A stretch of DNA of 64,000 nucleotides from Basidiobolus meristosporus CBS 931.73 (lineage: Eukaryota > Fungi > Basidiobolomycota), in contig MCFE01000011.1 of assembly GCA_002104905.1 (NCBI GenBank), forward strand, positions 1-64,000, given 5' to 3'. Positions within the stretch are counted from its first letter, which is position 1. Each line of letters opens with the position of its first letter. This document shows, one piece after another, positions 1 through 64,000 of the stretch. Both the position numbers and the translations under genes were made by a program. Under the pieces are notes generated by a model. The model saw nothing but the letters and a program-made list of their open reading frames with translations. It had not been told where the DNA came from and did not search any database.

Positions 1-714
1 ATCCTCGTCCTCATTCTCCAGCAGCGTTAGCTTGCCATAGAAATCGGAAAGCATCTCCCAAACCGCCGAGGCTTCTATTGTTGGTAACGCCTCGGCGTTT
101 GCCAATTGTTCGCTGATCGCCACTGCATTCGCTTCGGATTGGAGTGCTTTGTTTCGTGCCTCCATGCCTCGTTTGCCACTGCGCTTGATGGCATCCTGGT
201 TGTCCAATTCGGCTTGTTCGTTCGCTTGCTGCGAAATAACGCTGTAGGCTGCCTTATTCAGAGCAGCCGGTGTATTGATATCTAGTGCCTCCTCTAGTAG
301 GGATATTCTGTCCATCAATGCACAACGTTGAACATTAACACTCAAGACCGTTTCAAATACAGTTCGGCTAAAGGTCTGAGTCTCTGATTCTTGTAATTGC
401 TCTATGTACAATGTGGAAATATTCCTTGGGAATCCAATCAGCTTACCAAAGCCGATGCTTTTGAGTAAGGTTGATTTCCCAATACCATTACGCCCAACAA
501 GGCCGTAGTGAGTGCCCGCTTTCAACAGGAGCCGCGAGTCAACAAGCAAGTCGACAGAGTTTACTGCAAGATTTACACCAGGAAGGTCTACATCCTTGGA
601 TTGATTTTCGGTGGACTCTTTGTGGAAACGAGATGCTTGCGATATGGCTGACACAGAGCTCCAAAAATCATCCTTCTCTGCAGCAGCATTGCTGTGGGAT
701 TTCGTGGTGGTCAT
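1..714 (-). CDS. ABC-F family ATPase (GCN20/ARB1-like, soluble), 5' part; runs off the window start
   Basis: Uninterrupted minus-strand frame from ATG at 714 to position 1 (no stop, so absent from the ORF track): MTTTKSHS...LLLKAGTHYGLVGRNGIGKSTLLKSIGFGKLIGFPRNISTLYIEQL...KRSGKRGMEARNKAL. Walker A GRNGIGKS in ABC-F context; no TM segments in this part. Confidence 0.85.
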   Translation of the reverse strand, partial: MTTTKSHSNAAAEKDDFWSSVSAISQASRFHKESTENQSKDVDLPGVNLAVNSVDLLVDSRLLLKAGTHYGLVGRNGIGKSTLLKSIGFGKLIGFPRNISTLYIEQLQESETQTFSRTVFETVLSVNVQRCALMDRISLLEEALDINTPAALNKAAYSVISQQANEQAELDNQDAIKRSGKRGMEARNKALQSEANAVAISEQLANAEALPTIEASAVWEMLSDFYGKLTLLENEDED

Positions 715-2284
715 TTAGATATGTCCAAGCGATGAATTGGCCATCAACCGCGATCAATTTTTATGGCAATTAATGGATCGTTCCGCAGTAGAGGTTTGCA
801 GTGTGGTATAGAGTAGACTTATGATATCAACTACGCCAACAAATCCCGTTCAGATTAAACATCAAGTAGTATGCATTTGCACCATAAGCAATCTACACAG
901 AATATGGATCATCAATTTTGCCTACCCCTCGCTTGATTGAAGTCACGATGTGCGAGTACATGACCTGGCTACATCGCGATGTGACAAATGGGGCCAAACC
1001 ATTGGATGATTCCAGTTCGAGATATAATGTGTGCACCCATTGTATAACACCACATCACCCCATCATTTGTCGCTCTATCCGGCCGTGAATGTCTAGGTGG
1101 TATCTTCTCTCACGCCCACTCTCACAAATCGGCTTATAATCTCTATGTGTGCATGTAACTTGTGGAGCAGTTCTAACCAACATACATTCTACCCGATCCA
1201 GTTTGAGGAGCCTAGTGGAGAGTAACTGTTTTGGGCAATCGAATGCTGATAGGCACGCTATTTTGAGATTAGATTTACAATTCTAAGGCCTGCACTGCGG
1301 AAACAAGAGAATCACAGATGTGACAATGATGCTCCAACAATGATTAAGCCAAGTGAAATCAACGTACTTGGTGGGACCCAGTCAAGATTTTACTGAGATG
1401 CGGAAGCTCCATAGAATGACTCGACAATGCTGTCGGACTAGAGAAGCCATCTTGGTAACATCCGCCATCGCTTTGTCTCTGTTATTTTCCCAGGTGCCCA
1501 ATACCCTGCAAGATGCATTACGAGATCTGTTCAGTGAAGACTTACGTTGAGGGCTTTTTCATTTAGTGCAATCCACATTCCTTATTATATATATTTGCTT
1601 CCATAATAGTTACCGCTATTTCTGTTATCACCTGGTGTAATTTATGATGGGGTAAGTAGCTCACCAAATTATGCTGAACCTGTGAAATTGAGCATAATTA
1701 TCCAATATATAGATCATTTGTCCTATTCAATGATTTTTGGGCTTCACTGGCTCCTGGGCATTATTTATATCTAAGTCTTAGATTATATCAGTGCATAACG
1801 TGCTGCGACTATAAACCAAGATTTAGGGTCTTTACCTGCAACTATAGCCAATAAGTTGGAAACCGTAGGTCATCCATGAACCCCCCTTTGAGAGATTGTA
1901 TACTTGGAATTCATCTGAAAATCTGCTGGTATTCAGCTGGTTCTTTTCCTTCAAATTTTCAATTGTAAATCTTTGTGGAAGTAGTGTGTTGCATATTACC
2001 AAACCTATTATGGATATGATTTAGCCTAGCCTCTTGCTACGAAATATACTATCTATCTGCCAAATAGCTAGAACTTAAGATATTGAGAGTTGTAAGCTTA
2101 GAGGCATGTGCAATTCTGCCGGCAATCAGTTAGTTTTTTTCCTCATGGGCCATCTTTGGAGCATCTGATCTGTTTGTGTATTCAGGGCCAAGACACTTTG
2201 GGTAGCATCTCTTGTTGACTAGTGAATAAGAGTCATCAGCTGCTACGCACCACTTGATCTTATTTTGGCTTATCTTTACTGTAA

Positions 2285-2905
2285 AAGCTTTGGAGATATT
2301 GGAGGTGATTAAGATCACAAGTAGATTATGTGGTTTTCATTTAATGATTTTTATACTTTTATATCATGTGGGAGAAAAAATACATAAGCTATGCTTAGCA
2401 ACCCTGAGAACAAAAATGCATAAAAGGCCAGCCAAATACCATCATAATATCAGCTGAATTCAAAGTTTGTTAAAACTGACAACTCTCCATATAGGGGGTA
2501 CTAGCTGTTGAGCAGACAAGCAGATATGTAGTCCAAGAGGAGACTAAGCTAGTTAGCACTCATACCAAATTTGGATATCTGCTGCTACTACTTTCATCAG
2601 AAATTGCAACTGAAAATCAGCAGGAAAAACACTGACCAAATACAAGCAGAATGCTGGCTGATAATTAGATGAATTCCAAATTTGAGACTTTTTATCGGGA
2701 AGGGCTCCAAGAGCATGTGTTAAATGCTTGTTGCCATTTGGATTACATGGAGATTTTTAATGTCCTTGATACTTGATGCTTTGGTGAGATATTCTCAGTG
2801 AATGCCAAAAAGGAATTCAGCCAGAAATCTCTATGACTTATAGTCTATGCTCTAAGTGATTAAGCAGAGTGAATATTTGTATGTATTTAAAATATACAAC
2901 TGTTA
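2285..2905 (+). repeat. Degenerate copy of a dispersed repeat family (interrupted by about 300 bp at 2400-2695)
   Basis: 2290-2352 GGAGATATTGGAGGTGATTAAGATCACAAGTAGATTATGTGGTTTTCATTTAATGATTT and 2697-2905 GGGAAGGGCTCCAAGAGCATGTGT...GATGCTTTGGTGAGATATTC...AAGGAATT...CTAAGTGATTAAG align by eye to 45180-45530 (+) and 43500-43850 (-). Confidence 0.7.
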
Positions 2906-5900
2906 GTTGTCTTTTGTTGTGAGCTTATATTTAAAAATGCAAATTTTCCTCTTCCTTTCTATAAGTTGAGGCTTAGCACTGTCTAGGCAGTGCTAGATGC
3001 ACAAAAACAGCTACAATCCACTAGTTGAGTGTCAGAATTATCTACAACACATGCTTTTCCATGTGTTAGTTTGCTTATAATGAATTATTCAAAAGTTTGT
3101 AGCTTTTGCTACATGAGTACTACAACTCGACCTCAAGTTTAGTCTTCAATACGCTAGCTAAATCTTACAGCTACTGAAGTCCTGGAGGTTATCAATACTG
3201 TTAAGCTTGCTTAAATTGCACCATATTTTGTACACAGCTTCCTTGAAGAATTTAAATCATTAGCAGCACTAGATTAACTTCAATGTATAGTAAGTTACTG
3301 GAACTTTAAAAATTACCAAGTGCATGCCACACCAATATTTTAGCTCCGTAATCACTTCTTGCACCTGCTAAAATCCTCCAAAATTGGGATATGACATAGC
3401 CAGTGGAATTGCATAAGTTTAGAAAATTAGAGTTACCAAGAGTTACTATAGATGGTATAAAATGTAACTATAGTCAATCCTCTGCAAGCTATCAATTAGC
3501 AATATAGCAACTCGAATTTCCAAATGATAGCTGAAACACCTTCCAAGTTATCATGAAGTGTACCTCAAAAGCCCATGTTAACAATAGGTATGCCAATAGA
3601 AGAGATAGAGGTTATCAAAGCCATGGCCTAGCTCTATGCAGTTAACACAACTCTACTGAGTATGCCTCATATAGTAAACGCTAAATAGCACTGGAGCTTA
3701 ATACCTAGAGTTTTTATGTATTGAACCTAGAGTTAACAAGTTGCATCATCCAATTGTACGGTCTACTGAGGCGGTATTGAAAAGTGGCCACTGAAACAGA
3801 TTTGTAGCTCACTGAAGTGTTGGCATCTGCGCGGTATGGCTGCACAGACCTACTAAATACTTGCAATATCACAATAAAGACAGGAATTCTAGCGAAATTG
3901 CTTGTGTTTTGTGGTGGCCTTCAACACATGTTTGCTAGGGAAGAGCCTTAATTCTAAGATGCTGGAAAATAATTGTAGGAATGCAGCCATATTGTCAAAG
4001 GAGCCCATCAGCGACAAAATTTGGTTAAATTTATACTCATTATTGATATGTGCTAAAATAAAATAGCAGTCGATACGGCACACGCTTCATCATTTTCGGA
4101 TCAGCTAGCATATTGTAGATATCATATAGGAGCCGTTTGTCAAAAGAACACCTGATTGTTTGGAAATATGCCATAATCTGTCTTGATGACTTGTGTAAAA
4201 TCAGCCCACATGATAATCATAATCCAATTAATGATGGACTACTTGGAAAGGTCTGTGAATATAAAAATACCCAGCAGCTTCGATTACTACCCCGAGTAGG
4301 TCGAGAATAGCCCAAATCTCCTTAGCCGCGATCCTCGGGGTATTTTTGAATCAATTCGCCCAATTATTTCCGATTTCAGGATGGTACCAGCTCAGATTTA
4401 ACCATTACAGTTTCTATTGATTTCTGCGAAGTTAGGTATTTACCGCTACCTTTCTCGTTGACCCCAAATCCAGATCCGTTACCATCGCTACCATTCTGTA
4501 ATATTACCAACCTCATTACCACAGTTGATGTTGGCCACTGCTATTGCCTACATCGTATCTTCACCATAATTCCACTTCCGACATAACCTGCTAATTTCTA
4601 CTAGTTAATAAGTAAACCATCAAGTACCCTATATAGAAATCCCTCAATTTCCCCTCATATTTCTGCGTTTGTAAGATAAGATGCGTCTCAGCAATTCTAA
4701 TAAACCTAATAAATGGTACCAAAATGGTGATTTGGTTCTAATACTTGCTATCAAAAGATAGTCATGATGACAGCTGGATTCATTCAATTCTTAGCTTACT
4801 GTGCCGCGTCCTACCGCTGGAATAGCAAGCACCAAAAGGCCAAAAAATTTAGAATAGCAGGCTAATCGCCTGTAACAAATTGCTACACATCTTAAGTTAT
4901 CCGAATGTAACTTCAATCCGATAGTACTATGTAAAATTCATTTGGGATGATCAAACAGAACCAGTACTTCGATTTCGGGAGCATTATTAGTCATATCTAG
5001 TTTTGGATTATTCCAATACAAGTGCTATAAAATAGCTAGGAAGCCCCACCCCAGCATTCTTAATCTCGGACTAAATGGTATCCAAAGAGATATTTGTTTA
5101 TTTCTATATCCAACCATGGCATTAAGGTAAATATAGGGATTTTGGATGATGTTGAACCCTTCTGTATTTTCAGTGCTACAACAAAAATCATCCGAAGCAT
5201 ACACCAAGATTTCGTGGTGATGAGTAGATTGAATATGGTACCCGGTTGTGAAGGTACTATGACTCTCAACTGGAAAATCTGAGACGCTCTTACGAAGATA
5301 CAATGGGTTCTGTTGCGTGCTATTTAGTTGTAGGGCTCAGCACTATTCATCATGGCCAAACACAAGGTTAAAAGATACGAATAAATAAATTCTTCGAGTA
5401 CATATCAAAACATGAATGCCTTATCACAATATCTAGTGCCTTCCGGCTTTGGATCGGGAAGTGGATTCTAAAAGCTAGATATGCGAATACAGAGCAAACA
5501 TTTCAACAGTAGTCAACGTGTTTGTTGTATTTATATTAGGCTGGTGATCCCAATATTTCAATCCACATTTACCTACATCACCAAAAATAGTTTGCGGAGT
5601 AAAGACGATGCGTGCCAGAATATTGGATTTTACGTTTCTGAAGAACTGGTCAATGGACAGGTTCGATATTTAATGGCTAAATTAAAGATTTTATCACACT
5701 GCGTATATATAATCAGATGTCAAGCCATATATGCAGCTGGAAAGAACCATCCAAAGTTATGAATTTAAATTCTAAATATTATACCAAGTTTATCATCTTA
5801 TATATTAGTTATCGGGTATACTTGCAACACCTTAAGTCTACTTCTTAGTAATAACGAGATTGTATGGACCTATCCCACAGTAAAGACACGGATGAATTCA

Positions 5901-6679
5901 TTGGTATTTATTACCTATTTATCTCCGGAGATCATAGCTAAAGCTCACAAAAAGGGAATCTAAGACGGGGTAGATAGATTTAGTGGTCTAATTTGAACAT
6001 TAATCACTCCACTGGGGCATAGTTACATGATATAGGCCCTCATTCTCTGAGGTTTTCAGGGCTCTTTTTTATGCTTATCACGTACCGGAAAATATTTGAT
6101 ACAGTGAGAAATGCTCCGTCAGCTTCAAATATATCGGGATTCAACAGCTCAAGTAACTACCTGGAAATTTACCCCTGCACATCAAATATTCGAGAATAGG
6201 GTATAGCTTACGTCTGGCTCATGACCTCCAAACATTAATGGTATTAATCTCTCTGCGTGATGCAGATAGTAATAAAAGGTAAATTCCCAATAGAACGATC
6301 TAATTAAAAACTAGTGCTATGTTCCAACGCACGCGGCTATTAGAATACTACAATTATCGCCCCCTTCACTTCTAGTGAAACTTAACACAGATCTACAAGG
6401 AAATACAAGCTCCTGGGCTAACATAACTCTTACTATGTGCAACTTAATACATATATATATTCAATAATAAACTTAAGGGATCGTTTCTATTCACAAATAT
6501 ACTAATCAATTTGAGAAGTTACATACCTTTTCAAGTGTTAAACACCAGCAATAAGCATAATACTATGATTCTCTACTCTATGCACCTAACATTAGCCCTC
6601 AAATCGCAACCCAAATTATATACATCTGATAGAATAGGGAACTCTGATTCAACAATGAGTTTCAAATATATTATTTTTA

Positions 6680-8012
6680 ATCTGATAACTGTTTCCAAAA
6701 CCGCTCACAACTTCCCGAGATTTTGCCAATCTAGTATGTACTATTCGGTTACACTGTCTTCTTACGCTTTCCATCCCTATAGCGCTGTTGCCGATACACC
6801 GGCACCTCCTTTTGTGTCGCACAAAATTCCCTAAAGTTAGTATAGATACCCATATATTACTAAGGTATTGCTGATCGCAGATTTTATACCAGCTATTACT
6901 TCATAACTGAGACCTAATGGGTTGGGCCGACCATGATTAAGATTGCTCCAATTGATTTTCGTTTCATTTCGTCCTACCCACATAACAAAAGGATCTTAAA
7001 TAAAGATCAACTACTTTCACAGTACATGACAAATAAATGTAGAATCATTGATTTATTCTATAAATATACTGCACGTACCCACTATCAGATTGCACTTAAT
7101 TGAGTGTGAGTATTATAATATTAATTACATACAGAGCTTTGCACCGGCTAAGAGATGTCCAAAAGTAGACCGCATCTCCCCGTTATTTCTCCATCTTGTG
7201 AGATACCCTATATTTGGAAATTGTTTTGCAATAAGGGCGGCTAACTTTTGAATTTTACTTCGAGGCAACCTAGTAGAATGGAGACCCGTGTGTTAATAGC
7301 TTGCAGCTCCTGTTTTCGTAAAGATTTTTCATTTTAACATATGTTTTTAGAGTGTCAGGGAATGGTGCAGCACTGGCTCAAAATTACTTTGCCTGCGAAA
7401 GCGTGCGTAGTACAATGGTGGATATTTGCTTCCATCCCATTATCTGATTCCTTATGTGCTTCTCTTTACTGTTATTAGTAGTGGTTTAGTACGAAAGATT
7501 TGAGAAATTGAGCGAACCATGATTCAATTTGCCATCACCCGAATTGCTCCCCAACCTTGCTGCCCATTTTGGCAGGGAAGTGTGATATAACAGCTCATAC
7601 AGCTTTGGTACCTTGGCTAACTGCCAAATCAAGCCTATTTTTTCCGAGAGTATCTGTATCCATAATGAGCTTATTTCAGGGAATAACGATCTCTTTCAAT
7701 AAGTATGATGGATCAGAATCTGATAACAGCTCCAAGAAATTTGATGTACTTGCCAGTGACTGAGGATTAGCTCATCCAGAGATTATTGTGCACTGGGACA
7801 CAAGCCGGTATGTCCACTAATCAATTGAGGATTGTCACACCTACGTCGACTCGAGTATAGGCCTACAAGTCAAAATTTTTAATTGCACCATAAGCTTGAT
7901 ACTCCAAATAGGTAAGCATTTATCAGATGGTACTGTGTTGTTCAGGGCAGCATAGCTGATTGGATGGGAATGGGCCTTACGTGAAAAATTGTATGATTCA
8001 CATTTATCAGAT
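6680..8012. promoter_or_regulatory. Cluster of five ATCWGATAA iron-responsive GATA-factor boxes (SreA/Fep1/Urbs1 type) upstream of the NRPS
   Basis: ATCTGATAA at 6680-6688 (+) and 7718-7726 (+); ATCAGATAA at 7440-7448 (-); ATCTGATAA at 7920-7928 (-) and 8004-8012 (-). Near matches ATCTGATAG at about 6623 and about 7083. The NRPS ATG is at 8123. Confidence 0.75.
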
Positions 8013-8122
8013 GAGAGGCTGATCGCTTTTACAAACGTATTAATAACCACCCGAGCTCCTTTCCAACACAACCATCGGTCTAGTCGCCTAATTCTTTCAC
8101 GCAACTTTCATACCTTGGAGCA

Positions 8123-11100
8123 ATGGATCAAGAGTTTTCTATCACTTCCCTTTTTCCTTCCCTTAGTGGATGTAACAGACCATCGGCCGGACGACAAGTA
8201 AAATTCTTATCAGCCATTGCCCCTTCTGAAACCAGCGATGAAGTACTAAGCGAGCTTCTGGCCTCTTACGAGCACAACTCCGCTTACACATTTGTACATC
8301 TTGCATGGGGCTATTTACTCTCATGCTATCTTGGCGAGCCTAATGTTGCCTTTTGGAGTTTTCAGCCAAGCGAAGCTCCAGTACCCGCTCTTCTTCATCG
8401 ATTCAATTTTGACGAGCATACCAGTGTCCAACAACATGTACAAAAAGCTCAGGCAGGAGATGCCACTTTGTCTCCTGGGACACTGAACTTGGAGGAGGGT
8501 GTCAAGTCTGCCGATACGCTATTATGCGTTAAACAGAGCTCCGAAAGCCATTCCTGCACCGATGTATCCTCTTGGTCCACAGGCATGCCGAAGGTAAAGA
8601 ATGCTTCCTAAGTGTGCTCATGCCCATCCTTATACTAAAGCCTTTCTTTTTACATTACAGTTCTCTGTGATCATCGAAGTCGCATTCCTCGGTAAGTTGC
8701 CCACTTTCAAGGTTACCTGGAGAGAAGACATCTTCCCACAGTCCCACGGGGAAGTCCTCCTCAACCAACTCCAGACTATTTTACACGAGATGATCTCTGA
8801 TACCAACAGACTACCAAGAAACATAAGCTACCAGAAACACGATATCAGTGAATTATCCATAATTAATCCTCATCCAACGGTTTTGGATGAATCCTTACTT
8901 TTGCATGGGTTGTTCGAACAACAAGCGAAATTGAAGCCATCACACAATGCTCTTGAATTTTTGAACTCCGTCGACTACTTAGATACAGAGCTCGTGGAAT
9001 GGTCTTACGAAAACCTAAATAATAGAGCCAACCAAATGGCACGCTTACTTCTTTCACTTGGGTTGCAGCCAGACGACAGAGTCCCCATCATCCTGGATCA
9101 ATCACCATTTATGTACATTACCATATTAGCTATTCTCAAAGCTGGAGCCGCGTATGTTCCTCTGGCCACTAATTTGCCATTGGAGCGAGTAGAATTCGTA
9201 GTTCAAGACGTTTCCGCGAAAGTCATTGTGACTTCAGATTTCTATTTTGGCAAATTCAACTCGCTCCCTAGTTTCCAACATATCCATTTAATTAACCTAG
9301 ACTCCAAGGCTATCATCGACAAGATCTCCTGCAAACCCGTATCCGACCTCAACAGCACCGTGTGTGTTGGCAAACACCACTTGGCATATGTCATGTATAC
9401 CTCTGGCTCCACAGGAAAGCCGAAGGGTGTCATGATCGAACATGGGAGCGCTGTACAAAGTATACTTGCTCATCAAAAGCTGTTCCAATGGACCGACTCT
9501 TCCAAGTTCCTGCAATTTGCATCAGTGACCTTTGATGTTTCCGTTTTCGAAATCTTCTTTCCTTGGAGTATCGGTATTACTCTATGCGGTGCCTCCAGAG
9601 ATCTGATGCTGAGTAACTTGGAGGAAACCATCAACACGCTATTCATCACTCATATGGAGGCCACGCCAACCATGGCCGCTCTACTACACCGGGCCAAGTT
9701 GCCTACCGTCAATACCTTGATAACTATTGGTGAAATGCTTACCCAGCGTGTTGTAAACGAATGGTCTGACGGATTCCTGCACAACGCTTATGGTCCTACG
9801 GAAGCTGCCATCCATTGTACAATGGCTAGCAGTTTTGCTAGTAAGACCAAGCCTAGCAATATCGGCATTCCCCTCGATACCTGCTCCATTTATATCATGG
9901 GGACCGAGGATAACAGGCAGCCTCTTCCAGTCGGCTTTGTTGGAGAGTTGTACATTGGTGGAAAGCAGGTTGCCAGAGGTTACCTCAACAGAGATGATTT
10001 AACCGGCGCAGCGTTCTTTGAGGATCCGTATATTGCTGGCGGTAGAATCTACAAATCAGGGGATTTGGTTAGAATGCTTCCAGATCGTACATTCGAGTTC
10101 GTTGGCCGTGTCAATGATCAGCAGGTTAAGCTCCGCGGTCAAAGAATCGAGTTGGGCGAGATCGACTATGTCCTCGAGAACTCCCATGAAACGATTTCCG
10201 ATGTCGTCACTTTGGTCCTCAAGCATCCAAAAGCCCAAGAAAAACAGCTGATCTCGTTCATCGCTGCACCTCAAGGAGCTAACGGCGCTGATGGTGAAGT
10301 GCAGATCTATGAGTCGGATTCATTGGTTAAGAACTTGAGACTATCCTGCAGCAACGAAGCAATGCAAAAGCTGCCTCCTCATATGGTTCCTAAAATATTC
10401 ATCATCATGAACAGACTTCCTCGACTGAATTCTGGTAAAACTGATCGTAAGCAGTTACACAGTATCTTTGATGGCCTTGACTGGGATCTATTAGCCAACA
10501 GCAAGCAAAATGTTGAGGGTGATGGTAAGGAAGCTGAGCCTACGGATATCTGGTCGCCAATGCAGTTGATTGTACGCGATACCCTTCAAGAAATGTGCGA
10601 TTCAACAATATCTAGCGTTCAAGTATCCCTCTTCTCTCTCGGAATCGACTCCCTGGGCGCCATTATGTTCTGTTCTAGATTGAGGAAAAAGAATCTTCAC
10701 ATCACCGTATCGCAGCTTATGCAGAATCAGACCATTGAAAAGATCAGCCTGGTGCTGGAGAAAGATACGGTGCTTGTGAGCAGTGAGAAGGAGCGACTAG
10801 ATGCATTCCGAAATTTGGCCAGCTTATCTAGAGATCAAGTTCAAGGACAAGAGAAGTTCAAGCTGCCTCAGACCGGTTTGTTTATTGAGAGCGTTTATCC
10901 ATGCACACCCTTGCAAGAGGGTATGCTTGCCGAGACCCTGAAGTCCACGGATGGCAGTCGCTATTATAACTGGATTCTTTTGGAGATTGACAATTCAGTC
11001 AAAACTGAAACCTTGGAAGCAGCTTGGAAAAATCTGGTAGATAAAAATGAGATCCTACGTACTGGTTTTATCTCCGCTAGTGAGTGTGAGGAGACATTCT

Positions 11101-14100
11101 CACAAGCAGCGTTCCTTCAGTTGTGCTGGTCAGGCAATATGCAAGAGCAATGGAATGTTGTCGGCGTGCAGAGCGATGCAGAATTACAGGCGGTGATCAC
11201 ACAACAAAGACGTATGGCTGGCAAACTTACGTGGGAGAATATTTATTTGCCACCCAACACCTGTTCTTTAATCCGCACTGCGGACAAGGCTTGGTTGTCG
11301 ATCACGATCCATCACAGTTTGTACGATGGATGGTGCTTGCCACTCATTGTAGAGGATCTCCAGAACTATATCCTCGGGAAGGAAGTGCTCAAGCGTCCCG
11401 ATTTCCGCAATGTGGTAGAACACATTCACTGTAAAGACGCAGATGCAGACAGTGAGGCGTTCTGGAAGGAGGCACTGTCGGAGTATCGCCCTTTCGCTTT
11501 CCCAAATCTCACCGGAAAATCCAGATTTAAGGATGTTTCTGCAACACATAGTCTGGAGAAGACATTCAGCATGAAGACTAATGAAGTTGAGGCTTTGTGT
11601 CGATCCCTTAGGCTATCTCCTCAAGTAGTGGCGCAAGCAGCCTGGGCAAAGTTGCTTCGAATGTACACGAATGAGGATGATGTTGCCTTTGGCCTGGTCG
11701 TTTCAGGTCGTACAATCCCGGTAGAGGGGATTGAGCATGTGATTGGTCCCTGTATCAATACCATCCCTTGCCGCATCACCATGGACGACTTGACTCAAAC
11801 GAATGAGCAATTCTTGACCGATATCCAGGAAATGAATACCAACATGATTTCACACACTGGCTTGCCATTGCGTTCAATCAATACTCTCTTAGGGATTAAC
11901 CCGACACAGTCCCTGTTCGATACCCTGTTAATTTACCAGAAAACTTCCACCACTCCTAATGCAACCTCTGAATCTGCTCAGGAGAAGGTTAAGCTTGTAC
12001 ACTCAGATGATCTATTAGAGGTAAGCTGCCAGAATAATTCAATATGGCCTCAGGAACTAACATGGCATTTTACAAACCATAGCACTCTATCTTGGTGGAG
12101 GTAGAGCCACATGGTGATGATATCACTCTGCGTGCTGTTTGTAAAAACCATATCGTGCCTCCAGCTCACACACAAATCCTATTGGATCAATTCAGCGCAT
12201 TCATGTCGGATATTTTGAATAATCTCTCAGGACAAGTTGGAGGAGTCTTGAGAATGGCTAACGAGCAACTTTCGATTGGAAACAAAGCTGCTGAGTCTGA
12301 TGACAAGGCAAGCAGATTACTTATGCATAGCTTCGTTGAGAGGTATGCAAAAGAAACACCTGAAAAGTTTGCTTTGGAATTTGCAACTAGTATCGATTCC
12401 TCAAACGGAACCGCGGAAACGATCAAGCTTACCTACGATGTACTCAATCAAGAGGCCAACAAGATAGCCAATCTCCTACTAGATCGAGGACTCCAGCCTG
12501 AAAATATTGTCCCTATTTGCCTCGACAAGTCTCCCTTCATGTATATTGCTATCTTGGGTGTACTGAAGGCTGGAGGTGCATACGCCCCCATCGACCCCGA
12601 AATTCCAGATCTACGCAAACAATTTATCGTGTCCGATGTGGATGCAAAGGTCTTGCTCACAACAGAGAAGTATGCCACTGTCCTGGGAGAAATGCTGAGT
12701 GTCGATATTGTGGCCTTGGATAAGGAAGATTTGACTGGATACTCGTGTGCTAACCCTCGAGTCCCTCTCACTTCCTCCAATCTGGGTTATTTGTTGTATA
12801 CCTCAGGAACCACCGGAACTCCCAAGGGTGTAATGGTGGAGCATCGAAATGTAACCAGCAATCTGGATTCTATGAAGAAGATGATCTCCTGGACACCGGA
12901 GTCCAGACTATTCCAATTCACGACATTCATCTTCGATGTGTCAGTATTTGAAATGTTCTTCTCCTGGAGCCTAGGTATCACGCTTTGCTCCAGTAGCAAA
13001 GATATTATGCTCGGTGATTTGGAAGGAGTAATCAACTGCTTAAGAGTGACTCATCTGAACCTGACTCCAACCGCCAGTGGTCTTATTCATAGACCAAGAG
13101 TTCCAACCATTTCAGCTCTTATTACTGCAGGAGAGCCACTTACTCAGAGAGTTTTGGATGAATGGGCAGGCGACAATCGCCTCAGTAATGCCTACGGTCC
13201 AACAGAAACCACCAATGTTTGTACCGCCTTCACCAATGTGCAGTATGATACTAAGACCAGTAACATCGGAAGGCCACTTGCTACTTGTTCTGCTTATATC
13301 ACGAACGCTGACATGCAACCAGTGCCTATAGGTGGCATCGGAGAGTTGTGCATAGGTGGACCACAAGTAACCCGAGGCTATTGGAAGAAGCCCGACTTGA
13401 CCTCCGAGAAATTTGTTGAAATCGAGGCTTTGTCTTTTTGGAGGGTATACAGAACTGGTGATCTTGCAAGAATCCTTGCTGATGGCACCGTTGAATTCCT
13501 TGGACGCTTAGATAATCAAATCAAGTTGAATGGGTTCCGTATTGAGTTGGAAGAGATCAATTCGGTAATCGTGCAATCCCACACATCAACTAAAGACGCT
13601 GTTACCTACGCTATTCGCCGACCAGAGCACCAAAATGAGATCCTGGTCTCATTTGCATCAGTAGCTGGTGACCGTGAATACAATAGCTGCGAAATTATTG
13701 ATGTGGCAGACGAATCAGCACCAGAGGTACAGAAGATCATTCAATTGGTCTTCGAAGAAGCCAAGCGTAAGCTTCCAACGTATATGGTTCCCTCGATCGT
13801 ACTTCCTGTTTCTAAGCTTCCTTTGGGGCCTACGGGTAAAGTGAATTCCCAAACATTGAGGCAATTATATTTGGATTATCCCTTGGAGTCATTGAGTAAC
13901 TTCTACGCTGTTGAAGAAGAAGACTCGAACGTAGAGGATGATTCCATTGTGAACACGGAGATTGAAAACAAAATCCGAAACGCTATTGCCGAAACAGCAG
14001 GCCTGACCTTACCTGAAGTTAGAAGCGGCTCAAATATATTCCATCTAGGGTTAGATTCTATCAACGCAATCCAACTTTCTTCTAGATTGCGCAAGCTCAA

Positions 14101-17100
14101 TATTGATCTTACCGTTTCCGCTATTATGAACAACCCAACTCCGAGATTGATGACTCAGTTGTTCCAACAAAACTCATTGCAGGATCCTTCCGAAGTAGCT
14201 ATAGATTCATTAGCCGATACCCGTGAGTCTATGCGCGCATTCTCTCAGAGAGTCAAGTTGGATGTAACCCAGCAACTCGCCATTGACGAAGAAAAAATCG
14301 CTGCGATTCTTCCTTGTACACCTCTGCAGGAAGGTATGGTGGCCCAATCCACCAAGTACGGAAATGCCCTGTATTTCAATCACACAATATTTGAGATCAA
14401 GCTGTGGGCCCATATTTCACGCTTGCAAGAGGCCTGGAATCAAGTAGCTGAGAAAAGAGAGATCCTAAGAACTTGCTTCTGCATTACTAGCGATCATGAA
14501 TATCCCTTCGCCCAGGTTGTACTGAACGAGTGGACCCCTTCGTGGGTTTTCGAAAATCTTGCTAGTCAAGAGGCAGTTGAGAAGGCGATCGATCAGCACA
14601 TCGAGTCTGTTAATCATACCATCGAAACGAGCCGTCCTCCAGTTTGCTTCGGTGCTTTCAATGGACCAAATGGGGTTTTTGTCGTCATGTCGATGCACCA
14701 CGCTCTCTATGATGGTTGGAGTTTGCCTTTGTTATTGGAGGATGTCCAAGCCGCATACTACAAGCTCAAACTACCGATAAGACCATCATTCCATCAAGCC
14801 CTCGAATACATTCATTCGGTTGATAAGGCCGGTTCTCAAACATTTTGGAAGAATATGTTGAGCTCCTACGAGCCTGCTATGTTTCCCGACTTGACAGGAC
14901 TGGTGAACAAGCCGAACTCGGTGATCTGCAGTACAAGATCCCTGGTTAGCAAGGCCAAGATGTCAGAATTAAACTCGATCTGTAGAGCTTTACAAACAAC
15001 AGTGCTAGCTGTTGGTCAGGCTGCTTGGGCAAAATTGTTGTCCTTCTACGTGGGTGAAAATGATGTAGTATTCGGACATGTTCTCTCTGGAAGAACAATC
15101 TCGATGGAGAAAGTGGAGGATGTAATTGGCCCTTGCTTCAATACAGTCCCATGCAGAGTTGAAATCAACCCATCAAAGACCAACGAGGATCTATTCAAAT
15201 CTTTACAGAAGTACAATACGGATGTTATCCCCTACCAGCATACACCATTGAGATCCATCTTGAAGGGACTCGGTAACCTTGATGGATCCCCCTTGTTTGA
15301 TACAGTATTTTTGTACCAAAAACTCAATTCCAGTGAATCTTCACACGAACAGCTATGGGATATTATTCGTGATGAGAGCCAGTTGGAGGTATGCCTATTT
15401 ATGTGATCGTTCTTTGGCCCATTCACTAACATGCTTTAGTTTTCGGTGATGATCGAGCTTATTCCAGAAAAAGATGACAACCTGGTGCTGCGTATCACTT
15501 GTCGCAACACCGTAATGCCAGTAGCCCAGAGCGAACTACTTTTGAGCCAGCTGGATGATATCATATTAGACATCGTGCATCAACCCACTCAGTCATCCGC
15601 ATTGGTGGGCCGTACTATGCGCGAGAGTAGCTTGTCAATTAGTAATCCTCAACCCAAGTACTTTGTCAATGATAAGGAACTGCTATTGCATCAGCTATTC
15701 GAGATCAGTGTTGCCAAGAATCCCCACGCCACTGCATTAGAGTTTATGGAGGAGATGAACGCTTCCGAATCTCAAAAATGGACTTACCAACAGCTGAATG
15801 ACGAAGCCAATCGAGTAGCAAATCTGTTACTCTCTTGCGGTCTTCAGCCGGATGACGTTGTACCAATTTGCATGAACAAAGGGCCTATGACATACATCTC
15901 GATTTTGGGTGTATTGAAGGCGGGTGGTGCCTACTGTCCTGTTGATCCAGAAGCCCCGGTAAGCAGACAGCTCTTCATTATATCTGAGGTTTCGCCTCGT
16001 GTCGTGTTGACCGTCGGTAGTGATATCACCGAAGAGCTGAGACCTTATCTCTCTGAGGAGGTCAATCTAATCGATCTGAGCGCCGAGTTGATGGCAAGCC
16101 AGTCCACTGCTCAACCGCATCCTCAAGGGCTGACAGATAGGCACTTGGCTTACGTACTGTATACTTCAGGTACTACTGGAAAGCCTAAGGGTGTGATGCT
16201 CGAACATGCCAGTGCAGTGCAGAGTATTCAAACCCACCAAAGTCTATTGTGGTGGGAGGAATCCAGTAAGTTCTTGCAGTTTGCAACTTACACTTTTGAC
16301 GTGTCAATCTATGATATGTTCTTCTCTTGGACTGTCGGAATCTGTCTTTGTTCTGCCTCCAAGAAACTTTTGCTTGGGCAGCTGACGGAGCTGATCAACG
16401 CCATGGAGATTACCCATCTGGATTTGACTCCTACGGTTGCTGGATCTCTCTCTCGTAAGGACGTCCCAAGCATCAAGTCATTGTATTGTATTGGTGAGGC
16501 CCTTACCCAGAGAATAGTGAACGACTGGGCTGATGACGGTTGTCTGGTTAACTCATACGGACCAACTGAAGCGACCATTGCTTGTACTATGAGACGAGTT
16601 ACTGGCGAACATAAGGCTAGTAATATTGGGCTTCCATTCCAGACATGCTCGGCCTATGTTCTGTCCAAACAGGGTCACCAGATACAGCCCTCCGGTTGCT
16701 TAGGAGAGCTTTGTATAGGAGGGCCCCAACTTGCCAGAGGATACCTTGGTAATGTGACCTTGACTGCGGAGAAGTTTATGCGTGTACCAGGAATCGATGG
16801 ATTGCTATATCGTACTGGTGATATTGTCAGACTACTTTGCGATGGAACATTCGAATACATGGGACGTATGGATGATCAGGTCAAGCTAAACGGTTTCCGT
16901 ATTGAGTTGGATGAAATCAATACTGTCATTGCTGGATCTCATCAATCGGTTGAAGACGTGATCACCCTTGTTATCCGCCATCCTCAACTGGCACGAGGCC
17001 AACTTGTCTCCTTTCTCGCCACACAAGCTCGTGACGATGGTGACTTCTCACCGGAGTTGATAACTGACCCAACCTTGAAACAAGAGTTGATCCAGGCTTC

Positions 17101-20100
17101 GTTGAGCCAGGCAAGAAGCACTCTTCCTGCATACATGGTTCCCGGCATCATACTACCCATCAACAAGATTCCTGTTGGAAGTGCAGGAAAGGTGGATCGC
17201 AAGAGACTCATGGCAGTGTTTACAGGCATGAGCAGTGTCTCCCTCCAAACGTACCTTGATCCTTTAGGTGAGCTGGACACTGATGACAGCAGCTGGAGTG
17301 AGATTGAACGCAAGATTCGAGACATCTTGGCAGAGGTCACACAGACCTCTTCAGATTTGATTGGCAAGAGATCTTCGATCTTCCAACTTGGACTTGATTC
17401 CATCAGCGCTATCCAGTTGTCGGCTAAATTACGCGAGAGAGGCATTAATATCTCAATTATTGATATTATGAGGAATCCTTCGGTCCAATTAATGGGCGAG
17501 TGCTTGCAAAATCAACTTGGTGCTGGCGTCGCTAACGAGGAAGAAATTGCTAGTCAAACCCGCTCCATCATTAAAGGGTTTGCTGCTAAGATCGAACCTC
17601 AGCTGGGCGCACAATACGAGGGAGATGTGGTGGCCGTCTACCCATGTACTCCTTTGCAGGAAGGGATGATAGCACAAACATTAGGGCTTGGTGGAGCATA
17701 CTTCAACCATATCATTTACGAACTCATTCCTACTATTGACATTTCACGCTTAGAACAGGCATGGCTGAAGGTCATCGAAAGCAACGAAATCTTGAGAACA
17801 AGCTTCTTCAACACCGATGATACTGAGTTTGTCTACGCTCAAATTGTTCACAAGAAGGCTTACATGCCATGGACAGTGAGAGAGGTACAAGATTTCGAGG
17901 AGGTTCAATCGATATCCGATGAGTACATGCAAAAAGCATGGAAACAAACTGAGAATTTGCAGCGTCCACCTATATCATTTACCGTGTTCAAAGGATCCGA
18001 GAACTCATGGTTACTTGTATCAATGCACCATGCCATATACGATGGCTGGTCATTGCCATTGATTGTAAAGGATGTATTCGATAGCTACAACGAAAAGCTT
18101 TCACTGAGACCTCAATTCTCTCAAGCTTTGGAATCCATCCTTTCATACGATAAGGCCGCGGCCGAGGAATTCTGGAAGCACCATCTGAATGATTATTCTA
18201 GTGCGATGTTCCCCAATATTACCAATTCCAGGAAGCAGATTTCCGGAAGCCATTTGGTGTCAAAAGTAGCTACACTCAAGCTAGTCGATATTGAGCATGC
18301 CTGCCAATCACTGGGAACCACTGTGCAGGCAGTAGCTCAAGCGGCTTGGGCAAAGATTCTCTCTGCGTACATGGATATGGATGATGTCATATTCGGCCAC
18401 GTTATTTCAGGAAGAACTATCAGCAACACCGATTTAACCGAGATAATCGGACCCTGCTTTAACACCATTCCTTGCCGTGTAACAGTTAAGGAGGTGGAGA
18501 CGAATCTCGAGCTCATTCAAAGAATCCACGACGACAACATTCAAGCTCTTTATCACCAATGCACCCCATTGAGATCGATTCAAAAGTGGCTTGAGGTGCC
18601 GAATGGATCTTCTCTTTTTGATACTATCTTTATTTTCCAAAAAACCGAGAAGGGTGAAGCAGGAGATAACGCGCCAATCTGGCTGGAGAAAGAGAACAGA
18701 GGAGAGGTTGAGGTAAGTAGATATACGAATGTTGATTTGACTTCTACATGGCTAATTTAAACTGTTCAGTATGCGCTATCCATTGAATTGGAGCCTACAG
18801 AGAATGGTGCTCTTAGCATCAGTCTGGTGTGCAAAAACGCTACTCTTTCGAAGGAACAATCCCAGATACTCTTGGAGCAATTCGAAGGCTTGTTTATGGA
18901 CTTACTCCAAAAACCGCACAGCCGAGTCAAGGACTACAATGAAGATGTTTTGCCTTCACAACTTCTTTCAATTTGTAATCCTTCTCCCGTAGTGTATGAT
19001 GTTGGCGCACGTCGCTTTATGCACAGTTGGGTCGAGGACTTTGCCATCAGCAATAGCGATAAAATCGCCCTAGAATTTGCTACCGAAATTTATGCTTCCG
19101 GTGCTGAGACAACTCAGTGGACTTTCGAACAGCTAAACGGTGAAGCTAATCGCGTAGCTCACTATCTCATCACTTCCGGAATTGAAATTGAACAACCAGT
19201 ACCCGTTTGTATCCCTAGATCACCATTGATGTATGCTACAATCCTTGGTGTTACTAAAGCAGGAGGTGCCTACGTCCCAGTTGATCCAGATGCACCCTCC
19301 GATCGTAAGAACTTCATCATCGAGGATACTAGGGCTAAACTAGTCCTAACTGTTGAAAGCCTTATTGACCAGTTCGTCGGTAATGGTGTTAATGCTATTG
19401 CACTTGATACCAGCGACTCCCTGGCAAGGCAGCCTACGACGAACCTTGATCTTGAGAGTCTGCAACCCTCAAACTTGGCATATATCCTGTATACTTCCGG
19501 TACTACTGGCAAACCTAAAGGTGTACTAGTAGAACATACAAACGTGGTCCACAGTATAACGGCATTCAAGAAAATGATCAAGATGACGCCAGCTTCCAAG
19601 TTCTTACAATTTGCTTCTTGCGGATTTGATGTTTCGATTTTCGAGATGTTTTTGTCTTGGAGCGTAGGAATCTGTGTTTGTGCCGCTAGCAAGGATCTTA
19701 TATTGAGGGATATTGAGTTGATGATCAGCTCAATGGGTATTACTCATGCCGATCTTACTCCCAGTATGGCCGTCTTAGTTCGTCGTTCTCACGTGCCCAC
19801 CCTCCAATGCTTGGTAACTGGTGGTGAAGCATTAACTCAGCATGTTCTTGATGAGTGGGCTGGTAATGGCTTGTATAATGCATATGGCCCTACCGAGGCC
19901 ACCATTGGTTGTACAATGCTTTGTAATGTTACCAAGGATGCAAAGGCTAGCAATATTGGCAGAGTATTTGAAAATAGTACTGGCTATGTCATGTCTGCTT
20001 CAGGTCGATTCGAACCAGTTCTCCGTGGTTCTCCTGGCGAGCTTTGCATTGGTGGGCCTCTAGTTACCAGAGGGTACCTCAATAGACCGGAACTTACTTC

Positions 20101-23100
20101 GGAGAAGTTTGTTAGCTGGCCCAAGGGCGGCTCTCAAGTTCTGTACAGAACTGGTGATCTTGTTCGTCTCACCGCCGATAATTCCATAGAGTTCTTGGGA
20201 AGAGCTGATAGCCAGGTTAAGATCAACGGTATTCGGATTGAGCTAGACGAAATCAACAACACCCTCAGAGCAGTCGAAGAAAGCGTTCAGAGCGTTTTCA
20301 CCATCCTTGCTCAACACCCTGAGCAATTGAAGAAGGAGCTTGTTTCTTTCGTCGTTTTGCCTGATCTTAAGGCGGCATCTAGCGGTGGTGTAACCATCAC
20401 AGAACTTTCTGATAGTGAAATTACCAGAATCAGGAATATTGCCAGTGCGCTTATTCAAGAGGCCAGACGTATGCTACCTGCTTACATGGTACCCCACCAT
20501 ATCCTCCCTATTGCGACCCTTCCTTTAGGAAATACCGGCAAGGCAGATGAGAAGAAGCTGATCAACATGTACAAGAGCACCGAATTGCAGGCCTTGCAAT
20601 TGTTACACGCAGGAACAACTTTGGTTACTAGGCCATGGACTGGAACTGAAGAAATCATCCGCAAAATTATTGTACAGATTTCGCCCGTACCCGAAAGTAA
20701 CATCAATCAAGGCTCATCTATATTCCAGCTAGGATTGGATTCCCTCAGCGCAATCCTTCTCTCGTCGAAGCTGAGAAAACAAGGCTTTGAAATATCTGTT
20801 TCGCAGATCATGCAATACCCTGTGATCGAACAGATGGCGCACTGTTTAGACTCTGAATCGTCTGAATCTAGCAATGAGCAGAGTTTGATTGAAGAAGCGC
20901 GAGTTGCCATCAAAGAGTTTGAAAATTCAAATAGAGTTCTTGTCGCAAACCAAATTGGCATATTAGAAAGTGACATATCAGCAATCTACCCATGCTCACC
21001 TTTACAAGAAGGTATGATTGCGCAATTCCTGAAATCGGACAAGGCTGTGTACCTCAATCACATCCTGCTTGATTTGGAATCGAAAATCGACTTGGAGAAG
21101 CTACGTGAAGCATGGAGATGTGTCGTTCGCACACATGATATTCTGAGGACCTGCTTTTGCCTGCTAGATGGCCAAAAGTATATCCAGGTGGTATTGTACG
21201 ACTCCGATAAATATGAAATGTCGTGGGAAGTTAAGTCAGCCAACAGTGAAGACGAGTTAATCACGCTGATTGAAGAAACTGAAGCCGAGATTTCCAAAGA
21301 ATTGACTCTCCAGAGACCACCAATCCGCCTCACTGTATGCCATTGCGCCACCAGAGTTTGTCTTTTGATTTCCATCCACCATTCTCTGTATGATGGATGG
21401 AGTTTACCTCTAATTCTTGATGACGTTTACCGCTGTTACCGTGGCTTCTCTCTACCTGTCAGGCCACAATTTGGAAACTTCATTGATTATGTCGCTGCAA
21501 GAGATATGGACCTTTCAAAGCAATATTGGAGAAAGGCACTTGCGGATTCAACTCCCACTAGTTTCCCTGAACTGACAGGAACCAGAGGTATCCAGAACGC
21601 GGCAAGCCACGTTGCTTCACTCACATCGAGACTTAAGAACAGCGAGATCGAAGCAGCTTGCCATAATATGGGAACTACAGTACTTGCTCTAGGTCAGGCA
21701 GCTTGGGCGAAATTGCTTTCATATTACGTTGGAGAATCAGAGGTTGTCTTCGGGCATGTGGTTTCTGGTAGAACTATACCTCTTGACGGTGTTGAAGACA
21801 TCGTTGGTCCATGCTTCAACACTATTCCTTGTCGTGTAGAGGTTAACGAAGGTGTGACCAATGTTGAGCTTCTGCAAGCTATTCAACAGGAGAATGCACG
21901 CGCTCTTGCTTATCAGCATACTCCTTTAAGATCGATTTACAGATGGATTAATCGTGTGGATGATCAGCCCCTTTTCGATACGCTATTCTTGTATCAAAAG
22001 AATCCTTCCGAATCTGGGAACGTGGAGGAGAGACTATGGAAGGTTGTCGATGGTAAAGCTCAAATAGATGTAAGTGTCAAATATTCCTCTATGTAGTCCG
22101 GTTCGCCTCCTGACCGTTTTTCTAGTATTCGATCTCCATTGAATTGGAAGCCGGCTCAACAGACGAATTTGTTATTCACGCAGCTTGTAGAGATATCGTC
22201 GTACCTCCAGGCCATTCCAAGATATTGCTGAGACAGCTTGATCAAATTTTGGTGGAAATAGTAACTAATCCACAAAGGCAGGTCATGCAACTAGACATTG
22301 AACCTAGTTGTATGTCGATAATGAACCCGGAACCTCAAATTTTCGATCCTACAAACACTGGGTTGATGCACACCTTGTTTGAGAAGAATGCCGCTGACAT
22401 TCCCGAGAAGATTGCTTTAGAGTGGGTTCTAGACTTTGATGATGATGATAAGCCAGTGGTTGAAAGTTGGAGCTTTGAGTCTTTCAATCGCGAAGCAAAC
22501 AGAATCGCGCATCTTATCTTATCGAAGAGTTCTTCCAAATGTGTAGTTCCGGTTTGCATCAAGAAGTCACCTCTCATGTACATTGCCATATTGGCAGTAT
22601 TGAAGAGTGGAAATGCATATGTCCCTGTCGATCCTGAATTACCGGTGGACCGTATCCTGTATATGATTGCGAATGTTGATGCCCCAGTAGTCCTCACTAC
22701 CCAAGACATTGCCGTTTCACTTAACGAAGGGTCAGGCAAGGGCCCGGCAATACTACCCCTCGATATTTTGGGCAGCGATTTAGCCAGTCAATCCACTTCC
22801 AACCCAGATGTCATTCTCACAGCCAATGATCTAGCCTATGTCCTATTTACCTCAGGAACCACTGGCCTGCCTAAAGGTGTTATGATCGAACATGGAAGTG
22901 TACGTGAAAGTATTGCCGCCTTTAGCAGTATCTTGAAGCATGGTTCGAATGTGAAGTTCTTGCAATTCGCTAGCTTCTCGTTCGACGTATCTATTTGTGA
23001 GATATTCCTGTCCCTGAGTCGTGGCTACACATTATGCTCCGCGGCTAAAGACTTCTTGCTCAGCAATCTCGAGAGAATCATCCAGAAAATGGAGGTTACG

Positions 23101-26100
23101 AATGTCGCTCTTACGCCAAGTGTAGTCAGTATTATCAATCGGAAGAATGTCCCATCAGTGAGGGTGTTTGTTGCTGGTGGAGAAAGCCTTACTCAACGCG
23201 TTTTGGATGAATGGACCGATGGAGATGTTATTCTTCAAAATGCATATGGTCCTACTGAGACCACTATTGGCTGTACTTTGAACCAACGAGTTACTCGTCA
23301 TTCCAAGCCAAGTAATATTGGTGGTACTCTACCTAGTTGCTCCGCATTTGTATTGTCGTCTACACTTCAATTAGTGCCACTAGGTGGCATAGGAGAATTG
23401 TGCATTGGTGGCAAGCATGTTGCTAGGGGCTATCTTAAACGACCGGACTTGACAGTTGAGAAGTTTATTACCATGGAGATATTAGGAAGATCGGAAAGAA
23501 TCTATAGAACTGGTGATCTTGTTAGAATTCTGCATGACGGATCTATCGATTTTGTTGGGCGAATGGACGATCAAGTCAAACTCAACGGGCTTCGTATTGA
23601 GCTTGAGGAGATTAATCATGTCATTCTTCAAGCAAGCGACTGTATTGATGATGTTGTAACCCTAGTGATCAAGCATCCTGAACAACAAAAAGCCCAGCTT
23701 GTGGCTTTCATTGCCACTAGCCTTATCGCTGATAATTCGGAAGATCTTACTGTATTAACTGGATCTGCGGTAGTTGATGAGCTCAAGCCCATCATTAGAG
23801 CAGCTTTGGATGCAGCCGCAAGAAAACTCCCAATGTACATGGTGCCAAGCCACGTTTGCTTGGTGAACAAGATGCCCCTTGGTACAACCGGAAAGGTCAA
23901 TCGAAAATTACTTACTCAAAAGTATCAAGGTCTGGATGAATCAGTCTTCTTGGGTAGTGATATTACTCAAGATGACTACCAGTCCTGGGCGAAGCAAGAG
24001 CAGAAGATTAGTGAGGCCATTTCAGAGGTTGCCAATGTTCCTCTAAATGAAATTGGACGTCACTCTTCCATTTTCCAGCTTGGTCTCGATTCGATCAGTG
24101 CGATTAAGTTGTCGGCCAAACTCAAGGATAGGGGAATAATTTTATCGGTCTCTGACATCATGAAGTACCCTACCGTTAGCCGCATGTTCAACTACCTTGA
24201 AGAGAATTCTGATGTGGTATTTGAAGATGTAGAAGAGACATTGCAAAAAACTAGAGTTCTTTTCCAAGAACTTGAGGATGAAGTTAGATCATCAATCACC
24301 GAATCCTTGAAGATTTCTGATGATGAAATCCTGGCGATTTATCCCTGTACACCAATGCAAGAGGGAATGATCTCGCACACACTACAGTCAAGTGGAAAGC
24401 TCTATTTTAATCACACAGTCTTTGATTTGAAGTCATTTGTTGATGTCAATGCTTTGAAGGAAGCCTGGATGTCGTTAATTCAAAAGAATGATATTCTCCG
24501 AACCAGCTTCTTCCCTTGCAACCACACTTCATTCAGCTATCTTCAAGTAGTTAATCGTGACGTTTGGATGCCTTGGTCTGAGATAGAGGTTGATGAGAAC
24601 TGTGATATGAATCAGTTAGTAGAGGAGCATATCGAAACAGCTGTCAAGGAAACCCAGAACATGCAACGTCCCCCAATAGCGTTTAGCGTTGTCAAGAAGC
24701 CAGAGCAAACTCTACTAATTATGTCGTTGCACCACGCACTTTATGATGGATGGAGTTTGCCGTTAATGCTACAGGATGTTCACACACTCTATTTCGGAGA
24801 ACCAGTACCCGAACGCCCTGCCTATAAGAATATGGTTGAATATATTGTGTCGCGACCAGAGAGTGAAGCAAACGCTTATTGGTCACAAGCTCTAGAAGAT
24901 TGTAATGTATCGACATTCCCATCTCAAGGTGATATCTTAGATTCATCCAGTGCCTTTATCGTCAACATGGATGAGATCTCTTCAAGTATGTCTGTTCAAG
25001 ATATTGAGGCTATATGCCAATCTCTGGATATCACTATGCAATCAGTAGGCCAAGCTTCATGGGGAAGGTTATTAGCTTGCTATCTTGGTGAAAGCGATGT
25101 CACGTTTGGACGAGTTGTATCTGGAAGAACCGTACCAGTAGAAAACGCCGAAGCGATAATGGGACCTTCTTTCAATACTATTCCATGCAGAGTCACTGTT
25201 GATCGCTTTGATAATAATGCAGATCTCACTCGTGGGCTTCACCAGATGAATGTTGAAAGTATCAAATACCAGCATACTCCGCTAAGAACAATTCTAAAGC
25301 AAGCCAACAAATCGACCAATGGACAAAAACTCTTTGATACATTGTTCTTGTATCAAAAGGGCGAAGGTACCAGTGGTGATAATGGCCGTATACTGTGGGA
25401 TATCGTAGACGGAAAAGCAGAGATTGAAGTAAGTACTTTTGGCATCGATCACCATAAGTACATGTATTCTAATATTGAGTTTAGTTTTCTGTTAGTGTTG
25501 AAATTGAACCATTAGGCGATCAGCTAATGCTACGCGCTGCTTGTAAGAATAGCGTAATGACCAAGCATCAATTGAGAATGATGCTTGAGCAATTGGATTC
25601 CCTAATGGTAGACTTGTTGGAGAATCCTGCGGGTAGCCCCGAATCATTCACCGAGTTACCTCAGAGGTTGATGTCTCGAGGAAACCCTAACCCAGAATCC
25701 CTTGGCACTGGACCTGTATCACTCCTGCATCAATTTGTCGAGAAACACGCCGAAGAAACCCCCAACAAGATTGCTTTCGAATTTGTTCACTCGATATCTG
25801 ATTCCCATATTGACGTTAGCAAATTCACCTACGCTGAATTTAATCGCAGAGCAAATCAAGTTGCCAATTTCCTCTCAAGTAGGAATGTCAAGCCAGAAAC
25901 CATCATTCCACTGTGTTTCGAGAAGTCTATCCTCATGTACATGAGTATTATAGGAGTTCTGAAGGCAGGTTGCGCTTACGTACCAATAGATCCTAAGGCG
26001 CCCTCAGACAGAAAACGGTACATCATACAAGAGGTTGAAGCCTGTGTAGTGTTAACATCGAAATCTTTATCATCTGGCCTTATCGTCGAGAATGAGGATC

Positions 26101-29089
26101 CTGTCGAAGTGATTTGTCTCGATGAAGTCAACCTCTCGACTCAGATGGATAGTAATCCTCCCGTTACCATTTCTCCGAGCAGTTTGGCATACGTTCTCTA
26201 CACCTCAGGAACCACAGGTGTACCGAAGGGTGTTATGATCGAACATCATAGTGTTGTTCAATTCTTTGCCTCTACTCACCGACTCTTACCATGGGAGTCT
26301 GACTCTAGATTCTTACAAAACGCGAGCTATTACTTTGACGTCTCGATATTCGAGATGTTCTTCACTTGGAGTGTTGGAATAACTATCATATCATCCACCA
26401 ACGATAATTTGCTAAGCAATTTAGAGCTGGTGATCAATTCATCAAGAATCACCCATGTTGCCATGACTCCAACAGTGGCATCAATGTTCCATCGCAGCAA
26501 CGTACCAACTGTTAAATACTTAGTTGCTGGTGGAGAGATGTTGACACAGCAAGTTATTGAAGAATGGGGCGACGGTTGCTCTCTGTTCAACGCCTATGGG
26601 CCGACAGAGATCACTATTGGATGCAGTCTGCTATGTAACATGGATAAGACCATGAAGCCCAGTAATATTGGAAGTATATTACATACTTGCTCATGCTACG
26701 TCGTATCTCCTAAGTCGCAAGTGCTTCCTCGTGGCAGTGTAGGAGAGCTTTGCATTGGTGGCCCCCAGGTTGCTCGTGGATATCTGAAACGCCAAGATCT
26801 TACGTCACAGAAGTTTATTGCAATCCCAGGCATCAATGAGCGGATCTATCGCACTGGCGATCTTGTGCGTATGCTACAGGATGGCTCAATTGAATTCATT
26901 GGAAGAATTGACGATCAAGTGAAGCTGAACGGACTACGAATTGAACTCAGCGAAATCAGTACAGTCATATCCAAATCGAGCGATCTCATCGAGGGCGTGG
27001 TGACCTATGTTCTCAAAAACCAATGGCAAAGTAGAGATCAACTGGTGTCGTTTATTGCATGCTCTGCTGGAAGTTCTTCAGAGTCATTGGCATTACTAAG
27101 CGAGGAATCAGATGTCGCTATTGCTAAGACCATAGTCAAGCTAGCGCATACGGAGGCAACGAAGAAGCTACCATTATACATGGTACCTAGTTTGATTATA
27201 CCGATCAACAAACTTCCTCGTGGCAACACCAATAAGACCGATCGTAAGGTGCTGGAGCAATTATATAATAGCTTAAGCTTGGAAACGATCGAACGTATCT
27301 CTTATATGGAGGATGATGAGACGGAAGAAAGCGTTCTATCTGAAGTAGAGAGCACCATTAGAGACGTACTGGCTGAAGTCGGCGAAATCTCGCCCAACAA
27401 GATCAAGGGTACTACATCTATTTTCCATCTTGGTCTGGATTCCATTAGTGCGATCCGCGTATCTTCCAAATTACGCTCTATCGGATTAAATCTTACTGTC
27501 GCTGATATTCTTCAACAACTTACCGTCAAAAATATGGCCCGCCTGGTGAATCAAGAACAAGATAATTCGCGCACAAACTCAATTTCTGGAGCATCGAAGA
27601 AAGCTGTTCAGCACTTAAGTACTGAATTCTTTGAATCGATCCCGGCATTATTGAATATTCCTGATGCTCCTATCGAGACCGTTGCACCTTGTTCACCGGC
27701 TCAAATCTTCACAATTTCTTCGTGGCAAAATTCGAAAAAGGCAAACTTTATGTCGTACTTTGCTTTCAAGAGTTCGGAGAGACTAGATTCAACCAAGCTA
27801 CAATCCGCCTGGCTGTCATTACTTAAGCAACACAGCATTCTTAGAACTGCCTTTGTTGCTACATCTGACTTCAAGATGCCCTATGTCCAAGTAGTTTTGG
27901 AACAGCCAGTTCTTGATTGGACCGTTGACGAATTGGACAAGGAATTAGATTTGGACTTTATTAAGGATACCATCGCTAGACGAGCTTCAGTCCCTGTTCG
28001 CCTTGATCAACCTCCAGTTCATGCTCATTGCATTAGGTTCTTGAGTAGCACCGTTTTAGTAGTCGGGCTTCATCATGCCCTTTATGACGGCTGGAGTTTG
28101 CCGTTGCTATTGACTGATCTCGAGAGTGCCTATCATGACATCAATCATTCGACTAACAGTCCAGGTTTCTCTGGATTCCTAGACTATGTATTTTCGCAAG
28201 AAGAGGAATCCCAGACTAAATACTGGAAGAAATACTTGCAGGATTCCGTGCCTTTGATGTTCCCAGTAATGAATCCGAACACGCAAACGGAGTCGCGTAC
28301 GTTTGTGCTCATTTCAGATGCTTTGAACAACGTCTCTCGATATGAAGAATTATGCCGTGAGCATCAAACAACAATGCAGGCTATCTTCTTAGCTGCATGG
28401 GCAACCCTCCAATGCGATATGCTGGAGTCGGGCGATTCACTCTTTGGACTCTATCATTCGGGCCGCTCCGCCCCTGTTGACGGAATTAGCATGCTTGCTG
28501 CACCTTGTGTCAATATGCTACCTCTATATGTCAAGAATGCCAAGACAATGGGATTGGTCGAACTTTCTCTCAAAATCCAAGAGGATTTGGCTCTTCAGAC
28601 ACCTTATCAACAGGCATTTATTCACGATATTCAACGTGTTGTTGGATACCAGGGCAAACCATTACTTAACACCTACGTGAACTACCTTAAGTTCTCTGAT
28701 GAGGGCTCATTAACTGGGATGTTTGATGTCCTTGATGTAAGTTGATCCATTTATGTTTATAAGCCACCACAGGTACTAATTGTGCTATGTTAGCTCCTTT
28801 CTTCAAGTAACCAGATCAAGGCGATTCAACAAGCAGCTCATTTGAATGATAATGACATATCACTGAATCCAGCAGCCTCCTCGATTAAGGTACAGATCCT
28901 TCAGCACATATTTCTATGATTCATTCTAACAATTTTTGTCTATAGAGTGACCTTGATATCGAAATCTCAGTCAGAGGAGATCAGGCATGGGTAGGCATCT
29001 TCTGTCAACCTAATATTCTGTCAGAAGCCCAAGCAACGGATATGATCCATAAGCTTTGCAACATTGTGCGTGACGCTTTTCCCCTCTGA
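8123..29089 (+). CDS. Hexamodular nonribosomal peptide synthetase, ferrichrome-type siderophore synthetase family (SidC/Nps2/Sib1-like); partial C-(A-T-C)x6; about 6,834 aa, 9 exons
   Basis: Exons 8123-8593, 8661-12020, 12083-15388, 15440-18712, 18770-22069, 22126-25428, 25485-28736, 28794-28889, 28946-29089. All are joined by phase-0 GT..AG introns with CTAAC/CTAAT-like branch sites, and the frame is preserved. Six A domains ((Y/F)TSG(S/T)TGxPKG, N(A/S)YGPTE, Y(R/K)(S/T)GD, A10 Lys), six T domains (LG(I/L)DS) and six C domains (HH(A/S)(L/I)YDGW). C-terminus IKSDLDIEISVRGDQAWVGIF...FPL*, no TE or R domain. Confidence 0.93.
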
Positions 29090-30181
29090 TCATCATTAGA
29101 CTGTGTCCAGAGATCGTATAGGACCATCCTCATGTATCAAGCAATTTAAATAAAAACAGTTCAAACACAGATCGTGAGCTTGAATTATTTGTGCCCCTTG
29201 GTGGTTTTAGGGGAAAACCCCGATTGATTGTAGATCAATTTGAAAATTGGCCTTCAATAACCCGAAATATATAAAGCCACTCACGCCCGTTACTACTAAT
29301 GGCACCTACCCGCAAATCGGCAATGTGACTACTTGCATATACGTAAATAAAAACGAAATTTGAGTAAATTTTGAACTTTCAGAGAAATCGTTAGGGCCGA
29401 ACCTGAATAGTTCCATCTATATTTACATCATCATCCTTTGCAGATAAGCTTAATAGTGAGTATACTTCGGAGTAAGCTAATTGACATCACTAATTTATGC
29501 ATAAATGTTTGTAATTTCTAGAACCAGATCAAAAAACTGATGATCTTTGAAACTGGCTGACAATGTGAGTGTACGTTACCTCTGATGAACTAATCACAGG
29601 GCCTAATAACTGACTAATCGCAACGAATCATTACAATTTGCGAAGACGCGAATTTCCCATTGAATGAAATAATGATGACAATGGCCGCTTCAATGCATTG
29701 GCTGTCGATCTCCATTGCCTCTTCCATGACTTTGCTAATGCCTTATATTGATGCGTCGTTCCGCAAACGATGTGTCTCTAGTAATTAATATTCCAACGCC
29801 GTTGCTGGCGGGAATAGATTCCCAATGTCCCCGATTGGCTATAGACCTCGTCACTGATGATTAACCACTAATTATGAGGTGTCAGAGTTTTCATGGGTTT
29901 ATCAGTGCATAGCATCATATATGCTGCGAATTCATTGCATAGTAATTTCTTCAACTTGATGAGTTTGAAATTTTGTTTGTTTTGGTTTAGCATAACCGGT
30001 CTGGGACCGAAATCATCGACAAGCAGCATGCTACGAGCACTATCCTTGAAACCCCAATGATATATATGACACGTAAGTTGTGTTGAAAGAAAAGTCATCA
30101 GTATTGCGGTGCCATGAAGCCTTATTTAAGTTCAAAAATAATCACACATTCTACCAGCTCACTTTTACTCTGCTTCCTACT

Positions 30182-31324
30182 ATGAAATCATTCCTGAATA
30201 TATCGATTGTGGTGTCAGCTCTGGCTTCCGTTACCCAGAGTATCCCCCTCAGCTCCGGAATGCTACAGCAATCACTTTTCCAACCCCTACAGTGGACGTT
30301 CGATTCTATCTTTGACGAGCCGCCGAAAGGCAAAAAATCCATATTAGATACCATTGTCTGGGACCCTCAATTCAAACGCTTGGCAGACATCGTTCTTAAT
30401 GATGATGGACTCAAGAAGATCCTAGAAAATCCCGATGCGCAACTTACTCTATTCGCACCCATAAACGAGGCCTTTATTCATTACGATGACCACCCTCATG
30501 GCAAAGAGCCTAGCAAGGAAGATATTTACAATTGGATCGTTTACCACACCTTGCCTGACGCGCTGAGCTCCAAAAAAATCGCAAAGTCCCATGTGCTTGG
30601 TACTCAACTCAATTCGCCGGAGTTGAATGACCAACCAACCCCTGTGCGAATTGGACATTGGAAAGGCGATACTTATATTAACTTTTCCAAAGTGACAAAG
30701 GCAGATATCCATGCGACCAATGGTGTGGTTCATGCCATCAATCATGTTCTTATTCCTCCACCTTCAATCTTCGACGGCCTTCATTTGATCCCTACTGGAT
30801 TTAGTACACTTACATCTGCCATCCATGTTAGTGGTTATGGAGGCGATTTCGAGGGCTTCAAAGGAGTAACGGTGTTTGCACCCACCAACAGAGCTTTCCG
30901 TAAGTTGGGCTACAAAAATCTTGCCGAACTATTCGCACCCGACAATCGTGATACTTTAAGGAAGCTTGTGGAGTATCACGTATCATCCGAGCTAGTTTAT
31001 ACTAACGAGATATTCAAAAATCGCGGAAACCATGCAGCGCTAAGAATTCCTACCAACCTTGGAGATGGGTATGAGTTGGACATCAAAGGCGAATCTGCCA
31101 AAGGCGGCCAATACAAAATCACTGTCAACAACGCACGTGTACTGGTCTATGACGGAATAGCCAAGAACGGTGTTGTTCATGTAGTTGATACTGTTCTTGT
31201 CCCACCTCATCATGATGAAAATGTTAGACGCTTATTAACCGAAGTTGAAGACGAAAGCTTATGGGCTGATGAGCAAACTGTCAATGACCATTTCAACTCT
31301 CTTCCTAAGAATTGGTATATGTAG
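30182..31324 (+). CDS. Secreted fasciclin (FAS1) domain protein, two FAS1 repeats, 380 aa
   Basis: Signal-peptide-like MKSFLNISIVVSALASVTQS; FAS1 motifs TLFAPINEAF...ATNGVVHAINHVLIPP and TVFAPTNRAF...AKNGVVHVVDTVLVPP; single exon, ATG at 30182. Confidence 0.9.
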   Translation: MKSFLNISIVVSALASVTQSIPLSSGMLQQSLFQPLQWTFDSIFDEPPKGKKSILDTIVWDPQFKRLADIVLNDDGLKKILENPDAQLTLFAPINEAFIHYDDHPHGKEPSKEDIYNWIVYHTLPDALSSKKIAKSHVLGTQLNSPELNDQPTPVRIGHWKGDTYINFSKVTKADIHATNGVVHAINHVLIPPPSIFDGLHLIPTGFSTLTSAIHVSGYGGDFEGFKGVTVFAPTNRAFRKLGYKNLAELFAPDNRDTLRKLVEYHVSSELVYTNEIFKNRGNHAALRIPTNLGDGYELDIKGESAKGGQYKITVNNARVLVYDGIAKNGVVHVVDTVLVPPHHDENVRRLLTEVEDESLWADEQTVNDHFNSLPKNWYM

Positions 31325-31601
31325 TGTCGTTTTCCGTATCATTTGCCAAACAAGCCCCCCCCAATTGCTTGGATGATTACTCCTATTATCTTTTCCCGCA
31401 ACATACATTCTACAATAAAATGGTCTTGTCTGATTTCAACTTAACATGAACTTCAATTACCCATCTTCATATTAGCCAAAAGGCACATTAATCACTTCAG
31501 TATTAGAAAAGGAAATATACAATTATAGACGCATAGTTTAACGTCAAAGTTTTATTTCTGATTCAACCTGTTCATAAGTAAGCATGACGAATATGAGGAA
31601 C

Positions 31602-32004
31602 TCATGCAAAAGTAGTGCCACCGAAACCAGTATTCTGGCGCTCGATGTCAGCAAAGTAGGTGTACATTCTTGAAGCGTTGATTCCAAAGCTTTCCTCCAT
31701 CAATGCTGATAAATCCTTGGTGATGGCCTTGTTTTCTTTTAATCCCAACCCGCCAATCGAATAGAGACGTACGAAGGCAGCTGGCTCAGTAGACCCACCA
31801 AACGAAATCGCGACATTACTTTGAAGTACAATTTCTACGTACTATTCATACTGGATTATTTTGGAGTTTCAATAGAACTAACAAATGACCGGTACTTACC
31901 GACTCTGGTTTATTCAATAGCTTGGCAACCAATGAACTGGCTTTTTTTAGGAAAGCTTCTTCATCCACAGCTGGTACGTTGGTCTTTACTTCAAGAATAG
32001 GCAT
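31602..32004 (-). CDS. MIF / D-dopachrome tautomerase family protein, 114 aa, 2 exons
   Basis: Exons 32004-31900 and 31841-31602 (intron GTAAGT..TAG). MPILEVKTNV...LLNKPES|YVEIVLQSNVAISFGGSTEPAAFVRLYSIGGLG...RMYTYFADIERQNTGFGGTTFA*. Missed by the ORF track. Confidence 0.9.
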
Positions 32005-35000
32005 TTCGATGTGCTTTACGTTGTTGGTAACCCTAAGGCCACCAATATTTATATCAAATCCTCAATTGGAATTTCTGATGACGTATTACGTTTACCGAAG
32101 ATCTTGGAACCTCGCGCTGTATCAAGCGTATGATCAGATTGGAATACACGTCACACATTAGGCTGGCTTAGTAAACTCTTACCAGTCAAATTTCAGTATT
32201 AATCAGATATCTACCGAACGATGGTTAGAGATTGTTGAAGCTAACACTGCTTGTATGATGCAATGGTGGTCAGTCTAGACCGATCTCCATGCAGCAATAC
32301 CAGGTTTGTTTATTGCTGGTCCTGATCAAAGAGTAATTTAATAATCCTATGATCACTGTAGAGAATGAATATGGATAGTTTTGTTTCCAGTGTGATGGAA
32401 AGCTTCTCCAGAAATGTAGATGGATAAATTGATTTCTTCCAATAACCTTCACCAAGGTATACCAACTTATTTGGTCGCTTTCACTAGGCCCATGGCCTGT
32501 AGAACATGATAGCTTGCTTTTGGTAGTCACCACCTACTTTTCATAACAACAGTAAATCTATCTTGACATCTGGCAAGTACAAGTGCTACTAAGCCAAACC
32601 AAAAGCATGGAGAACTTTCGAAATCAACTAGCACAATGTTTACACGTTGGAATATCTGAATACAAAGAATGAAACAAACCTTGGGCAAAGGTCCATCAAC
32701 TGCATGCAGGATTCTTCTAAAGTTAATTCCAGCTTTTTCCGGTCAGATGGCTTGAGACACCTTGGGCTCACCATTCAACACCTAACTTATCCTATTAGCC
32801 TAGCGTCATAACAATATGCGCGCTCATGGTATTTTTATAGGAACGATGGATATAAACTGGATCAAAAAGAACTTCACTATTTCAAACATTGGACTCTCTG
32901 AAAGCTGTACCCTATGTTGTACACATTGATCTTGTCTTTGTGGGTTACCCATACTTTGGCAGCTATCCTTGCAAGTCCGAACAGTTGAAATCAAGTCCAC
33001 TTCTTACCTATATCTGTTATTGATTATATTGCTCACAAATACATACAACATAAGGGTGCATGGATACTAGCATGGCAGTAACTTAAGATTCAATACCAAA
33101 TTTCTGGTTCATCTATTTTACAAATGATCTGATCGCGCAGATTTACTATATCAGGCATTAGGATAGTGTGAACAGTGGTGGGATTTTCCAGTGGCTTCAC
33201 AGCACTCTTGATGCTGTTCGGATTAATACAAGCTGTGATCCGGTAGTTACCGTTTATCTTTAAGCCTCATACAGTAAGTTGAGCACGGTGAATGCAACCA
33301 TGATGTTACCATCATTTTCACACTATCCAAATATGGGAGGGCCTTGAAATCATTTGATTATTTCAATCAATGGAAATGCGATTATCGATATTGTCCGGTG
33401 CTATGCTCCGGTTCAAAAGCCCACCATGACGCGTCAGCATTACGCTAGTATAGCCTACCGTTTATCAGCCAAGTATGTTTGAATGTAAATTCTACTTCCC
33501 AATGCTTCAGCACCAAAAGTCCTCAGAAACCTCGTAATCCCGGGCGATTTGAGACCAGGTTGAGCCGTGGTAACCAAATACCGTCTAGTCTGCTTGCCGG
33601 ACAATCACAAGAACACTCATGTATACATATATATACTTAGCCTGGGTAAATCGCAACCAATTCCTGTACGCTATAACTGATCTCTGGACATGTGTTTCAT
33701 TGGGGATCTTATACACGGAGAATTGAGGGGCATTTATTAGGTTAATCAAGGGCCAGGGATCCAATGGAGATATATACATATACGCTAGCTTGCATCCCAG
33801 TATTATATTTACAGGCGAAATCAGAATCATTTTTACGATCTTGTTTAGTTATAAAATCAAGCTATTCTTGTTACACACCATGCAGCCCTCAGATTGGTAG
33901 GAGGAACTCATCACATGGAGTCTTGCTTTTTCATCAAATCAGTTAATCCAGTCAGCTGATCGAAGGTTGTACTCAAGAGATTATATAACTCATCAATTGC
34001 TTTATGTTCATCGAGTAAACCAAAGGCCTCAGCGGAGAGGAATTTATGCTCAGCAGGCTTGCTTTCCTCAAACGGCTTCGGGGAGACTTTGGGACCAACC
34101 TTGGTGGGTTGGTCACAAGGCAATTCTTGTTGATAAAATGGCTTATTGTCGAATGAGTTTGTTATGGTGGGGCATGCTTTTCTCGCCTGCTTTTGATGGT
34201 TTGCAATCATCAAGGTGGAATACAATTCAGCAAAAATGTGGAAGATGGAAAAAAGTGGGTGCTGCTACGGTCGGCTGTCCTCATTTATACCATTAGTGTG
34301 CCCTGCCACCTGCGGGTAAATGTTCAGCAGGAGAGATTCTTATCAGTCTACATCAACAGGTGTTGATTTTCAGACTTCAAGTCTCGTGCCTCATATGCAT
34401 ATTTTCATACACCTTTTGATACTTCCATGTGATCATCAATGTATTACCCGATATTCCCCGCAAACTTATTGATCCTAGGGAGGTTCACGTGCGGTGATTC
34501 AATGAACAGATCTACAATACTTGCTGTAGCATCCCTGAATCAGCTTGGGACATGCTTGAGAACAGAGAAGATGCAGCACCAAGGTTCATTGTCCAGTAAG
34601 CTTCCAAAGACGGACAGAGGGTCTTGTCTGAAGATCCATGTAAGCACAGGGTCAGCACTGCAACTGTGAAGGGAGGCGATGCCATTGCATTGCAGATGTT
34701 TAGTGAGACGAGGTATATTCTCGTACGACTTTTTGGTTGGAGCTTGGTAAGAATCTTGGGGATTTCCCTGAGTTTAACCATCATTACGTCGTAGTCGGTG
34801 CTATTCCAACTCTACATCATGGTGCTCGCTTTGCGGCCAATATTATAAGAAGGCGTTACGGAGTAGCAATGACTTTCAATACCCCTTTGGATTCTCTGCC
34901 CTACCAGAGCGCTCGCCCAAGCTGGAGAGCTGGAGATATGGTAAAGATGGAGCACCATGAGGTATCACCAAATACGTCACCAATTGAACTTGTAAGGTTC

Positions 35001-36617
35001 TTACTTTGTTAGGGTCACTTCTTTTTGCAATCCCATTTCGAAAGGACTGGAGTCAACGGTCTAATGATCAACTCGTCGAGCTACTACATCCAGACTTCTA
35101 GCCTCTACTATTCGGAGTGAATGCAGGGAACGAATGGCATAAGATGCACTTATCAGCCCATATTGACCATCTGACCGTTTCTGTCCCTCGCCCCATTAAT
35201 ATTTATTTTATACAATGTCTAAGACACTAGCTCACTAGCTTCAAGTAGGTATCCCAAAAGGGATTAAAGTGATTTCATGTCGTTTCCTGCCTATTATAGC
35301 AAGTAAATCAGGTGTATTCTATATGGCACTTTGTCTATAAAAGAAATTACTCAAGGGTATGATGAGAATGTAAATCGTACTAAGAAATTCAAATTTCATA
35401 TTACTTGGGTCAATGGGAACCTGTAAGCGCTAAACTTACATACAGCTCATCCAAGCATAAACCTGTCCAATGTATCTTTGAAGAATCTAGAAGCGACGCA
35501 TTCATGGTGACCTCAAACGATTAATCGGTAAACCGATTTGCAATTGCATGCCATACGTTTATTTTTGCAATGTCGATTAGATCTGATGCTATATCGAGTG
35601 ATCCTTACAATGTATACTGGGATTCTTGGGATTAGTGAGAATGAGTACACATGAGAAAACCGGGGACAAATGACAGCTATTTACAAGTCCATTTATTACA
35701 CAAACATCAAGGTCCTTCTCAGGTAAATTCGACCCGTAGAAAACGTTCTACATGTTGAATGCGACCAATCCGTAGGAAGGATGGTCAAAAAGAACGATTG
35801 CGAATGAATGTATCCCACTCATAATTATGTTGATAATTCGCTGCACCCATGCAGGCGAGTGCTACATGACTCAAGTTATCATTAACACCACAACACCACT
35901 ATTCTCAACCATATAACCTGATTACGTCTGTGAACCCAGTCATGATTTGAAATCATCTACAGGCCCAACGGAAATGGTATGGTCGCGAAACGTATATTGG
36001 CAATGATCATCATTATTTCGGCTAATGATGGAACCCATTGTAAAAAAATCGTGCCAGTGTGTTGGAATCCTGAGAAAACGAGAAATAATCCCCCTCATTA
36101 CTAGTATTCAATTATTCAGTTTCAGTGAGTTAACTAAGCTTTTTCTTCATTGTACTCCCTACTGGATTCATTACTCGACAACCACTCCTGCCAAATATAT
36201 CAGACTTTTTTGGTAACTGTTCAAAAAGTGCATATTGGTTATTATTGTTACTATTATTATAGGAAAGCGTCTGGTTCTCGGATTTAAAGACTTGACCTTA
36301 CGATTACTAACAATGGCCATATCCATCCCGTTCATGGTAGAAGGGTAGAGCCTTAAAGTCCATGAAGACTACCTTGAATGCATTAGCCCATTACCAGAGT
36401 CAAAAATTAGTGGATAAGTATAGAGAACAATGGTATGAAGTAGCTGCAACTGAGCTACATCTATATATGCCTTCTTAAATATCAGTTCCCATGGTAAGCT
36501 TTATAAAATACGCTACCTCGAAGAGTTCAAACTATTGTAACAAAACATCCAAAAGATTTTCGAACTTCTACATGCGCAAACCTATCCGAATCACACACTC
36601 ACTCACTCACACATACA

Positions 36618-36620
<3 letters not shown>

Positions 36621-36655
<35 letters not shown>
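36621..36655. repeat. (TC)n microsatellite, about 17 units, preceded by CA/CACT-rich repeats
   Basis: Direct read of 36621-36655. Confidence 0.95.
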
Positions 36656-36656
<1 letters not shown>

Positions 36657-38511
36657 ACAGTTGTAGAGATGATATTGGTTCGTTATAGATTATCAATAGT
36701 TACCTTTCAATTGTGACTGATTCGAAAGTGTGGGAGTACTTCGTGGCAATATACAATTAGCGTCACTACTCATGTATCACCTTCATAAATCTCGACAGTT
36801 TCACATCCTTTGAGGCTGTTGAGGGTCTTCTCAAAACTGTGCCAATACAATATAAAATTATCGTAGTGTTGAATGTATGAAATATGTCATTGGAAAGCTC
36901 CCTATGATATTTCTGCTCAAAAACTATACAATGGTGTGCAATTGTCGGAAAGTAACCTATTAGAATTTTAAATAACTAATGAGCTGTGGTCTAGGGTATT
37001 TCGAAGATGTTCAGAATCTTCATTGCTTAACTATTTATGGCTGTGTTTTCCGAATCATCGGGATAGCTAATCAATTAATTGATTTGGTGAATAATTAGCT
37101 CCTAAAAATCTCTAGCCTCTAATATAGGATAAGTCTGTGGTAGCTGCGCCATCCGTCATATGCTATCGTTTGGAGCGCATCAACTATGACCTCAAGAAAC
37201 TATTGATTAATGTTGCTCTTTGATCATTGTCGTGGTGTGCTCCTAAAGGGTTAGTACTTTTGAGAAAGTTTATTATGGAAATACTTAACTAAATTCACCC
37301 CAACTATTTCTAGCCCAGCCTCATAATAGCGTTACTTATAGTCACAAGAACATGACCTTCTCTGATGCAGCCAAAACAAAACTCGTAGAATTCATTTTGT
37401 TATGGACAATATCGAAATTCCGTATTTTAACACCTAAAACTTAGACCCTTTGTTTCGTATCACTAGCTTTACCAAGCTCTAATATAAGTATGAAAGCCTT
37501 CGTTGAACTCAACAAACCAACAAGTGAATATCATTCAGATCTTTCAGTGCTCCAAACTGCTTCTGATACACTACAAAGGCTCGCAGCGAATCCATTTCAC
37601 TGTAGCAGACAAGATAACAAATTGTTGTAAACTCCATGTTTACACCTAAATATTTACAGTAACTGAGTCTATGTCCTTACTATTTCCCAGCCAAATTTTC
37701 TGTCAGGATTTTGAATATTTTCACTAAATACTAAGTACCCAGAATATCATGTTTTTCATAGTGATCCAAATGACCGCAAACTTTGGGCACATACTCTTGG
37801 GGCCGCAATAAGCATATGCTAGATTCGTTTTACCAAAACATCGCAAACGCATAAATACATCTTTTATATTCAATAAAACATAAAGCAAAGGCAACATAGT
37901 CAGCTCGCTCTTCCAATCACTTCGAATACCTCTAGAATCCTCTTGACATCAATAAGGTTCTTTGTATTTGAATCAACTTGGATAACTTGAGTGATTATTT
38001 CATTTGGCTCATTGGGCAAAAACACAATGTGTGGAAATCAGGAGATGCATTGTAGAAGGTAATATTATGTGCGCAGTTTATTTGTTATTTGGAAGACTTC
38101 GTCTTTTTAGTACACGCACAACTCTGAAGATGTAACAATTTACTATTTCCAACTATCTCAGTAAAGTTTAGTAAGATTTTCGTAACATAAAAAGGCAATA
38201 TACTACCTGCTGGTATCAGCACCGTAGGTTAGGAAAATCCGGAGTATTACTTCAGCATGTTACTTTTCCCAACAATAAATAACATGAGAACAGCTAACCT
38301 ATTTGTTAGTCCTTTGAAAATAGAAATACAAGTAAGCTGCAACATACCGTTAGAATACTGTTTAACCTGGATTCGTTTAGCTTAAAGTTAGATTAGTTGG
38401 AATGCCTATTAAAACTCCAAATATCTAGTATACATTAGGATCCAAGAATCAAGAACACAGTAACTTGGTTGGGCGATGGCCATGATTTTTTACCCAGAAT
38501 TGACAATTTCC

Positions 38512-39160
38512 GGATCAATGATGTATAGCCTATCTAACCTGATTCGGTTCTTCCTCCAAAATAGATAGCATCCAACTTGCCATCCGATCCCCACCCTCCT
38601 GGTGTGCTAGGATCAGCTCCCATCCATCAATCCACACTTCCCAATTAGCCTCGCATAACGCTAGCCTACATTCTTTATGTGCAATGGTGCAGATTCCTCA
38701 TTCCGATCCAGGGCTGGCCTTCATTGCCCTGACTAGACTGCCAACTCAACGTCCCCTCCTCACACCATGCATCACCTTCGCATCACACCACACCATACCG
38801 CACCCCTCGTCACCAACGTCAACACCCTCGAAATGACCCATCATCATGGCTACACTCATTTCCACAGCCAAACTTACCCCAGCCCTAACCCAAACTCAAA
38901 CATAGACCCTCGCTCTCCCACACCCACACTGACTCCCATATAGCCCCTGCCTCAACTTCTGTCAGCTATTCATCCTCGTTCTGCTTCATCCCTCGCTCAC
39001 CTTCCCTCCCCTCTTTTCTTTTCCCCTCTGAAATAGTCAGCCCCACCTTCCCCTAATCCGAACCATCTCTAATCTTCATCCCTGCCTGGCCAAAACCCTA
39101 TTGCCACCCGAATTACAATTCCCATCACCTTTCCAGCAGGTTAGCCAATCGGTTCCGCAT
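38512..39160 (+). repeat. Left arm of a long inverted repeat (partner 42248-42966)
   Basis: 38512-38829 is the exact reverse complement of 42644-42966 except for one extra 5-bp CACCA unit in the right arm. The inner part to 39160 is diverged but alignable, and strongly C/T-rich on the + strand. Confidence 0.95.
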
Positions 39161-39696
39161 CAACCAATATCAAAAGGTTGACCATTCTCGGGTAACCAAA
39201 CAATAGTTACGCCATTTGTACCAAGCATCAAAATATCCTTGTGAAATGAGCTTGAAGGTGCAAAAACAGATAATACAGTTTATTATTACGGGTTGTACCA
39301 AATGAATTGAATGTTGCGAATGTAACATGGAATTTGATGGACTCTTTCATTTAAGAAATCCAATAACCGCTAGCCCACAGATATTCATTGGGCGTAAATT
39401 AACTTCCACCTGGTCTTTACCATATAGGTCCATCGATCTTGGTGAAGAGAAAATTCTAGCGTGGGCATGTGACTGTACGTTGCATTTGTTAATAAAGATG
39501 TTGTTTGTAAAGGCGAAGTATATTGTTGAATTGTTGTTGAATGTGGCCTGATGATAAAATCCAGCTAAACATGGACCACGATGGCAAATACTAGAGATAA
39601 CAACGAAGAGCTTGAATTATGTACAGGAAAACAAATATCTAAACATAAAGTATAATAAATAATCAACGGGACGAACTCCATCTACTGGTAACAAAA

Positions 39697-40482
39697 CTAC
39701 ACACAAGCTGCCCGGCGAGGCAACGTAGGTGTGCCGGGCTCAGAGAATTCGGAGTTTTTGCCCTGCAGGTTCAATGAGTTTTCGTGCTCTACTAACTGAT
39801 AAATTAAGCCCATATTGGGCGAAATGGTTGAGCTACGGGCTTTGACATATGAATATGCCTCGTTAACATTCATTCGAAGTGTCCGCATCACATACGCGAT
39901 GATTAAGCTGGCCGATCGAGAAACCCCGCACTGACAGTGGACCAGCACTGGAAAGCCGCGGGAGCGAGCTTCATCGATGTATGAAAATGCCGCTTCGAAG
40001 GAATCAACGATGTTTTCCTGATTGTGCCCCCAAGGAAATTTCTTATAGCCAACAAACCGGCGATCGGAGCCCGATTCTAAAGGGATGCGAGAGTCGCAGC
40101 TGTGGGGGTCTCTAAGATATGGGTTTGTGACCTCTTTGGCGACATTCAAGATATAGTGAATGTCGAACTTCTGTAGATTCTCTTTGCTAGAGGCGTTGGA
40201 CTCAGTTCCCAGATATAGCAGTGGCAGTATGCATACTGGTCCATTTTCGTAAGGAGAAGCGCAGTTGACTAGGGATTCCTTGGCGGGTATCTCGGTGAGG
40301 CTCCGACAGATGGAAGCGACTGTGTTTCTTGGAGTTGAAGGGACTAAAGACTGGACGGCGCTGCCGGACAGGACTAACGAAAGGTTTTTTGAATTTCTAT
40401 TTTTCATCACCATCATCGGTTTTTTCGAAATGGAGCCCGAGGAAAGACGATTGATCGAATGGCTGGAAAAAGCTAGAGTCAT
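39697..40482 (-). CDS. Dual-specificity (MAP kinase) phosphatase, Pmp1/Msg5-like, 261 aa
   Basis: Intact active-site loop VLVHCQCGVSRSASLIIAYVM, plus LYLG, YILNVAKEV and ISPNMGLIYQL; N-terminal KNRNSKNLSL resembles the docking-type motif of fungal MAPK phosphatases. Confidence 0.9.
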   Translation of the reverse strand: MTLAFSSHSINRLSSGSISKKPMMVMKNRNSKNLSLVLSGSAVQSLVPSTPRNTVASICRSLTEIPAKESLVNCASPYENGPVCILPLLYLGTESNASSKENLQKFDIHYILNVAKEVTNPYLRDPHSCDSRIPLESGSDRRFVGYKKFPWGHNQENIVDSFEAAFSYIDEARSRGFPVLVHCQCGVSRSASLIIAYVMRTLRMNVNEAYSYVKARSSTISPNMGLIYQLVEHENSLNLQGKNSEFSEPGTPTLPRRAACV

Positions 40483-42247
40483 TTTGCGTGGAATCTATCG
40501 TATCAAGTAAAGGCTCGATAAAAGAATCTAGGTGATGTAGGCTTAGCCCTCTAGGCGAATGTATAATACTTAATTAGATGGAGAATAACGGCAATGCCAC
40601 GACAGACGTTTGGTTATATATGAAAAATCAGCACCTCAGCGAGATGCCGATTTGGATTATCGATGAATGGAAAAATAACATATGAGGTGGTTACATGCAT
40701 CTCTACACGCATGGAGTGTTTTCAGAACAACCAAATGATGCATTCTTTGCTGCATTGAGGAGAATGCCGAATCATAGAATTACATGTTCCTTGACTACCC
40801 CTTTTGGATATGTTTAATTGGATGCAAATAATTACTGTCCTACCGAATTAGATTAATTACCTAAACCTTTTGTTGGCTCCATCATGAAGCTGCTGTACGC
40901 AAATGAAATTACGAGATCGTGTATATAATGGTTGCAAATGATATCAGGCCTAGCCTGGTGCTAGCTGCCGCCCGGTGCACATTGACAATGAATTTTGTGT
41001 AGAGCATCAGGATATGCATGCACATGATAGAGTCATTGCTTTGCCAGGGCGCTAGGCTCTGCCATGATTAGGATACAGACATGCCTCTGGCATATGGGCA
41101 GCCGTTTGGCACAGATCGTGTGATATGTGCCAAGTTGGCGTTATCCCAGTCGGCCAGTAATCCAAATTTGACATGATTACCTTTCCGACTGGGAATGGTG
41201 ATCTGTAAGGGTGACACAAGCCGGAGTTGCCGTCACTAAGAATACCAATGTTACCATCAGCGCTCCCTCAAAGAGGATATTACTAATCACACTGCCCACC
41301 GTATCACCATCACCAAACTTGCCATCATCCACGCCGGAATTTGGCAATCGGAGGACTCTTCGACTGGTACGCTGTCTATCCAAACACCCCAACCCCTCTT
41401 GTGCCCCATTTCTAGGCTCTTGGATGGTTGCGGGCAGTAACGGTATCCCAAGATGGAATTCTGAATGATGCTTTGAAATCTAATGCAAGACAGAATTTCG
41501 TTGTTGGCTACTCATCTGAATAGGTGACACTCGCATTGTCGATCAGAACGGAGAGGAGGCCATTATCCGAAAGTGTCAATCCAATGAATTCATATGCTTT
41601 TTAAAGTATTCTGCCCAATTCAAGTTAGTTTTGCCAAATCATCTGTACCACCCAGGCCTCTAATTTTAGAATCCCCGTGGAATTCCTCATTTCTAACGCG
41701 TCTGTAGCGCTGATACGATGATTTTCCGCAACCTCCATGAAATCCGCATTTAAAAATATCTGCCTTGGTCCCAATGTACACAATCTACTGGATTCAGGAA
41801 TGCTACAGGTGATCACGTCGTTACCACATCATATTACACGAGGGCCTAGGCTCAGTTCTCAACTTCGGCACATCTTGGAATAAATTCTGTGCAACACCGC
41901 GAGCAAGTAATCTACTCTGCTCCGCCTCCAATGAGCACAAAAAGTGCTGGCAGTTTGCGGTGTGGGCTTGCGACATTTCGCGTCCGTCTTACCCTGTTGA
42001 CGTGGGGAATTTTCTTGTGGATGGAGCGAATAGGATGCATTTGGGTTTCATCCCATTCGAGATTATCGGAATTCGCTGGTTCTATTCTTGTCGTGAAGTC
42101 AGGTTGATGATCTCTGGAAACTCCTTGTATGTTTATTTCGCCTATTCTGGCTACCTATCAGCGGTGGTTTAATTGTGGTTTCGCATGGTGGGAGGAAGTG
42201 CACAGTTACACAAACATTTGGTTTGCCTTTGATACAAAACCAATTGA

Positions 42248-42966
42248 ATGCGGAACCGATTGGCTAACGCGCTGGAGAATGGGAATTGCAATTGGAGTGG
42301 CAATAGGGCTTGGGCTAGGTAGGGATGAAAATCAGATATGGTTCGGATTAGGGGAAGGTGGGGCTGACTATTTCAGAGGGGGAAAGGGGAGGAGAGGAAA
42401 GGAGTGGAGTGAGGGACAGAGTAGGATGAGGATGGGGATGGGGGTGAAGATGAGTAGATGGCAAAAGTGGCGGCAGGGGTAGTACGGATGATGGAGCGAG
42501 AAGTGAGAGTGAGGGCCTGGGTTTGAGTTTGGGTTAGGGCCGAGGTGAGTTTGGTTGAGAGCGAGGGTGCTGGTGCTGTCGGGGAGAATATTAGTGTGAA
42601 TGCTCGTGTGAATATGAATGCAGCCATGATGATAGGTCATTTTGAGGGTGTTGACGTTGGTGACGAGGGGTGCGGTATGGTGTGGTGTGGTGTGATGCGA
42701 AGGTGATGCATGGTGTGAGGAGGGGACGTTGAGTTGGCAGTCTAGTCAGGGCAATGAAGGCCAGCCCTGGATCGGAATGAGGAATCTGCACCATTGCACA
42801 TAAAGAATGTAGGCTAGCGTTATGCGAGGCTAATTGGGAAGTGTGGATTGATGGATGGGAGCTGATCCTAGCACACCAGGAGGGTGGGGATCGGATGGCA
42901 AGTTGGATGCTATCTATTTTGGAGGAAGAACCGAATCAGGTTAGATAGGCTATACATCATTGATCC
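42248..42966 (-). repeat. Right arm of the long inverted repeat (partner 38512-39160)
   Basis: See left arm. G/A-rich on the + strand; has an extra segment of about 50 bp near 42560-42610. Confidence 0.95.
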
Positions 42967-43499
42967 AGTAACCTGTGAGTGTGGTGTCATCATTAAATTT
43001 GTTTGTAATATGTATATCCATGTGGCATAAAAAGGCGCTCTTATGTTATTCAAAAGCAAGATAAATTTATTACCTCAAGACCCTGTGTATGATTTAATAC
43101 CGAAAAAATACTATTAAGGTAAATATTTGAATTTATTTGAACTAGATACCCAAGTAGTTCATTTATCATTATTAGCCAGTCTCCAATCCCCGGGGAAGTC
43201 ACAATTTCACACCCATCATCCATCAACTTGTTCAATATTTATTTACTTAAATATGCTCTTACAATTCCATTAGCTACAAACAATATACCCTTGTAAGACA
43301 TCAACTAATATATACCATTTTCATTGGAATCATGAAACCAGCAAAGTTACTTTACTAGAGCCGACTTCATCTTAAATGCTTCACACATTGAGTGCGTTCA
43401 AAGTTCCATAAAATACCACTATCTAAGGAGCTGTTGTTGATTACATTAGAGGCTAAATAAAAGTATTCTGTAAAAAAAGTTATAGTTAATGTATGTATC

Positions 43500-45530
43500 A
43501 TCTGTTGTAAATCAGGTAGTACACCTAGATACTCCATTAACTTTGTCACTTTGATCATAGCCTACAAATTTTAGAGTATTCTGCTCAAATTCCTTGTTGA
43601 GATATACCTTGAATAGTTCACCAAAATATCAGGTACCCAGGACATAAATGACCTCAGAGCTATCCTAAGTCCTCAAGCTTTTCACACATGTTCTTGGGAT
43701 ATTCTTATATATATTCTATGTGATTTTTTTGCCAAGACCATGTAAAAGTATAAATGCCACTTTTACATTCAATAAATCATCAAGTGAAAGCCACATAATC
43801 TACTTGATCTCCCAATCACTTCCAATATCTCCAAAACTCTTACAACGGTTTCCATAGAATTTAAAGCACTAAAAGAAATTATTCTTGTTATAGCTGACTT
43901 ACAAATGCAATTGGAGCATGCTTTGGAAAGGCTTTAAGAGATGTATGCTTAGAGTTACTGGATAACTTTAGTAGCCTTTTCTTTATTCATTTTTTTGACT
44001 TGTTTAGGAGCTGTTGAACAATCAAATAAAATCAATTCCGAAGATTTGGACGAATTTCCGATACACCCTGTAAATTCTGCTTCAAAAGTTTTGAAGATAT
44101 CGGCTGGAAGTGATTGGAGAACTAGTAGATTGTGTGGTTCTCACTTGATGATTTATTGACCATAAAAGTCGTATTTATACTTCATGTTAAAGGCAAACCA
44201 AGTGTTGTATATGTGTTTATTGCTGTGGATTTTAGTTTACACCTAAACCATTCATATAACATTAGATTCGACTTGACTTATTGCTAATTTATGAGTTCGT
44301 TCTGTGAATCACTTCCAAAACTCCCTAGAATCTTGCATCATTTATAACGATTCCAAGAGCAACCAAGCTAAGTCTGCTTTCGAGCAAAGTTGGATATTTT
44401 CAACAAGATGTCAGATATCTACAACATTAAAATTCTTAAAGAAAACCTTGAATTTTGGCAGGAAATGATGAAGCTCATAAGCTATGATCTAAATGACCAA
44501 GTTAATGTAAGTATCTAGGTGCATGTGTTTAAATATTCCGCTTACACCTAATCCATGTATGTACCTTTGGATTCAATTTGGCTTATTGCTAAACTATGAA
44601 TTATTTACTTAAGATTTAGTTCGGAATATATCAGCTAATTCTTGGAATTAGTGAAGGCCTGGAAGTTATCAGGTTTTTCATAAACTCGTCCAAAAGGCAC
44701 CAAACCCCTTACTGGAACTTTTTTTGTAGCACCCTGTTATAAGTGCTACGAAGCTCTCCTAAAAGTATAAATTCTCTATCTAAATTCAATCAAACAATAA
44801 GAGAATATCATCCAATTCTTCTGGTTCTCCAAATCACTTCCAATGCTCCCCAGAATTTTGTAACAGTATATACAAAATTTAGAACAAATTCCACAATATT
44901 TGGGAGAAGCGCAACTAAAGCACATGCAAGCTTAAGAGGTCTATTGGGTCTGTGACTAGTGCACCGCGCTACAATGAAGAGACCTGCCCTTGTGAATTTA
45001 GTCAGGCCAAATATTAACCAAAAGTTTGCAACAGAAATTTCAATTTTTCACTATTGGATGATTAACCCTATCTACTTTTCCATCCTAAATGATCTGGTGT
45101 AACTTAGAGTCTTATGGAGCCAAAAAATATAGCTATTTAACAAGTTAAGCTAATTAAACCAGTAAAGCTACAGTAGTTGTTATAAGAGCATTGGAGATAT
45201 TGGAAGTGATTGGGAGAACAAGTAGATTATGTAGTTTTCACTTAATGATTTATTGAATGCAAAAGTAGTATTTATACTTTCACATGGTCTTGGCATACCA
45301 AACAAGTAAAATATGTTTAGGAAGGTCCCAAGAACATGTGTGCAAAGTTTGGTGCTGTTTGGACAACATAACAAAATTACATGTTCTGGGTATCTGATGT
45401 TTCGGTGAAAATATTCCAAGTAAATCCCGACAAGGAATTTGGTCGGAATTCTCCAAGATTTGTAGGTAATGATCTAAGTGACTAAGTTGGGTGAATATTT
45501 AGGTGCGGTTACGAATTTTTACAACAGTAA
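43500..45530. repeat. Cluster of degenerate copies of the dispersed repeat in alternating orientations (foldback-like; probable TE relic)
   Basis: 43500-43850 (-) pairs with 45180-45530 (+) over about 330 bp. Partial copies at about 44090-44180 (+), 44290 (-), 44490-44530 (+) and 44820-44890 (-). Internal direct repeat TTACACCTAA..CCAT..GATTC.A.TTG.CTTATTGCTAA at about 44225 and 44545. No ORF. Confidence 0.7.
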
Positions 45531-45927
45531 TGAAGCACCTTTACCCGGATTTAAAGTAGGCTCAAACTGATGCTGGAACACTGAAAAATGGGTTGAGTTG
45601 GACTATAGCATATTCGATTATTCTAAATCGAGAGTTTAACAGTAACCCATAAATACTAGTGCCCGCGGAAAGATTCTTATTGTGAGTTGGTATCGTATAC
45701 AAAAAACATGTATGATGCTTAATCAATTTTGGATATTTTAAAGTGATATCGAGTACCATTTGCAACCATCATCTGCCATCAACACAGTAAACAATAGGAG
45801 GCATCAGCTGCCAGTGGGTGTCAAACTATACCGTAGCGTTGGCCCAGCATTGTTGATACATAGACGCCTAAACAATCAATCAATGGTACTAAAAACTAAA
45901 GAGATTTATTTAGTTAAATGCTATGTC

Positions 45928-46886
45928 TTATGCTCTGTTGATATATTTCATTTCAGCAGTGTCTACTAAAATCCTATCACCAGCCTTAACAAAATCAGGG
46001 ATAGTGACACGACAACCATTGGTTAACGTGGCAGGTTTATAGGTGGCACCCTTTGAGTGACCCACAACATCAGTGCATGACTCTACAGTATAAACGTGTT
46101 GAGGCGGAAGACGGAAAGCAACAGGCCCAGCAGACTCGATGAATTGGACCGTAACAACCATGTTATCTATATGAAACATGCTTAGCTATGGTTAAATCAT
46201 AATAAGAGTGGGAAGCATTACCTTCTAGCATTGGGAAAAGCTTTTCACCACCTAAACATTTGTGAGATTAATAATGCATACGATATCCGAGGTAGAGACA
46301 TATAACTATTAACCTTCTAAAGCACTCTTTTCTAGCTCAAGCTCTTCGAAAGTTTCTTGATTAAGAAGATATACTCTGTCACCTGCAGTGTACAAGTATT
46401 GATATTGCTCCAAATGTGCCTGTTTGACTATCATTCAAAATTCGACTGATAGATTAGTAATTGGAGTTGAGTTAAGGTATATTTGATAGTACCTTCAACA
46501 GAGTCACTGGGCTGGAATCTTTCTACGCACTTAGACCCGTTGGTTGTGTTGCGCAACTCCAACTAAGTAAAAGTCTAAGTTTACCAGGTATATATGCGAT
46601 CATTCACATCCACAAACCTTCACCAAAGCACTTCCACGGCCCATAACACCGTGTTCTTTTCCATTCACGACCCATAGACTGTTTTTGAACTCGATGGTTT
46701 GACCTTTTCTCACTGCGTTCACTGCGGTTTTAATTCCTTGGTATTGGACGGCACCAAACCTCTAAGCACTCAAAAAATTAGAATAACCAACCGCGGGAGG
46801 TATGAGTAATATAAACAGGTTACATGGAACAACCCAGTGCTTAAAGGTGTCTTTGCGAAACGACTTCCGATAGTTCTGATAAACAT
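45928..46886 (-). CDS. efp: Bacterial-type translation elongation factor P, probably mitochondrial, 219 aa, 6 exons
   Basis: Exons 46886-46824, 46761-46618, 46562-46493, 46427-46314, 46251-46222, 46166-45928 (660 nt, frame consistent). Motifs VRKGQTIEF, EHGVMGRGSALVKLELRN, YQYLY, ETFEEL, YKPATLTNGCRVTIPDFVKAGDRILVDT..KYINRA. Arg-rich, acid-free N-terminus. Confidence 0.88.
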
Positions 46887-49800
46887 ATTTGTGGAAAATC
46901 TAGAAACAGCAACGAGTACAGTGCTGGAACGACTATTCACCCAAGCATCTCCACATCCATATGCATGAATTTTTAAAAAATTTTGAAGCTACCCCAAAAG
47001 CTGAAAGCAAGGTCACTGGAAATTAGTAATGGTGATAAATTGTTCACAGACATGTCAGAGCGGTTGGATAATTATCTTGCTGCACCATGCCAACCTGGCC
47101 AATACTGCGACTTCGATCAGTTGAGATATGTATATTAAACAGAGATATTAAAACCTCACTCTGAACCTACACCAGTCAGCAGCATCACTCGGGGCGCCAT
47201 CACCATGATAGCATATGTAGGCCCTACAGAAGACAGGTTTCAACCAGAGCATCTGGGGCCATTTGAGGATGTCGCCGCTGAAACTAATCTAATTTTGAAA
47301 ATCAACCATAACCTCATCGGGTTTAATAGGTAAAGTTAATTTTATTAATTCAAAACTAGCAATATCACAGTATCTGGGATATATCGGATGATAGAAGACT
47401 ACTCCACCACCCACACAATCAGGACTAAAACGGTGATACGATCACGGAAACACGAAGAAAATCTTCGCATCCTGCCATTTGCTACCAGAAGCCAGGAATG
47501 GCGGGTTCCGGTTGGCTGTAGCCGCTTTATCGATTGACGTAACCAACCATAGATCAATCGATATTTCGTCATTGGAAATCGATGCCAATATCTGATGAGT
47601 AAGGGACGTATAATGCAAAGCGTGATCGCGTGTTTAGAATGCTGGGCGTTTCCCGTCGTCTTATGTGGTGATTGAATTCCAGAAACCCAACATGGAAGCT
47701 GAACAACTTATGAAACGTGATATCCTTGTGATGGAATGCCCCTATATCGATTGTATCCTTTCAAAACAGTCTGACCACTACGGTAGATTTTGGTGTAATC
47801 AAATCCTGCTTGGTTTCTCACCCTCCTTGCTATATTGGGGGATCTGAAAAATGATGGATTGTTCTCGGCTGATTGGCTACCTCTCAAGTGACTTTGAGTC
47901 ACAGGAAGCTATATAACATGGGTACCTCTCTGTCCGCACCTTATTGGTATATCCCTGACTTTATTTTTCTATGGCTCCTCTGTCTTTCGAAACGATATCT
48001 TTAGAGCCACACTCATCCCAGGCCAGTGCCATAAGCACAATCAACAGTCAGTCGAAACATTCGAAGCCCTCTTCTCTTGGTGGTGTCCCAATGATCCGAG
48101 AAAAGCACACGCGCATTATTCGGAAGCCCAAATTCTCAGAGCACATCTACTCACTGCTCGTGAACAACACCTGTGCCCCGCATATCGGCGAGTCCGCTCT
48201 TCAGTAGTGCTTCCCCCACTTTGTACATGTAATTACCACTATATCAACTGCTATAGAGCATGAATCTTCACAGCCTTTTGTACTATTATACTCCCTTGAA
48301 TCCCATAATACCTAATTTTGATTGTCAGGAGCTTTCAAATAAAAGTCCCTCGAACACACTCCCTTAAAGCTATTGTATAATCTTCGGAATGTGTTCCAGT
48401 CCGTGGCTTGCTTGATGTTATCTTGGCGGTCTCGGTCTTGAATTGTTGTAATAAATCACGGTATCTTTTATACCATATATGTAGTGCCACCTTATTAATA
48501 AATTCCTACCTCGCGTTTCCAATTTTTGCTTCGTTTGTACAAATAAGGAACATGCCTTGAGGGCCAGAAAGTATGCTCAGTCTAATTGGTTGGGATATAT
48601 CAGGGTTACACCCTTTCATCCAGGGACTGCGATACTGAGCCTCCACCACAATACCTCTAAATACAATTTTAGAAAGGGCCAGTGGATTCCTCTTGAAACA
48701 GCACCTGAGTGTTTTCGGAAAATTTAATATCAGTTTATTTCCTTTTCATCAACACCTTCAGGTTGCACCATTCTAGATGGGGAAGATTCCGTCTAAATGT
48801 GAAGGGTGTCGTACGTACAACTGCCGCTATGGCTGGTCACATAAATATTGAACAGAGTGGCTTGTAGTCTGTATGTGTATGGGGAGAGAATATTGCTTTC
48901 ATATGTGGTTGATACATTTGGTTGACCTACAAACCAAAGATTTCTGGGAAATAGGAATCTGTCCCAATCGATCCAGCTTAATTGTTATCCATCCAAGTAT
49001 ATATCTACTCATTCCTGGTGTGGGCTTTAACGTATTGAAAATTCTTGAATCACGCAATTATTTTAGATTACCTTATATCATGGCCATTTCGAGTATTGGG
49101 GTTGTATTCCCCAAAGGGCCCATTCACGTATGGAATGACCATTGGCCAATGGCAATATACAACCATTTGATAGATATAAACCATCCTGAGCGAGAAAGTA
49201 AACGCTTGCCTAATTTCAACTACTACACATTACCTTACTCTTTGGGGTTTACTAACTTCCTAAATTATAACTGACCGTTCGTTTCAAACATGGAAAACCA
49301 AGTAACTACGAATTTTCTGGATGATGCTCGAAAGTACTACCATATACTCTCTCAGACGAACAACAATGCCTATACACCCTTAAGAAGAATCCAGCGGCGA
49401 CGTAACTTAGAGAAGGCAAAGCATTTCTGTTACAATATTGGGAATCAGCGTGTCAAAGAAAACCTGTCAGTTAACGACCTAACAATTCGGCTTCAAGAAT
49501 ATATGACCCGCGTGGATACATCTGAAAGGATACGTTCTGTAAATCGTACCACCAGTGCGTCCCATTTGTTCGCCTTGTAACATACACCAGTTTTTTGGCC
49601 GATTCTATACTTGAGGCATTCTTGTAGTCATACTTCGTTTCCCTATTTTTGTAATTTATTTGCTTGAAACTGTAGTTCCTTGAAGTTGGTGGACTTACCG
49701 TAACCACACTATCACCGCAGCCACCCTCACAGCTTTGATTATTGTATTTAAGCAACGCACTTTTTGGCCTCACTGCTTCCACAAATACTTTAAATCTCTA

Positions 49801-50595
49801 AAATATATATAAACCCATTTTTAAACTATGTGACTTACTTTGATGCATTCTTTTGATGAATGAGTGTAAACAGGTATGCTAATGGAGAGTGTGTAAACCT
49901 TGATAGAGTTCACTACAAACAATTTTGAATGGATTTCAACCACAGTGTTGTATTCCGAACAGTCTAAACTGTTCACTTTAGCCTTGATTTGTATATACAC
50001 AAATGAACTATTCCACTCTGGATTTATTCAGCAGATACCTGTAGTGGACATAAATGTGGTTTCGGATGAAGTGTGTATCCTGTATACCAAGTACGTCCTG
50101 AAGAATCCACAACTGTATGAAGAGGTAGGGCACACTAGTCTGGGTCGAGTCCAATGTAACACTCTGCCGTGTACTTTCCTCTAACCTTTTGGCTCCATAT
50201 GGAATTGGGTTTGTAAGAAAATTCTTTCGTTGCCAAAGCAACAGCTCTCATTAAGTGCCGATTGTATTCAAACTCCGAATAGCTTACCAGTTTTCCTGTG
50301 TACAATCCACTCATGCATAAAGTCGTGACCAATTAACTGTGATGGCTGGATATATAAGTATATATTTCGTTTGTCCATATGGCACATTAAAATTCGACAA
50401 CGGCTGATTAGGTTGTAAATAGTGCTACGTCAACTCTATTGATACGATTTAGGGATTCTGCATTTCAATTGGAGGATAGGTGAGCATTTATTTTCTACTC
50501 GGGATTACCCCTTCTCAGTCATTGACCTCGAACAAGAACAGGTTCTATAAAGACCAGGTTCACATTCCGTATCTTTCATTTCCCCACTTTGCATA

Positions 50596-51178
50596 ATGGT
50601 ATGTACTCTCTTAAGACAATTGTGGTGTATAGTTCTCGATCCAAACGTATTGGGGCTAATCATTGTTCATAATGTAGGCTAACCAACTTACTGAAGAACA
50701 AATCGCCGAGTTCAAGGAAGCTTTCTCCCTTTTCGATAAAGATGGTGATGGCAGCATTACCACCAAGGAGCTCGGTACTGTTATGCGTTCTCTCGGACAA
50801 AACCCTACCGAGGCTGAACTACAGGATATGATTAGCGAGATCGACGCTGATGGTAATGGTCAGATCGATTTTACTGAATTCCTCACTCTTATGGCCCGCA
50901 AAATGAAGGACACTGATTCCGAAGAAGAGATTAAAGAGGCGTTCAAGGTGTTTGACAAAGATGGCAATGGATTTATCTCCGCTGCCGAACTTCGTCACGT
51001 CATGACCAACCTTGGCGAAAAGCTCACAGACGAAGAAGTTGATGAGATGATTCGCGAAGCCGATGTTGATGGTGACGGTCAAATCAACTACGACGAATTC
51101 GTCAAAATGATGGTAAGTGTACACAAGTGCTAATTCGCCAGGTTCTCTACTAACCTTGATATTAAGATGTCCAAATAA
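50596..51178 (+). CDS. CMD1: Calmodulin, 149 aa, 3 exons
   Basis: Exons 50596-50598 (ATG only), 50678-51112, 51167-51178. M|[25 protein letters not shown]...FVKMM|MSK*; four intact EF hands. Confidence 0.97.
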
Positions 51179-52314
51179 ATCATCGAAGATGCATCCCTCT
51201 CGAGTAACAAGCAGTTCTTATCAAATATGCCACCACCAGGGTTCACAAATCCACAAGAGGTTCGCTAAGATTGCCGAGTAACCATCGCTCAGTCATGAAG
51301 GCCTAAGCCGATCAAAAAATAAAGATCGAAACTACTTTTCATTCATCTATAGCATCTACAGCCTTGGCATACTTTAGGTTGCAGCTTTATTCGCGAATTG
51401 ATGGAATATTCATTGAGCAATCGTTTTCACTGGTCCTAGTCGAAAGCTGTCCTCCAGCCATTCTTCGGTGGGATCAGCTCCTACCAGCGATGGAATGGTG
51501 ACTAAGTGCGGCTATTTAAGGTGCTGTTTTCATAGGTTATCTGCTGCGACTTGAAATGGCAACCGGACATGAACTTGAACTTTACGGTAACGATTGCGCT
51601 ACAGAAATATCTCGAAACTTTCCAAATACCCCGTTGCCCGCATGTCTAAATATCCTTTCGTGAACAATATCAAGAATTAACTGTGCTCTTTTGAAGAGCG
51701 GAGTACTGTGGATGGTTTGATTGCCAATATCCATTTTGATTTGGCCAATTCTAAATCATAACTTTATATAATATTTTAAGCGATGCCAGTGGATATTTAA
51801 TCGGTTTAGAGAATACAGAATCATTCCTTTTGACCACACTCTTAAGTGGGTTGCTCACTTATCATTTAGTAATCTACCATCCCGAAAAATGTTGGTTTTG
51901 TATGGTATTTTCAATATCTAAAAGAGAAGTCATGCCAACTCTATCTTAAGCATTCGTGTCGAAATTTCTTGGGTCAATACCAGCTACAATTTACATTCAG
52001 AACAATTATCCTCGACTCTTTGGAGATTCTTTTTGCCAGGTCAAACGCCCCCTATTTCAACACCTATTCGTCTGGAATTTGGAGTTATTTGTATGTAGCT
52101 TTTATTGGAGAAATATTATATTATCTATATGGTGGTACATCAGCTTGGCTTTTAAACAATAGAATACATAAGCGACTGTATCATCAGAATTGTACCAAAA
52201 ATCAAAAATGTTGACGAGGTAACGTGATGTAGGAGTTTACAGTTGTGCGTGCACCGCAGTCAATCCGTAAGGAAATGAAGTGAGGTATTGTAATGGGGAT
52301 TCTTCAGCTTATCT

Positions 52315-53049
52315 TCATAACAGATTTAGTGTCTCCATATCAGGAACGGCTCCATTGTCCGTCAGTAACTTTGCAACGGCCCAGTGTCTTTTTTTCACAG
52401 CATACCTTACAGCGTTTGAGTCGGGTTTTACTCCTAACTCGAGAAGTTTTTGGACGACCTCAAGATGACCTCTATTGGCACTTAATGATAGCGCCATGTT
52501 GTCTTTTACGCCTAGATCCGCCTGAAATTCGGCCAGTAATTCTAGCATCTTGATGTGGGCGATTTGCGCAGATTTTATAACCGGAAAGCCGGAGGGTTTG
52601 TTCGGTGAGGCACCGCGTTCCAAAAATGTTCTTACCATAGACAAGTTATTTTCACTTTCTTCGCTTTCCAAGAAAAAACGCTTTGGTATCTTTTCGTCCT
52701 TCAGAGGGGTTTTCAACTCAATATCCTCCGCATTTCCGGAGTGAAGTCTCCTATATGCTTGATCCAAGTAATCCAATACGGCAAGATTGAAGAACTTGTA
52801 ACAGATTCCAGCTTGGAAGGCGCTCGTTACGTCTGGCCCGTATTTCTTTAATAACCAGCAGGCTTTGACATAATCTTGAGTGCTGGTTACCCAGTAGCAG
52901 CGACGTGATACTAGTGGGAGTTGACTACTTTCGGATAATACAAATATGTACGAAAGGATTTCAATAGGCAGATCGTCCAATGACACAGAGGACTTGGAAA
53001 GTTTTTTCCTCTTTTTAATATCAGATTCTATATTTGTTTTTCTCTTCAT
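52315..53049 (-). CDS. F-box-like plus ankyrin-repeat protein, 244 aa
   Basis: Basic NLS-like KKRKK; F-box-like LDDLPIEILSYIFVLS; C-terminal ankyrin-like repeats (ALSLSANRGHLEVVQKLLELGV, AVRYAVKKRHWAVAKLLTDNGA). Confidence 0.75.
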   Translation of the reverse strand: MKRKTNIESDIKKRKKLSKSSVSLDDLPIEILSYIFVLSESSQLPLVSRRCYWVTSTQDYVKACWLLKKYGPDVTSAFQAGICYKFFNLAVLDYLDQAYRRLHSGNAEDIELKTPLKDEKIPKRFFLESEESENNLSMVRTFLERGASPNKPSGFPVIKSAQIAHIKMLELLAEFQADLGVKDNMALSLSANRGHLEVVQKLLELGVKPDSNAVRYAVKKRHWAVAKLLTDNGAVPDMETLNLL

Positions 53050-54073
53050 CTTACGTGCAGTATATTTGCTTCCAGAAGGTGTATGTACAGTGCAAACAAA
53101 ACGGGTTTACGAAATTTCTTTGATATGTAGGAATGAATTTTTTTTTCTGAAGACATACATCAGTAATGAATCAATAGGAAATCACGAACGGTAATATCTG
53201 ATTCGAAAAGGCCTTTCATAACAATTTCATATTTTAGTCATCAATATGTCATTCTTGTCATTCTAGTTTCCTACCCAATTCTGACTAAACATTTGCTTAT
53301 TGGTCACCGAATTCATCAAGCACTGGACCCCAAATGCTTTCTAGCAACATGCTATATTTCATTCCTGTGGTCACCTATATTGCCAAGGCATATCACTAAG
53401 GCTCTTCGCACACCACACCGGTCATTCACCATGGTAACATGGATGTTTTCTTACTCTGCCCGCAGCCTTGGCATGGTGCCTCTGGCACAGCAGCAATAGT
53501 TTGCGGTTAGTCATGGCCAATAATATCTGTTGATTCAGTCAGAGTAGCAGTTTTCAGTACCACTTTGGTATGTTGCATGTCTACTATTGGCTAAAGATAT
53601 TCAAATAATACTCATAGGTAGGGATTTCCATCTAGTGTATATCCAATATTGGTAGACCTCTAAAACTCAGATGCAACACATGGCAAATAGCCATTCTTGA
53701 TCTAGAGTTGTAGTGGCTGATTAAATAGATACTATGTAAATGCAGTATGCAGTCTTCATGTATGCCTGCCAACCCTTTTTTGGAACCTAGATGAAATGAC
53801 AGTGTCACTTGTGAGATCATAATCAGCTTTGGGACTTTCAGTGGTCACAGTATTCAAAGGTTTGAATAAGTCTCAAGACTATTGGAGGTGTTTAACTCAT
53901 CTTGGGGAAAGTTTAAAACCAATTTCATTCAATACTTATGGATAAATAACTATAAAAGCAGTAAGCGCAGCTCAAACTGAGCTTCATTAAATTCATCATC
54001 AGCAATCTTATCACTGAATTGCTCTTTTCCTCATCTACTTGTTTGATATTAAATCAGCCAACAGCTTATCATA

Positions 54074-55478
54074 ATGTCCAGCCTACCTGCATTAGAAGCA
54101 CTCAACAAACCAAGGAATGTTACCCACCAATTGTACAAACTCCATGAAATGATGGAAAACAACCTGATTGACTTATGTATAGAATGCTTTGTTCAAGTTC
54201 ACTCTGCCAACTCTAATTGTTCGACTTAGGCCCAGAATTCCAGCGAGATGTTGTTTGGCCTGAGAAGCGTATGAGCTATCTCATAGATTCGATTCTGAAA
54301 AATTTCTATGTTCCACCTGTGATATTTTCATGCAAGCGCTTACCAGATGGAAGGCTGCTAAAGGTGTGCATTGATGGAAAGCAGCGATTATCTTCTATTA
54401 AGCGGTAGGAGAGCTAAAAATCCTTGATCATTCTAGTATTAAATCTACTTGACACTAGCTTTATGAACAACAATATCCCACATATCGATCCAAATAATCC
54501 CATTACGACCAAAAGATGGTTCAACATGGATTCTAGTAGAAAGTATGTACTAAGCGAGCGGGAGAGGGAGGATTTTCGCTATTCTGAACTAATATGTGTC
54601 GAGTACTATGGCTTAACTATGGAGCAAGAGGTATTTTATGTGCTAAGTGTATGACTCACTGGTATACTTAATGGTCTATGTAGAACGAGATTTTTTCCAG
54701 GGTCCAAATGGGTGTTGCTTTGACCACAGCAGAAAAACTCCAAGCGGTTGCTACGCCAATCGCACAATTTATTCGCACTGTTCTAGACGAACATCCTCGC
54801 GTGCTAGAAATTATGGACAATCGCCGCGCTCGCCCTTATTTGCTTGCGGCCCAAACCGTGCATATGATATACTATGAGCCTGTCAAGATGCAGTCTAGCT
54901 CTATCAATATTGAAAAGTTTCTAAGGTCAAATGTACACATCGACTCAGAGTTTCGGACCAAATGTATGGAGACCTTTAGGAAGTACAGTCAACTTGTAGA
55001 GAGATCACAGGATATTTTTTTTACACCCACTATTATGGCTCCAATTGAGTTTGTGATTTTTGGATATATTATAGCTCGTTATCCAGAGCGAGACAATAAG
55101 CAGCTTAAAAATGACTTGCTCCAGATGCGAAAGCACGTTCGTAGTCAGTTCATCGATATCCGCTTTAACGCTATTACATACAATTGTTTGATGGAGTTTG
55201 TCATCGATATCGACAGTTATGATTACGAGCAGGTGCATTTGTTGAGCAAAAATCGTCGACTACCTGCACACTACATCAAACAAACAACTGAGCGCTCAGG
55301 AAACTATAATCCAGAGCCCGAGGTGATTGCTTCCCCACAACTTCGCTTCAGAAGATCTCGAAACATCACTCGTCAACAAGCTATGCACAACGAAGCTAAT
55401 ATAGTCCGATTTAAACGCGAGGCTGAAGTAGAGGAGCCTACCGATATTCAACATATCAAGAGGGAACCTTGCACCTAA
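54074..55478 (+). CDS. DUF262 (ParB/Srx-fold, GmrSD/SspE N-terminal-like) domain protein, 414 aa, 4 exons
   Basis: Exons 54074-54176, 54230-54404, 54459-54630, 54684-55478 (1245 nt, frame consistent). Motifs IDLCPEFQRDVVW, LIDSILKNFYVPPVIF, CIDGKQRLSSI, EIFSRVQMGVALT. Confidence 0.85.
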
Positions 55479-56529
55479 CCATGAAAGCACGCCTGCGGTT
55501 TCGCAAACAAATCTATTGAGTAATGGCAGTTCCATGATTTGGCATATAATTGTGTCGTATTATAGTAACACACAGGTACTGTGGTGATGATAGATGAAAC
55601 CCAATCCCACCTTGGCTTATGAGCACATAAGGAAATCAATATAGGGGTGAGCGCATGACCCAAAGACCCTGTTATATGGCCAGGGCTCATGTTTCTAATC
55701 TGTTTCGTCCAATAAAAGGAAACTCGAAAAATAGCACAAGACTTAGCAGAGTGTGAACCAAGTCTGATAATCATGTACAAAACCTAGTAGATCACATAAT
55801 CGATTGGCTTGACCAAGTCCGCAGACAAAGCCCTATGGGTGGCCATTTATATATCAAACATTATGCGAAACGACCACACTAATTAGAGCCTATCCTCAAC
55901 AAACAGCTACAAGATCTGAGCCATTTTCCTAAAACTCATCAAACTGATTCAGATTCGTAGTCGCTTCACCCGTCAACTGTGCTTGGGTATTCGGTTTATT
56001 CGAGGCTCCATTCAATCTGCAGAGTAGCTTCGAGATGATGATGCAGTGCAACTCCACTTTGCTGCTCAACTAGGAAATAATTTCCTATGACTCGAGGGAA
56101 AGTAGTACATGTTCATCATTGTGATTTGCTATCAATTCGTACGACATCCCCGAGTTGAACGTATTCTACGGGCTTCTAAGATATCTTAGCTGTAGATGGA
56201 TACTGAAGATGAAGCTACACATCTTCAGCTCCTACAAAAGAAATATCACAAGCATATATGATGAAATATCCCACACACAATCATGAGACTCCCAGCAAAA
56301 GCTGGCACGGCGAAATCGGATCAAGCATGGCTATTAGCAGGAATTCGGTGATTTATGACACCTCTTTCGCTGATGCTCCACAAATATGAATTAGGCTGAT
56401 CTCATGCCCAATTTGTTAACCAGTCACAGTGCGGGCCAAATGAGATAAATGGCCATCGGCATCCCCAATCTCCGCGACATTCTTTCCTCCCACTATTTTC
56501 TCACTGCTCTACCGTGTTGGTTTTCAGAT

Positions 56530-58192
56530 ATGGCCGACACGAAGCCTGATTATACTCCCATACCCACCAAGCCTCAGGATAATGAGGTTACACATCACAC
56601 TCGAAGCCGAAGCCGTATATCCGCCATCTTTACGGTGATATTTTCTGGATTTGCTCTTCTTTCCGACGGCTATCAGTCTGGCGTCATCAGTTTTGTGAAT
56701 TTGATCTTGGAGAAGATTTATCCTGTGGAGTACGATGCAAATACCGCCACCCGAATAAGCAACGCGTTGTTTGTAGGAATGATTGTTGGCCAGCTGGGCT
56801 TTGGCTTGGTTTGTGATAGAGTAGGAAGAAAAATTGGCCTTCTGTCTACCACTGCATTGGTAATCGTAGGCGCATTGCTATCGGCCGTCTCGTATGGTGC
56901 TAATGGATCTGTTGTAGGGTTACTCTGGATGCTTACTATTTGCAGAGGTATATTGGGAGTAGGAGTAGGTGGAGAGTATCCCTGCAGCTCAGTTAGTGCC
57001 AGCGAATCGGCTGATGAAGTTAGGCCAAACAATAGAGGGTGCTTGTTTGTAATGGTTGATATTAGCATTTACCTGCCGCCAGCCATCTACGGAACACTAA
57101 CGTGCGTTATGTTCGGCAGGTTACAAACTTCGTGATTGACTTCGGTTACGTCTTATCGGCCCTGGTCCCGATCATCTTGCTTGCCATTTTTGGCGACAAT
57201 TTGGAGCCCATTTGGAGAATCTCTTTGGGTTTGGGCGCTCTACCTCCACTTTCCGTGTTTTATTGTGAGTGCATGAGACCTCTGGTTCTGTCCATTGCCG
57301 AGACTGCTTACTCACCCCAATTCTTATCTAGTTCGAATCAAAATGGACAACTCCACACGCTATCAATCGGATGCCATTAAACGCAATGTTCCCTATATGC
57401 TGATTCTGAAACGATATTGGCCACGCATATTGACCACTGCGGGTCTATGGTTTTTCTACGACTTCATTTCATACCCGTCTGGTGTATTTTCGTCAACTAT
57501 CCTAAGCAAGGCCGTACCCAACAACTCATTGATGAAAACCGCCACTTGGAATCTTCTCCTTTATTCGTTCTATCTTCCAGGGGCCGTTGGCGGGGCCATC
57601 TTCTCCGACAAGATCGGTAGAAAGCGAACAATGACCATTGGCTTCGCACTACAGGGTTTCGTGGGGATTGCTTTGGGAGCTGCGTATGGGCCTTTGGTAG
57701 AGAATGTGTTCCCCCTTTTTGTGGTACGTAGTGGCGCTAGTGGGCACAGGAGCTCAGTATCCAACTAACATGGAGGTTTCGTAGGTTCTATATGGAATTT
57801 ACTTGGCGTGCGGCGAGTTCGGGCCAGGCGATTGTATTGGGCTCGTCAGTGCGGAAAGTTACCCTACTGCAGTCCGTGGAACTGCATATGGTATATCAGC
57901 AGCCATCGGGAAAGTGGGGGCAACAGTGGGAACAGCAGTATTTAAACCAATAACCAATGCATTCGGAGGACCAGACACCATCAATGGGCAGCGCTCACCA
58001 TTTATTATTGGATGTTGTTTGGCTATACTTGGGGCTATCTTGACATGGCTGTTCATCCCTGACCTCTCCAAGGATCGACTTGAAGATGAAGATGAGGCGT
58101 TCAGGGAATACTTGTTACAGCACGGCTATGATGTGCGTAACTTTGGGATTGCAGAAAGGACGGACACCCCTGAGAGCAGTACCTCAGCTTAG
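56530..58192 (+). CDS. GIT1: MFS transporter, GIT1-like glycerophosphodiester / phosphate:H+ symporter family, 489 aa, 4 exons
   Basis: Exons 56530-57054, 57120-57264, 57332-57723, 57785-58192. Motifs GFALLSDGY, DRVGRK, GVGVGGEYPCSSVSASE, DFISYPSGVFS, GEFGPGDCIGLVSAESYPTAVRGTAYGISAAIGKVGA. Confidence 0.85.
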
Positions 58193-58559
58193 TTCGAAGT
58201 AATGATCTACCTTTCCCCACCATTAAATATATATCTTACCCACATATATTATAATTCTCATGGATGTATAATAAATGGATATTCTTTTAACATGGTTTTT
58301 AAAGTTGCTTAACCACAAGCGTGTAGCCTGTGCCACGCGGGAATTCCGAGATGATACAATTAACACGGGTGTATTTATTATATAGACAAGTATCAACAGA
58401 ATGATAATTGGGAAATTAGCTATTGATAGACGATAGTGGGCGAAGACTCAAAAGATTACTACATGAACTAAATATTACATAGAAGCACCGCTATGTGTAT
58501 GTCACATAGCGGCTTTTGATTAAATTAACAACCAAGTTGTTGAACGAAAACTCCTATAT

Positions 58560-59381
58560 CTACAGTAAGCTTGGATATTCTGACATGTGGAGTGGGCACG
58601 GAATCAGGTCATTGCATGCGTCAAGCTCACATCCGCAAGGCTCCTTGTTCGAGAATGGTTGCACTTCAAAATGATATGGCATTGGTGGCATAGAATACCG
58701 ATAATTCCTAGAATTATGCAGATCACGCCTTGGTTGATTGAGATTCGAGAATGGGTTTCTAATCGCTCTAGCCATTGTCTCTAAGTCTTGGATCCATAAT
58801 TGATAATCGACTTCGGAAAAATATAGATCAAACTCCAATGTCTCCAGGAATTTCATCTCCAAGGCGTTTAGAATCGATACGGGGATCCCTGACATTTTGT
58901 TCCAGGCTGAATTGTTGTAGGACACATCCTCATGGTACTTCATCCCGAGAAGCAGACTGGTTGTGAGTAGGTGACGCTCAAATCCGTGTTGGGAACTGTA
59001 TTTTGGGGCACTTGTACACAGCCGGTTCAAATAATGAAGCCCAACCACGATCACACGAGTAGATAGTTGCGCACGACGTAGCAGTCCGCGACAATACTCA
59101 CGAAAATCGTGCCCCACTCCGTTGACCAGCGTGTAGTTCGACGTATTCGAGTGGCAGAGCGAAAATGCTATGCTTGAGATTAGGTCGGCGAGTACAGTGT
59201 GATAGGTTTCCGGTGTTGTCCCGAAAAGCAAATCTATAGACCCAAGATACCGCTCGGAATATTGATCATCATGGTTGACTTGGGAGGTGGCGGGAATTGA
59301 GGTTGGGAGGGAAAGTCTGTGTTCAGACTTTGAGGCAAATGGATTTGTAAGATTATTCGAATAAGAATACAACGCACTCAT
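58560..59381 (-). CDS. Pho80/Pcl-family cyclin, about 273 aa (ORF is open further upstream to 59600)
   Basis: Cyclin box LRRAQLSTRVIVVGLHYLNRL...LLTTSLLLGMKYHEDVSYNNSAWNKMSGIPVSILNALEMKFLETLEFDLY. Start chosen at MSALYSYSN (59381); true start uncertain. Confidence 0.85.
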   Translation of the reverse strand: MSALYSYSNNLTNPFASKSEHRLSLPTSIPATSQVNHDDQYSERYLGSIDLLFGTTPETYHTVLADLISSIAFSLCHSNTSNYTLVNGVGHDFREYCRGLLRRAQLSTRVIVVGLHYLNRLCTSAPKYSSQHGFERHLLTTSLLLGMKYHEDVSYNNSAWNKMSGIPVSILNALEMKFLETLEFDLYFSEVDYQLWIQDLETMARAIRNPFSNLNQPRRDLHNSRNYRYSMPPMPYHFEVQPFSNKEPCGCELDACNDLIPCPLHMSEYPSLL

Positions 59382-62300
59382 GGTGTATGTGATACTCGGA
59401 ACTTCCAAGCAATAGTCGACAATCGAGAGACTGGTAAATTTGGCAGGAAAGGAGGATAAGATCAATTTGGAGAAGATGATTTCTATGGCTGATGCGGCAG
59501 TAATTTCATCTTTTATACTTTTTGTATAATGGTGTGCAGTTATTGAGGCATACAGCCAAAATTTTACATTATCCGGATCCCTCAACCAAAGGGATCTCAT
59601 TCGCTCCCACTAAAACCATCTCGGTTTCGAGTGAGCTATTTGTACATATAGATAGGTAAGCAGTATTTTGGAAGACCCAGCGGGAAATGCTTGCTTCTGA
59701 CTGGTCCATAATCACACTCTCCAAAAGATCCGACTAGAAGGCAACCTTGACATACCGATTTCATTATTACCAGAAATCATGAATTAGGGGACCGCAATTA
59801 GCCAACTGCAATGGAGATAGTAACCACAACTCTTATGGTCATGATCGTGCTCGGAGTATCTGTCAGTGATACCTTCCAAAACCCTACTCTATTGATCCTA
59901 TTTTGAAGCTTAATATGTTTTTCCATGACGACATGTATTGTCATTGGCCCGACTTCTCTGAATGAGATAATATACATCTTCATTTGAAACCTAAGTAATC
60001 ACCGGAAACCTCCCTCAGATCAGGATGGTTTTTTGGGAGGGGGTGATTGGGCATCTCACCTATGACTTCCGCATTCGTAGGCTTAGATTGCAGATGAATG
60101 AGAAATTCGATTGGGGGCTGTGACTTCGGGCACCCTTGATCTTGGAGCCTCATGCGGAAACTATGCCTAACCCTATTCATGCACCTAACCCTGAAGCTCT
60201 ATTCATGATTAGAGCAAAAACCAATCGGTCAATCCCTCTCCAACACCGCCACTTTCACCTCAGAAATAGCCCGCAGGTGATACGTCTCGCTATTATTCTT
60301 AGCTTGCTTGGCTCCCTGGTGTTCCGCGGTAAAGGTACCAACCAGTGGTGGCCAAGGTATTTCCTGAATATGGTCAGGTTGGCTCTATTAGTGAACAAAG
60401 GCCTATTATGCTGGTCATACAAGAGAATAGATTGACGGTGATGTAGAGTTGAGGGATGCGACAAGCTGATACTGGTTTCCTCACCACCTAATTCGCCCGT
60501 TAATTCCTGCCTATCCAGGACAATGAGCAGGGGTGTATGAGGATCCGAGGGATCACCTCCATTGTGTTCTGGGGATCCTCGTTTTGTGAAATGCGTGCTG
60601 ATGCTCTTAGCTTGGTTACATTATTCTTGCCAAGGCTGTTCTATAATTTAAGAAGCTGTCACCATCATATCCATCTTGATAGGGACCGAAAATGGTCTAA
60701 TGTCTAGGCTATCTTATGTTTCCTACGATTTGAGTCAACCCACACCATTCGGAATCTTCAAGATCGTAGCTGAGATTATCTCTGTAACGTTCTTCAAGTT
60801 ACCGCTTGAATGGGCCATGAAGTTTGGAACTCATCTGATCTGTCATGGTCGAATGGTGTTCCAAAGATCCAACCTGGCTGCATAGACAGTGGCGTCTGAA
60901 TCTTCTATTTTTGTCTGCATCATGCCATGAAAATCCCACCGCTAGTAAACATGCTGGCTATGACTGCTAGTGCTCATCGTTGCAGCGGCGTTCCATAGCC
61001 TACATACACACCATAAGGAGTTGTCTCAATCGTAGAGTGAGCTCGGTTCAAAGTAGCAAATCCCATCACTCCACCGATATCATGGGACTCGACACGTTGC
61101 GGAAAAATACTGGATTTTCATGGTTTCCTGAATTCCGGATGGTGTTCCGGAACATACATGGAAATAAAGATCCATTGCGAGCGAAAGGGAATAAGGTTGT
61201 AATTGGTCAATCGCCATTCGCTGTTGGTCACCATCCTTGTTCACCACTCCTAATGGTGGGATGGTACTGGTCGAGCGAACGAGTATGCTCACATCCTAGA
61301 TGCCACGTCCTGTAATAGCAATAGTAGCGGTTCTTTTTCCAGTGATGTGTGTCAGTTATCCACGCGCGAGGACTGGCTCTATTTGTTCAAGAGGGTGGGT
61401 TCCATATCCGGTCCTAAATGTGTGCAACTGCACCGAGAGATTATGGATACTTTTGGCTGATCGCTTTTAGATAGATGATGCACAAACGATCATGGTGCGG
61501 CCTCCGGAGTCGGTCGTTCATGGATGGGTTGAGAGTAGGGTGCTTGAGGCTATGGCTTTGTCTCTGCAATGAAGGTTTAGGGTTCCTATTAGACCAGCAT
61601 CAAGTGACACTTCGGATAGATACCTGTTTCATGAAGCACCTGTTGTACCAGTGGGGATTTTGGAATGTAGAGCTTAGATGAATGTGAGTGGGATTGCAGA
61701 TCTCGCAGATTCATCCTACAAACAACCTGGATTTTACCGGAGTCTGATCCGAGCTAGAATGAGGAGTGGGTGTCTCCTGTTAGCATGTGTACTGCACAAA
61801 ATGGGTTGTATTGCCACTCGGTCAGCTTGGCGGTTTCTATTGATCGTATTTCGATTCTGGGTAAGCTTGATATGGATATGCTCTACGATAATGTTATCTC
61901 GCACTATATCCGTAGCTGAGTAGCTAAGCCCAAAGGCAGTCTTAAAAATGCGAACCATACTGGGCCAATCCTGGTTGGTTGGCCTATCACGTCTGGCTAA
62001 GTGACGAGTGGCCTAACATAAGACTTCCACTTGACTCCTCGATGCAAAGAGGTGGAACAAAGGCGCTAGTAGGTTGTGGAATCTCGCCACGTCTCAGAAT
62101 GCTTGGATTCCATTCTGTAAGATAGCGTTGTCCAATCAGATTTCATTCTCGAAGTGGATTCATTGGAGGACACAAAGCATTTTCTGTTTGGTAGAGAAGA
62201 CGATCTTTTCTGTCCCGAAAATCGAGTGGCTTGTAGCTCATCGCTTGCATTATCCGCAATGCTTCATTCCCATAATGGATCGGTGCGGAGATTCTTTGCC

Positions 62301-62792
62301 TTATTTTCCGCATTCTTTGAGGGCTAGAGCCATTCAGATCAAACCGCCTTGACTGCCAGTTGAAATGGTGAGAGAATTGAGCCACCGAATCCTTGATAAA
62401 GAAATCCCCCACAATAATCAAGGGGTATAGGTTAATTTGAGGGGCATTCCTTGGCATGTTTACTTTCTTGTTATAATACATGCGCCTTCCAAACAAGATT
62501 TAGCGAGATCAACCAAGTGCTGCAGAGTGGAGTGGCGACGCAGCATTGTTGATTTTCAATTAATATGACTCTTTTTTACAGGCACGTTGGGTGATGATAA
62601 GCGCCATTCAACCATTTGCATATATGCAAATATGCACATCATTTCTGAATGTGAGTGTTACTAGTGGACAACACATGTCAAATTTTATGGAGTTTTGCAA
62701 ATTGCGGTCTTAATGAAAGGATTCAACTGATTGATATAACTTTGTTTCTATTACCCCAAGAGACCTCCTGACCGTCAAGGCCACAAGGAAGC

Positions 62793-63694
62793 ATGACTTC
62801 TTCCCGTGATGAATATTTGGATACTTTAAAGCGTCTTTATTATACAGCCATGACTACCAAGAGTCTAGCTCTTGAGGGTGACGGTGAAACTACATACACG
62901 GAGACCAAGAGTTGTTTCGGTGGAAATCAACCGTTCCTTTTACGAAACGAAGATTGGCCTGTTTGTGGTCAGTGTGAAGCGCCAAGTAAGAACCAAAACC
63001 AGCGTAGATGCGATACACGACATATAGGCTAAACCTTATGTCTAGTGACTTTTTTCTTTCAAATTGATCTTGAGAAAGTCTCAAAAGAGCCCGAATTTAA
63101 AACAGCCACTGGTGGCGTCGGACTACTGCAACTTTTTGTATGCACTTCCGAGGATGGCTGCGAGTAGGTCTATGTTTGATAGGTGTGGGGGTTATGTATG
63201 CTCACCAAGACTTTTAACCTAGGACTTTTGAAGCATACAATGACGCTTCATTGGTGCGAATCCTCGCGCCTGAGCAGCTTGCTGCCTCAAAAGATTCCAC
63301 GAAGCTTCGAAAGTTTGAGCCTGAAGAAAGTAGTGAACAGTTTCCTCAGCATGACATTCAATATTGGTCCAAAGGGGGTGAAGACCTTCCTGCTCTAGAA
63401 GAGCTCACCAAAATATTGGAAGAGGCCAGCCTACCAATGATTGAATATGATGAAAACGAAGCAGATCCAGAGTTAGCCATGAGGGGAATCAAGTTGCTTG
63501 GTTGGCCGAATTGGGTACAATCTCCCGAGTACCAAGAGTGCCGCAAGTCGGGCTGTACTCAAATCATGAAGCTTTTAATGCAGGTCGAGGAGTCTGATGA
63601 TTTACCATTTATGTGGGGCGATGCTGGTACTGCCTATCTACAACAGTGTCCAGAGCATAAAGATAGCCTGGCATTTGTATGGCAATGCTGCTAA
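62793..63694 (+). CDS. DUF1963 / YwqG-family protein, 260 aa, 3 exons
   Basis: Exons 62793-62985, 63046-63163, 63223-63694 (783 nt). KSCFGGNQPF...EDWPVCGQCEAPMTFFFQIDL...LLQLFVC and KLLGWPNWVQSPEYQEC...MKLLMQVE...LPFMWGDAGTAYLQQCPEHKDSLAFVWQCC*. Confidence 0.8.
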
Positions 63695-63854
63695 TTTTCC
63701 TACTGCTACTACCACTGATATAAAGCTAAACCATTTGCGTCAGTGTACCAATGCGCCTATTTATTTCTCCACGAATTTTGAGAAGTTGGCCTTTGTGATA
63801 CAATCTAGTACAAGAGGTCCGATGTTACTGAGGCTAGTTTTTTGGAGATGGGTT

Positions 63855-64000
63855 TTATGGGTATAATACAAGTGAAGTTTTTGAGGAGTTTAGCGTTTTA
63901 GCAAGAATCTCCAACCTAGCATGGCGGCTTTCCTGGCTAAACCTGGGGTCATCATAGCCACCAAAGGAATACGCAAAGGTACCAAAAGCTTGTGTATCCC
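63855..64000 (-). CDS. Possible 3' end of an unidentified gene entering from beyond the window
   Basis: Open minus frame DTQAFGTFAYSFGGYDDPRFSQESRHARLEILAKTLNSSKTSLVLYP* ending at 63855; no recognisable motif. Confidence 0.3.
   Translation of the reverse strand, partial: DTQAFGTFAYSFGGYDDPRFSQESRHARLEILAKTLNSSKTSLVLYP

Follow-up and report, generated by a model that had tools for sequence, protein, structure and literature searches.

The locus analyzed here raises the question of whether an NRPS gene of the early-diverging fungus Basidiobolus meristosporus CBS 931.73 retains the six-module layout that was predicted in 2006-2008 for the ancestral ferrichrome synthetase. The first-pass annotation of the window (the whole 64-kb stretch of DNA analyzed) had proposed this, stating that known synthetases have only three to four A domains; the statement holds for NPS2, SidC and Sib1, but Acremonium persicinum Sid1 has six. 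The gene is already public (ORY07062.1) and was counted, without interpretation, in an NRPS survey (Tabima 2020). It has one full module per ferrichrome residue, a layout absent from the ferrichrome-family synthetases studied so far.

Joining the open stretches at GT..AG sites yielded a plus-strand gene of nine exons encoding 6834 aa, with the architecture dC0-(A-T-C)x6 (Table 1), whose translation is 100% identical to ORY07062.1 and whose start and stop are exactly those annotated before. The eight introns (51-67 nt) are all in phase 0 and there are no internal stops. Matches to AMP-binding (E 1e-64 to 1e-74), PP-binding and Condensation were obtained on each of the seven long plus-strand open stretches (8084-28742). 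The motifs TSGxTGxPK, YGPTE, LG[IL]DS[LI] and HH[AS][LI]YDG occur six times apiece and, by alignment column, Lys517 is kept in 6/6 A domains, which confirms the single spliced gene with six complete A-T-C modules described in the first-pass annotation. Pairwise identity among the exon units is only 33-43%, which excludes recent amplification as well as an artefact of assembly, in line with the module divergence noted earlier; furthermore, one 28-kb contig from the source DNA run covers the compared 6 kb of the locus with zero differences. The earlier description can be extended by a truncated C remnant ahead of the six modules, C0, which matches the C1-C6 profile at positions 237-300 and 376-487 (hmmsearch), lacks the HHxxxDG motif and is split by intron 1 at the conserved intron site of the family. 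An upstream exon for its missing N-terminal half was looked for and none was found; the C0 remnant is also present in the chytrid homologues.

Table 1 Features of the NRPS locus (positions in the window)
Feature	Position	Strand	Remarks
Promoter region, five ATCWGATAA sites	6680-8012		6680+, 7440-, 7718+, 7920-, 8004-
NRPS exons 1-5	8123-8593, 8661-12020, 12083-15388, 15440-18712, 18770-22069	+	GT..AG joining
NRPS exons 6-9	22126-25428, 25485-28736, 28794-28889, 28946-29089	+	GT..AG joining
C0, C-terminal half remnant of a seventh condensation domain, aa 1-240	8123-8909	+	C1-C6 profile, E 1e-11
Module 1	8916-12337	+	A1 8916-10505, T1 10536-10760, C1 10761-12337
Module 2	12338-15694	+	A2 12338-13912, T2 13943-14167, C2 14168-15694
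Module 3	15695-19024	+	A3 15695-17254, T3 17285-17509, C3 17510-19024
Module 4	19025-22380	+	A4 19025-20596, T4 20627-20851, C4 20852-22380
Module 5	22381-25739	+	A5 22381-23946, T5 23977-24201, C5 24202-25739
Module 6	25740-29086	+	A6 25740-27296, T6 27327-27551, terminal C6 27552-29086
Intron 1, 67 nt, phase 0	8594-8660	+	conserved C-domain site, in C0
Intron 2, 62 nt, phase 0	12021-12082	+	conserved C-domain site in C1, alignment column 452
Intron 3, 51 nt, phase 0	15389-15439	+	conserved C-domain site in C2
Intron 4, 57 nt, phase 0	18713-18769	+	conserved C-domain site in C3
Intron 5, 56 nt, phase 0	22070-22125	+	conserved C-domain site in C4
Intron 6, 56 nt, phase 0	25429-25484	+	conserved C-domain site in C5
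Intron 7, 57 nt, phase 0	28737-28793	+	C6-specific
Mini-exon after intron 7, 32 aa	28794-28889	+	insertion in C6 relative to C1-C5
Intron 8, 56 nt, phase 0	28890-28945	+	conserved C-domain site in C6, column 452

Splicing and expression are predicted from the deposited gene model and from conservation. A contig of another Basidiobolus sample shows 693 differences over ~5900 positions of the gene (~12% diverged); its indels all either keep the frame or lie in introns, and third codon positions account for 31 of the 39 differences listed (codon positions as counted by us). With this conservation of the frame, a 20.5-kb open frame in which every catalytic motif is intact and a conserved cluster of promoter motifs, it is very improbable that this is a silent or decaying gene without a product.

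Among 1.84 billion representatives, the best matches were chytrid NRPSs with five to six modules, followed by NPS2-type ferrichrome synthetases; the search for orthologues in early-diverging fungi that had been suggested did recover related genes, and no other zygomycete was found among the close homologues. In the A-domain tree (IQ-TREE, LG+C20), the A domains of Basidiobolus, chytrids, NPS2 and SidC formed a 100/100 clade with respect to other six-/seven-module NRPSs, and the C domains likewise formed a ferrichrome-synthetase clade; NPS2-type enzymes were represented in these trees by Xylona, Macroventuria, Ascobolus and Neolecta proteins, and SidE, Sid2, Fer3, Sib1 and Acremonium Sid1 were left out. 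All six A domains are inside the ferrichrome-synthetase clade, the membership that had been proposed. Basidiobolus A1, A2 and A3 pair with their NPS2 counterparts (clades 96/93, 99/92 and 84/94, respectively), A4 groups with NPS2 A4, SidC A3 and chytrid members (94/95), and A5 with chytrid domains (99/96), no Dikarya synthetase in the compared set keeping an A5. In the C tree, the C1 clade (100/99) and the terminal, cyclising C clade that includes C6 (100/100) are firm, and module orthology is shown for A1-A5, C1 and C6. The mapping of C1-C6 in order onto known clades, also envisaged, is firm for C1 and C6 and moderately supported for C2, which falls with NPS2 C2 (83/80); C3 groups with chytrid C domains (88/98) with no firm pairing with NPS2 C3, and the trees give C3-C5 and A6 no firm placement relative to the NPS2 clades, nor any contradiction for C3-C5. 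There are no sister pairs among the Basidiobolus C domains.

Could the six A domains be secondary? Internal duplication might have restored the A domains of modules 5 and 6 in an NPS2-like ancestor (four A domains plus T-C-T-C), and the presence of A4, A5 and A6 in one acyl-hydroxyornithine (AHO) superclade (97/94), their near-identical pocket codes and the placement of A6 only in a polytomy would agree with it. This reading is nonetheless disfavoured, and we consider it improbable. A single clade of Basidiobolus A4, A5 and A6 is rejected by the AU test (delta lnL 115, p 3e-73), and the chytrid domains with which A5 groups are not those with which A6 groups, so that the two are not Basidiobolus-specific duplicates nested in A4, the outcome the first-pass annotation had singled out as adverse. 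In addition, A5 and A6 fall outside the A4 clade, in which Dikarya, chytrids and Basidiobolus are all represented, and this places the A4/A5/A6 split before these lineages. An A6 persists in Saitoella (Ascomycota), and its derivation from the A4 of the same enzyme is rejected by the AU test (p 2e-5); a fragment of A6 remains in Lipomyces, and Dinochytrium has A4-A6 although its A2 is degenerate and its A3 missing.

The pocket codes divide the enzyme into halves. Extracted with a position mapping that reproduces the codes of Bushley's Table 2 for NPS2 and SidC, they are DVFEIIAIHK in A1 (Gly-type, identical to that of Sib1 A1), DVFNIAANVK in A2 (like NPS2 A2, predicted Ser), DVYDYISIAK in A3 (like NPS2 A3, predicted Gly), and the AHO-type DVFDVGAIGK, DVCAVGAIGK and DVFAVGAIGK in A4, A5 and A6, that is, DV(F/C)(D/A)VGAIGK as against the AHO code DVLDIGGIGK. 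These probable substrates are assigned by similarity to homologous ferrichrome domains, and the 10-residue code predicts fungal A-domain substrates poorly (Bushley 2008). A ferrichrome-family enzyme with a non-classical product (another acyl group, other small residues, a linear peptide, or module skipping or iteration although all modules are complete) is accordingly an alternative to be weighed; it would be favored by that weakness of code-based prediction, by the Ala found at position 278 of A5 and A6 where the AHO domains of NPS2 have Asp, and by the six-module Spizellomyces enzyme, which differs in having one small-residue and five AHO-like modules. Given the module-by-module orthology of A1-A4 to NPS2, the terminal C clade and the iron-repressor motif common to the NRPS and SidA-acyltransferase loci, we regard it as rather unlikely.

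This motif, ATCWGATAA, is the extended GATA motif bound by the SreA/Fep1/Urbs1 iron repressors, as defined by Schrettl 2008 (PMC2610380). About 2.3 matches are expected per 64 kb; all five matches in the window fall in the 1.45 kb upstream of the NRPS (Poisson P ~3e-9). Neither a sidA nor an acyltransferase gene was found within the window. Elsewhere, unlinked to the NRPS, B. meristosporus has a fused Lys_Orn_oxgnase + Acetyltransf_8 gene beside an ABC transporter, and a second locus where a monooxygenase gene is directly followed by an acetyltransferase gene and adjoined by an ABC transporter; ATCWGATAA clusters also occur in both of these unlinked SidA intergenic regions. From these motifs, the NRPS and SidA-acyltransferase genes appear to be under an SreA-type GATA iron repressor. 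The strain is CAS-positive (Tabima 2020), which speaks for the proposed product; CAS activity is not specific, though, and many further siderophore NRPSs are predicted in Basidiobolus (Tabima 2020). Thieken and Winkelmann are said to have reported in 1992 that Basidiobolus makes the carboxylate siderophore rhizoferrin.

An identical phase-0 intron site is found in C0 to C6, and the same site is used in Spizellomyces punctatus (five times), Powellomyces hirtus and Saitoella complicata (twice). An intron at one site in every C domain, common to chytrids and Saitoella, points to a C-domain unit that probably already carried it when tandemly duplicated. This module-periodic intron is new, as are the chytrid relatives with five to six modules beside fused SidA-acyltransferase genes.

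Simple vertical descent does not fit one observation. In a concatenated A1+C1+A4+terminal-C tree, Basidiobolus nests inside the chytrid copies, with Gaertneriomyces, Powellomyces, Spizellomyces and Rhizophlyctis and apart from Dinochytrium and Cladochytrium (97/97), and the AU test rejects chytrid monophyly (p 0.006), the tested grouping having been chosen after the single-domain trees were inspected. The same enzyme and chemistry could therefore have a non-vertical history, through transfer from a Spizellomycetales/Rhizophlyctidales-like chytrid, perhaps with the SidA-acyltransferase fusion, or through retention of one member of an ancient pair of paralogues. That fusion is restricted to chytrids and Basidiobolus among the best 120 matches, other zygomycetes are missing from the close homologues, as described above, and Basidiobolus is known for uptake of foreign genes (Tabima 2020). 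Against this, the tree contains long branches (Dinochytrium, Cladochytrium, Dikarya), the six orthologous modules do not recur in this order in any chytrid of the set, the gene shares only ~40% identity with any chytrid gene, so that any transfer would be ancient, and several chytrids (Spizellomyces, Powellomyces) have two paralogues, with which hidden paralogy could yield the same tree. We hold such a history to be possible, if less probable than not; were it true, the "ancestral" layout would document a chytrid gene lineage and not Zoopagomycota. The ancestral six-module state put forward earlier is largely supported by the domain trees, but may describe the gene lineage and not vertical descent in Basidiobolus.

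Altogether, we consider it likely that the NRPS is the single ferrichrome-family (SID clade) synthetase of B. meristosporus, acting as a colinear assembly line of old design. Modules 1-3 would load the three small residues Gly, Ser (or Ala) and Gly and modules 4-6 one N5-acyl-N5-hydroxy-L-ornithine each, the terminal C domain would close the hexapeptide into a cyclic hydroxamate of the ferricrocin/ferrichrome type, the unlinked fused ornithine N5-monooxygenase and acyltransferase genes would supply the hydroxamate precursor, and both NRPS and precursor genes would be repressed by an SreA-type regulator. We further consider it likely that tandem duplication of a unit already bearing the C-domain intron built the gene, that the module lineages 1-6 separated before the Dikarya/chytrid divergence, with no recent elaboration, and that later losses removed A5 and usually A6 in Dikarya, and A2 or A3 in some chytrids.

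Comparison with known systems places the enzyme as follows. The NPS2-type ferrichrome (ferricrocin) synthetases of Cochliobolus heterostrophus (Type V, A-T-C x4 plus T-C-T-C) share with it the orthologous A1-A4 in the same order, the matching C1, C2 and terminal C, and the Gly/Ser/Gly/AHO codes. They lack A5 and A6, so that three T domains must depend on a single AHO-loading A domain, whereas in Basidiobolus every T has its own A; the C4-T5 spacer of Type V enzymes is only ~25-35 aa, in agreement with A-domain loss in Dikarya. Basidiobolus further differs from NPS2 in the N-terminal C remnant, the periodic intron and the absence of sidA linkage in the window. Saitoella coloradoensis BFZ64108.1 (A1-A4, T5-C5, A6-T6-C6) has an A6 code identical to that of Basidiobolus A4, shares the phase-0 C-domain intron in two of its modules, carries ATCWGATAA sites and adjoins sidA; without A5 it is intermediate and not fully colinear. 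Closest overall in sequence are the chytrid NRPSs, whose genes adjoin a fused Lys_Orn_oxgnase + Acetyltransf_8 gene and, as in Basidiobolus, show a C0 remnant and an intron at the conserved site. They comprise six-module (Spizellomyces KNC98875.1/TPX70384.1, Rhizophlyctis KAJ3033198.1), five-module (Gaertneriomyces, Phlyctochytrium) and mixed forms (Dinochytrium, Powellomyces, Cladochytrium); whereas Basidiobolus has six modules with A1-A4 in NPS2 order, none of the chytrids compared has six orthologous modules in that order, Spizellomyces running A3-type, A4-type, A5-type and three A6-like, Gaertneriomyces lacking module 3 and Dinochytrium being reduced as noted above. Aspergillus SidC and Ustilago Fer3 (NPS1/SidC lineage, Type II) and S. 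pombe Sib1 belong to the same family, SidC A1, A2 and A3 falling in the A1, A3 and A4 clades, respectively, but have three A domains and work non-linearly, inter-modular loading having been shown for SidC (Jenner 2023). Acremonium persicinum Sid1, the AS2488059/ASP2397 synthetase, compared here by description only, has six A domains, one per residue and three for AHO, with Asn, Val and Phe as backbone residues; it has been named a "contender" in discussion of the ancestral layout (Jenner 2023), and Asai 2022, as cited there, reportedly assigns it an evolutionary origin separate from that of the ferrichrome family, to which the Basidiobolus enzyme belongs.

Along the plus strand from 8084 to 28742, seven long open stretches are separated by short gaps with GT..AG ends and branch-point-like CTAAC boxes, and six of the seven each encode one AMP-binding (E 1e-64 to 1e-74), one PP-binding and one Condensation domain. 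Joined at GT..AG, they give a model with eight phase-0 introns (51-67 nt) and a 6834-codon open frame whose start and end are exactly those of the first-pass annotation (8123-29089). The predicted protein is letter for letter the deposited ORY07062.1 / A0A1Y1Z9X3, whose record is titled 'amino acid adenylation'. The motifs that the annotation had named (TSGxTGxPK, YGPTE, LG[IL]DS[LI] and HH[AS][LI]YDG) were each found six times, and the catalytic A10 lysine is present in all six adenylation (A) domains, as it had claimed; at the level of the gene model, its observation of an intact, spliced six-module NRPS gene is confirmed. Every module has a complete A domain and there is no A-less T-C unit, the six T domains and six complete C domains matching the number expected of a hexapeptide with three small residues and three N5-acyl-N5-hydroxy-L-ornithines (AHO). 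At the N-terminus, ~240 residues represent what is left of the C-terminal half of another, seventh condensation domain, a remnant that we call C0; no exon for its missing N-terminal half was found upstream of the gene, and a C0-type remnant also heads several chytrid homologues.

Coordinates of the synthetase exons, the flanking genes, the SidA-type genes and the ATCWGATAA clusters
Feature	Sequence	Position	Strand	Remark
NRPS exon 1	window	8123-8593	+	joined at GT..AG
NRPS exon 2	window	8661-12020	+
NRPS exon 3	window	12083-15388	+
NRPS exon 4	window	15440-18712	+
NRPS exon 5	window	18770-22069	+
NRPS exon 6	window	22126-25428	+
NRPS exon 7	window	25485-28736	+
NRPS exon 8	window	28794-28889	+	mini-exon
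NRPS exon 9	window	28946-29089	+
ABC ATPase	window	1-714	-	gene start; continues beyond the window edge
Fasciclin-domain protein	window	30077-31321	+
Dual-specificity phosphatase	window	39697-40482	-
Sugar/MFS transporter	window	56449-58192	+	in pieces
Cyclin	window	58560-59600	-
Fused Lys_Orn_oxgnase (SidA-type) + Acetyltransf_8	Spizellomyces punctatus, L001	6449-8548		beside related NRPS
Fused Lys_Orn_oxgnase + Acetyltransf_8	Powellomyces hirtus, L002	4446-6584		beside related NRPS
Fused SidA-acyltransferase, K493DRAFT_293676	B. meristosporus, L003	10001-12272		other contig than NRPS
ATCWGATAA cluster	window	6680-8012
ATCWGATAA cluster, ABC/SidA intergenic	B. meristosporus, L003	8210-10000
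ATCWGATAA cluster, ABC/SidA intergenic	B. meristosporus, L004	7930-10000

The modules had been described as clearly diverged, and the exon units are indeed only 33-43% identical pairwise, a divergence too great for a recent amplification or for an assembly that had collapsed or expanded. A single contig from the source DNA run spans 6 kb of the locus with zero differences. In another Basidiobolus sample, one contig spans 23200-29099 and shows 693 differences (~12%); indels are limited to two that compensate each other at a distance of five bases and to three bases within intron 8, and by our own count 31 of 39 listed differences lie on third codon positions. This third-position bias, together with the frame-neutral indels, indicates purifying selection over modules 5-6. 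As this ~12%-diverged orthologue carries the same species label as the source, the label probably covers more than one species.

Searching 1.84 billion representatives with module 3 as the query, we retrieved NRPSs of Chytridiomycota as the top matches. The Spizellomyces protein (P0001/P0153, 7021 aa) has a partial C domain plus six modules, that of Rhizophlyctis six modules and those of Gaertneriomyces and Phlyctochytrium five, and the matches from Nowakowskiella, Powellomyces, Dinochytrium and Cladochytrium have mixed layouts that include A-less T-C units. Next came the NPS2-type ferrichrome synthetases of Pezizomycetes, Dothideomycetes, Xylona, Neolecta, Lipomyces, Protomyces and Saitoella. 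Structure searches were uninformative for membership, the nearest solved A domains being bacterial (LgrA, TycA, GrsA) with SidN (3ITE) close behind, and the ESM Atlas returned generic NRPS clusters only.

Family membership was assessed in a tree of 55 A domains (IQ-TREE, LG+C20 PMSF; SidE, Sid2, Fer3 and Sib1 absent from the set), with six- and seven-module fungal and bacterial NRPSs of Sphaerosporella, Chytriomyces, Penicillium and Pseudomonas as outgroup. The Basidiobolus, chytrid, NPS2 and SidC domains form one clade against the other NRPSs (100/100), which places the A domains within the ferrichrome synthetases, where the first-pass annotation had put them. Six complete A-T-C modules also occur outside this clade, in NRPSs of Sphaerosporella brunnea (P0017), Rhizina undulata (P0171) and Penicillium nalgiovense (P0197). 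Within the clade, the six Basidiobolus A domains take six different positions: A1 groups with NPS2 A1, SidC A1 and chytrid A1 (96/93), A2 with NPS2 A2 (99/92), and A3 with NPS2 A3 and SidC A2 (84/94). A4, A5 and A6 lie in one superclade (97/94) with the known AHO domains NPS2 A4 and SidC A3; inside it, the A4 clade includes these two (94/95), A5 joins a separate set of chytrid domains (99/96), and A6 forms a polytomy together with A6 of Saitoella and domains from chytrid terminal modules. Since the SidC domains fall inside the same clades as the NPS2 domains, the Basidiobolus gene may have diverged ahead of the NPS2/SidC split.

The condensation domains were examined for an ordered mapping of C1-C6 onto the known C clades, which proved partial. 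C1 pairs with NPS2 C1 (100/99) and C6 joins NPS2 C6, SidC C5 and the terminal C domains of chytrids in the terminal, releasing or cyclising clade (100/100), both firmly, and C2 pairs moderately with NPS2 C2 (83/80); C3, C4 and C5 each join a different chytrid clade (88/98, 96/77 and 96/99), with no resolved tie to NPS2 C3-C5. An internal duplication linking C2 and C4, suggested by a FastTree pairing (97), vanished under the site-heterogeneous model, in which no two Basidiobolus C domains are sisters. With respect to the NPS2 lineage, ordered orthology is partial, covering A1-A4, C1 and C6 and, moderately, C2.

Substrate pockets were read at the GrsA positions by means of motif anchors, a procedure that reproduces the rows of Bushley Table 2 for NPS2 (via Macroventuria and Xylona) and SidC. 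The A1 code, DVFEIIAIHK, is the published code of Sib1 A1, which must load Gly. A2 (DVFNIAANVK) compares with NPS2 A2 (DVFSVAANVK in Xylona, DVFSVAGNIK in Macroventuria), predicted to load Ser, and A3 (DVYDYISIAK) with NPS2 A3 (DMYDYISFCK), predicted to load Gly. The codes of A4 (DVFDVGAIGK), A5 (DVCAVGAIGK) and A6 (DVFAVGAIGK) compare with the AHO code DVLDIGGIGK of NPS2 A4, and all three have an AHO-type pocket (DV.D/x.G.IGK, Gly301, Gly331). The pockets thus split into three of small-residue type, A1-A3, and three of AHO type, A4-A6, and the product predicted by homology is a ferricrocin/ferrichrome-like cyclo-(Gly, Ser/Ala, Gly, AHO3). Every in silico test run supports the annotation's interpretation of the gene as a candidate six-module ferrichrome synthetase that may work colinearly. 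In the six-module Spizellomyces enzyme (~7020 aa), a single A domain of small-residue type precedes five of AHO type, three of which share the code DVFDVGAIGK, and the product may be a different hydroxamate peptide.

An AU test rejects (delta lnL 115, p 3e-73) an origin of A5 and A6 as lineage-specific copies of A4, an outcome named beforehand as one that would refute the ancestral six-module reading; an origin of Saitoella A6 as a copy of Saitoella A4 is likewise rejected (p 2e-5). Because the A4 clade holds Dikarya, chytrid and Basidiobolus domains and excludes A5 and A6, the split of A4, A5 and A6 predates the separation of the Dikarya genes from those of the chytrids and Basidiobolus. Traces of the lost domains persist in Ascomycota: Saitoella coloradoensis (P0372) keeps a full A6 between C5 and T6, and Lipomyces starkeyi (P0225) an 88-residue A6 fragment at the same place, which are intermediate states toward the T-C-T-C tail. 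In Type V enzymes (A-T-C x4 + T-C-T-C), A5 has been cleanly deleted, so that C4 and T5 are only ~25-35 residues apart. Annotation has separated the S. complicata model (P0007) from its last T-C (P0373). Some chytrids show the reverse: the Dinochytrium enzyme retains A4-A6, but A2 is reduced to a fragment and A3 is missing. The six-module enzyme of Spizellomyces is not colinear with that of Basidiobolus, its order being A3-type, A4-type, A5-type and then three A6-like domains. Of the proteins examined, the Basidiobolus enzyme is the only one to combine all six orthologous modules with the NPS2 order.

Intron placement is periodic: introns 1-6 and 8 occupy one identical alignment column across C0, C1-C5 and C6, immediately before the F/Y-S-V-x-I-E-L motif, so that each large exon runs from the tail of one C domain through A and T into the next C, of which it covers the first four fifths. 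The terminal C6 alone has an insertion, made up of intron 7 and the 32-residue mini-exon after it, which lies between two phase-0 introns. A Spizellomyces punctatus gene uses the same phase-0 site in five of its C domains, a Powellomyces gene in several and the Saitoella complicata gene in two, and the site is common to Zoopagomycota, Chytridiomycota and Ascomycota. On the simplest reading, the intron would predate the module duplication and would already have lain inside the duplicated unit; such an intron, shared at the module boundaries, counts among the rare physical traces of NRPS module multiplication in eukaryotes.

The first-pass annotation had further proposed that the gene keeps the ancestral state. 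The age of the six module lineages is in keeping with this and is not affected by a concatenated A1+C1+A4+terminal-C tree, but that tree, in which Basidiobolus lies inside the chytrids (97/97) and chytrid monophyly is rejected (AU test, p 0.006), weakens the case for vertical inheritance of the layout by Basidiobolus. This placement could reflect an ancient transfer from a chytrid, long-branch effects, or hidden paralogy, two copies being present in several chytrids. We give about even chances to a reading in which the gene would be a living pre-Dikarya six-module ferrichrome synthetase, the chytrid genes partial copies, and the periodic intron a fossil of tandem duplication, the duplicated unit having carried the intron and having had its boundaries within the C domain. 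If this were true, hydroxamate ferrichrome biosynthesis, the fused SidA-acyltransferase and SreA-type control would reach back near the fungal root, and the view of early-diverging fungi as devoid of the ferrichrome pathway would be overturned.

The genomic link of ferrichrome synthetases to the L-ornithine N5-monooxygenase gene (sidA/sid1) is absent at the Basidiobolus NRPS within the 64-kb window, where tblastn with two chytrid fusion proteins gave a best E of 0.26 and Pfam searches of the larger flank ORFs revealed no ornithine monooxygenase or acyltransferase. The flanking fasciclin, phosphatase, MFS transporter and cyclin genes have no obvious siderophore role. The ABC protein at the window edge was considered as a siderophore exporter and discarded, having no tblastn match (E <= 1e-3) to the SidA-adjacent ABC transporters; as its N-terminus runs straight into the ATPase domain and Walker A, it looks ABCF-like and soluble. 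Elsewhere, many chytrids and Basidiobolus encode a 700-800-aa fusion of monooxygenase and Acetyltransf_8, which among the best 120 matches was found only in chytrids, Basidiobolus and two JGI metagenome proteins, all Dikarya among the matches listed having the monooxygenase domain alone. On a second B. meristosporus contig (L004) a monooxygenase gene is followed directly by an acetyltransferase gene, and both B. meristosporus SidA-type loci are divergently paired with an ABC transporter gene. The Saitoella NRPS adjoins sidA and an MFS transporter gene.

The unlinked Basidiobolus genes share a promoter motif, the extended GATA sequence ATCWGATAA, which is enriched in the SreA regulon of A. fumigatus and agrees with the mapped Urbs1 and Fep1 sites (Schrettl 2008, PMC2610380). 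About 2.3 occurrences are expected per 64 kb; the window has five, all directly upstream of the ATG at 8123, and five in 1.45 kb correspond to a Poisson P of ~3e-9. Each B. meristosporus ABC/SidA intergenic region also contains five, with four more near the downstream Pyr_redox gene of L004, and Saitoella has three between sidA and the NRPS. The shared clusters tie the unlinked Basidiobolus NRPS and SidA-type genes into one putative iron regulon, which an SreA/Urbs1/Fep1-type GATA factor may control. The strain is CAS-positive (Tabima 2020), in an assay that is non-specific and not assignable to this gene.

The idea that the ancestor was hexamodular comes from Schwecke 2006 and Bushley 2008, and Bushley, Ripoll and Turgeon saw no candidate among the genomes of chytrids and zygomycetes then at hand. 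Tabima et al. 2020 counted the A domains of this protein and listed one SID-clade entry per Basidiobolus isolate, with ferrichrome and the six-module layout unmentioned. They also reported 44 'SIDE' domains in Basidiobolus; this expanded set appears not closely related to the six-module NRPS, since a two-module query found no Basidiobolus protein among the best 120 matches of 1200-3800 aa and a whole-length query gave the six-module protein itself as the only Basidiobolus match. In the full-text literature, outside subscription journals, no paper joins ferrichrome synthetases to chytrids or Basidiobolus. The protein is already public; what is new is an architectural variant, the predicted six-module one, of a known enzyme family. 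Carboxylate siderophores are the accepted rule in chytrids and zygomycetes, and the predicted synthetases would extend NRPS hydroxamate siderophores to chytrids and one zygomycete. Siderophores are also relevant to how Basidiobolus, a gut associate and occasional pathogen, deals with iron.

Ferrichrome synthetases are a textbook example of non-linear NRPS logic, and the idea of their decay from a colinear ancestor has so far been based on trees of surviving domains. An intact six-module family member, each module traceable to its own old lineage, makes that hypothesis experimentally testable: colinear and iterative enzymes for the same product type could be compared, domains swapped, and the changes that the loss of A5 and A6 required studied. 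A previous six-A 'contender' for the ancestral gene, Acremonium persicinum Sid1 (Jenner et al. 2023), is placed by phylogeny outside the family. The ferrichrome synthetases of Types I-VI have three to four A domains plus A-less T-C units, and the Basidiobolus gene fits none of the six types.

What the first reader, a model, noticed from the sequence alone, without database searches (positions are those of the whole stretch)
17000..27300. A-domain pockets split 3+3, matching three small residues plus three acyl-hydroxyornithines
Ten-residue codes read by manual alignment to GrsA-PheA: A1 DVFEIIAIHK, A2 DVFNIAANVK, A3 DVYDYISIAK, A4 DVFDVGAIGK, A5 DVCAVGAIGK, A6 DVFAVGAIGK. A4-A6 (about 19.0-27.3 kb) share VGAIGK, with Gly at 301 and 331 giving a roomy pocket; A1-A3 are bulkier and all different. 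From memory, needing verification, D-V-x-D-(I/V)-G-x-I-G-K resembles hydroxyornithine-activating ferrichrome domains and A1 resembles their Gly-type domains. Inference: X-X-X-AHO-AHO-AHO colinearity. A5 and A6 lack Asp278, and A3 has an unusual Tyr-rich pocket, so the product may be a new ferrichrome variant with mixed acyl groups or unusual residues.
Basis: partly seen in the sequence, partly recalled or inferred. Interest (0 to 1): 0.8.

Follow-up and report, generated by a model that had tools for sequence, protein, structure and literature searches.

The report
Six-module ferrichrome-type siderophore synthetase gene
This fungal gene encodes an iron-chelator (ferrichrome-type) peptide synthetase that still has all six complete modules, the form proposed in 2008 as the ancestor of today's trimmed, iteratively working enzymes, and it sits in a Basidiobolus-like early-diverging fungus.

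Summary

They belong to one 9-exon gene (8123-29089, + strand, about 6,834 aa) with the architecture partial-C, then (A-T-C)x6. Every core motif is intact.

The 3+3 reading is supported:
- A1 is identical to the S. pombe Sib1 A1 code (Gly).
- A2 resembles NPS2 A2 (Ser) and A3 resembles NPS2 A3 (Gly).
- A4 is orthologous to the known acyl-hydroxyornithine (AHO) domain of NPS2 and SidC.
- A5 and A6 are its paralogues and keep Gly301/Gly331.

In trees, the six A domains fall into six separate orthogroups shared with chytrid homologues. A1-A4 are also shared with ascomycete NPS2, and A6 with Saitoella.

All five SreA-type GATA sites (ATCWGATAA) in the window lie within 1.45 kb upstream of the start codon.

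The "unusual residues" idea is not needed. The Tyr-rich A3 pocket is the conserved NPS2 A3 pocket, and Asp278 is absent from several known AHO domains.

No hydroxylase or acyltransferase gene is in the window, but Basidiobolus genomes encode the fused enzyme elsewhere. No biochemistry or RNA evidence was available.

Verdict: a new variant of a known kind, a colinear hexamodular ferrichrome synthetase.

The parts
6680..8012 (.). Upstream region carrying five ATCWGATAA sites (SreA/Fep1/Urbs1-type iron-responsive GATA motif) at 6680, 7440, 7718, 7920 and 8004
   Evidence: there are 5 matches in the whole 64-kb window and all are here; shuffles expect 2.33 per 64 kb. One search gives Poisson P of about 4e-9 for 5 sites in 1.5 kb. 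Searches show unrelated flanks, so these are independent sites. The motif comes from Schrettl 2008, PMC2610380.
8123..8593 (+). Exon 1: start codon and an N-terminal remnant of a condensation domain (its C-terminal half only)
   Evidence: It reads FPSLSG...AWGYLLSCYLGEPNVAF, which aligns with the FPxLTG...AAWAKLLSxYxGExDVxFG part of C1-C6. Chytrid homologues start the same way. Pfam finds nothing at E<=0.001.
8661..12020 (+). Exon 2 = module 1 (end of the C remnant, A1 at 8889-10472, T1, most of C1). A1 code DVFEIIAIHK, predicted Gly
   Evidence: The code is identical to Sib1 A1. The A1 orthogroup has support 100/99. C1 groups with NPS2 C1 at 99.
12083..15388 (+). Exon 3 = module 2 (A2 at 12290-13873, T2, C2). 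A2 code DVFNIAANVK, predicted Ser-like small residue; this is the least certain assignment
   Evidence: It groups with NPS2 A2, Saitoella A2 and chytrid A2 (98, 95; a basal grade). C2 groups with NPS2 C2 at 96.
15440..18712 (+). Exon 4 = module 3 (A3 at 15653-17224, T3, C3). A3 code DVYDYISIAK, predicted Gly (crowded Tyr-rich pocket)
   Evidence: It matches ChNPS2 A3 (DMYDYISFCK) at 7 of 10 code positions and 12 of 17 pocket positions. The A3 orthogroup has support 88-94.
18770..22069 (+). Exon 5 = module 4 (A4 at 18983-20575, T4, C4). A4 code DVFDVGAIGK, predicted N5-acyl-N5-hydroxy-L-ornithine
   Evidence: The best single-A-domain PDB hit is SidN A3, 3ITE (290 bits). It shares a clade with NPS2 A4 and a SidC-type A3 at 100/97. 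The same code recurs in many chytrid homologues.
22126..25428 (+). Exon 6 = module 5 (A5 at 22339-23928, T5, C5). A5 code DVCAVGAIGK, predicted acyl-hydroxyornithine
   Evidence: The A5 orthogroup (99/97) holds only chytrid domains and is sister to A4+A6 (97/88). All core motifs are intact.
25485..28736 (+). Exon 7 = module 6 (A6 at 25692-27269, T6, most of the terminal C6). A6 code DVFAVGAIGK, predicted acyl-hydroxyornithine. C6 is the releasing/cyclising condensation domain
   Evidence: The A6 orthogroup (96/81) includes the fifth A domain of Saitoella coloradoensis and the chytrid terminal A domains. C6 groups with the terminal C of NPS2 and SidC-type enzymes at 97. It is 65% identical to the Basidiobolus ranarum fragment P0019.
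28794..29089 (+). Exons 8 (28794-28889) and 9 (28946-29089, stop included): the C-terminal end of C6
   Evidence: SDLDIEISVRGDQAWVGIFC aligns with the C-terminal IDLEVAV...GLYC / DMDLEIAVRG...GVFC of chytrid homologues.
8594..28945 (+). Eight short GT-AG introns at 8594-8660, 12021-12082, 15389-15439, 18713-18769, 22070-22125, 25429-25484, 28737-28793 and 28890-28945. The first seven are phase 0 and sit at the same position of each C domain
   Evidence: Lengths are 51-67 nt with CTAAC/CTAAT-like branch sites. The same intron site is used in the Spizellomyces punctatus and Powellomyces hirtus homologues.

Best explanation
The region is part of one intact gene (8123-29089, + strand, 9 exons, about 6,834 aa). 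It encodes a ferrichrome-type siderophore synthetase of the NPS2 lineage in which all six modules are complete: a remnant C domain followed by (A-T-C)x6.

Inferred mechanism: strictly colinear assembly. A1, A2 and A3 each load a small residue, by orthology Gly, Ser (or similar) and Gly. A4, A5 and A6 each load one N5-acyl-N5-hydroxy-L-ornithine onto their own carrier domain. C1-C5 join the residues, and the terminal C6 releases the hexapeptide by head-to-tail cyclisation. The product would be a ferricrocin- or ferrichrome-like iron chelator.

This differs from the known enzymes (SidC, Sib1, NPS2). In those, one AHO A domain serves three carrier domains through inter-module loading.

The hydroxyornithine precursor would come from a fused ornithine N5-monooxygenase/acyltransferase encoded elsewhere in the genome. 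Transcription is probably repressed by iron through a SreA-like GATA factor.

Shown here: the gene structure, domain integrity, pocket codes, orthology and the motif cluster. Inferred: substrates, product and regulation.
For: - Architecture and integrity: Pfam finds A, T and C in each of six exons. Core motifs A3-A10, the carrier serine and HHxxxDG are all present. The splice model leaves no stop codon in 20.5 kb.
- Codes against Bushley 2008 Table 2: A1 equals Sib1 A1 at 10/10; A3 matches ChNPS2 A3 at 7/10; A4 matches FgNPS2 A3 (AHO) at 8/10; A5 and A6 match best to the same AHO domain at 7/10.
- A-domain trees: the six window domains fall in six orthogroups. A1 has support 100/99. A3 has 90/94. 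A4 has 100/97 and includes NPS2 A4 and a SidC-type A3. A5 has 99/97. A6 has 96/81 and includes Saitoella A5.
- C-domain tree: C1, C2 and the terminal C6 are orthologous to those of NPS2 (99, 96, 97).
- Biochemical anchor: SidC A3 was shown to load L-AHO (Jenner 2023, PMC10192304).
- Homologue context: the homologues in Spizellomyces punctatus and Powellomyces hirtus sit next to a fused Lys_Orn_oxgnase+Acetyltransf_8 gene. By locus tags and shared contigs, the same holds in Thoreauomyces, Dinochytrium and a second Powellomyces locus. The same fusion protein exists in Basidiobolus ranarum and B. meristosporus.
- Regulation: five of five ATCWGATAA sites in the window lie within 1.45 kb upstream of the ATG.
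- Genus physiology: Basidiobolus shows siderophore activity in a CAS assay (Tabima 2020, PMC7466969).
Against: - No ornithine hydroxylase, acyltransferase or siderophore transporter gene is recognisable in the 64-kb window. tblastn found nothing. Pfam scans of flank ORFs found only a sugar-type MFS transporter 27 kb away and a weak P-loop fragment at 1-714.
- No RNA run was listed, so expression and splicing are unverified.
- Substrate assignments for NPS2 A1-A3 in the literature are themselves inferences from product composition, and Bushley 2008 states that the 10-residue code fails for these fungal domains.
- A2 is ambiguous: 10/17 to Sib1 A1 against 9/17 to ChNPS2 A2.
- The A5 orthogroup has variable pockets (G, N or L at position 331) and no characterised member.
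- The GATA motif cluster is not seen upstream of the two chytrid homologues checked.
Confidence: 0.75

Rival explanations
1. It is a ferrichrome-family synthetase, but the product is a non-canonical variant. The ring residues could differ from Gly/Ser/Gly, or A4, A5 and A6 could take differently acylated hydroxyornithines.
For: A5 and A6 differ from A4 at position 278 (Ala instead of Asp), and A5 also differs at 239 (Cys). The A2 assignment is ambiguous. Members of the A5 orthogroup have diverse pockets. Ferrichromes with different acyl groups and ring residues are known.
Against: Position 278 varies among accepted AHO domains (S, C, G). A3's Tyr-rich pocket is the conserved NPS2 A3 pocket. 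Chytrid and Basidiobolus genomes show one fused acyltransferase type, which gives no hint of several acyl donors. The pocket code is admitted to be a poor predictor for these domains.
Confidence: 0.15
2. It is a cyclic hexapeptide synthetase derived from the ferrichrome family that no longer makes a siderophore. Modules 4-6 would take plain ornithine, lysine or other long residues.
For: There is no hydroxylase or acyltransferase gene in the window, unlike the tight clustering in chytrids. Basidiobolus carries many NRPS genes of varied kinds.
Against: A4 keeps the AHO code almost unchanged (DVFDVGAIGK, shared with many clustered chytrid enzymes). Iron-type GATA sites are concentrated in the promoter. 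The fused hydroxylase/acyltransferase exists in Basidiobolus genomes.
Confidence: 0.07
3. The six-A architecture is secondary. A trimmed ancestor would have regained A domains by recent internal duplication, so the gene says nothing about the ancestral form.
For: Lineage-specific duplications of the A6-type module do occur in Spizellomyces 'palustris', Rhizophlyctis and Phlyctochytrium. A5 groups with A4/A6 rather than with A3. Joining A3+A5 costs 42 lnL units, with p-AU 0.03.
Against: Window A4, A5 and A6 are not each other's closest relatives. Each sits in its own orthogroup shared with several chytrid orders, and A6 is also shared with the ascomycete Saitoella. The modules are only 33-43% identical to one another. 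The triplication therefore predates these lineages.
Confidence: 0.1

Closest known systems
NPS2-lineage ferrichrome synthetases (C. heterostrophus/F. graminearum NPS2, ferricrocin; S. pombe Sib1, ferrichrome), as defined by Bushley, Ripoll & Turgeon 2008
   Same: A1-A4 and C1, C2 and C6 are one-to-one orthologues. The pocket codes are nearly the same. The overall order matches: small residues first, AHO last, and a terminal C domain rather than a thioesterase.
   Different: NPS2 and Sib1 end in T-C-T-C with no A domains in modules 5 and 6, and Sib1 also has a degenerate A2. The window enzyme has complete A5 and A6. It also has a periodic intron in every C domain, which the ascomycete locus L001 lacks.
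SidC (Aspergillus; NPS1/SidC lineage) and SidN A3 (Epichloe, PDB 3ITE)
   Same: They belong to the same A-domain superclade. The SidC-type A3 falls in the window-A4 orthogroup. 3ITE is the best single-A-domain structure hit for A4. SidC A3 is experimentally an L-AHO domain.
   Different: SidC has three A domains and works non-linearly: A3 loads T3, T4 and T5, and A2 adds Gly iteratively. The window enzyme has a dedicated A domain for every carrier.
Hypothetical hexamodular ancestral ferrichrome synthetase (Bushley 2008, Fig. 8)
   Same: It has six complete A-T-C modules, three for ring residues and three for AHO. A1 and A3 are sisters, and A4 and A6 are sisters with A2 nearby, as the model predicts for 1/3 and 2/4/6.
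   Different: The model predicts that A5 resembles A1/A3. Here A5 groups with A4/A6, and A3+A5 as one clade is disfavoured (p-AU 0.03). The ancestor was a reconstruction; this is an extant gene.
Uncharacterised chytrid NRPSs (e.g. Spizellomyces sp. 'palustris' TPX70384, Rhizophlyctis rosea KAJ3033198, Gaertneriomyces KAJ3184337, Powellomyces hirtus TPX56965, S. punctatus XP_016607543)
   Same: These are the nearest relatives in a search of 1.84 billion representatives. They share the N-terminal C remnant, the periodic intron, and three or more AHO-type A domains carrying the DVFDVGAIGK code.
   Different: None of those examined keeps all six orthogroups in order. Gaertneriomyces and Powellomyces lack module 3. 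Spizellomyces 'palustris' and Rhizophlyctis lack modules 1-2 and have extra A6-type copies. They sit next to a SidA-acyltransferase fusion gene, and the window gene does not.
Sid1 of Acremonium persicinum (AS2488059) and similar six-A ascomycete NRPSs (Conoideocrella KAK2601699, Elsinoe TKX24276)
   Same: They have six A domains arranged as X-X-X plus three identical AHO-like domains (DVYTEGAIGK), so the logic is colinear.
   Different: Their A domains form a separate clade outside the ferrichrome synthetase clade, with their own internal triplication. This agrees with Jenner 2023, who report that Sid1 has a different origin. I infer that P0189 and P0193 are of the Sid1 type; this was not shown.

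Membership tests
Ferrichrome synthetase family (Bushley 2008), NPS2 lineage | A domains monophyletic with those of known ferrichrome synthetases | tested here: met
   All six window A domains lie inside the clade that holds NPS2-type and SidC-type A domains (support 100). Other chytrid NRPSs and the Sid1-like six-A enzymes fall outside it.
Ferrichrome synthetase family (Bushley 2008), NPS2 lineage | An AHO-activating A domain with a large pocket (Gly301, Gly331; DV(L/F)D(I/V)GxIGK in the NPS2 lineage) | tested here: met
   A4 is DVFDVGAIGK, orthologous to NPS2 A4 and SidC-type A3. A5 and A6 keep Gly301/Gly331.
Ferrichrome synthetase family (Bushley 2008), NPS2 lineage | Ring-residue A domains of NPS2 type (A1 with His331, A2 with Asn330, A3 with a crowded Tyr pocket) | tested here: met
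   A1 is DVFEIIAIHK, A2 is DVFNIAANVK and A3 is DVYDYISIAK. Each sits in the matching orthogroup.
Ferrichrome synthetase family (Bushley 2008), NPS2 lineage | Terminal condensation domain (no thioesterase) orthologous to the family's last C domain | tested here: met
   C6 sits in a 97-supported clade with the terminal C of NPS2-type, SidC-type, Saitoella and chytrid enzymes. The gene ends 350 nt after the main part of C6.
Ferrichrome synthetase family (Bushley 2008), NPS2 lineage | A-less C-terminal T-C-T-C repeat (architectural Types I-V). This is typical of described members rather than strictly defining. | tested here: not met
   Modules 5 and 6 have complete A domains with intact motifs. 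This is the respect in which the gene is a new architectural variant.
Ferrichrome synthetase family (Bushley 2008), NPS2 lineage | Product is a cyclic hexapeptide with three N5-acyl-N5-hydroxyornithines | not testable with these tools
   This needs chemistry (LC-MS/MS, NMR) or in vitro loading assays.
Fungal hydroxamate siderophore gene cluster | Linked ornithine N5-monooxygenase and N-acyltransferase genes | tested here: not met
   tblastn with the two chytrid fusion proteins found nothing in the window. The fusion protein is encoded in other Basidiobolus genomes (P0316, P0317). Whether it exists in this genome was not testable.
SreA/Fep1/Urbs1 iron regulon | ATCWGATAA sites in the promoter | tested here: met
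   Five sites lie at 6680-8012 and none elsewhere in the 64 kb. Binding and iron response were not tested.

The most novel reading that the evidence does not exclude
This would be a living representative of the hexamodular ancestor of all ferrichrome synthetases, retained in a Basidiobolus-like zoopagomycete, with partial versions in chytrids and in Saitoella.

If so, three things follow. Ferrichrome-type hydroxamate siderophore synthesis would predate the Dikarya and be present in lineages currently said to lack it. The non-linear, inter-module loading of SidC, Sib1 and NPS2 would have evolved by loss of A5 and A6. The three AHO modules would have arisen from one AHO module, not by the paired 3-4 to 5-6 duplication proposed in 2008.
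Probability: 0.5. Interest if true: 0.75.

Novelty: new variant of a known kind. Interest (0 to 1): 0.62.

Why it matters
Ferrichrome synthetases are the textbook case of non-linear fungal NRPS logic. A 2008 phylogenetic study inferred that they descend from a colinear six-module enzyme that no one had seen. The only reported six-A candidate, Sid1, was judged to be of separate origin.

This gene has one-to-one orthologues of NPS2's four A domains and also retains A5 and A6. It therefore offers a natural colinear counterpart for direct comparison: how each carrier is loaded, and what changed when A domains were lost.

Together with the chytrid clusters (an NRPS next to a fused ornithine hydroxylase/acyltransferase), it also suggests that hydroxamate siderophore synthesis exists in Chytridiomycota and Basidiobolus. 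That contradicts statements in recent reviews and a 2024 preprint. It is not a new kind of system. The chemistry is predicted, not shown.

Tried and rejected
- RNA evidence: no RNA run was listed for 18000-23000.
- Precursor genes in the window: tblastn with the S. punctatus and P. hirtus hydroxylase/acyltransferase fusions gave nothing at E<=1e-3. At E<=50 there was only a 24-residue match at 6233-6304 (E 0.3), which I regard as noise.
- ABC transporter link: tblastx of the P. hirtus ABC gene against the window gave nothing. The fragment at 1-714(-) has only a sub-threshold Walker-A match.
- The MFS gene at 56.4-58.2 kb is sugar-transporter type, not evidently a siderophore transporter.
- Residue-by-residue comparison with SidN A3: 3ITE never ranked among the printed alignments, and the SidN structure paper is not held. 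No structure was predicted, because a fold match would not discriminate substrates.
- The eLife chytrid atlas held nothing relevant in its main text.
- I first guessed a basidiomycete or rust from GC content and intron style. This was rejected by the cyclin match and by synteny with Basidiobolus.
- The word search with module 4 could not see full-length relatives because of its length window.

Full report
**Gene and architecture.** The window carries six long + strand open frames of about 1,100 codons each between 8.6 and 28.7 kb. Each holds one AMP-binding domain, one PP-binding domain and one Condensation domain. The frames are separated by 51-67-nt GT-AG introns with fungal-type branch sites. 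A first exon (8123-8593) and two small last exons (28794-28889 and 28946-29089) complete the gene.

The model has 9 exons, 20,505 coding nucleotides and about 6,834 residues. No exon contains a stop codon. I translated and searched the exons separately.

The architecture is a C-terminal half of a condensation domain followed by (A-T-C)x6. There is no extra T-C repeat and no thioesterase. All six A domains keep the core motifs, including SGTTGxPKG, FDxS, NxYGPTE, GELxIGG, YRTGD, GRxDxQVKxxGxRIELxEI and the A10 lysine. All T domains keep the DS serine and all C domains keep HHxxxDG. The modules are only 33-43% identical to one another.

**The observation.** Two methods were used: anchoring on the conserved motifs, and an HMM alignment of 679 A domains. 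Both give A1 DVFEIIAIHK, A2 DVFNIAANVK, A3 DVYDYISIAK, A4 DVFDVGAIGK, A5 DVCAVGAIGK and A6 DVFAVGAIGK.

**What the pockets resemble.** Table 2 of Bushley, Ripoll & Turgeon 2008 (PMC2644324) lists 17 pocket positions for reference ferrichrome synthetases. The comparison is:

| Window domain | Best reference match | Score |
|---|---|---|
| A1 | S. pombe Sib1 A1 (assigned Gly) | 10/10 code, 15/17 pocket |
| A3 | C. heterostrophus NPS2 A3 (DMYDYISFCK, assigned Gly, crowded pocket) | 7/10 code, 12/17 pocket |
| A4 | F. graminearum NPS2 A3 (DVLDIGAIGK, AHO) | 8/10 code, 14/17 pocket |
| A5, A6 | the same AHO domain | 7/10 code |
| A2 | ambiguous: Sib1 A1 or NPS2 A2 (Ser) | 10/17 or 9/17 pocket |

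A2 shares the rare Asn330 with NPS2 A2. The same paper warns that the 10-residue code predicts poorly for these enzymes, so I leaned on orthology.

**Relatives.** The word search with module 4 was limited by its length window. It still pointed to early-diverging fungi and to NPS2 fragments. Its top hit lies on a metagenome contig that encodes a typical NPS2-type gene, A-T-C x4 plus T-C-T-C.

The exhaustive representative search, with names looked up afterwards, showed that the nearest full-length proteins are uncharacterised chytrid NRPSs. They come from Spizellomyces, Rhizophlyctis, Gaertneriomyces, Phlyctochytrium, Powellomyces, Nowakowskiella, Dinochytrium, Thoreauomyces, Cladochytrium and Fimicolochytrium. 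Next come Saitoella, and then NPS2-type enzymes of Neolecta, Protomyces, Lipomyces and Lineolata. Many chytrid proteins carry the exact A4 code DVFDVGAIGK in two or three consecutive modules.

**Phylogeny.** The A-domain tree was built with IQ-TREE under LG+G4, first with the quick method and then with the careful method. The six window domains fall into six distinct orthogroups:
- A1 (100/99) groups with chytrid A1, Saitoella A1, NPS2 A1 and a SidC-type A1.
- A3 (90/94) groups with NPS2 and Saitoella A3.
- A2 groups with NPS2, Saitoella and chytrid A2. It is a clade at 98 in the quick tree and a basal grade in the careful tree.
- A4 (100/97) groups with NPS2 A4, Saitoella A4 and the SidC-type A3. 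This is the domain shown biochemically to load L-AHO in SidC (Jenner 2023, PMC10192304).
- A5 (99/97) contains only chytrid domains.
- A6 (96/81) groups with the chytrid terminal A domains and the fifth A domain of Saitoella coloradoensis.

A4 and A6 are sisters (98/88), and A5 joins them (97/88).

In the C-domain tree, C1 (99), C2 (96) and the terminal C6 (97) are orthologous to those of NPS2. C3-C5 are less well resolved.

Among the proteins examined, only the window gene has all six orthogroups, one each and in order:
- Saitoella coloradoensis lacks only A5.
- Gaertneriomyces and Powellomyces lack module 3.
- Spizellomyces 'palustris' and Rhizophlyctis have six A domains but of types 3-4-5-6-6-6.

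The six-A ascomycete enzymes of Conoideocrella and Elsinoe have X-X-X followed by three DVYTEGAIGK domains. They form a separate clade with their own triplication. This fits the statement that Sid1 (AS2488059) has a different origin.

**Context and function.** In Spizellomyces punctatus and Powellomyces hirtus the homologous NRPS is transcribed divergently from a gene of about 700 codons. That gene fuses a Lys/Orn N-oxygenase domain (PF13434) to an Acetyltransf_8 domain (PF13523). These are the two activities needed to make AHO. By locus tags and shared contigs the same pairing holds in Thoreauomyces, Dinochytrium and a second Powellomyces locus.

The window has no such gene. Its flanks encode a fasciclin protein, a dual-specificity phosphatase, calmodulin, an ankyrin protein, a sugar-type MFS transporter, a PHO80-like cyclin and others.

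The cyclin is 73% identical to a Basidiobolus ranarum protein and 51% to one from B. meristosporus. A B. ranarum contig carries a 65%-identical orthologue of module 6 followed by a fasciclin gene, as in the window. The source is therefore a Basidiobolus-like fungus. Both sequenced Basidiobolus species encode the hydroxylase/acyltransferase fusion (P0316, P0317). B. meristosporus is CAS-positive (Tabima 2020).

All five matches in the 64-kb window to ATCWGATAA lie at 6680-8012, within 1.45 kb upstream of the start codon. This is the extended site of the iron-responsive GATA repressors SreA, Fep1 and Urbs1 (Schrettl 2008, PMC2610380). The sites have unrelated flanks, and the Poisson P is about 4e-9. 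The two chytrid promoters I checked lack the motif.

**Interpretation.** The most likely reading is a colinear ferrichrome-type synthetase making cyclo-(Gly-Ser/X-Gly-AHO-AHO-AHO). Each carrier would be loaded by its own A domain. This contrasts with the inter-module loading shown for SidC.

The gene matches the hexamodular ancestor proposed in 2008, with one departure. A5 groups with A4/A6 rather than with A1/A3. Forcing A3+A5 together costs 42 log-likelihood units (p-AU 0.03). I ran that test after seeing the tree, although the hypothesis itself is from the literature.

A phase-0 intron sits at the same place in every C domain, and the chytrid genes share it. This suggests the modules multiplied as genomic DNA that already contained the intron.

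**Literature.** Searches found no description of an extant hexamodular ferrichrome synthetase, or of chytrid or Basidiobolus ferrichrome synthetases. A 2023 review and a 2024 preprint treat Chytridiomycota as lacking hydroxamate synthesis or SidF/SidL homologues. Tabima 2020 reported enrichment of 'SID/SIDE' A domains in Basidiobolus, but not this architecture.

**Limits.**
- There is no expression evidence and no biochemistry.
- Substrate labels for NPS2 A1-A3 are literature inferences.
- The trees use LG+G4 without mixture models, and rooting within the family is uncertain.
- Vertical descent and transfer between chytrids and Basidiobolus cannot be told apart here.
- Whether this genome carries the precursor genes could not be checked.

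Noticed in passing
window 8594-28793 (seven introns); L002 and L003: A phase-0 intron sits at the same position of every condensation domain, after ...(E/D)-(V/I/L)-(E/D) and before (Y/F)xxSIE. The same site is used in the Spizellomyces punctatus and Powellomyces hirtus homologues. The modules therefore seem to have duplicated as intron-containing genomic units.
   Followed up: partly
window 6680-8012: All five ATCWGATAA (iron-responsive GATA repressor) sites of the 64-kb window are packed into the 1.45 kb upstream of the NRPS start codon. The motif is absent from the equivalent intergenic regions of two chytrid homologues.
   Followed up: yes
L002:6449-8548(-), L003:4446-6584(-); P0309-P0318: Chytrids and Basidiobolus encode a single polypeptide that fuses an ornithine N5-monooxygenase (PF13434) to an Acetyltransf_8 acyltransferase (PF13523). 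In chytrids it lies next to the NRPS. A 2024 preprint states that chytrids lack SidF/SidL homologues.
   Followed up: partly
P0121 (Spizellomyces sp. 'palustris'), P0122 (Rhizophlyctis rosea): These six-A chytrid enzymes are built from orthogroup types 3-4-5-6-6-6. That is one small-residue module and up to five AHO-like modules, so their product may be a different, hydroxamate-rich peptide.
   Followed up: no
P0273 (Saitoella coloradoensis, 6115 aa): This ascomycete enzyme keeps A1-A4 and A6 and lacks only A5 (A-C-A-C-A-C-A-C-C-A-C). It is an intermediate between the six-A form and NPS2.
   Followed up: partly
window 700-8100: About 7 kb upstream of the NRPS is AT-rich (GC 37-38%) and has almost no open frames. 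In the chytrid homologues examined (L002, L003) the hydroxylase/acyltransferase gene lies directly upstream of the NRPS, but none is recognisable here. A 24-residue match at 6233-6304 (E 0.3) is probably noise.
   Followed up: partly
window 30080-31324 and L004:6524-7663: A fasciclin-domain gene follows the NRPS both in the window and on the Basidiobolus ranarum contig, so the locus is syntenic. The B. ranarum assembly breaks inside the NRPS.
   Followed up: partly
window, flank ORF fragments outside 8100-29100 (coordinates not resolved): The Pfam screen of flank fragments reported one Elong-fact-P_C hit (E 1.5e-14) and two MIF-domain fragments. An EF-P C-terminal domain is unexpected in a fungal nuclear region.
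   Followed up: no
Logan contig of P0002 (SRR30452384, 12.5 kb; no DNA served): An unnamed organism carries a multi-module NRPS with roughly 1,100-codon open frames like the window's. One frame is 48% identical to module 4, the closest module-4 relative found.
   Followed up: no
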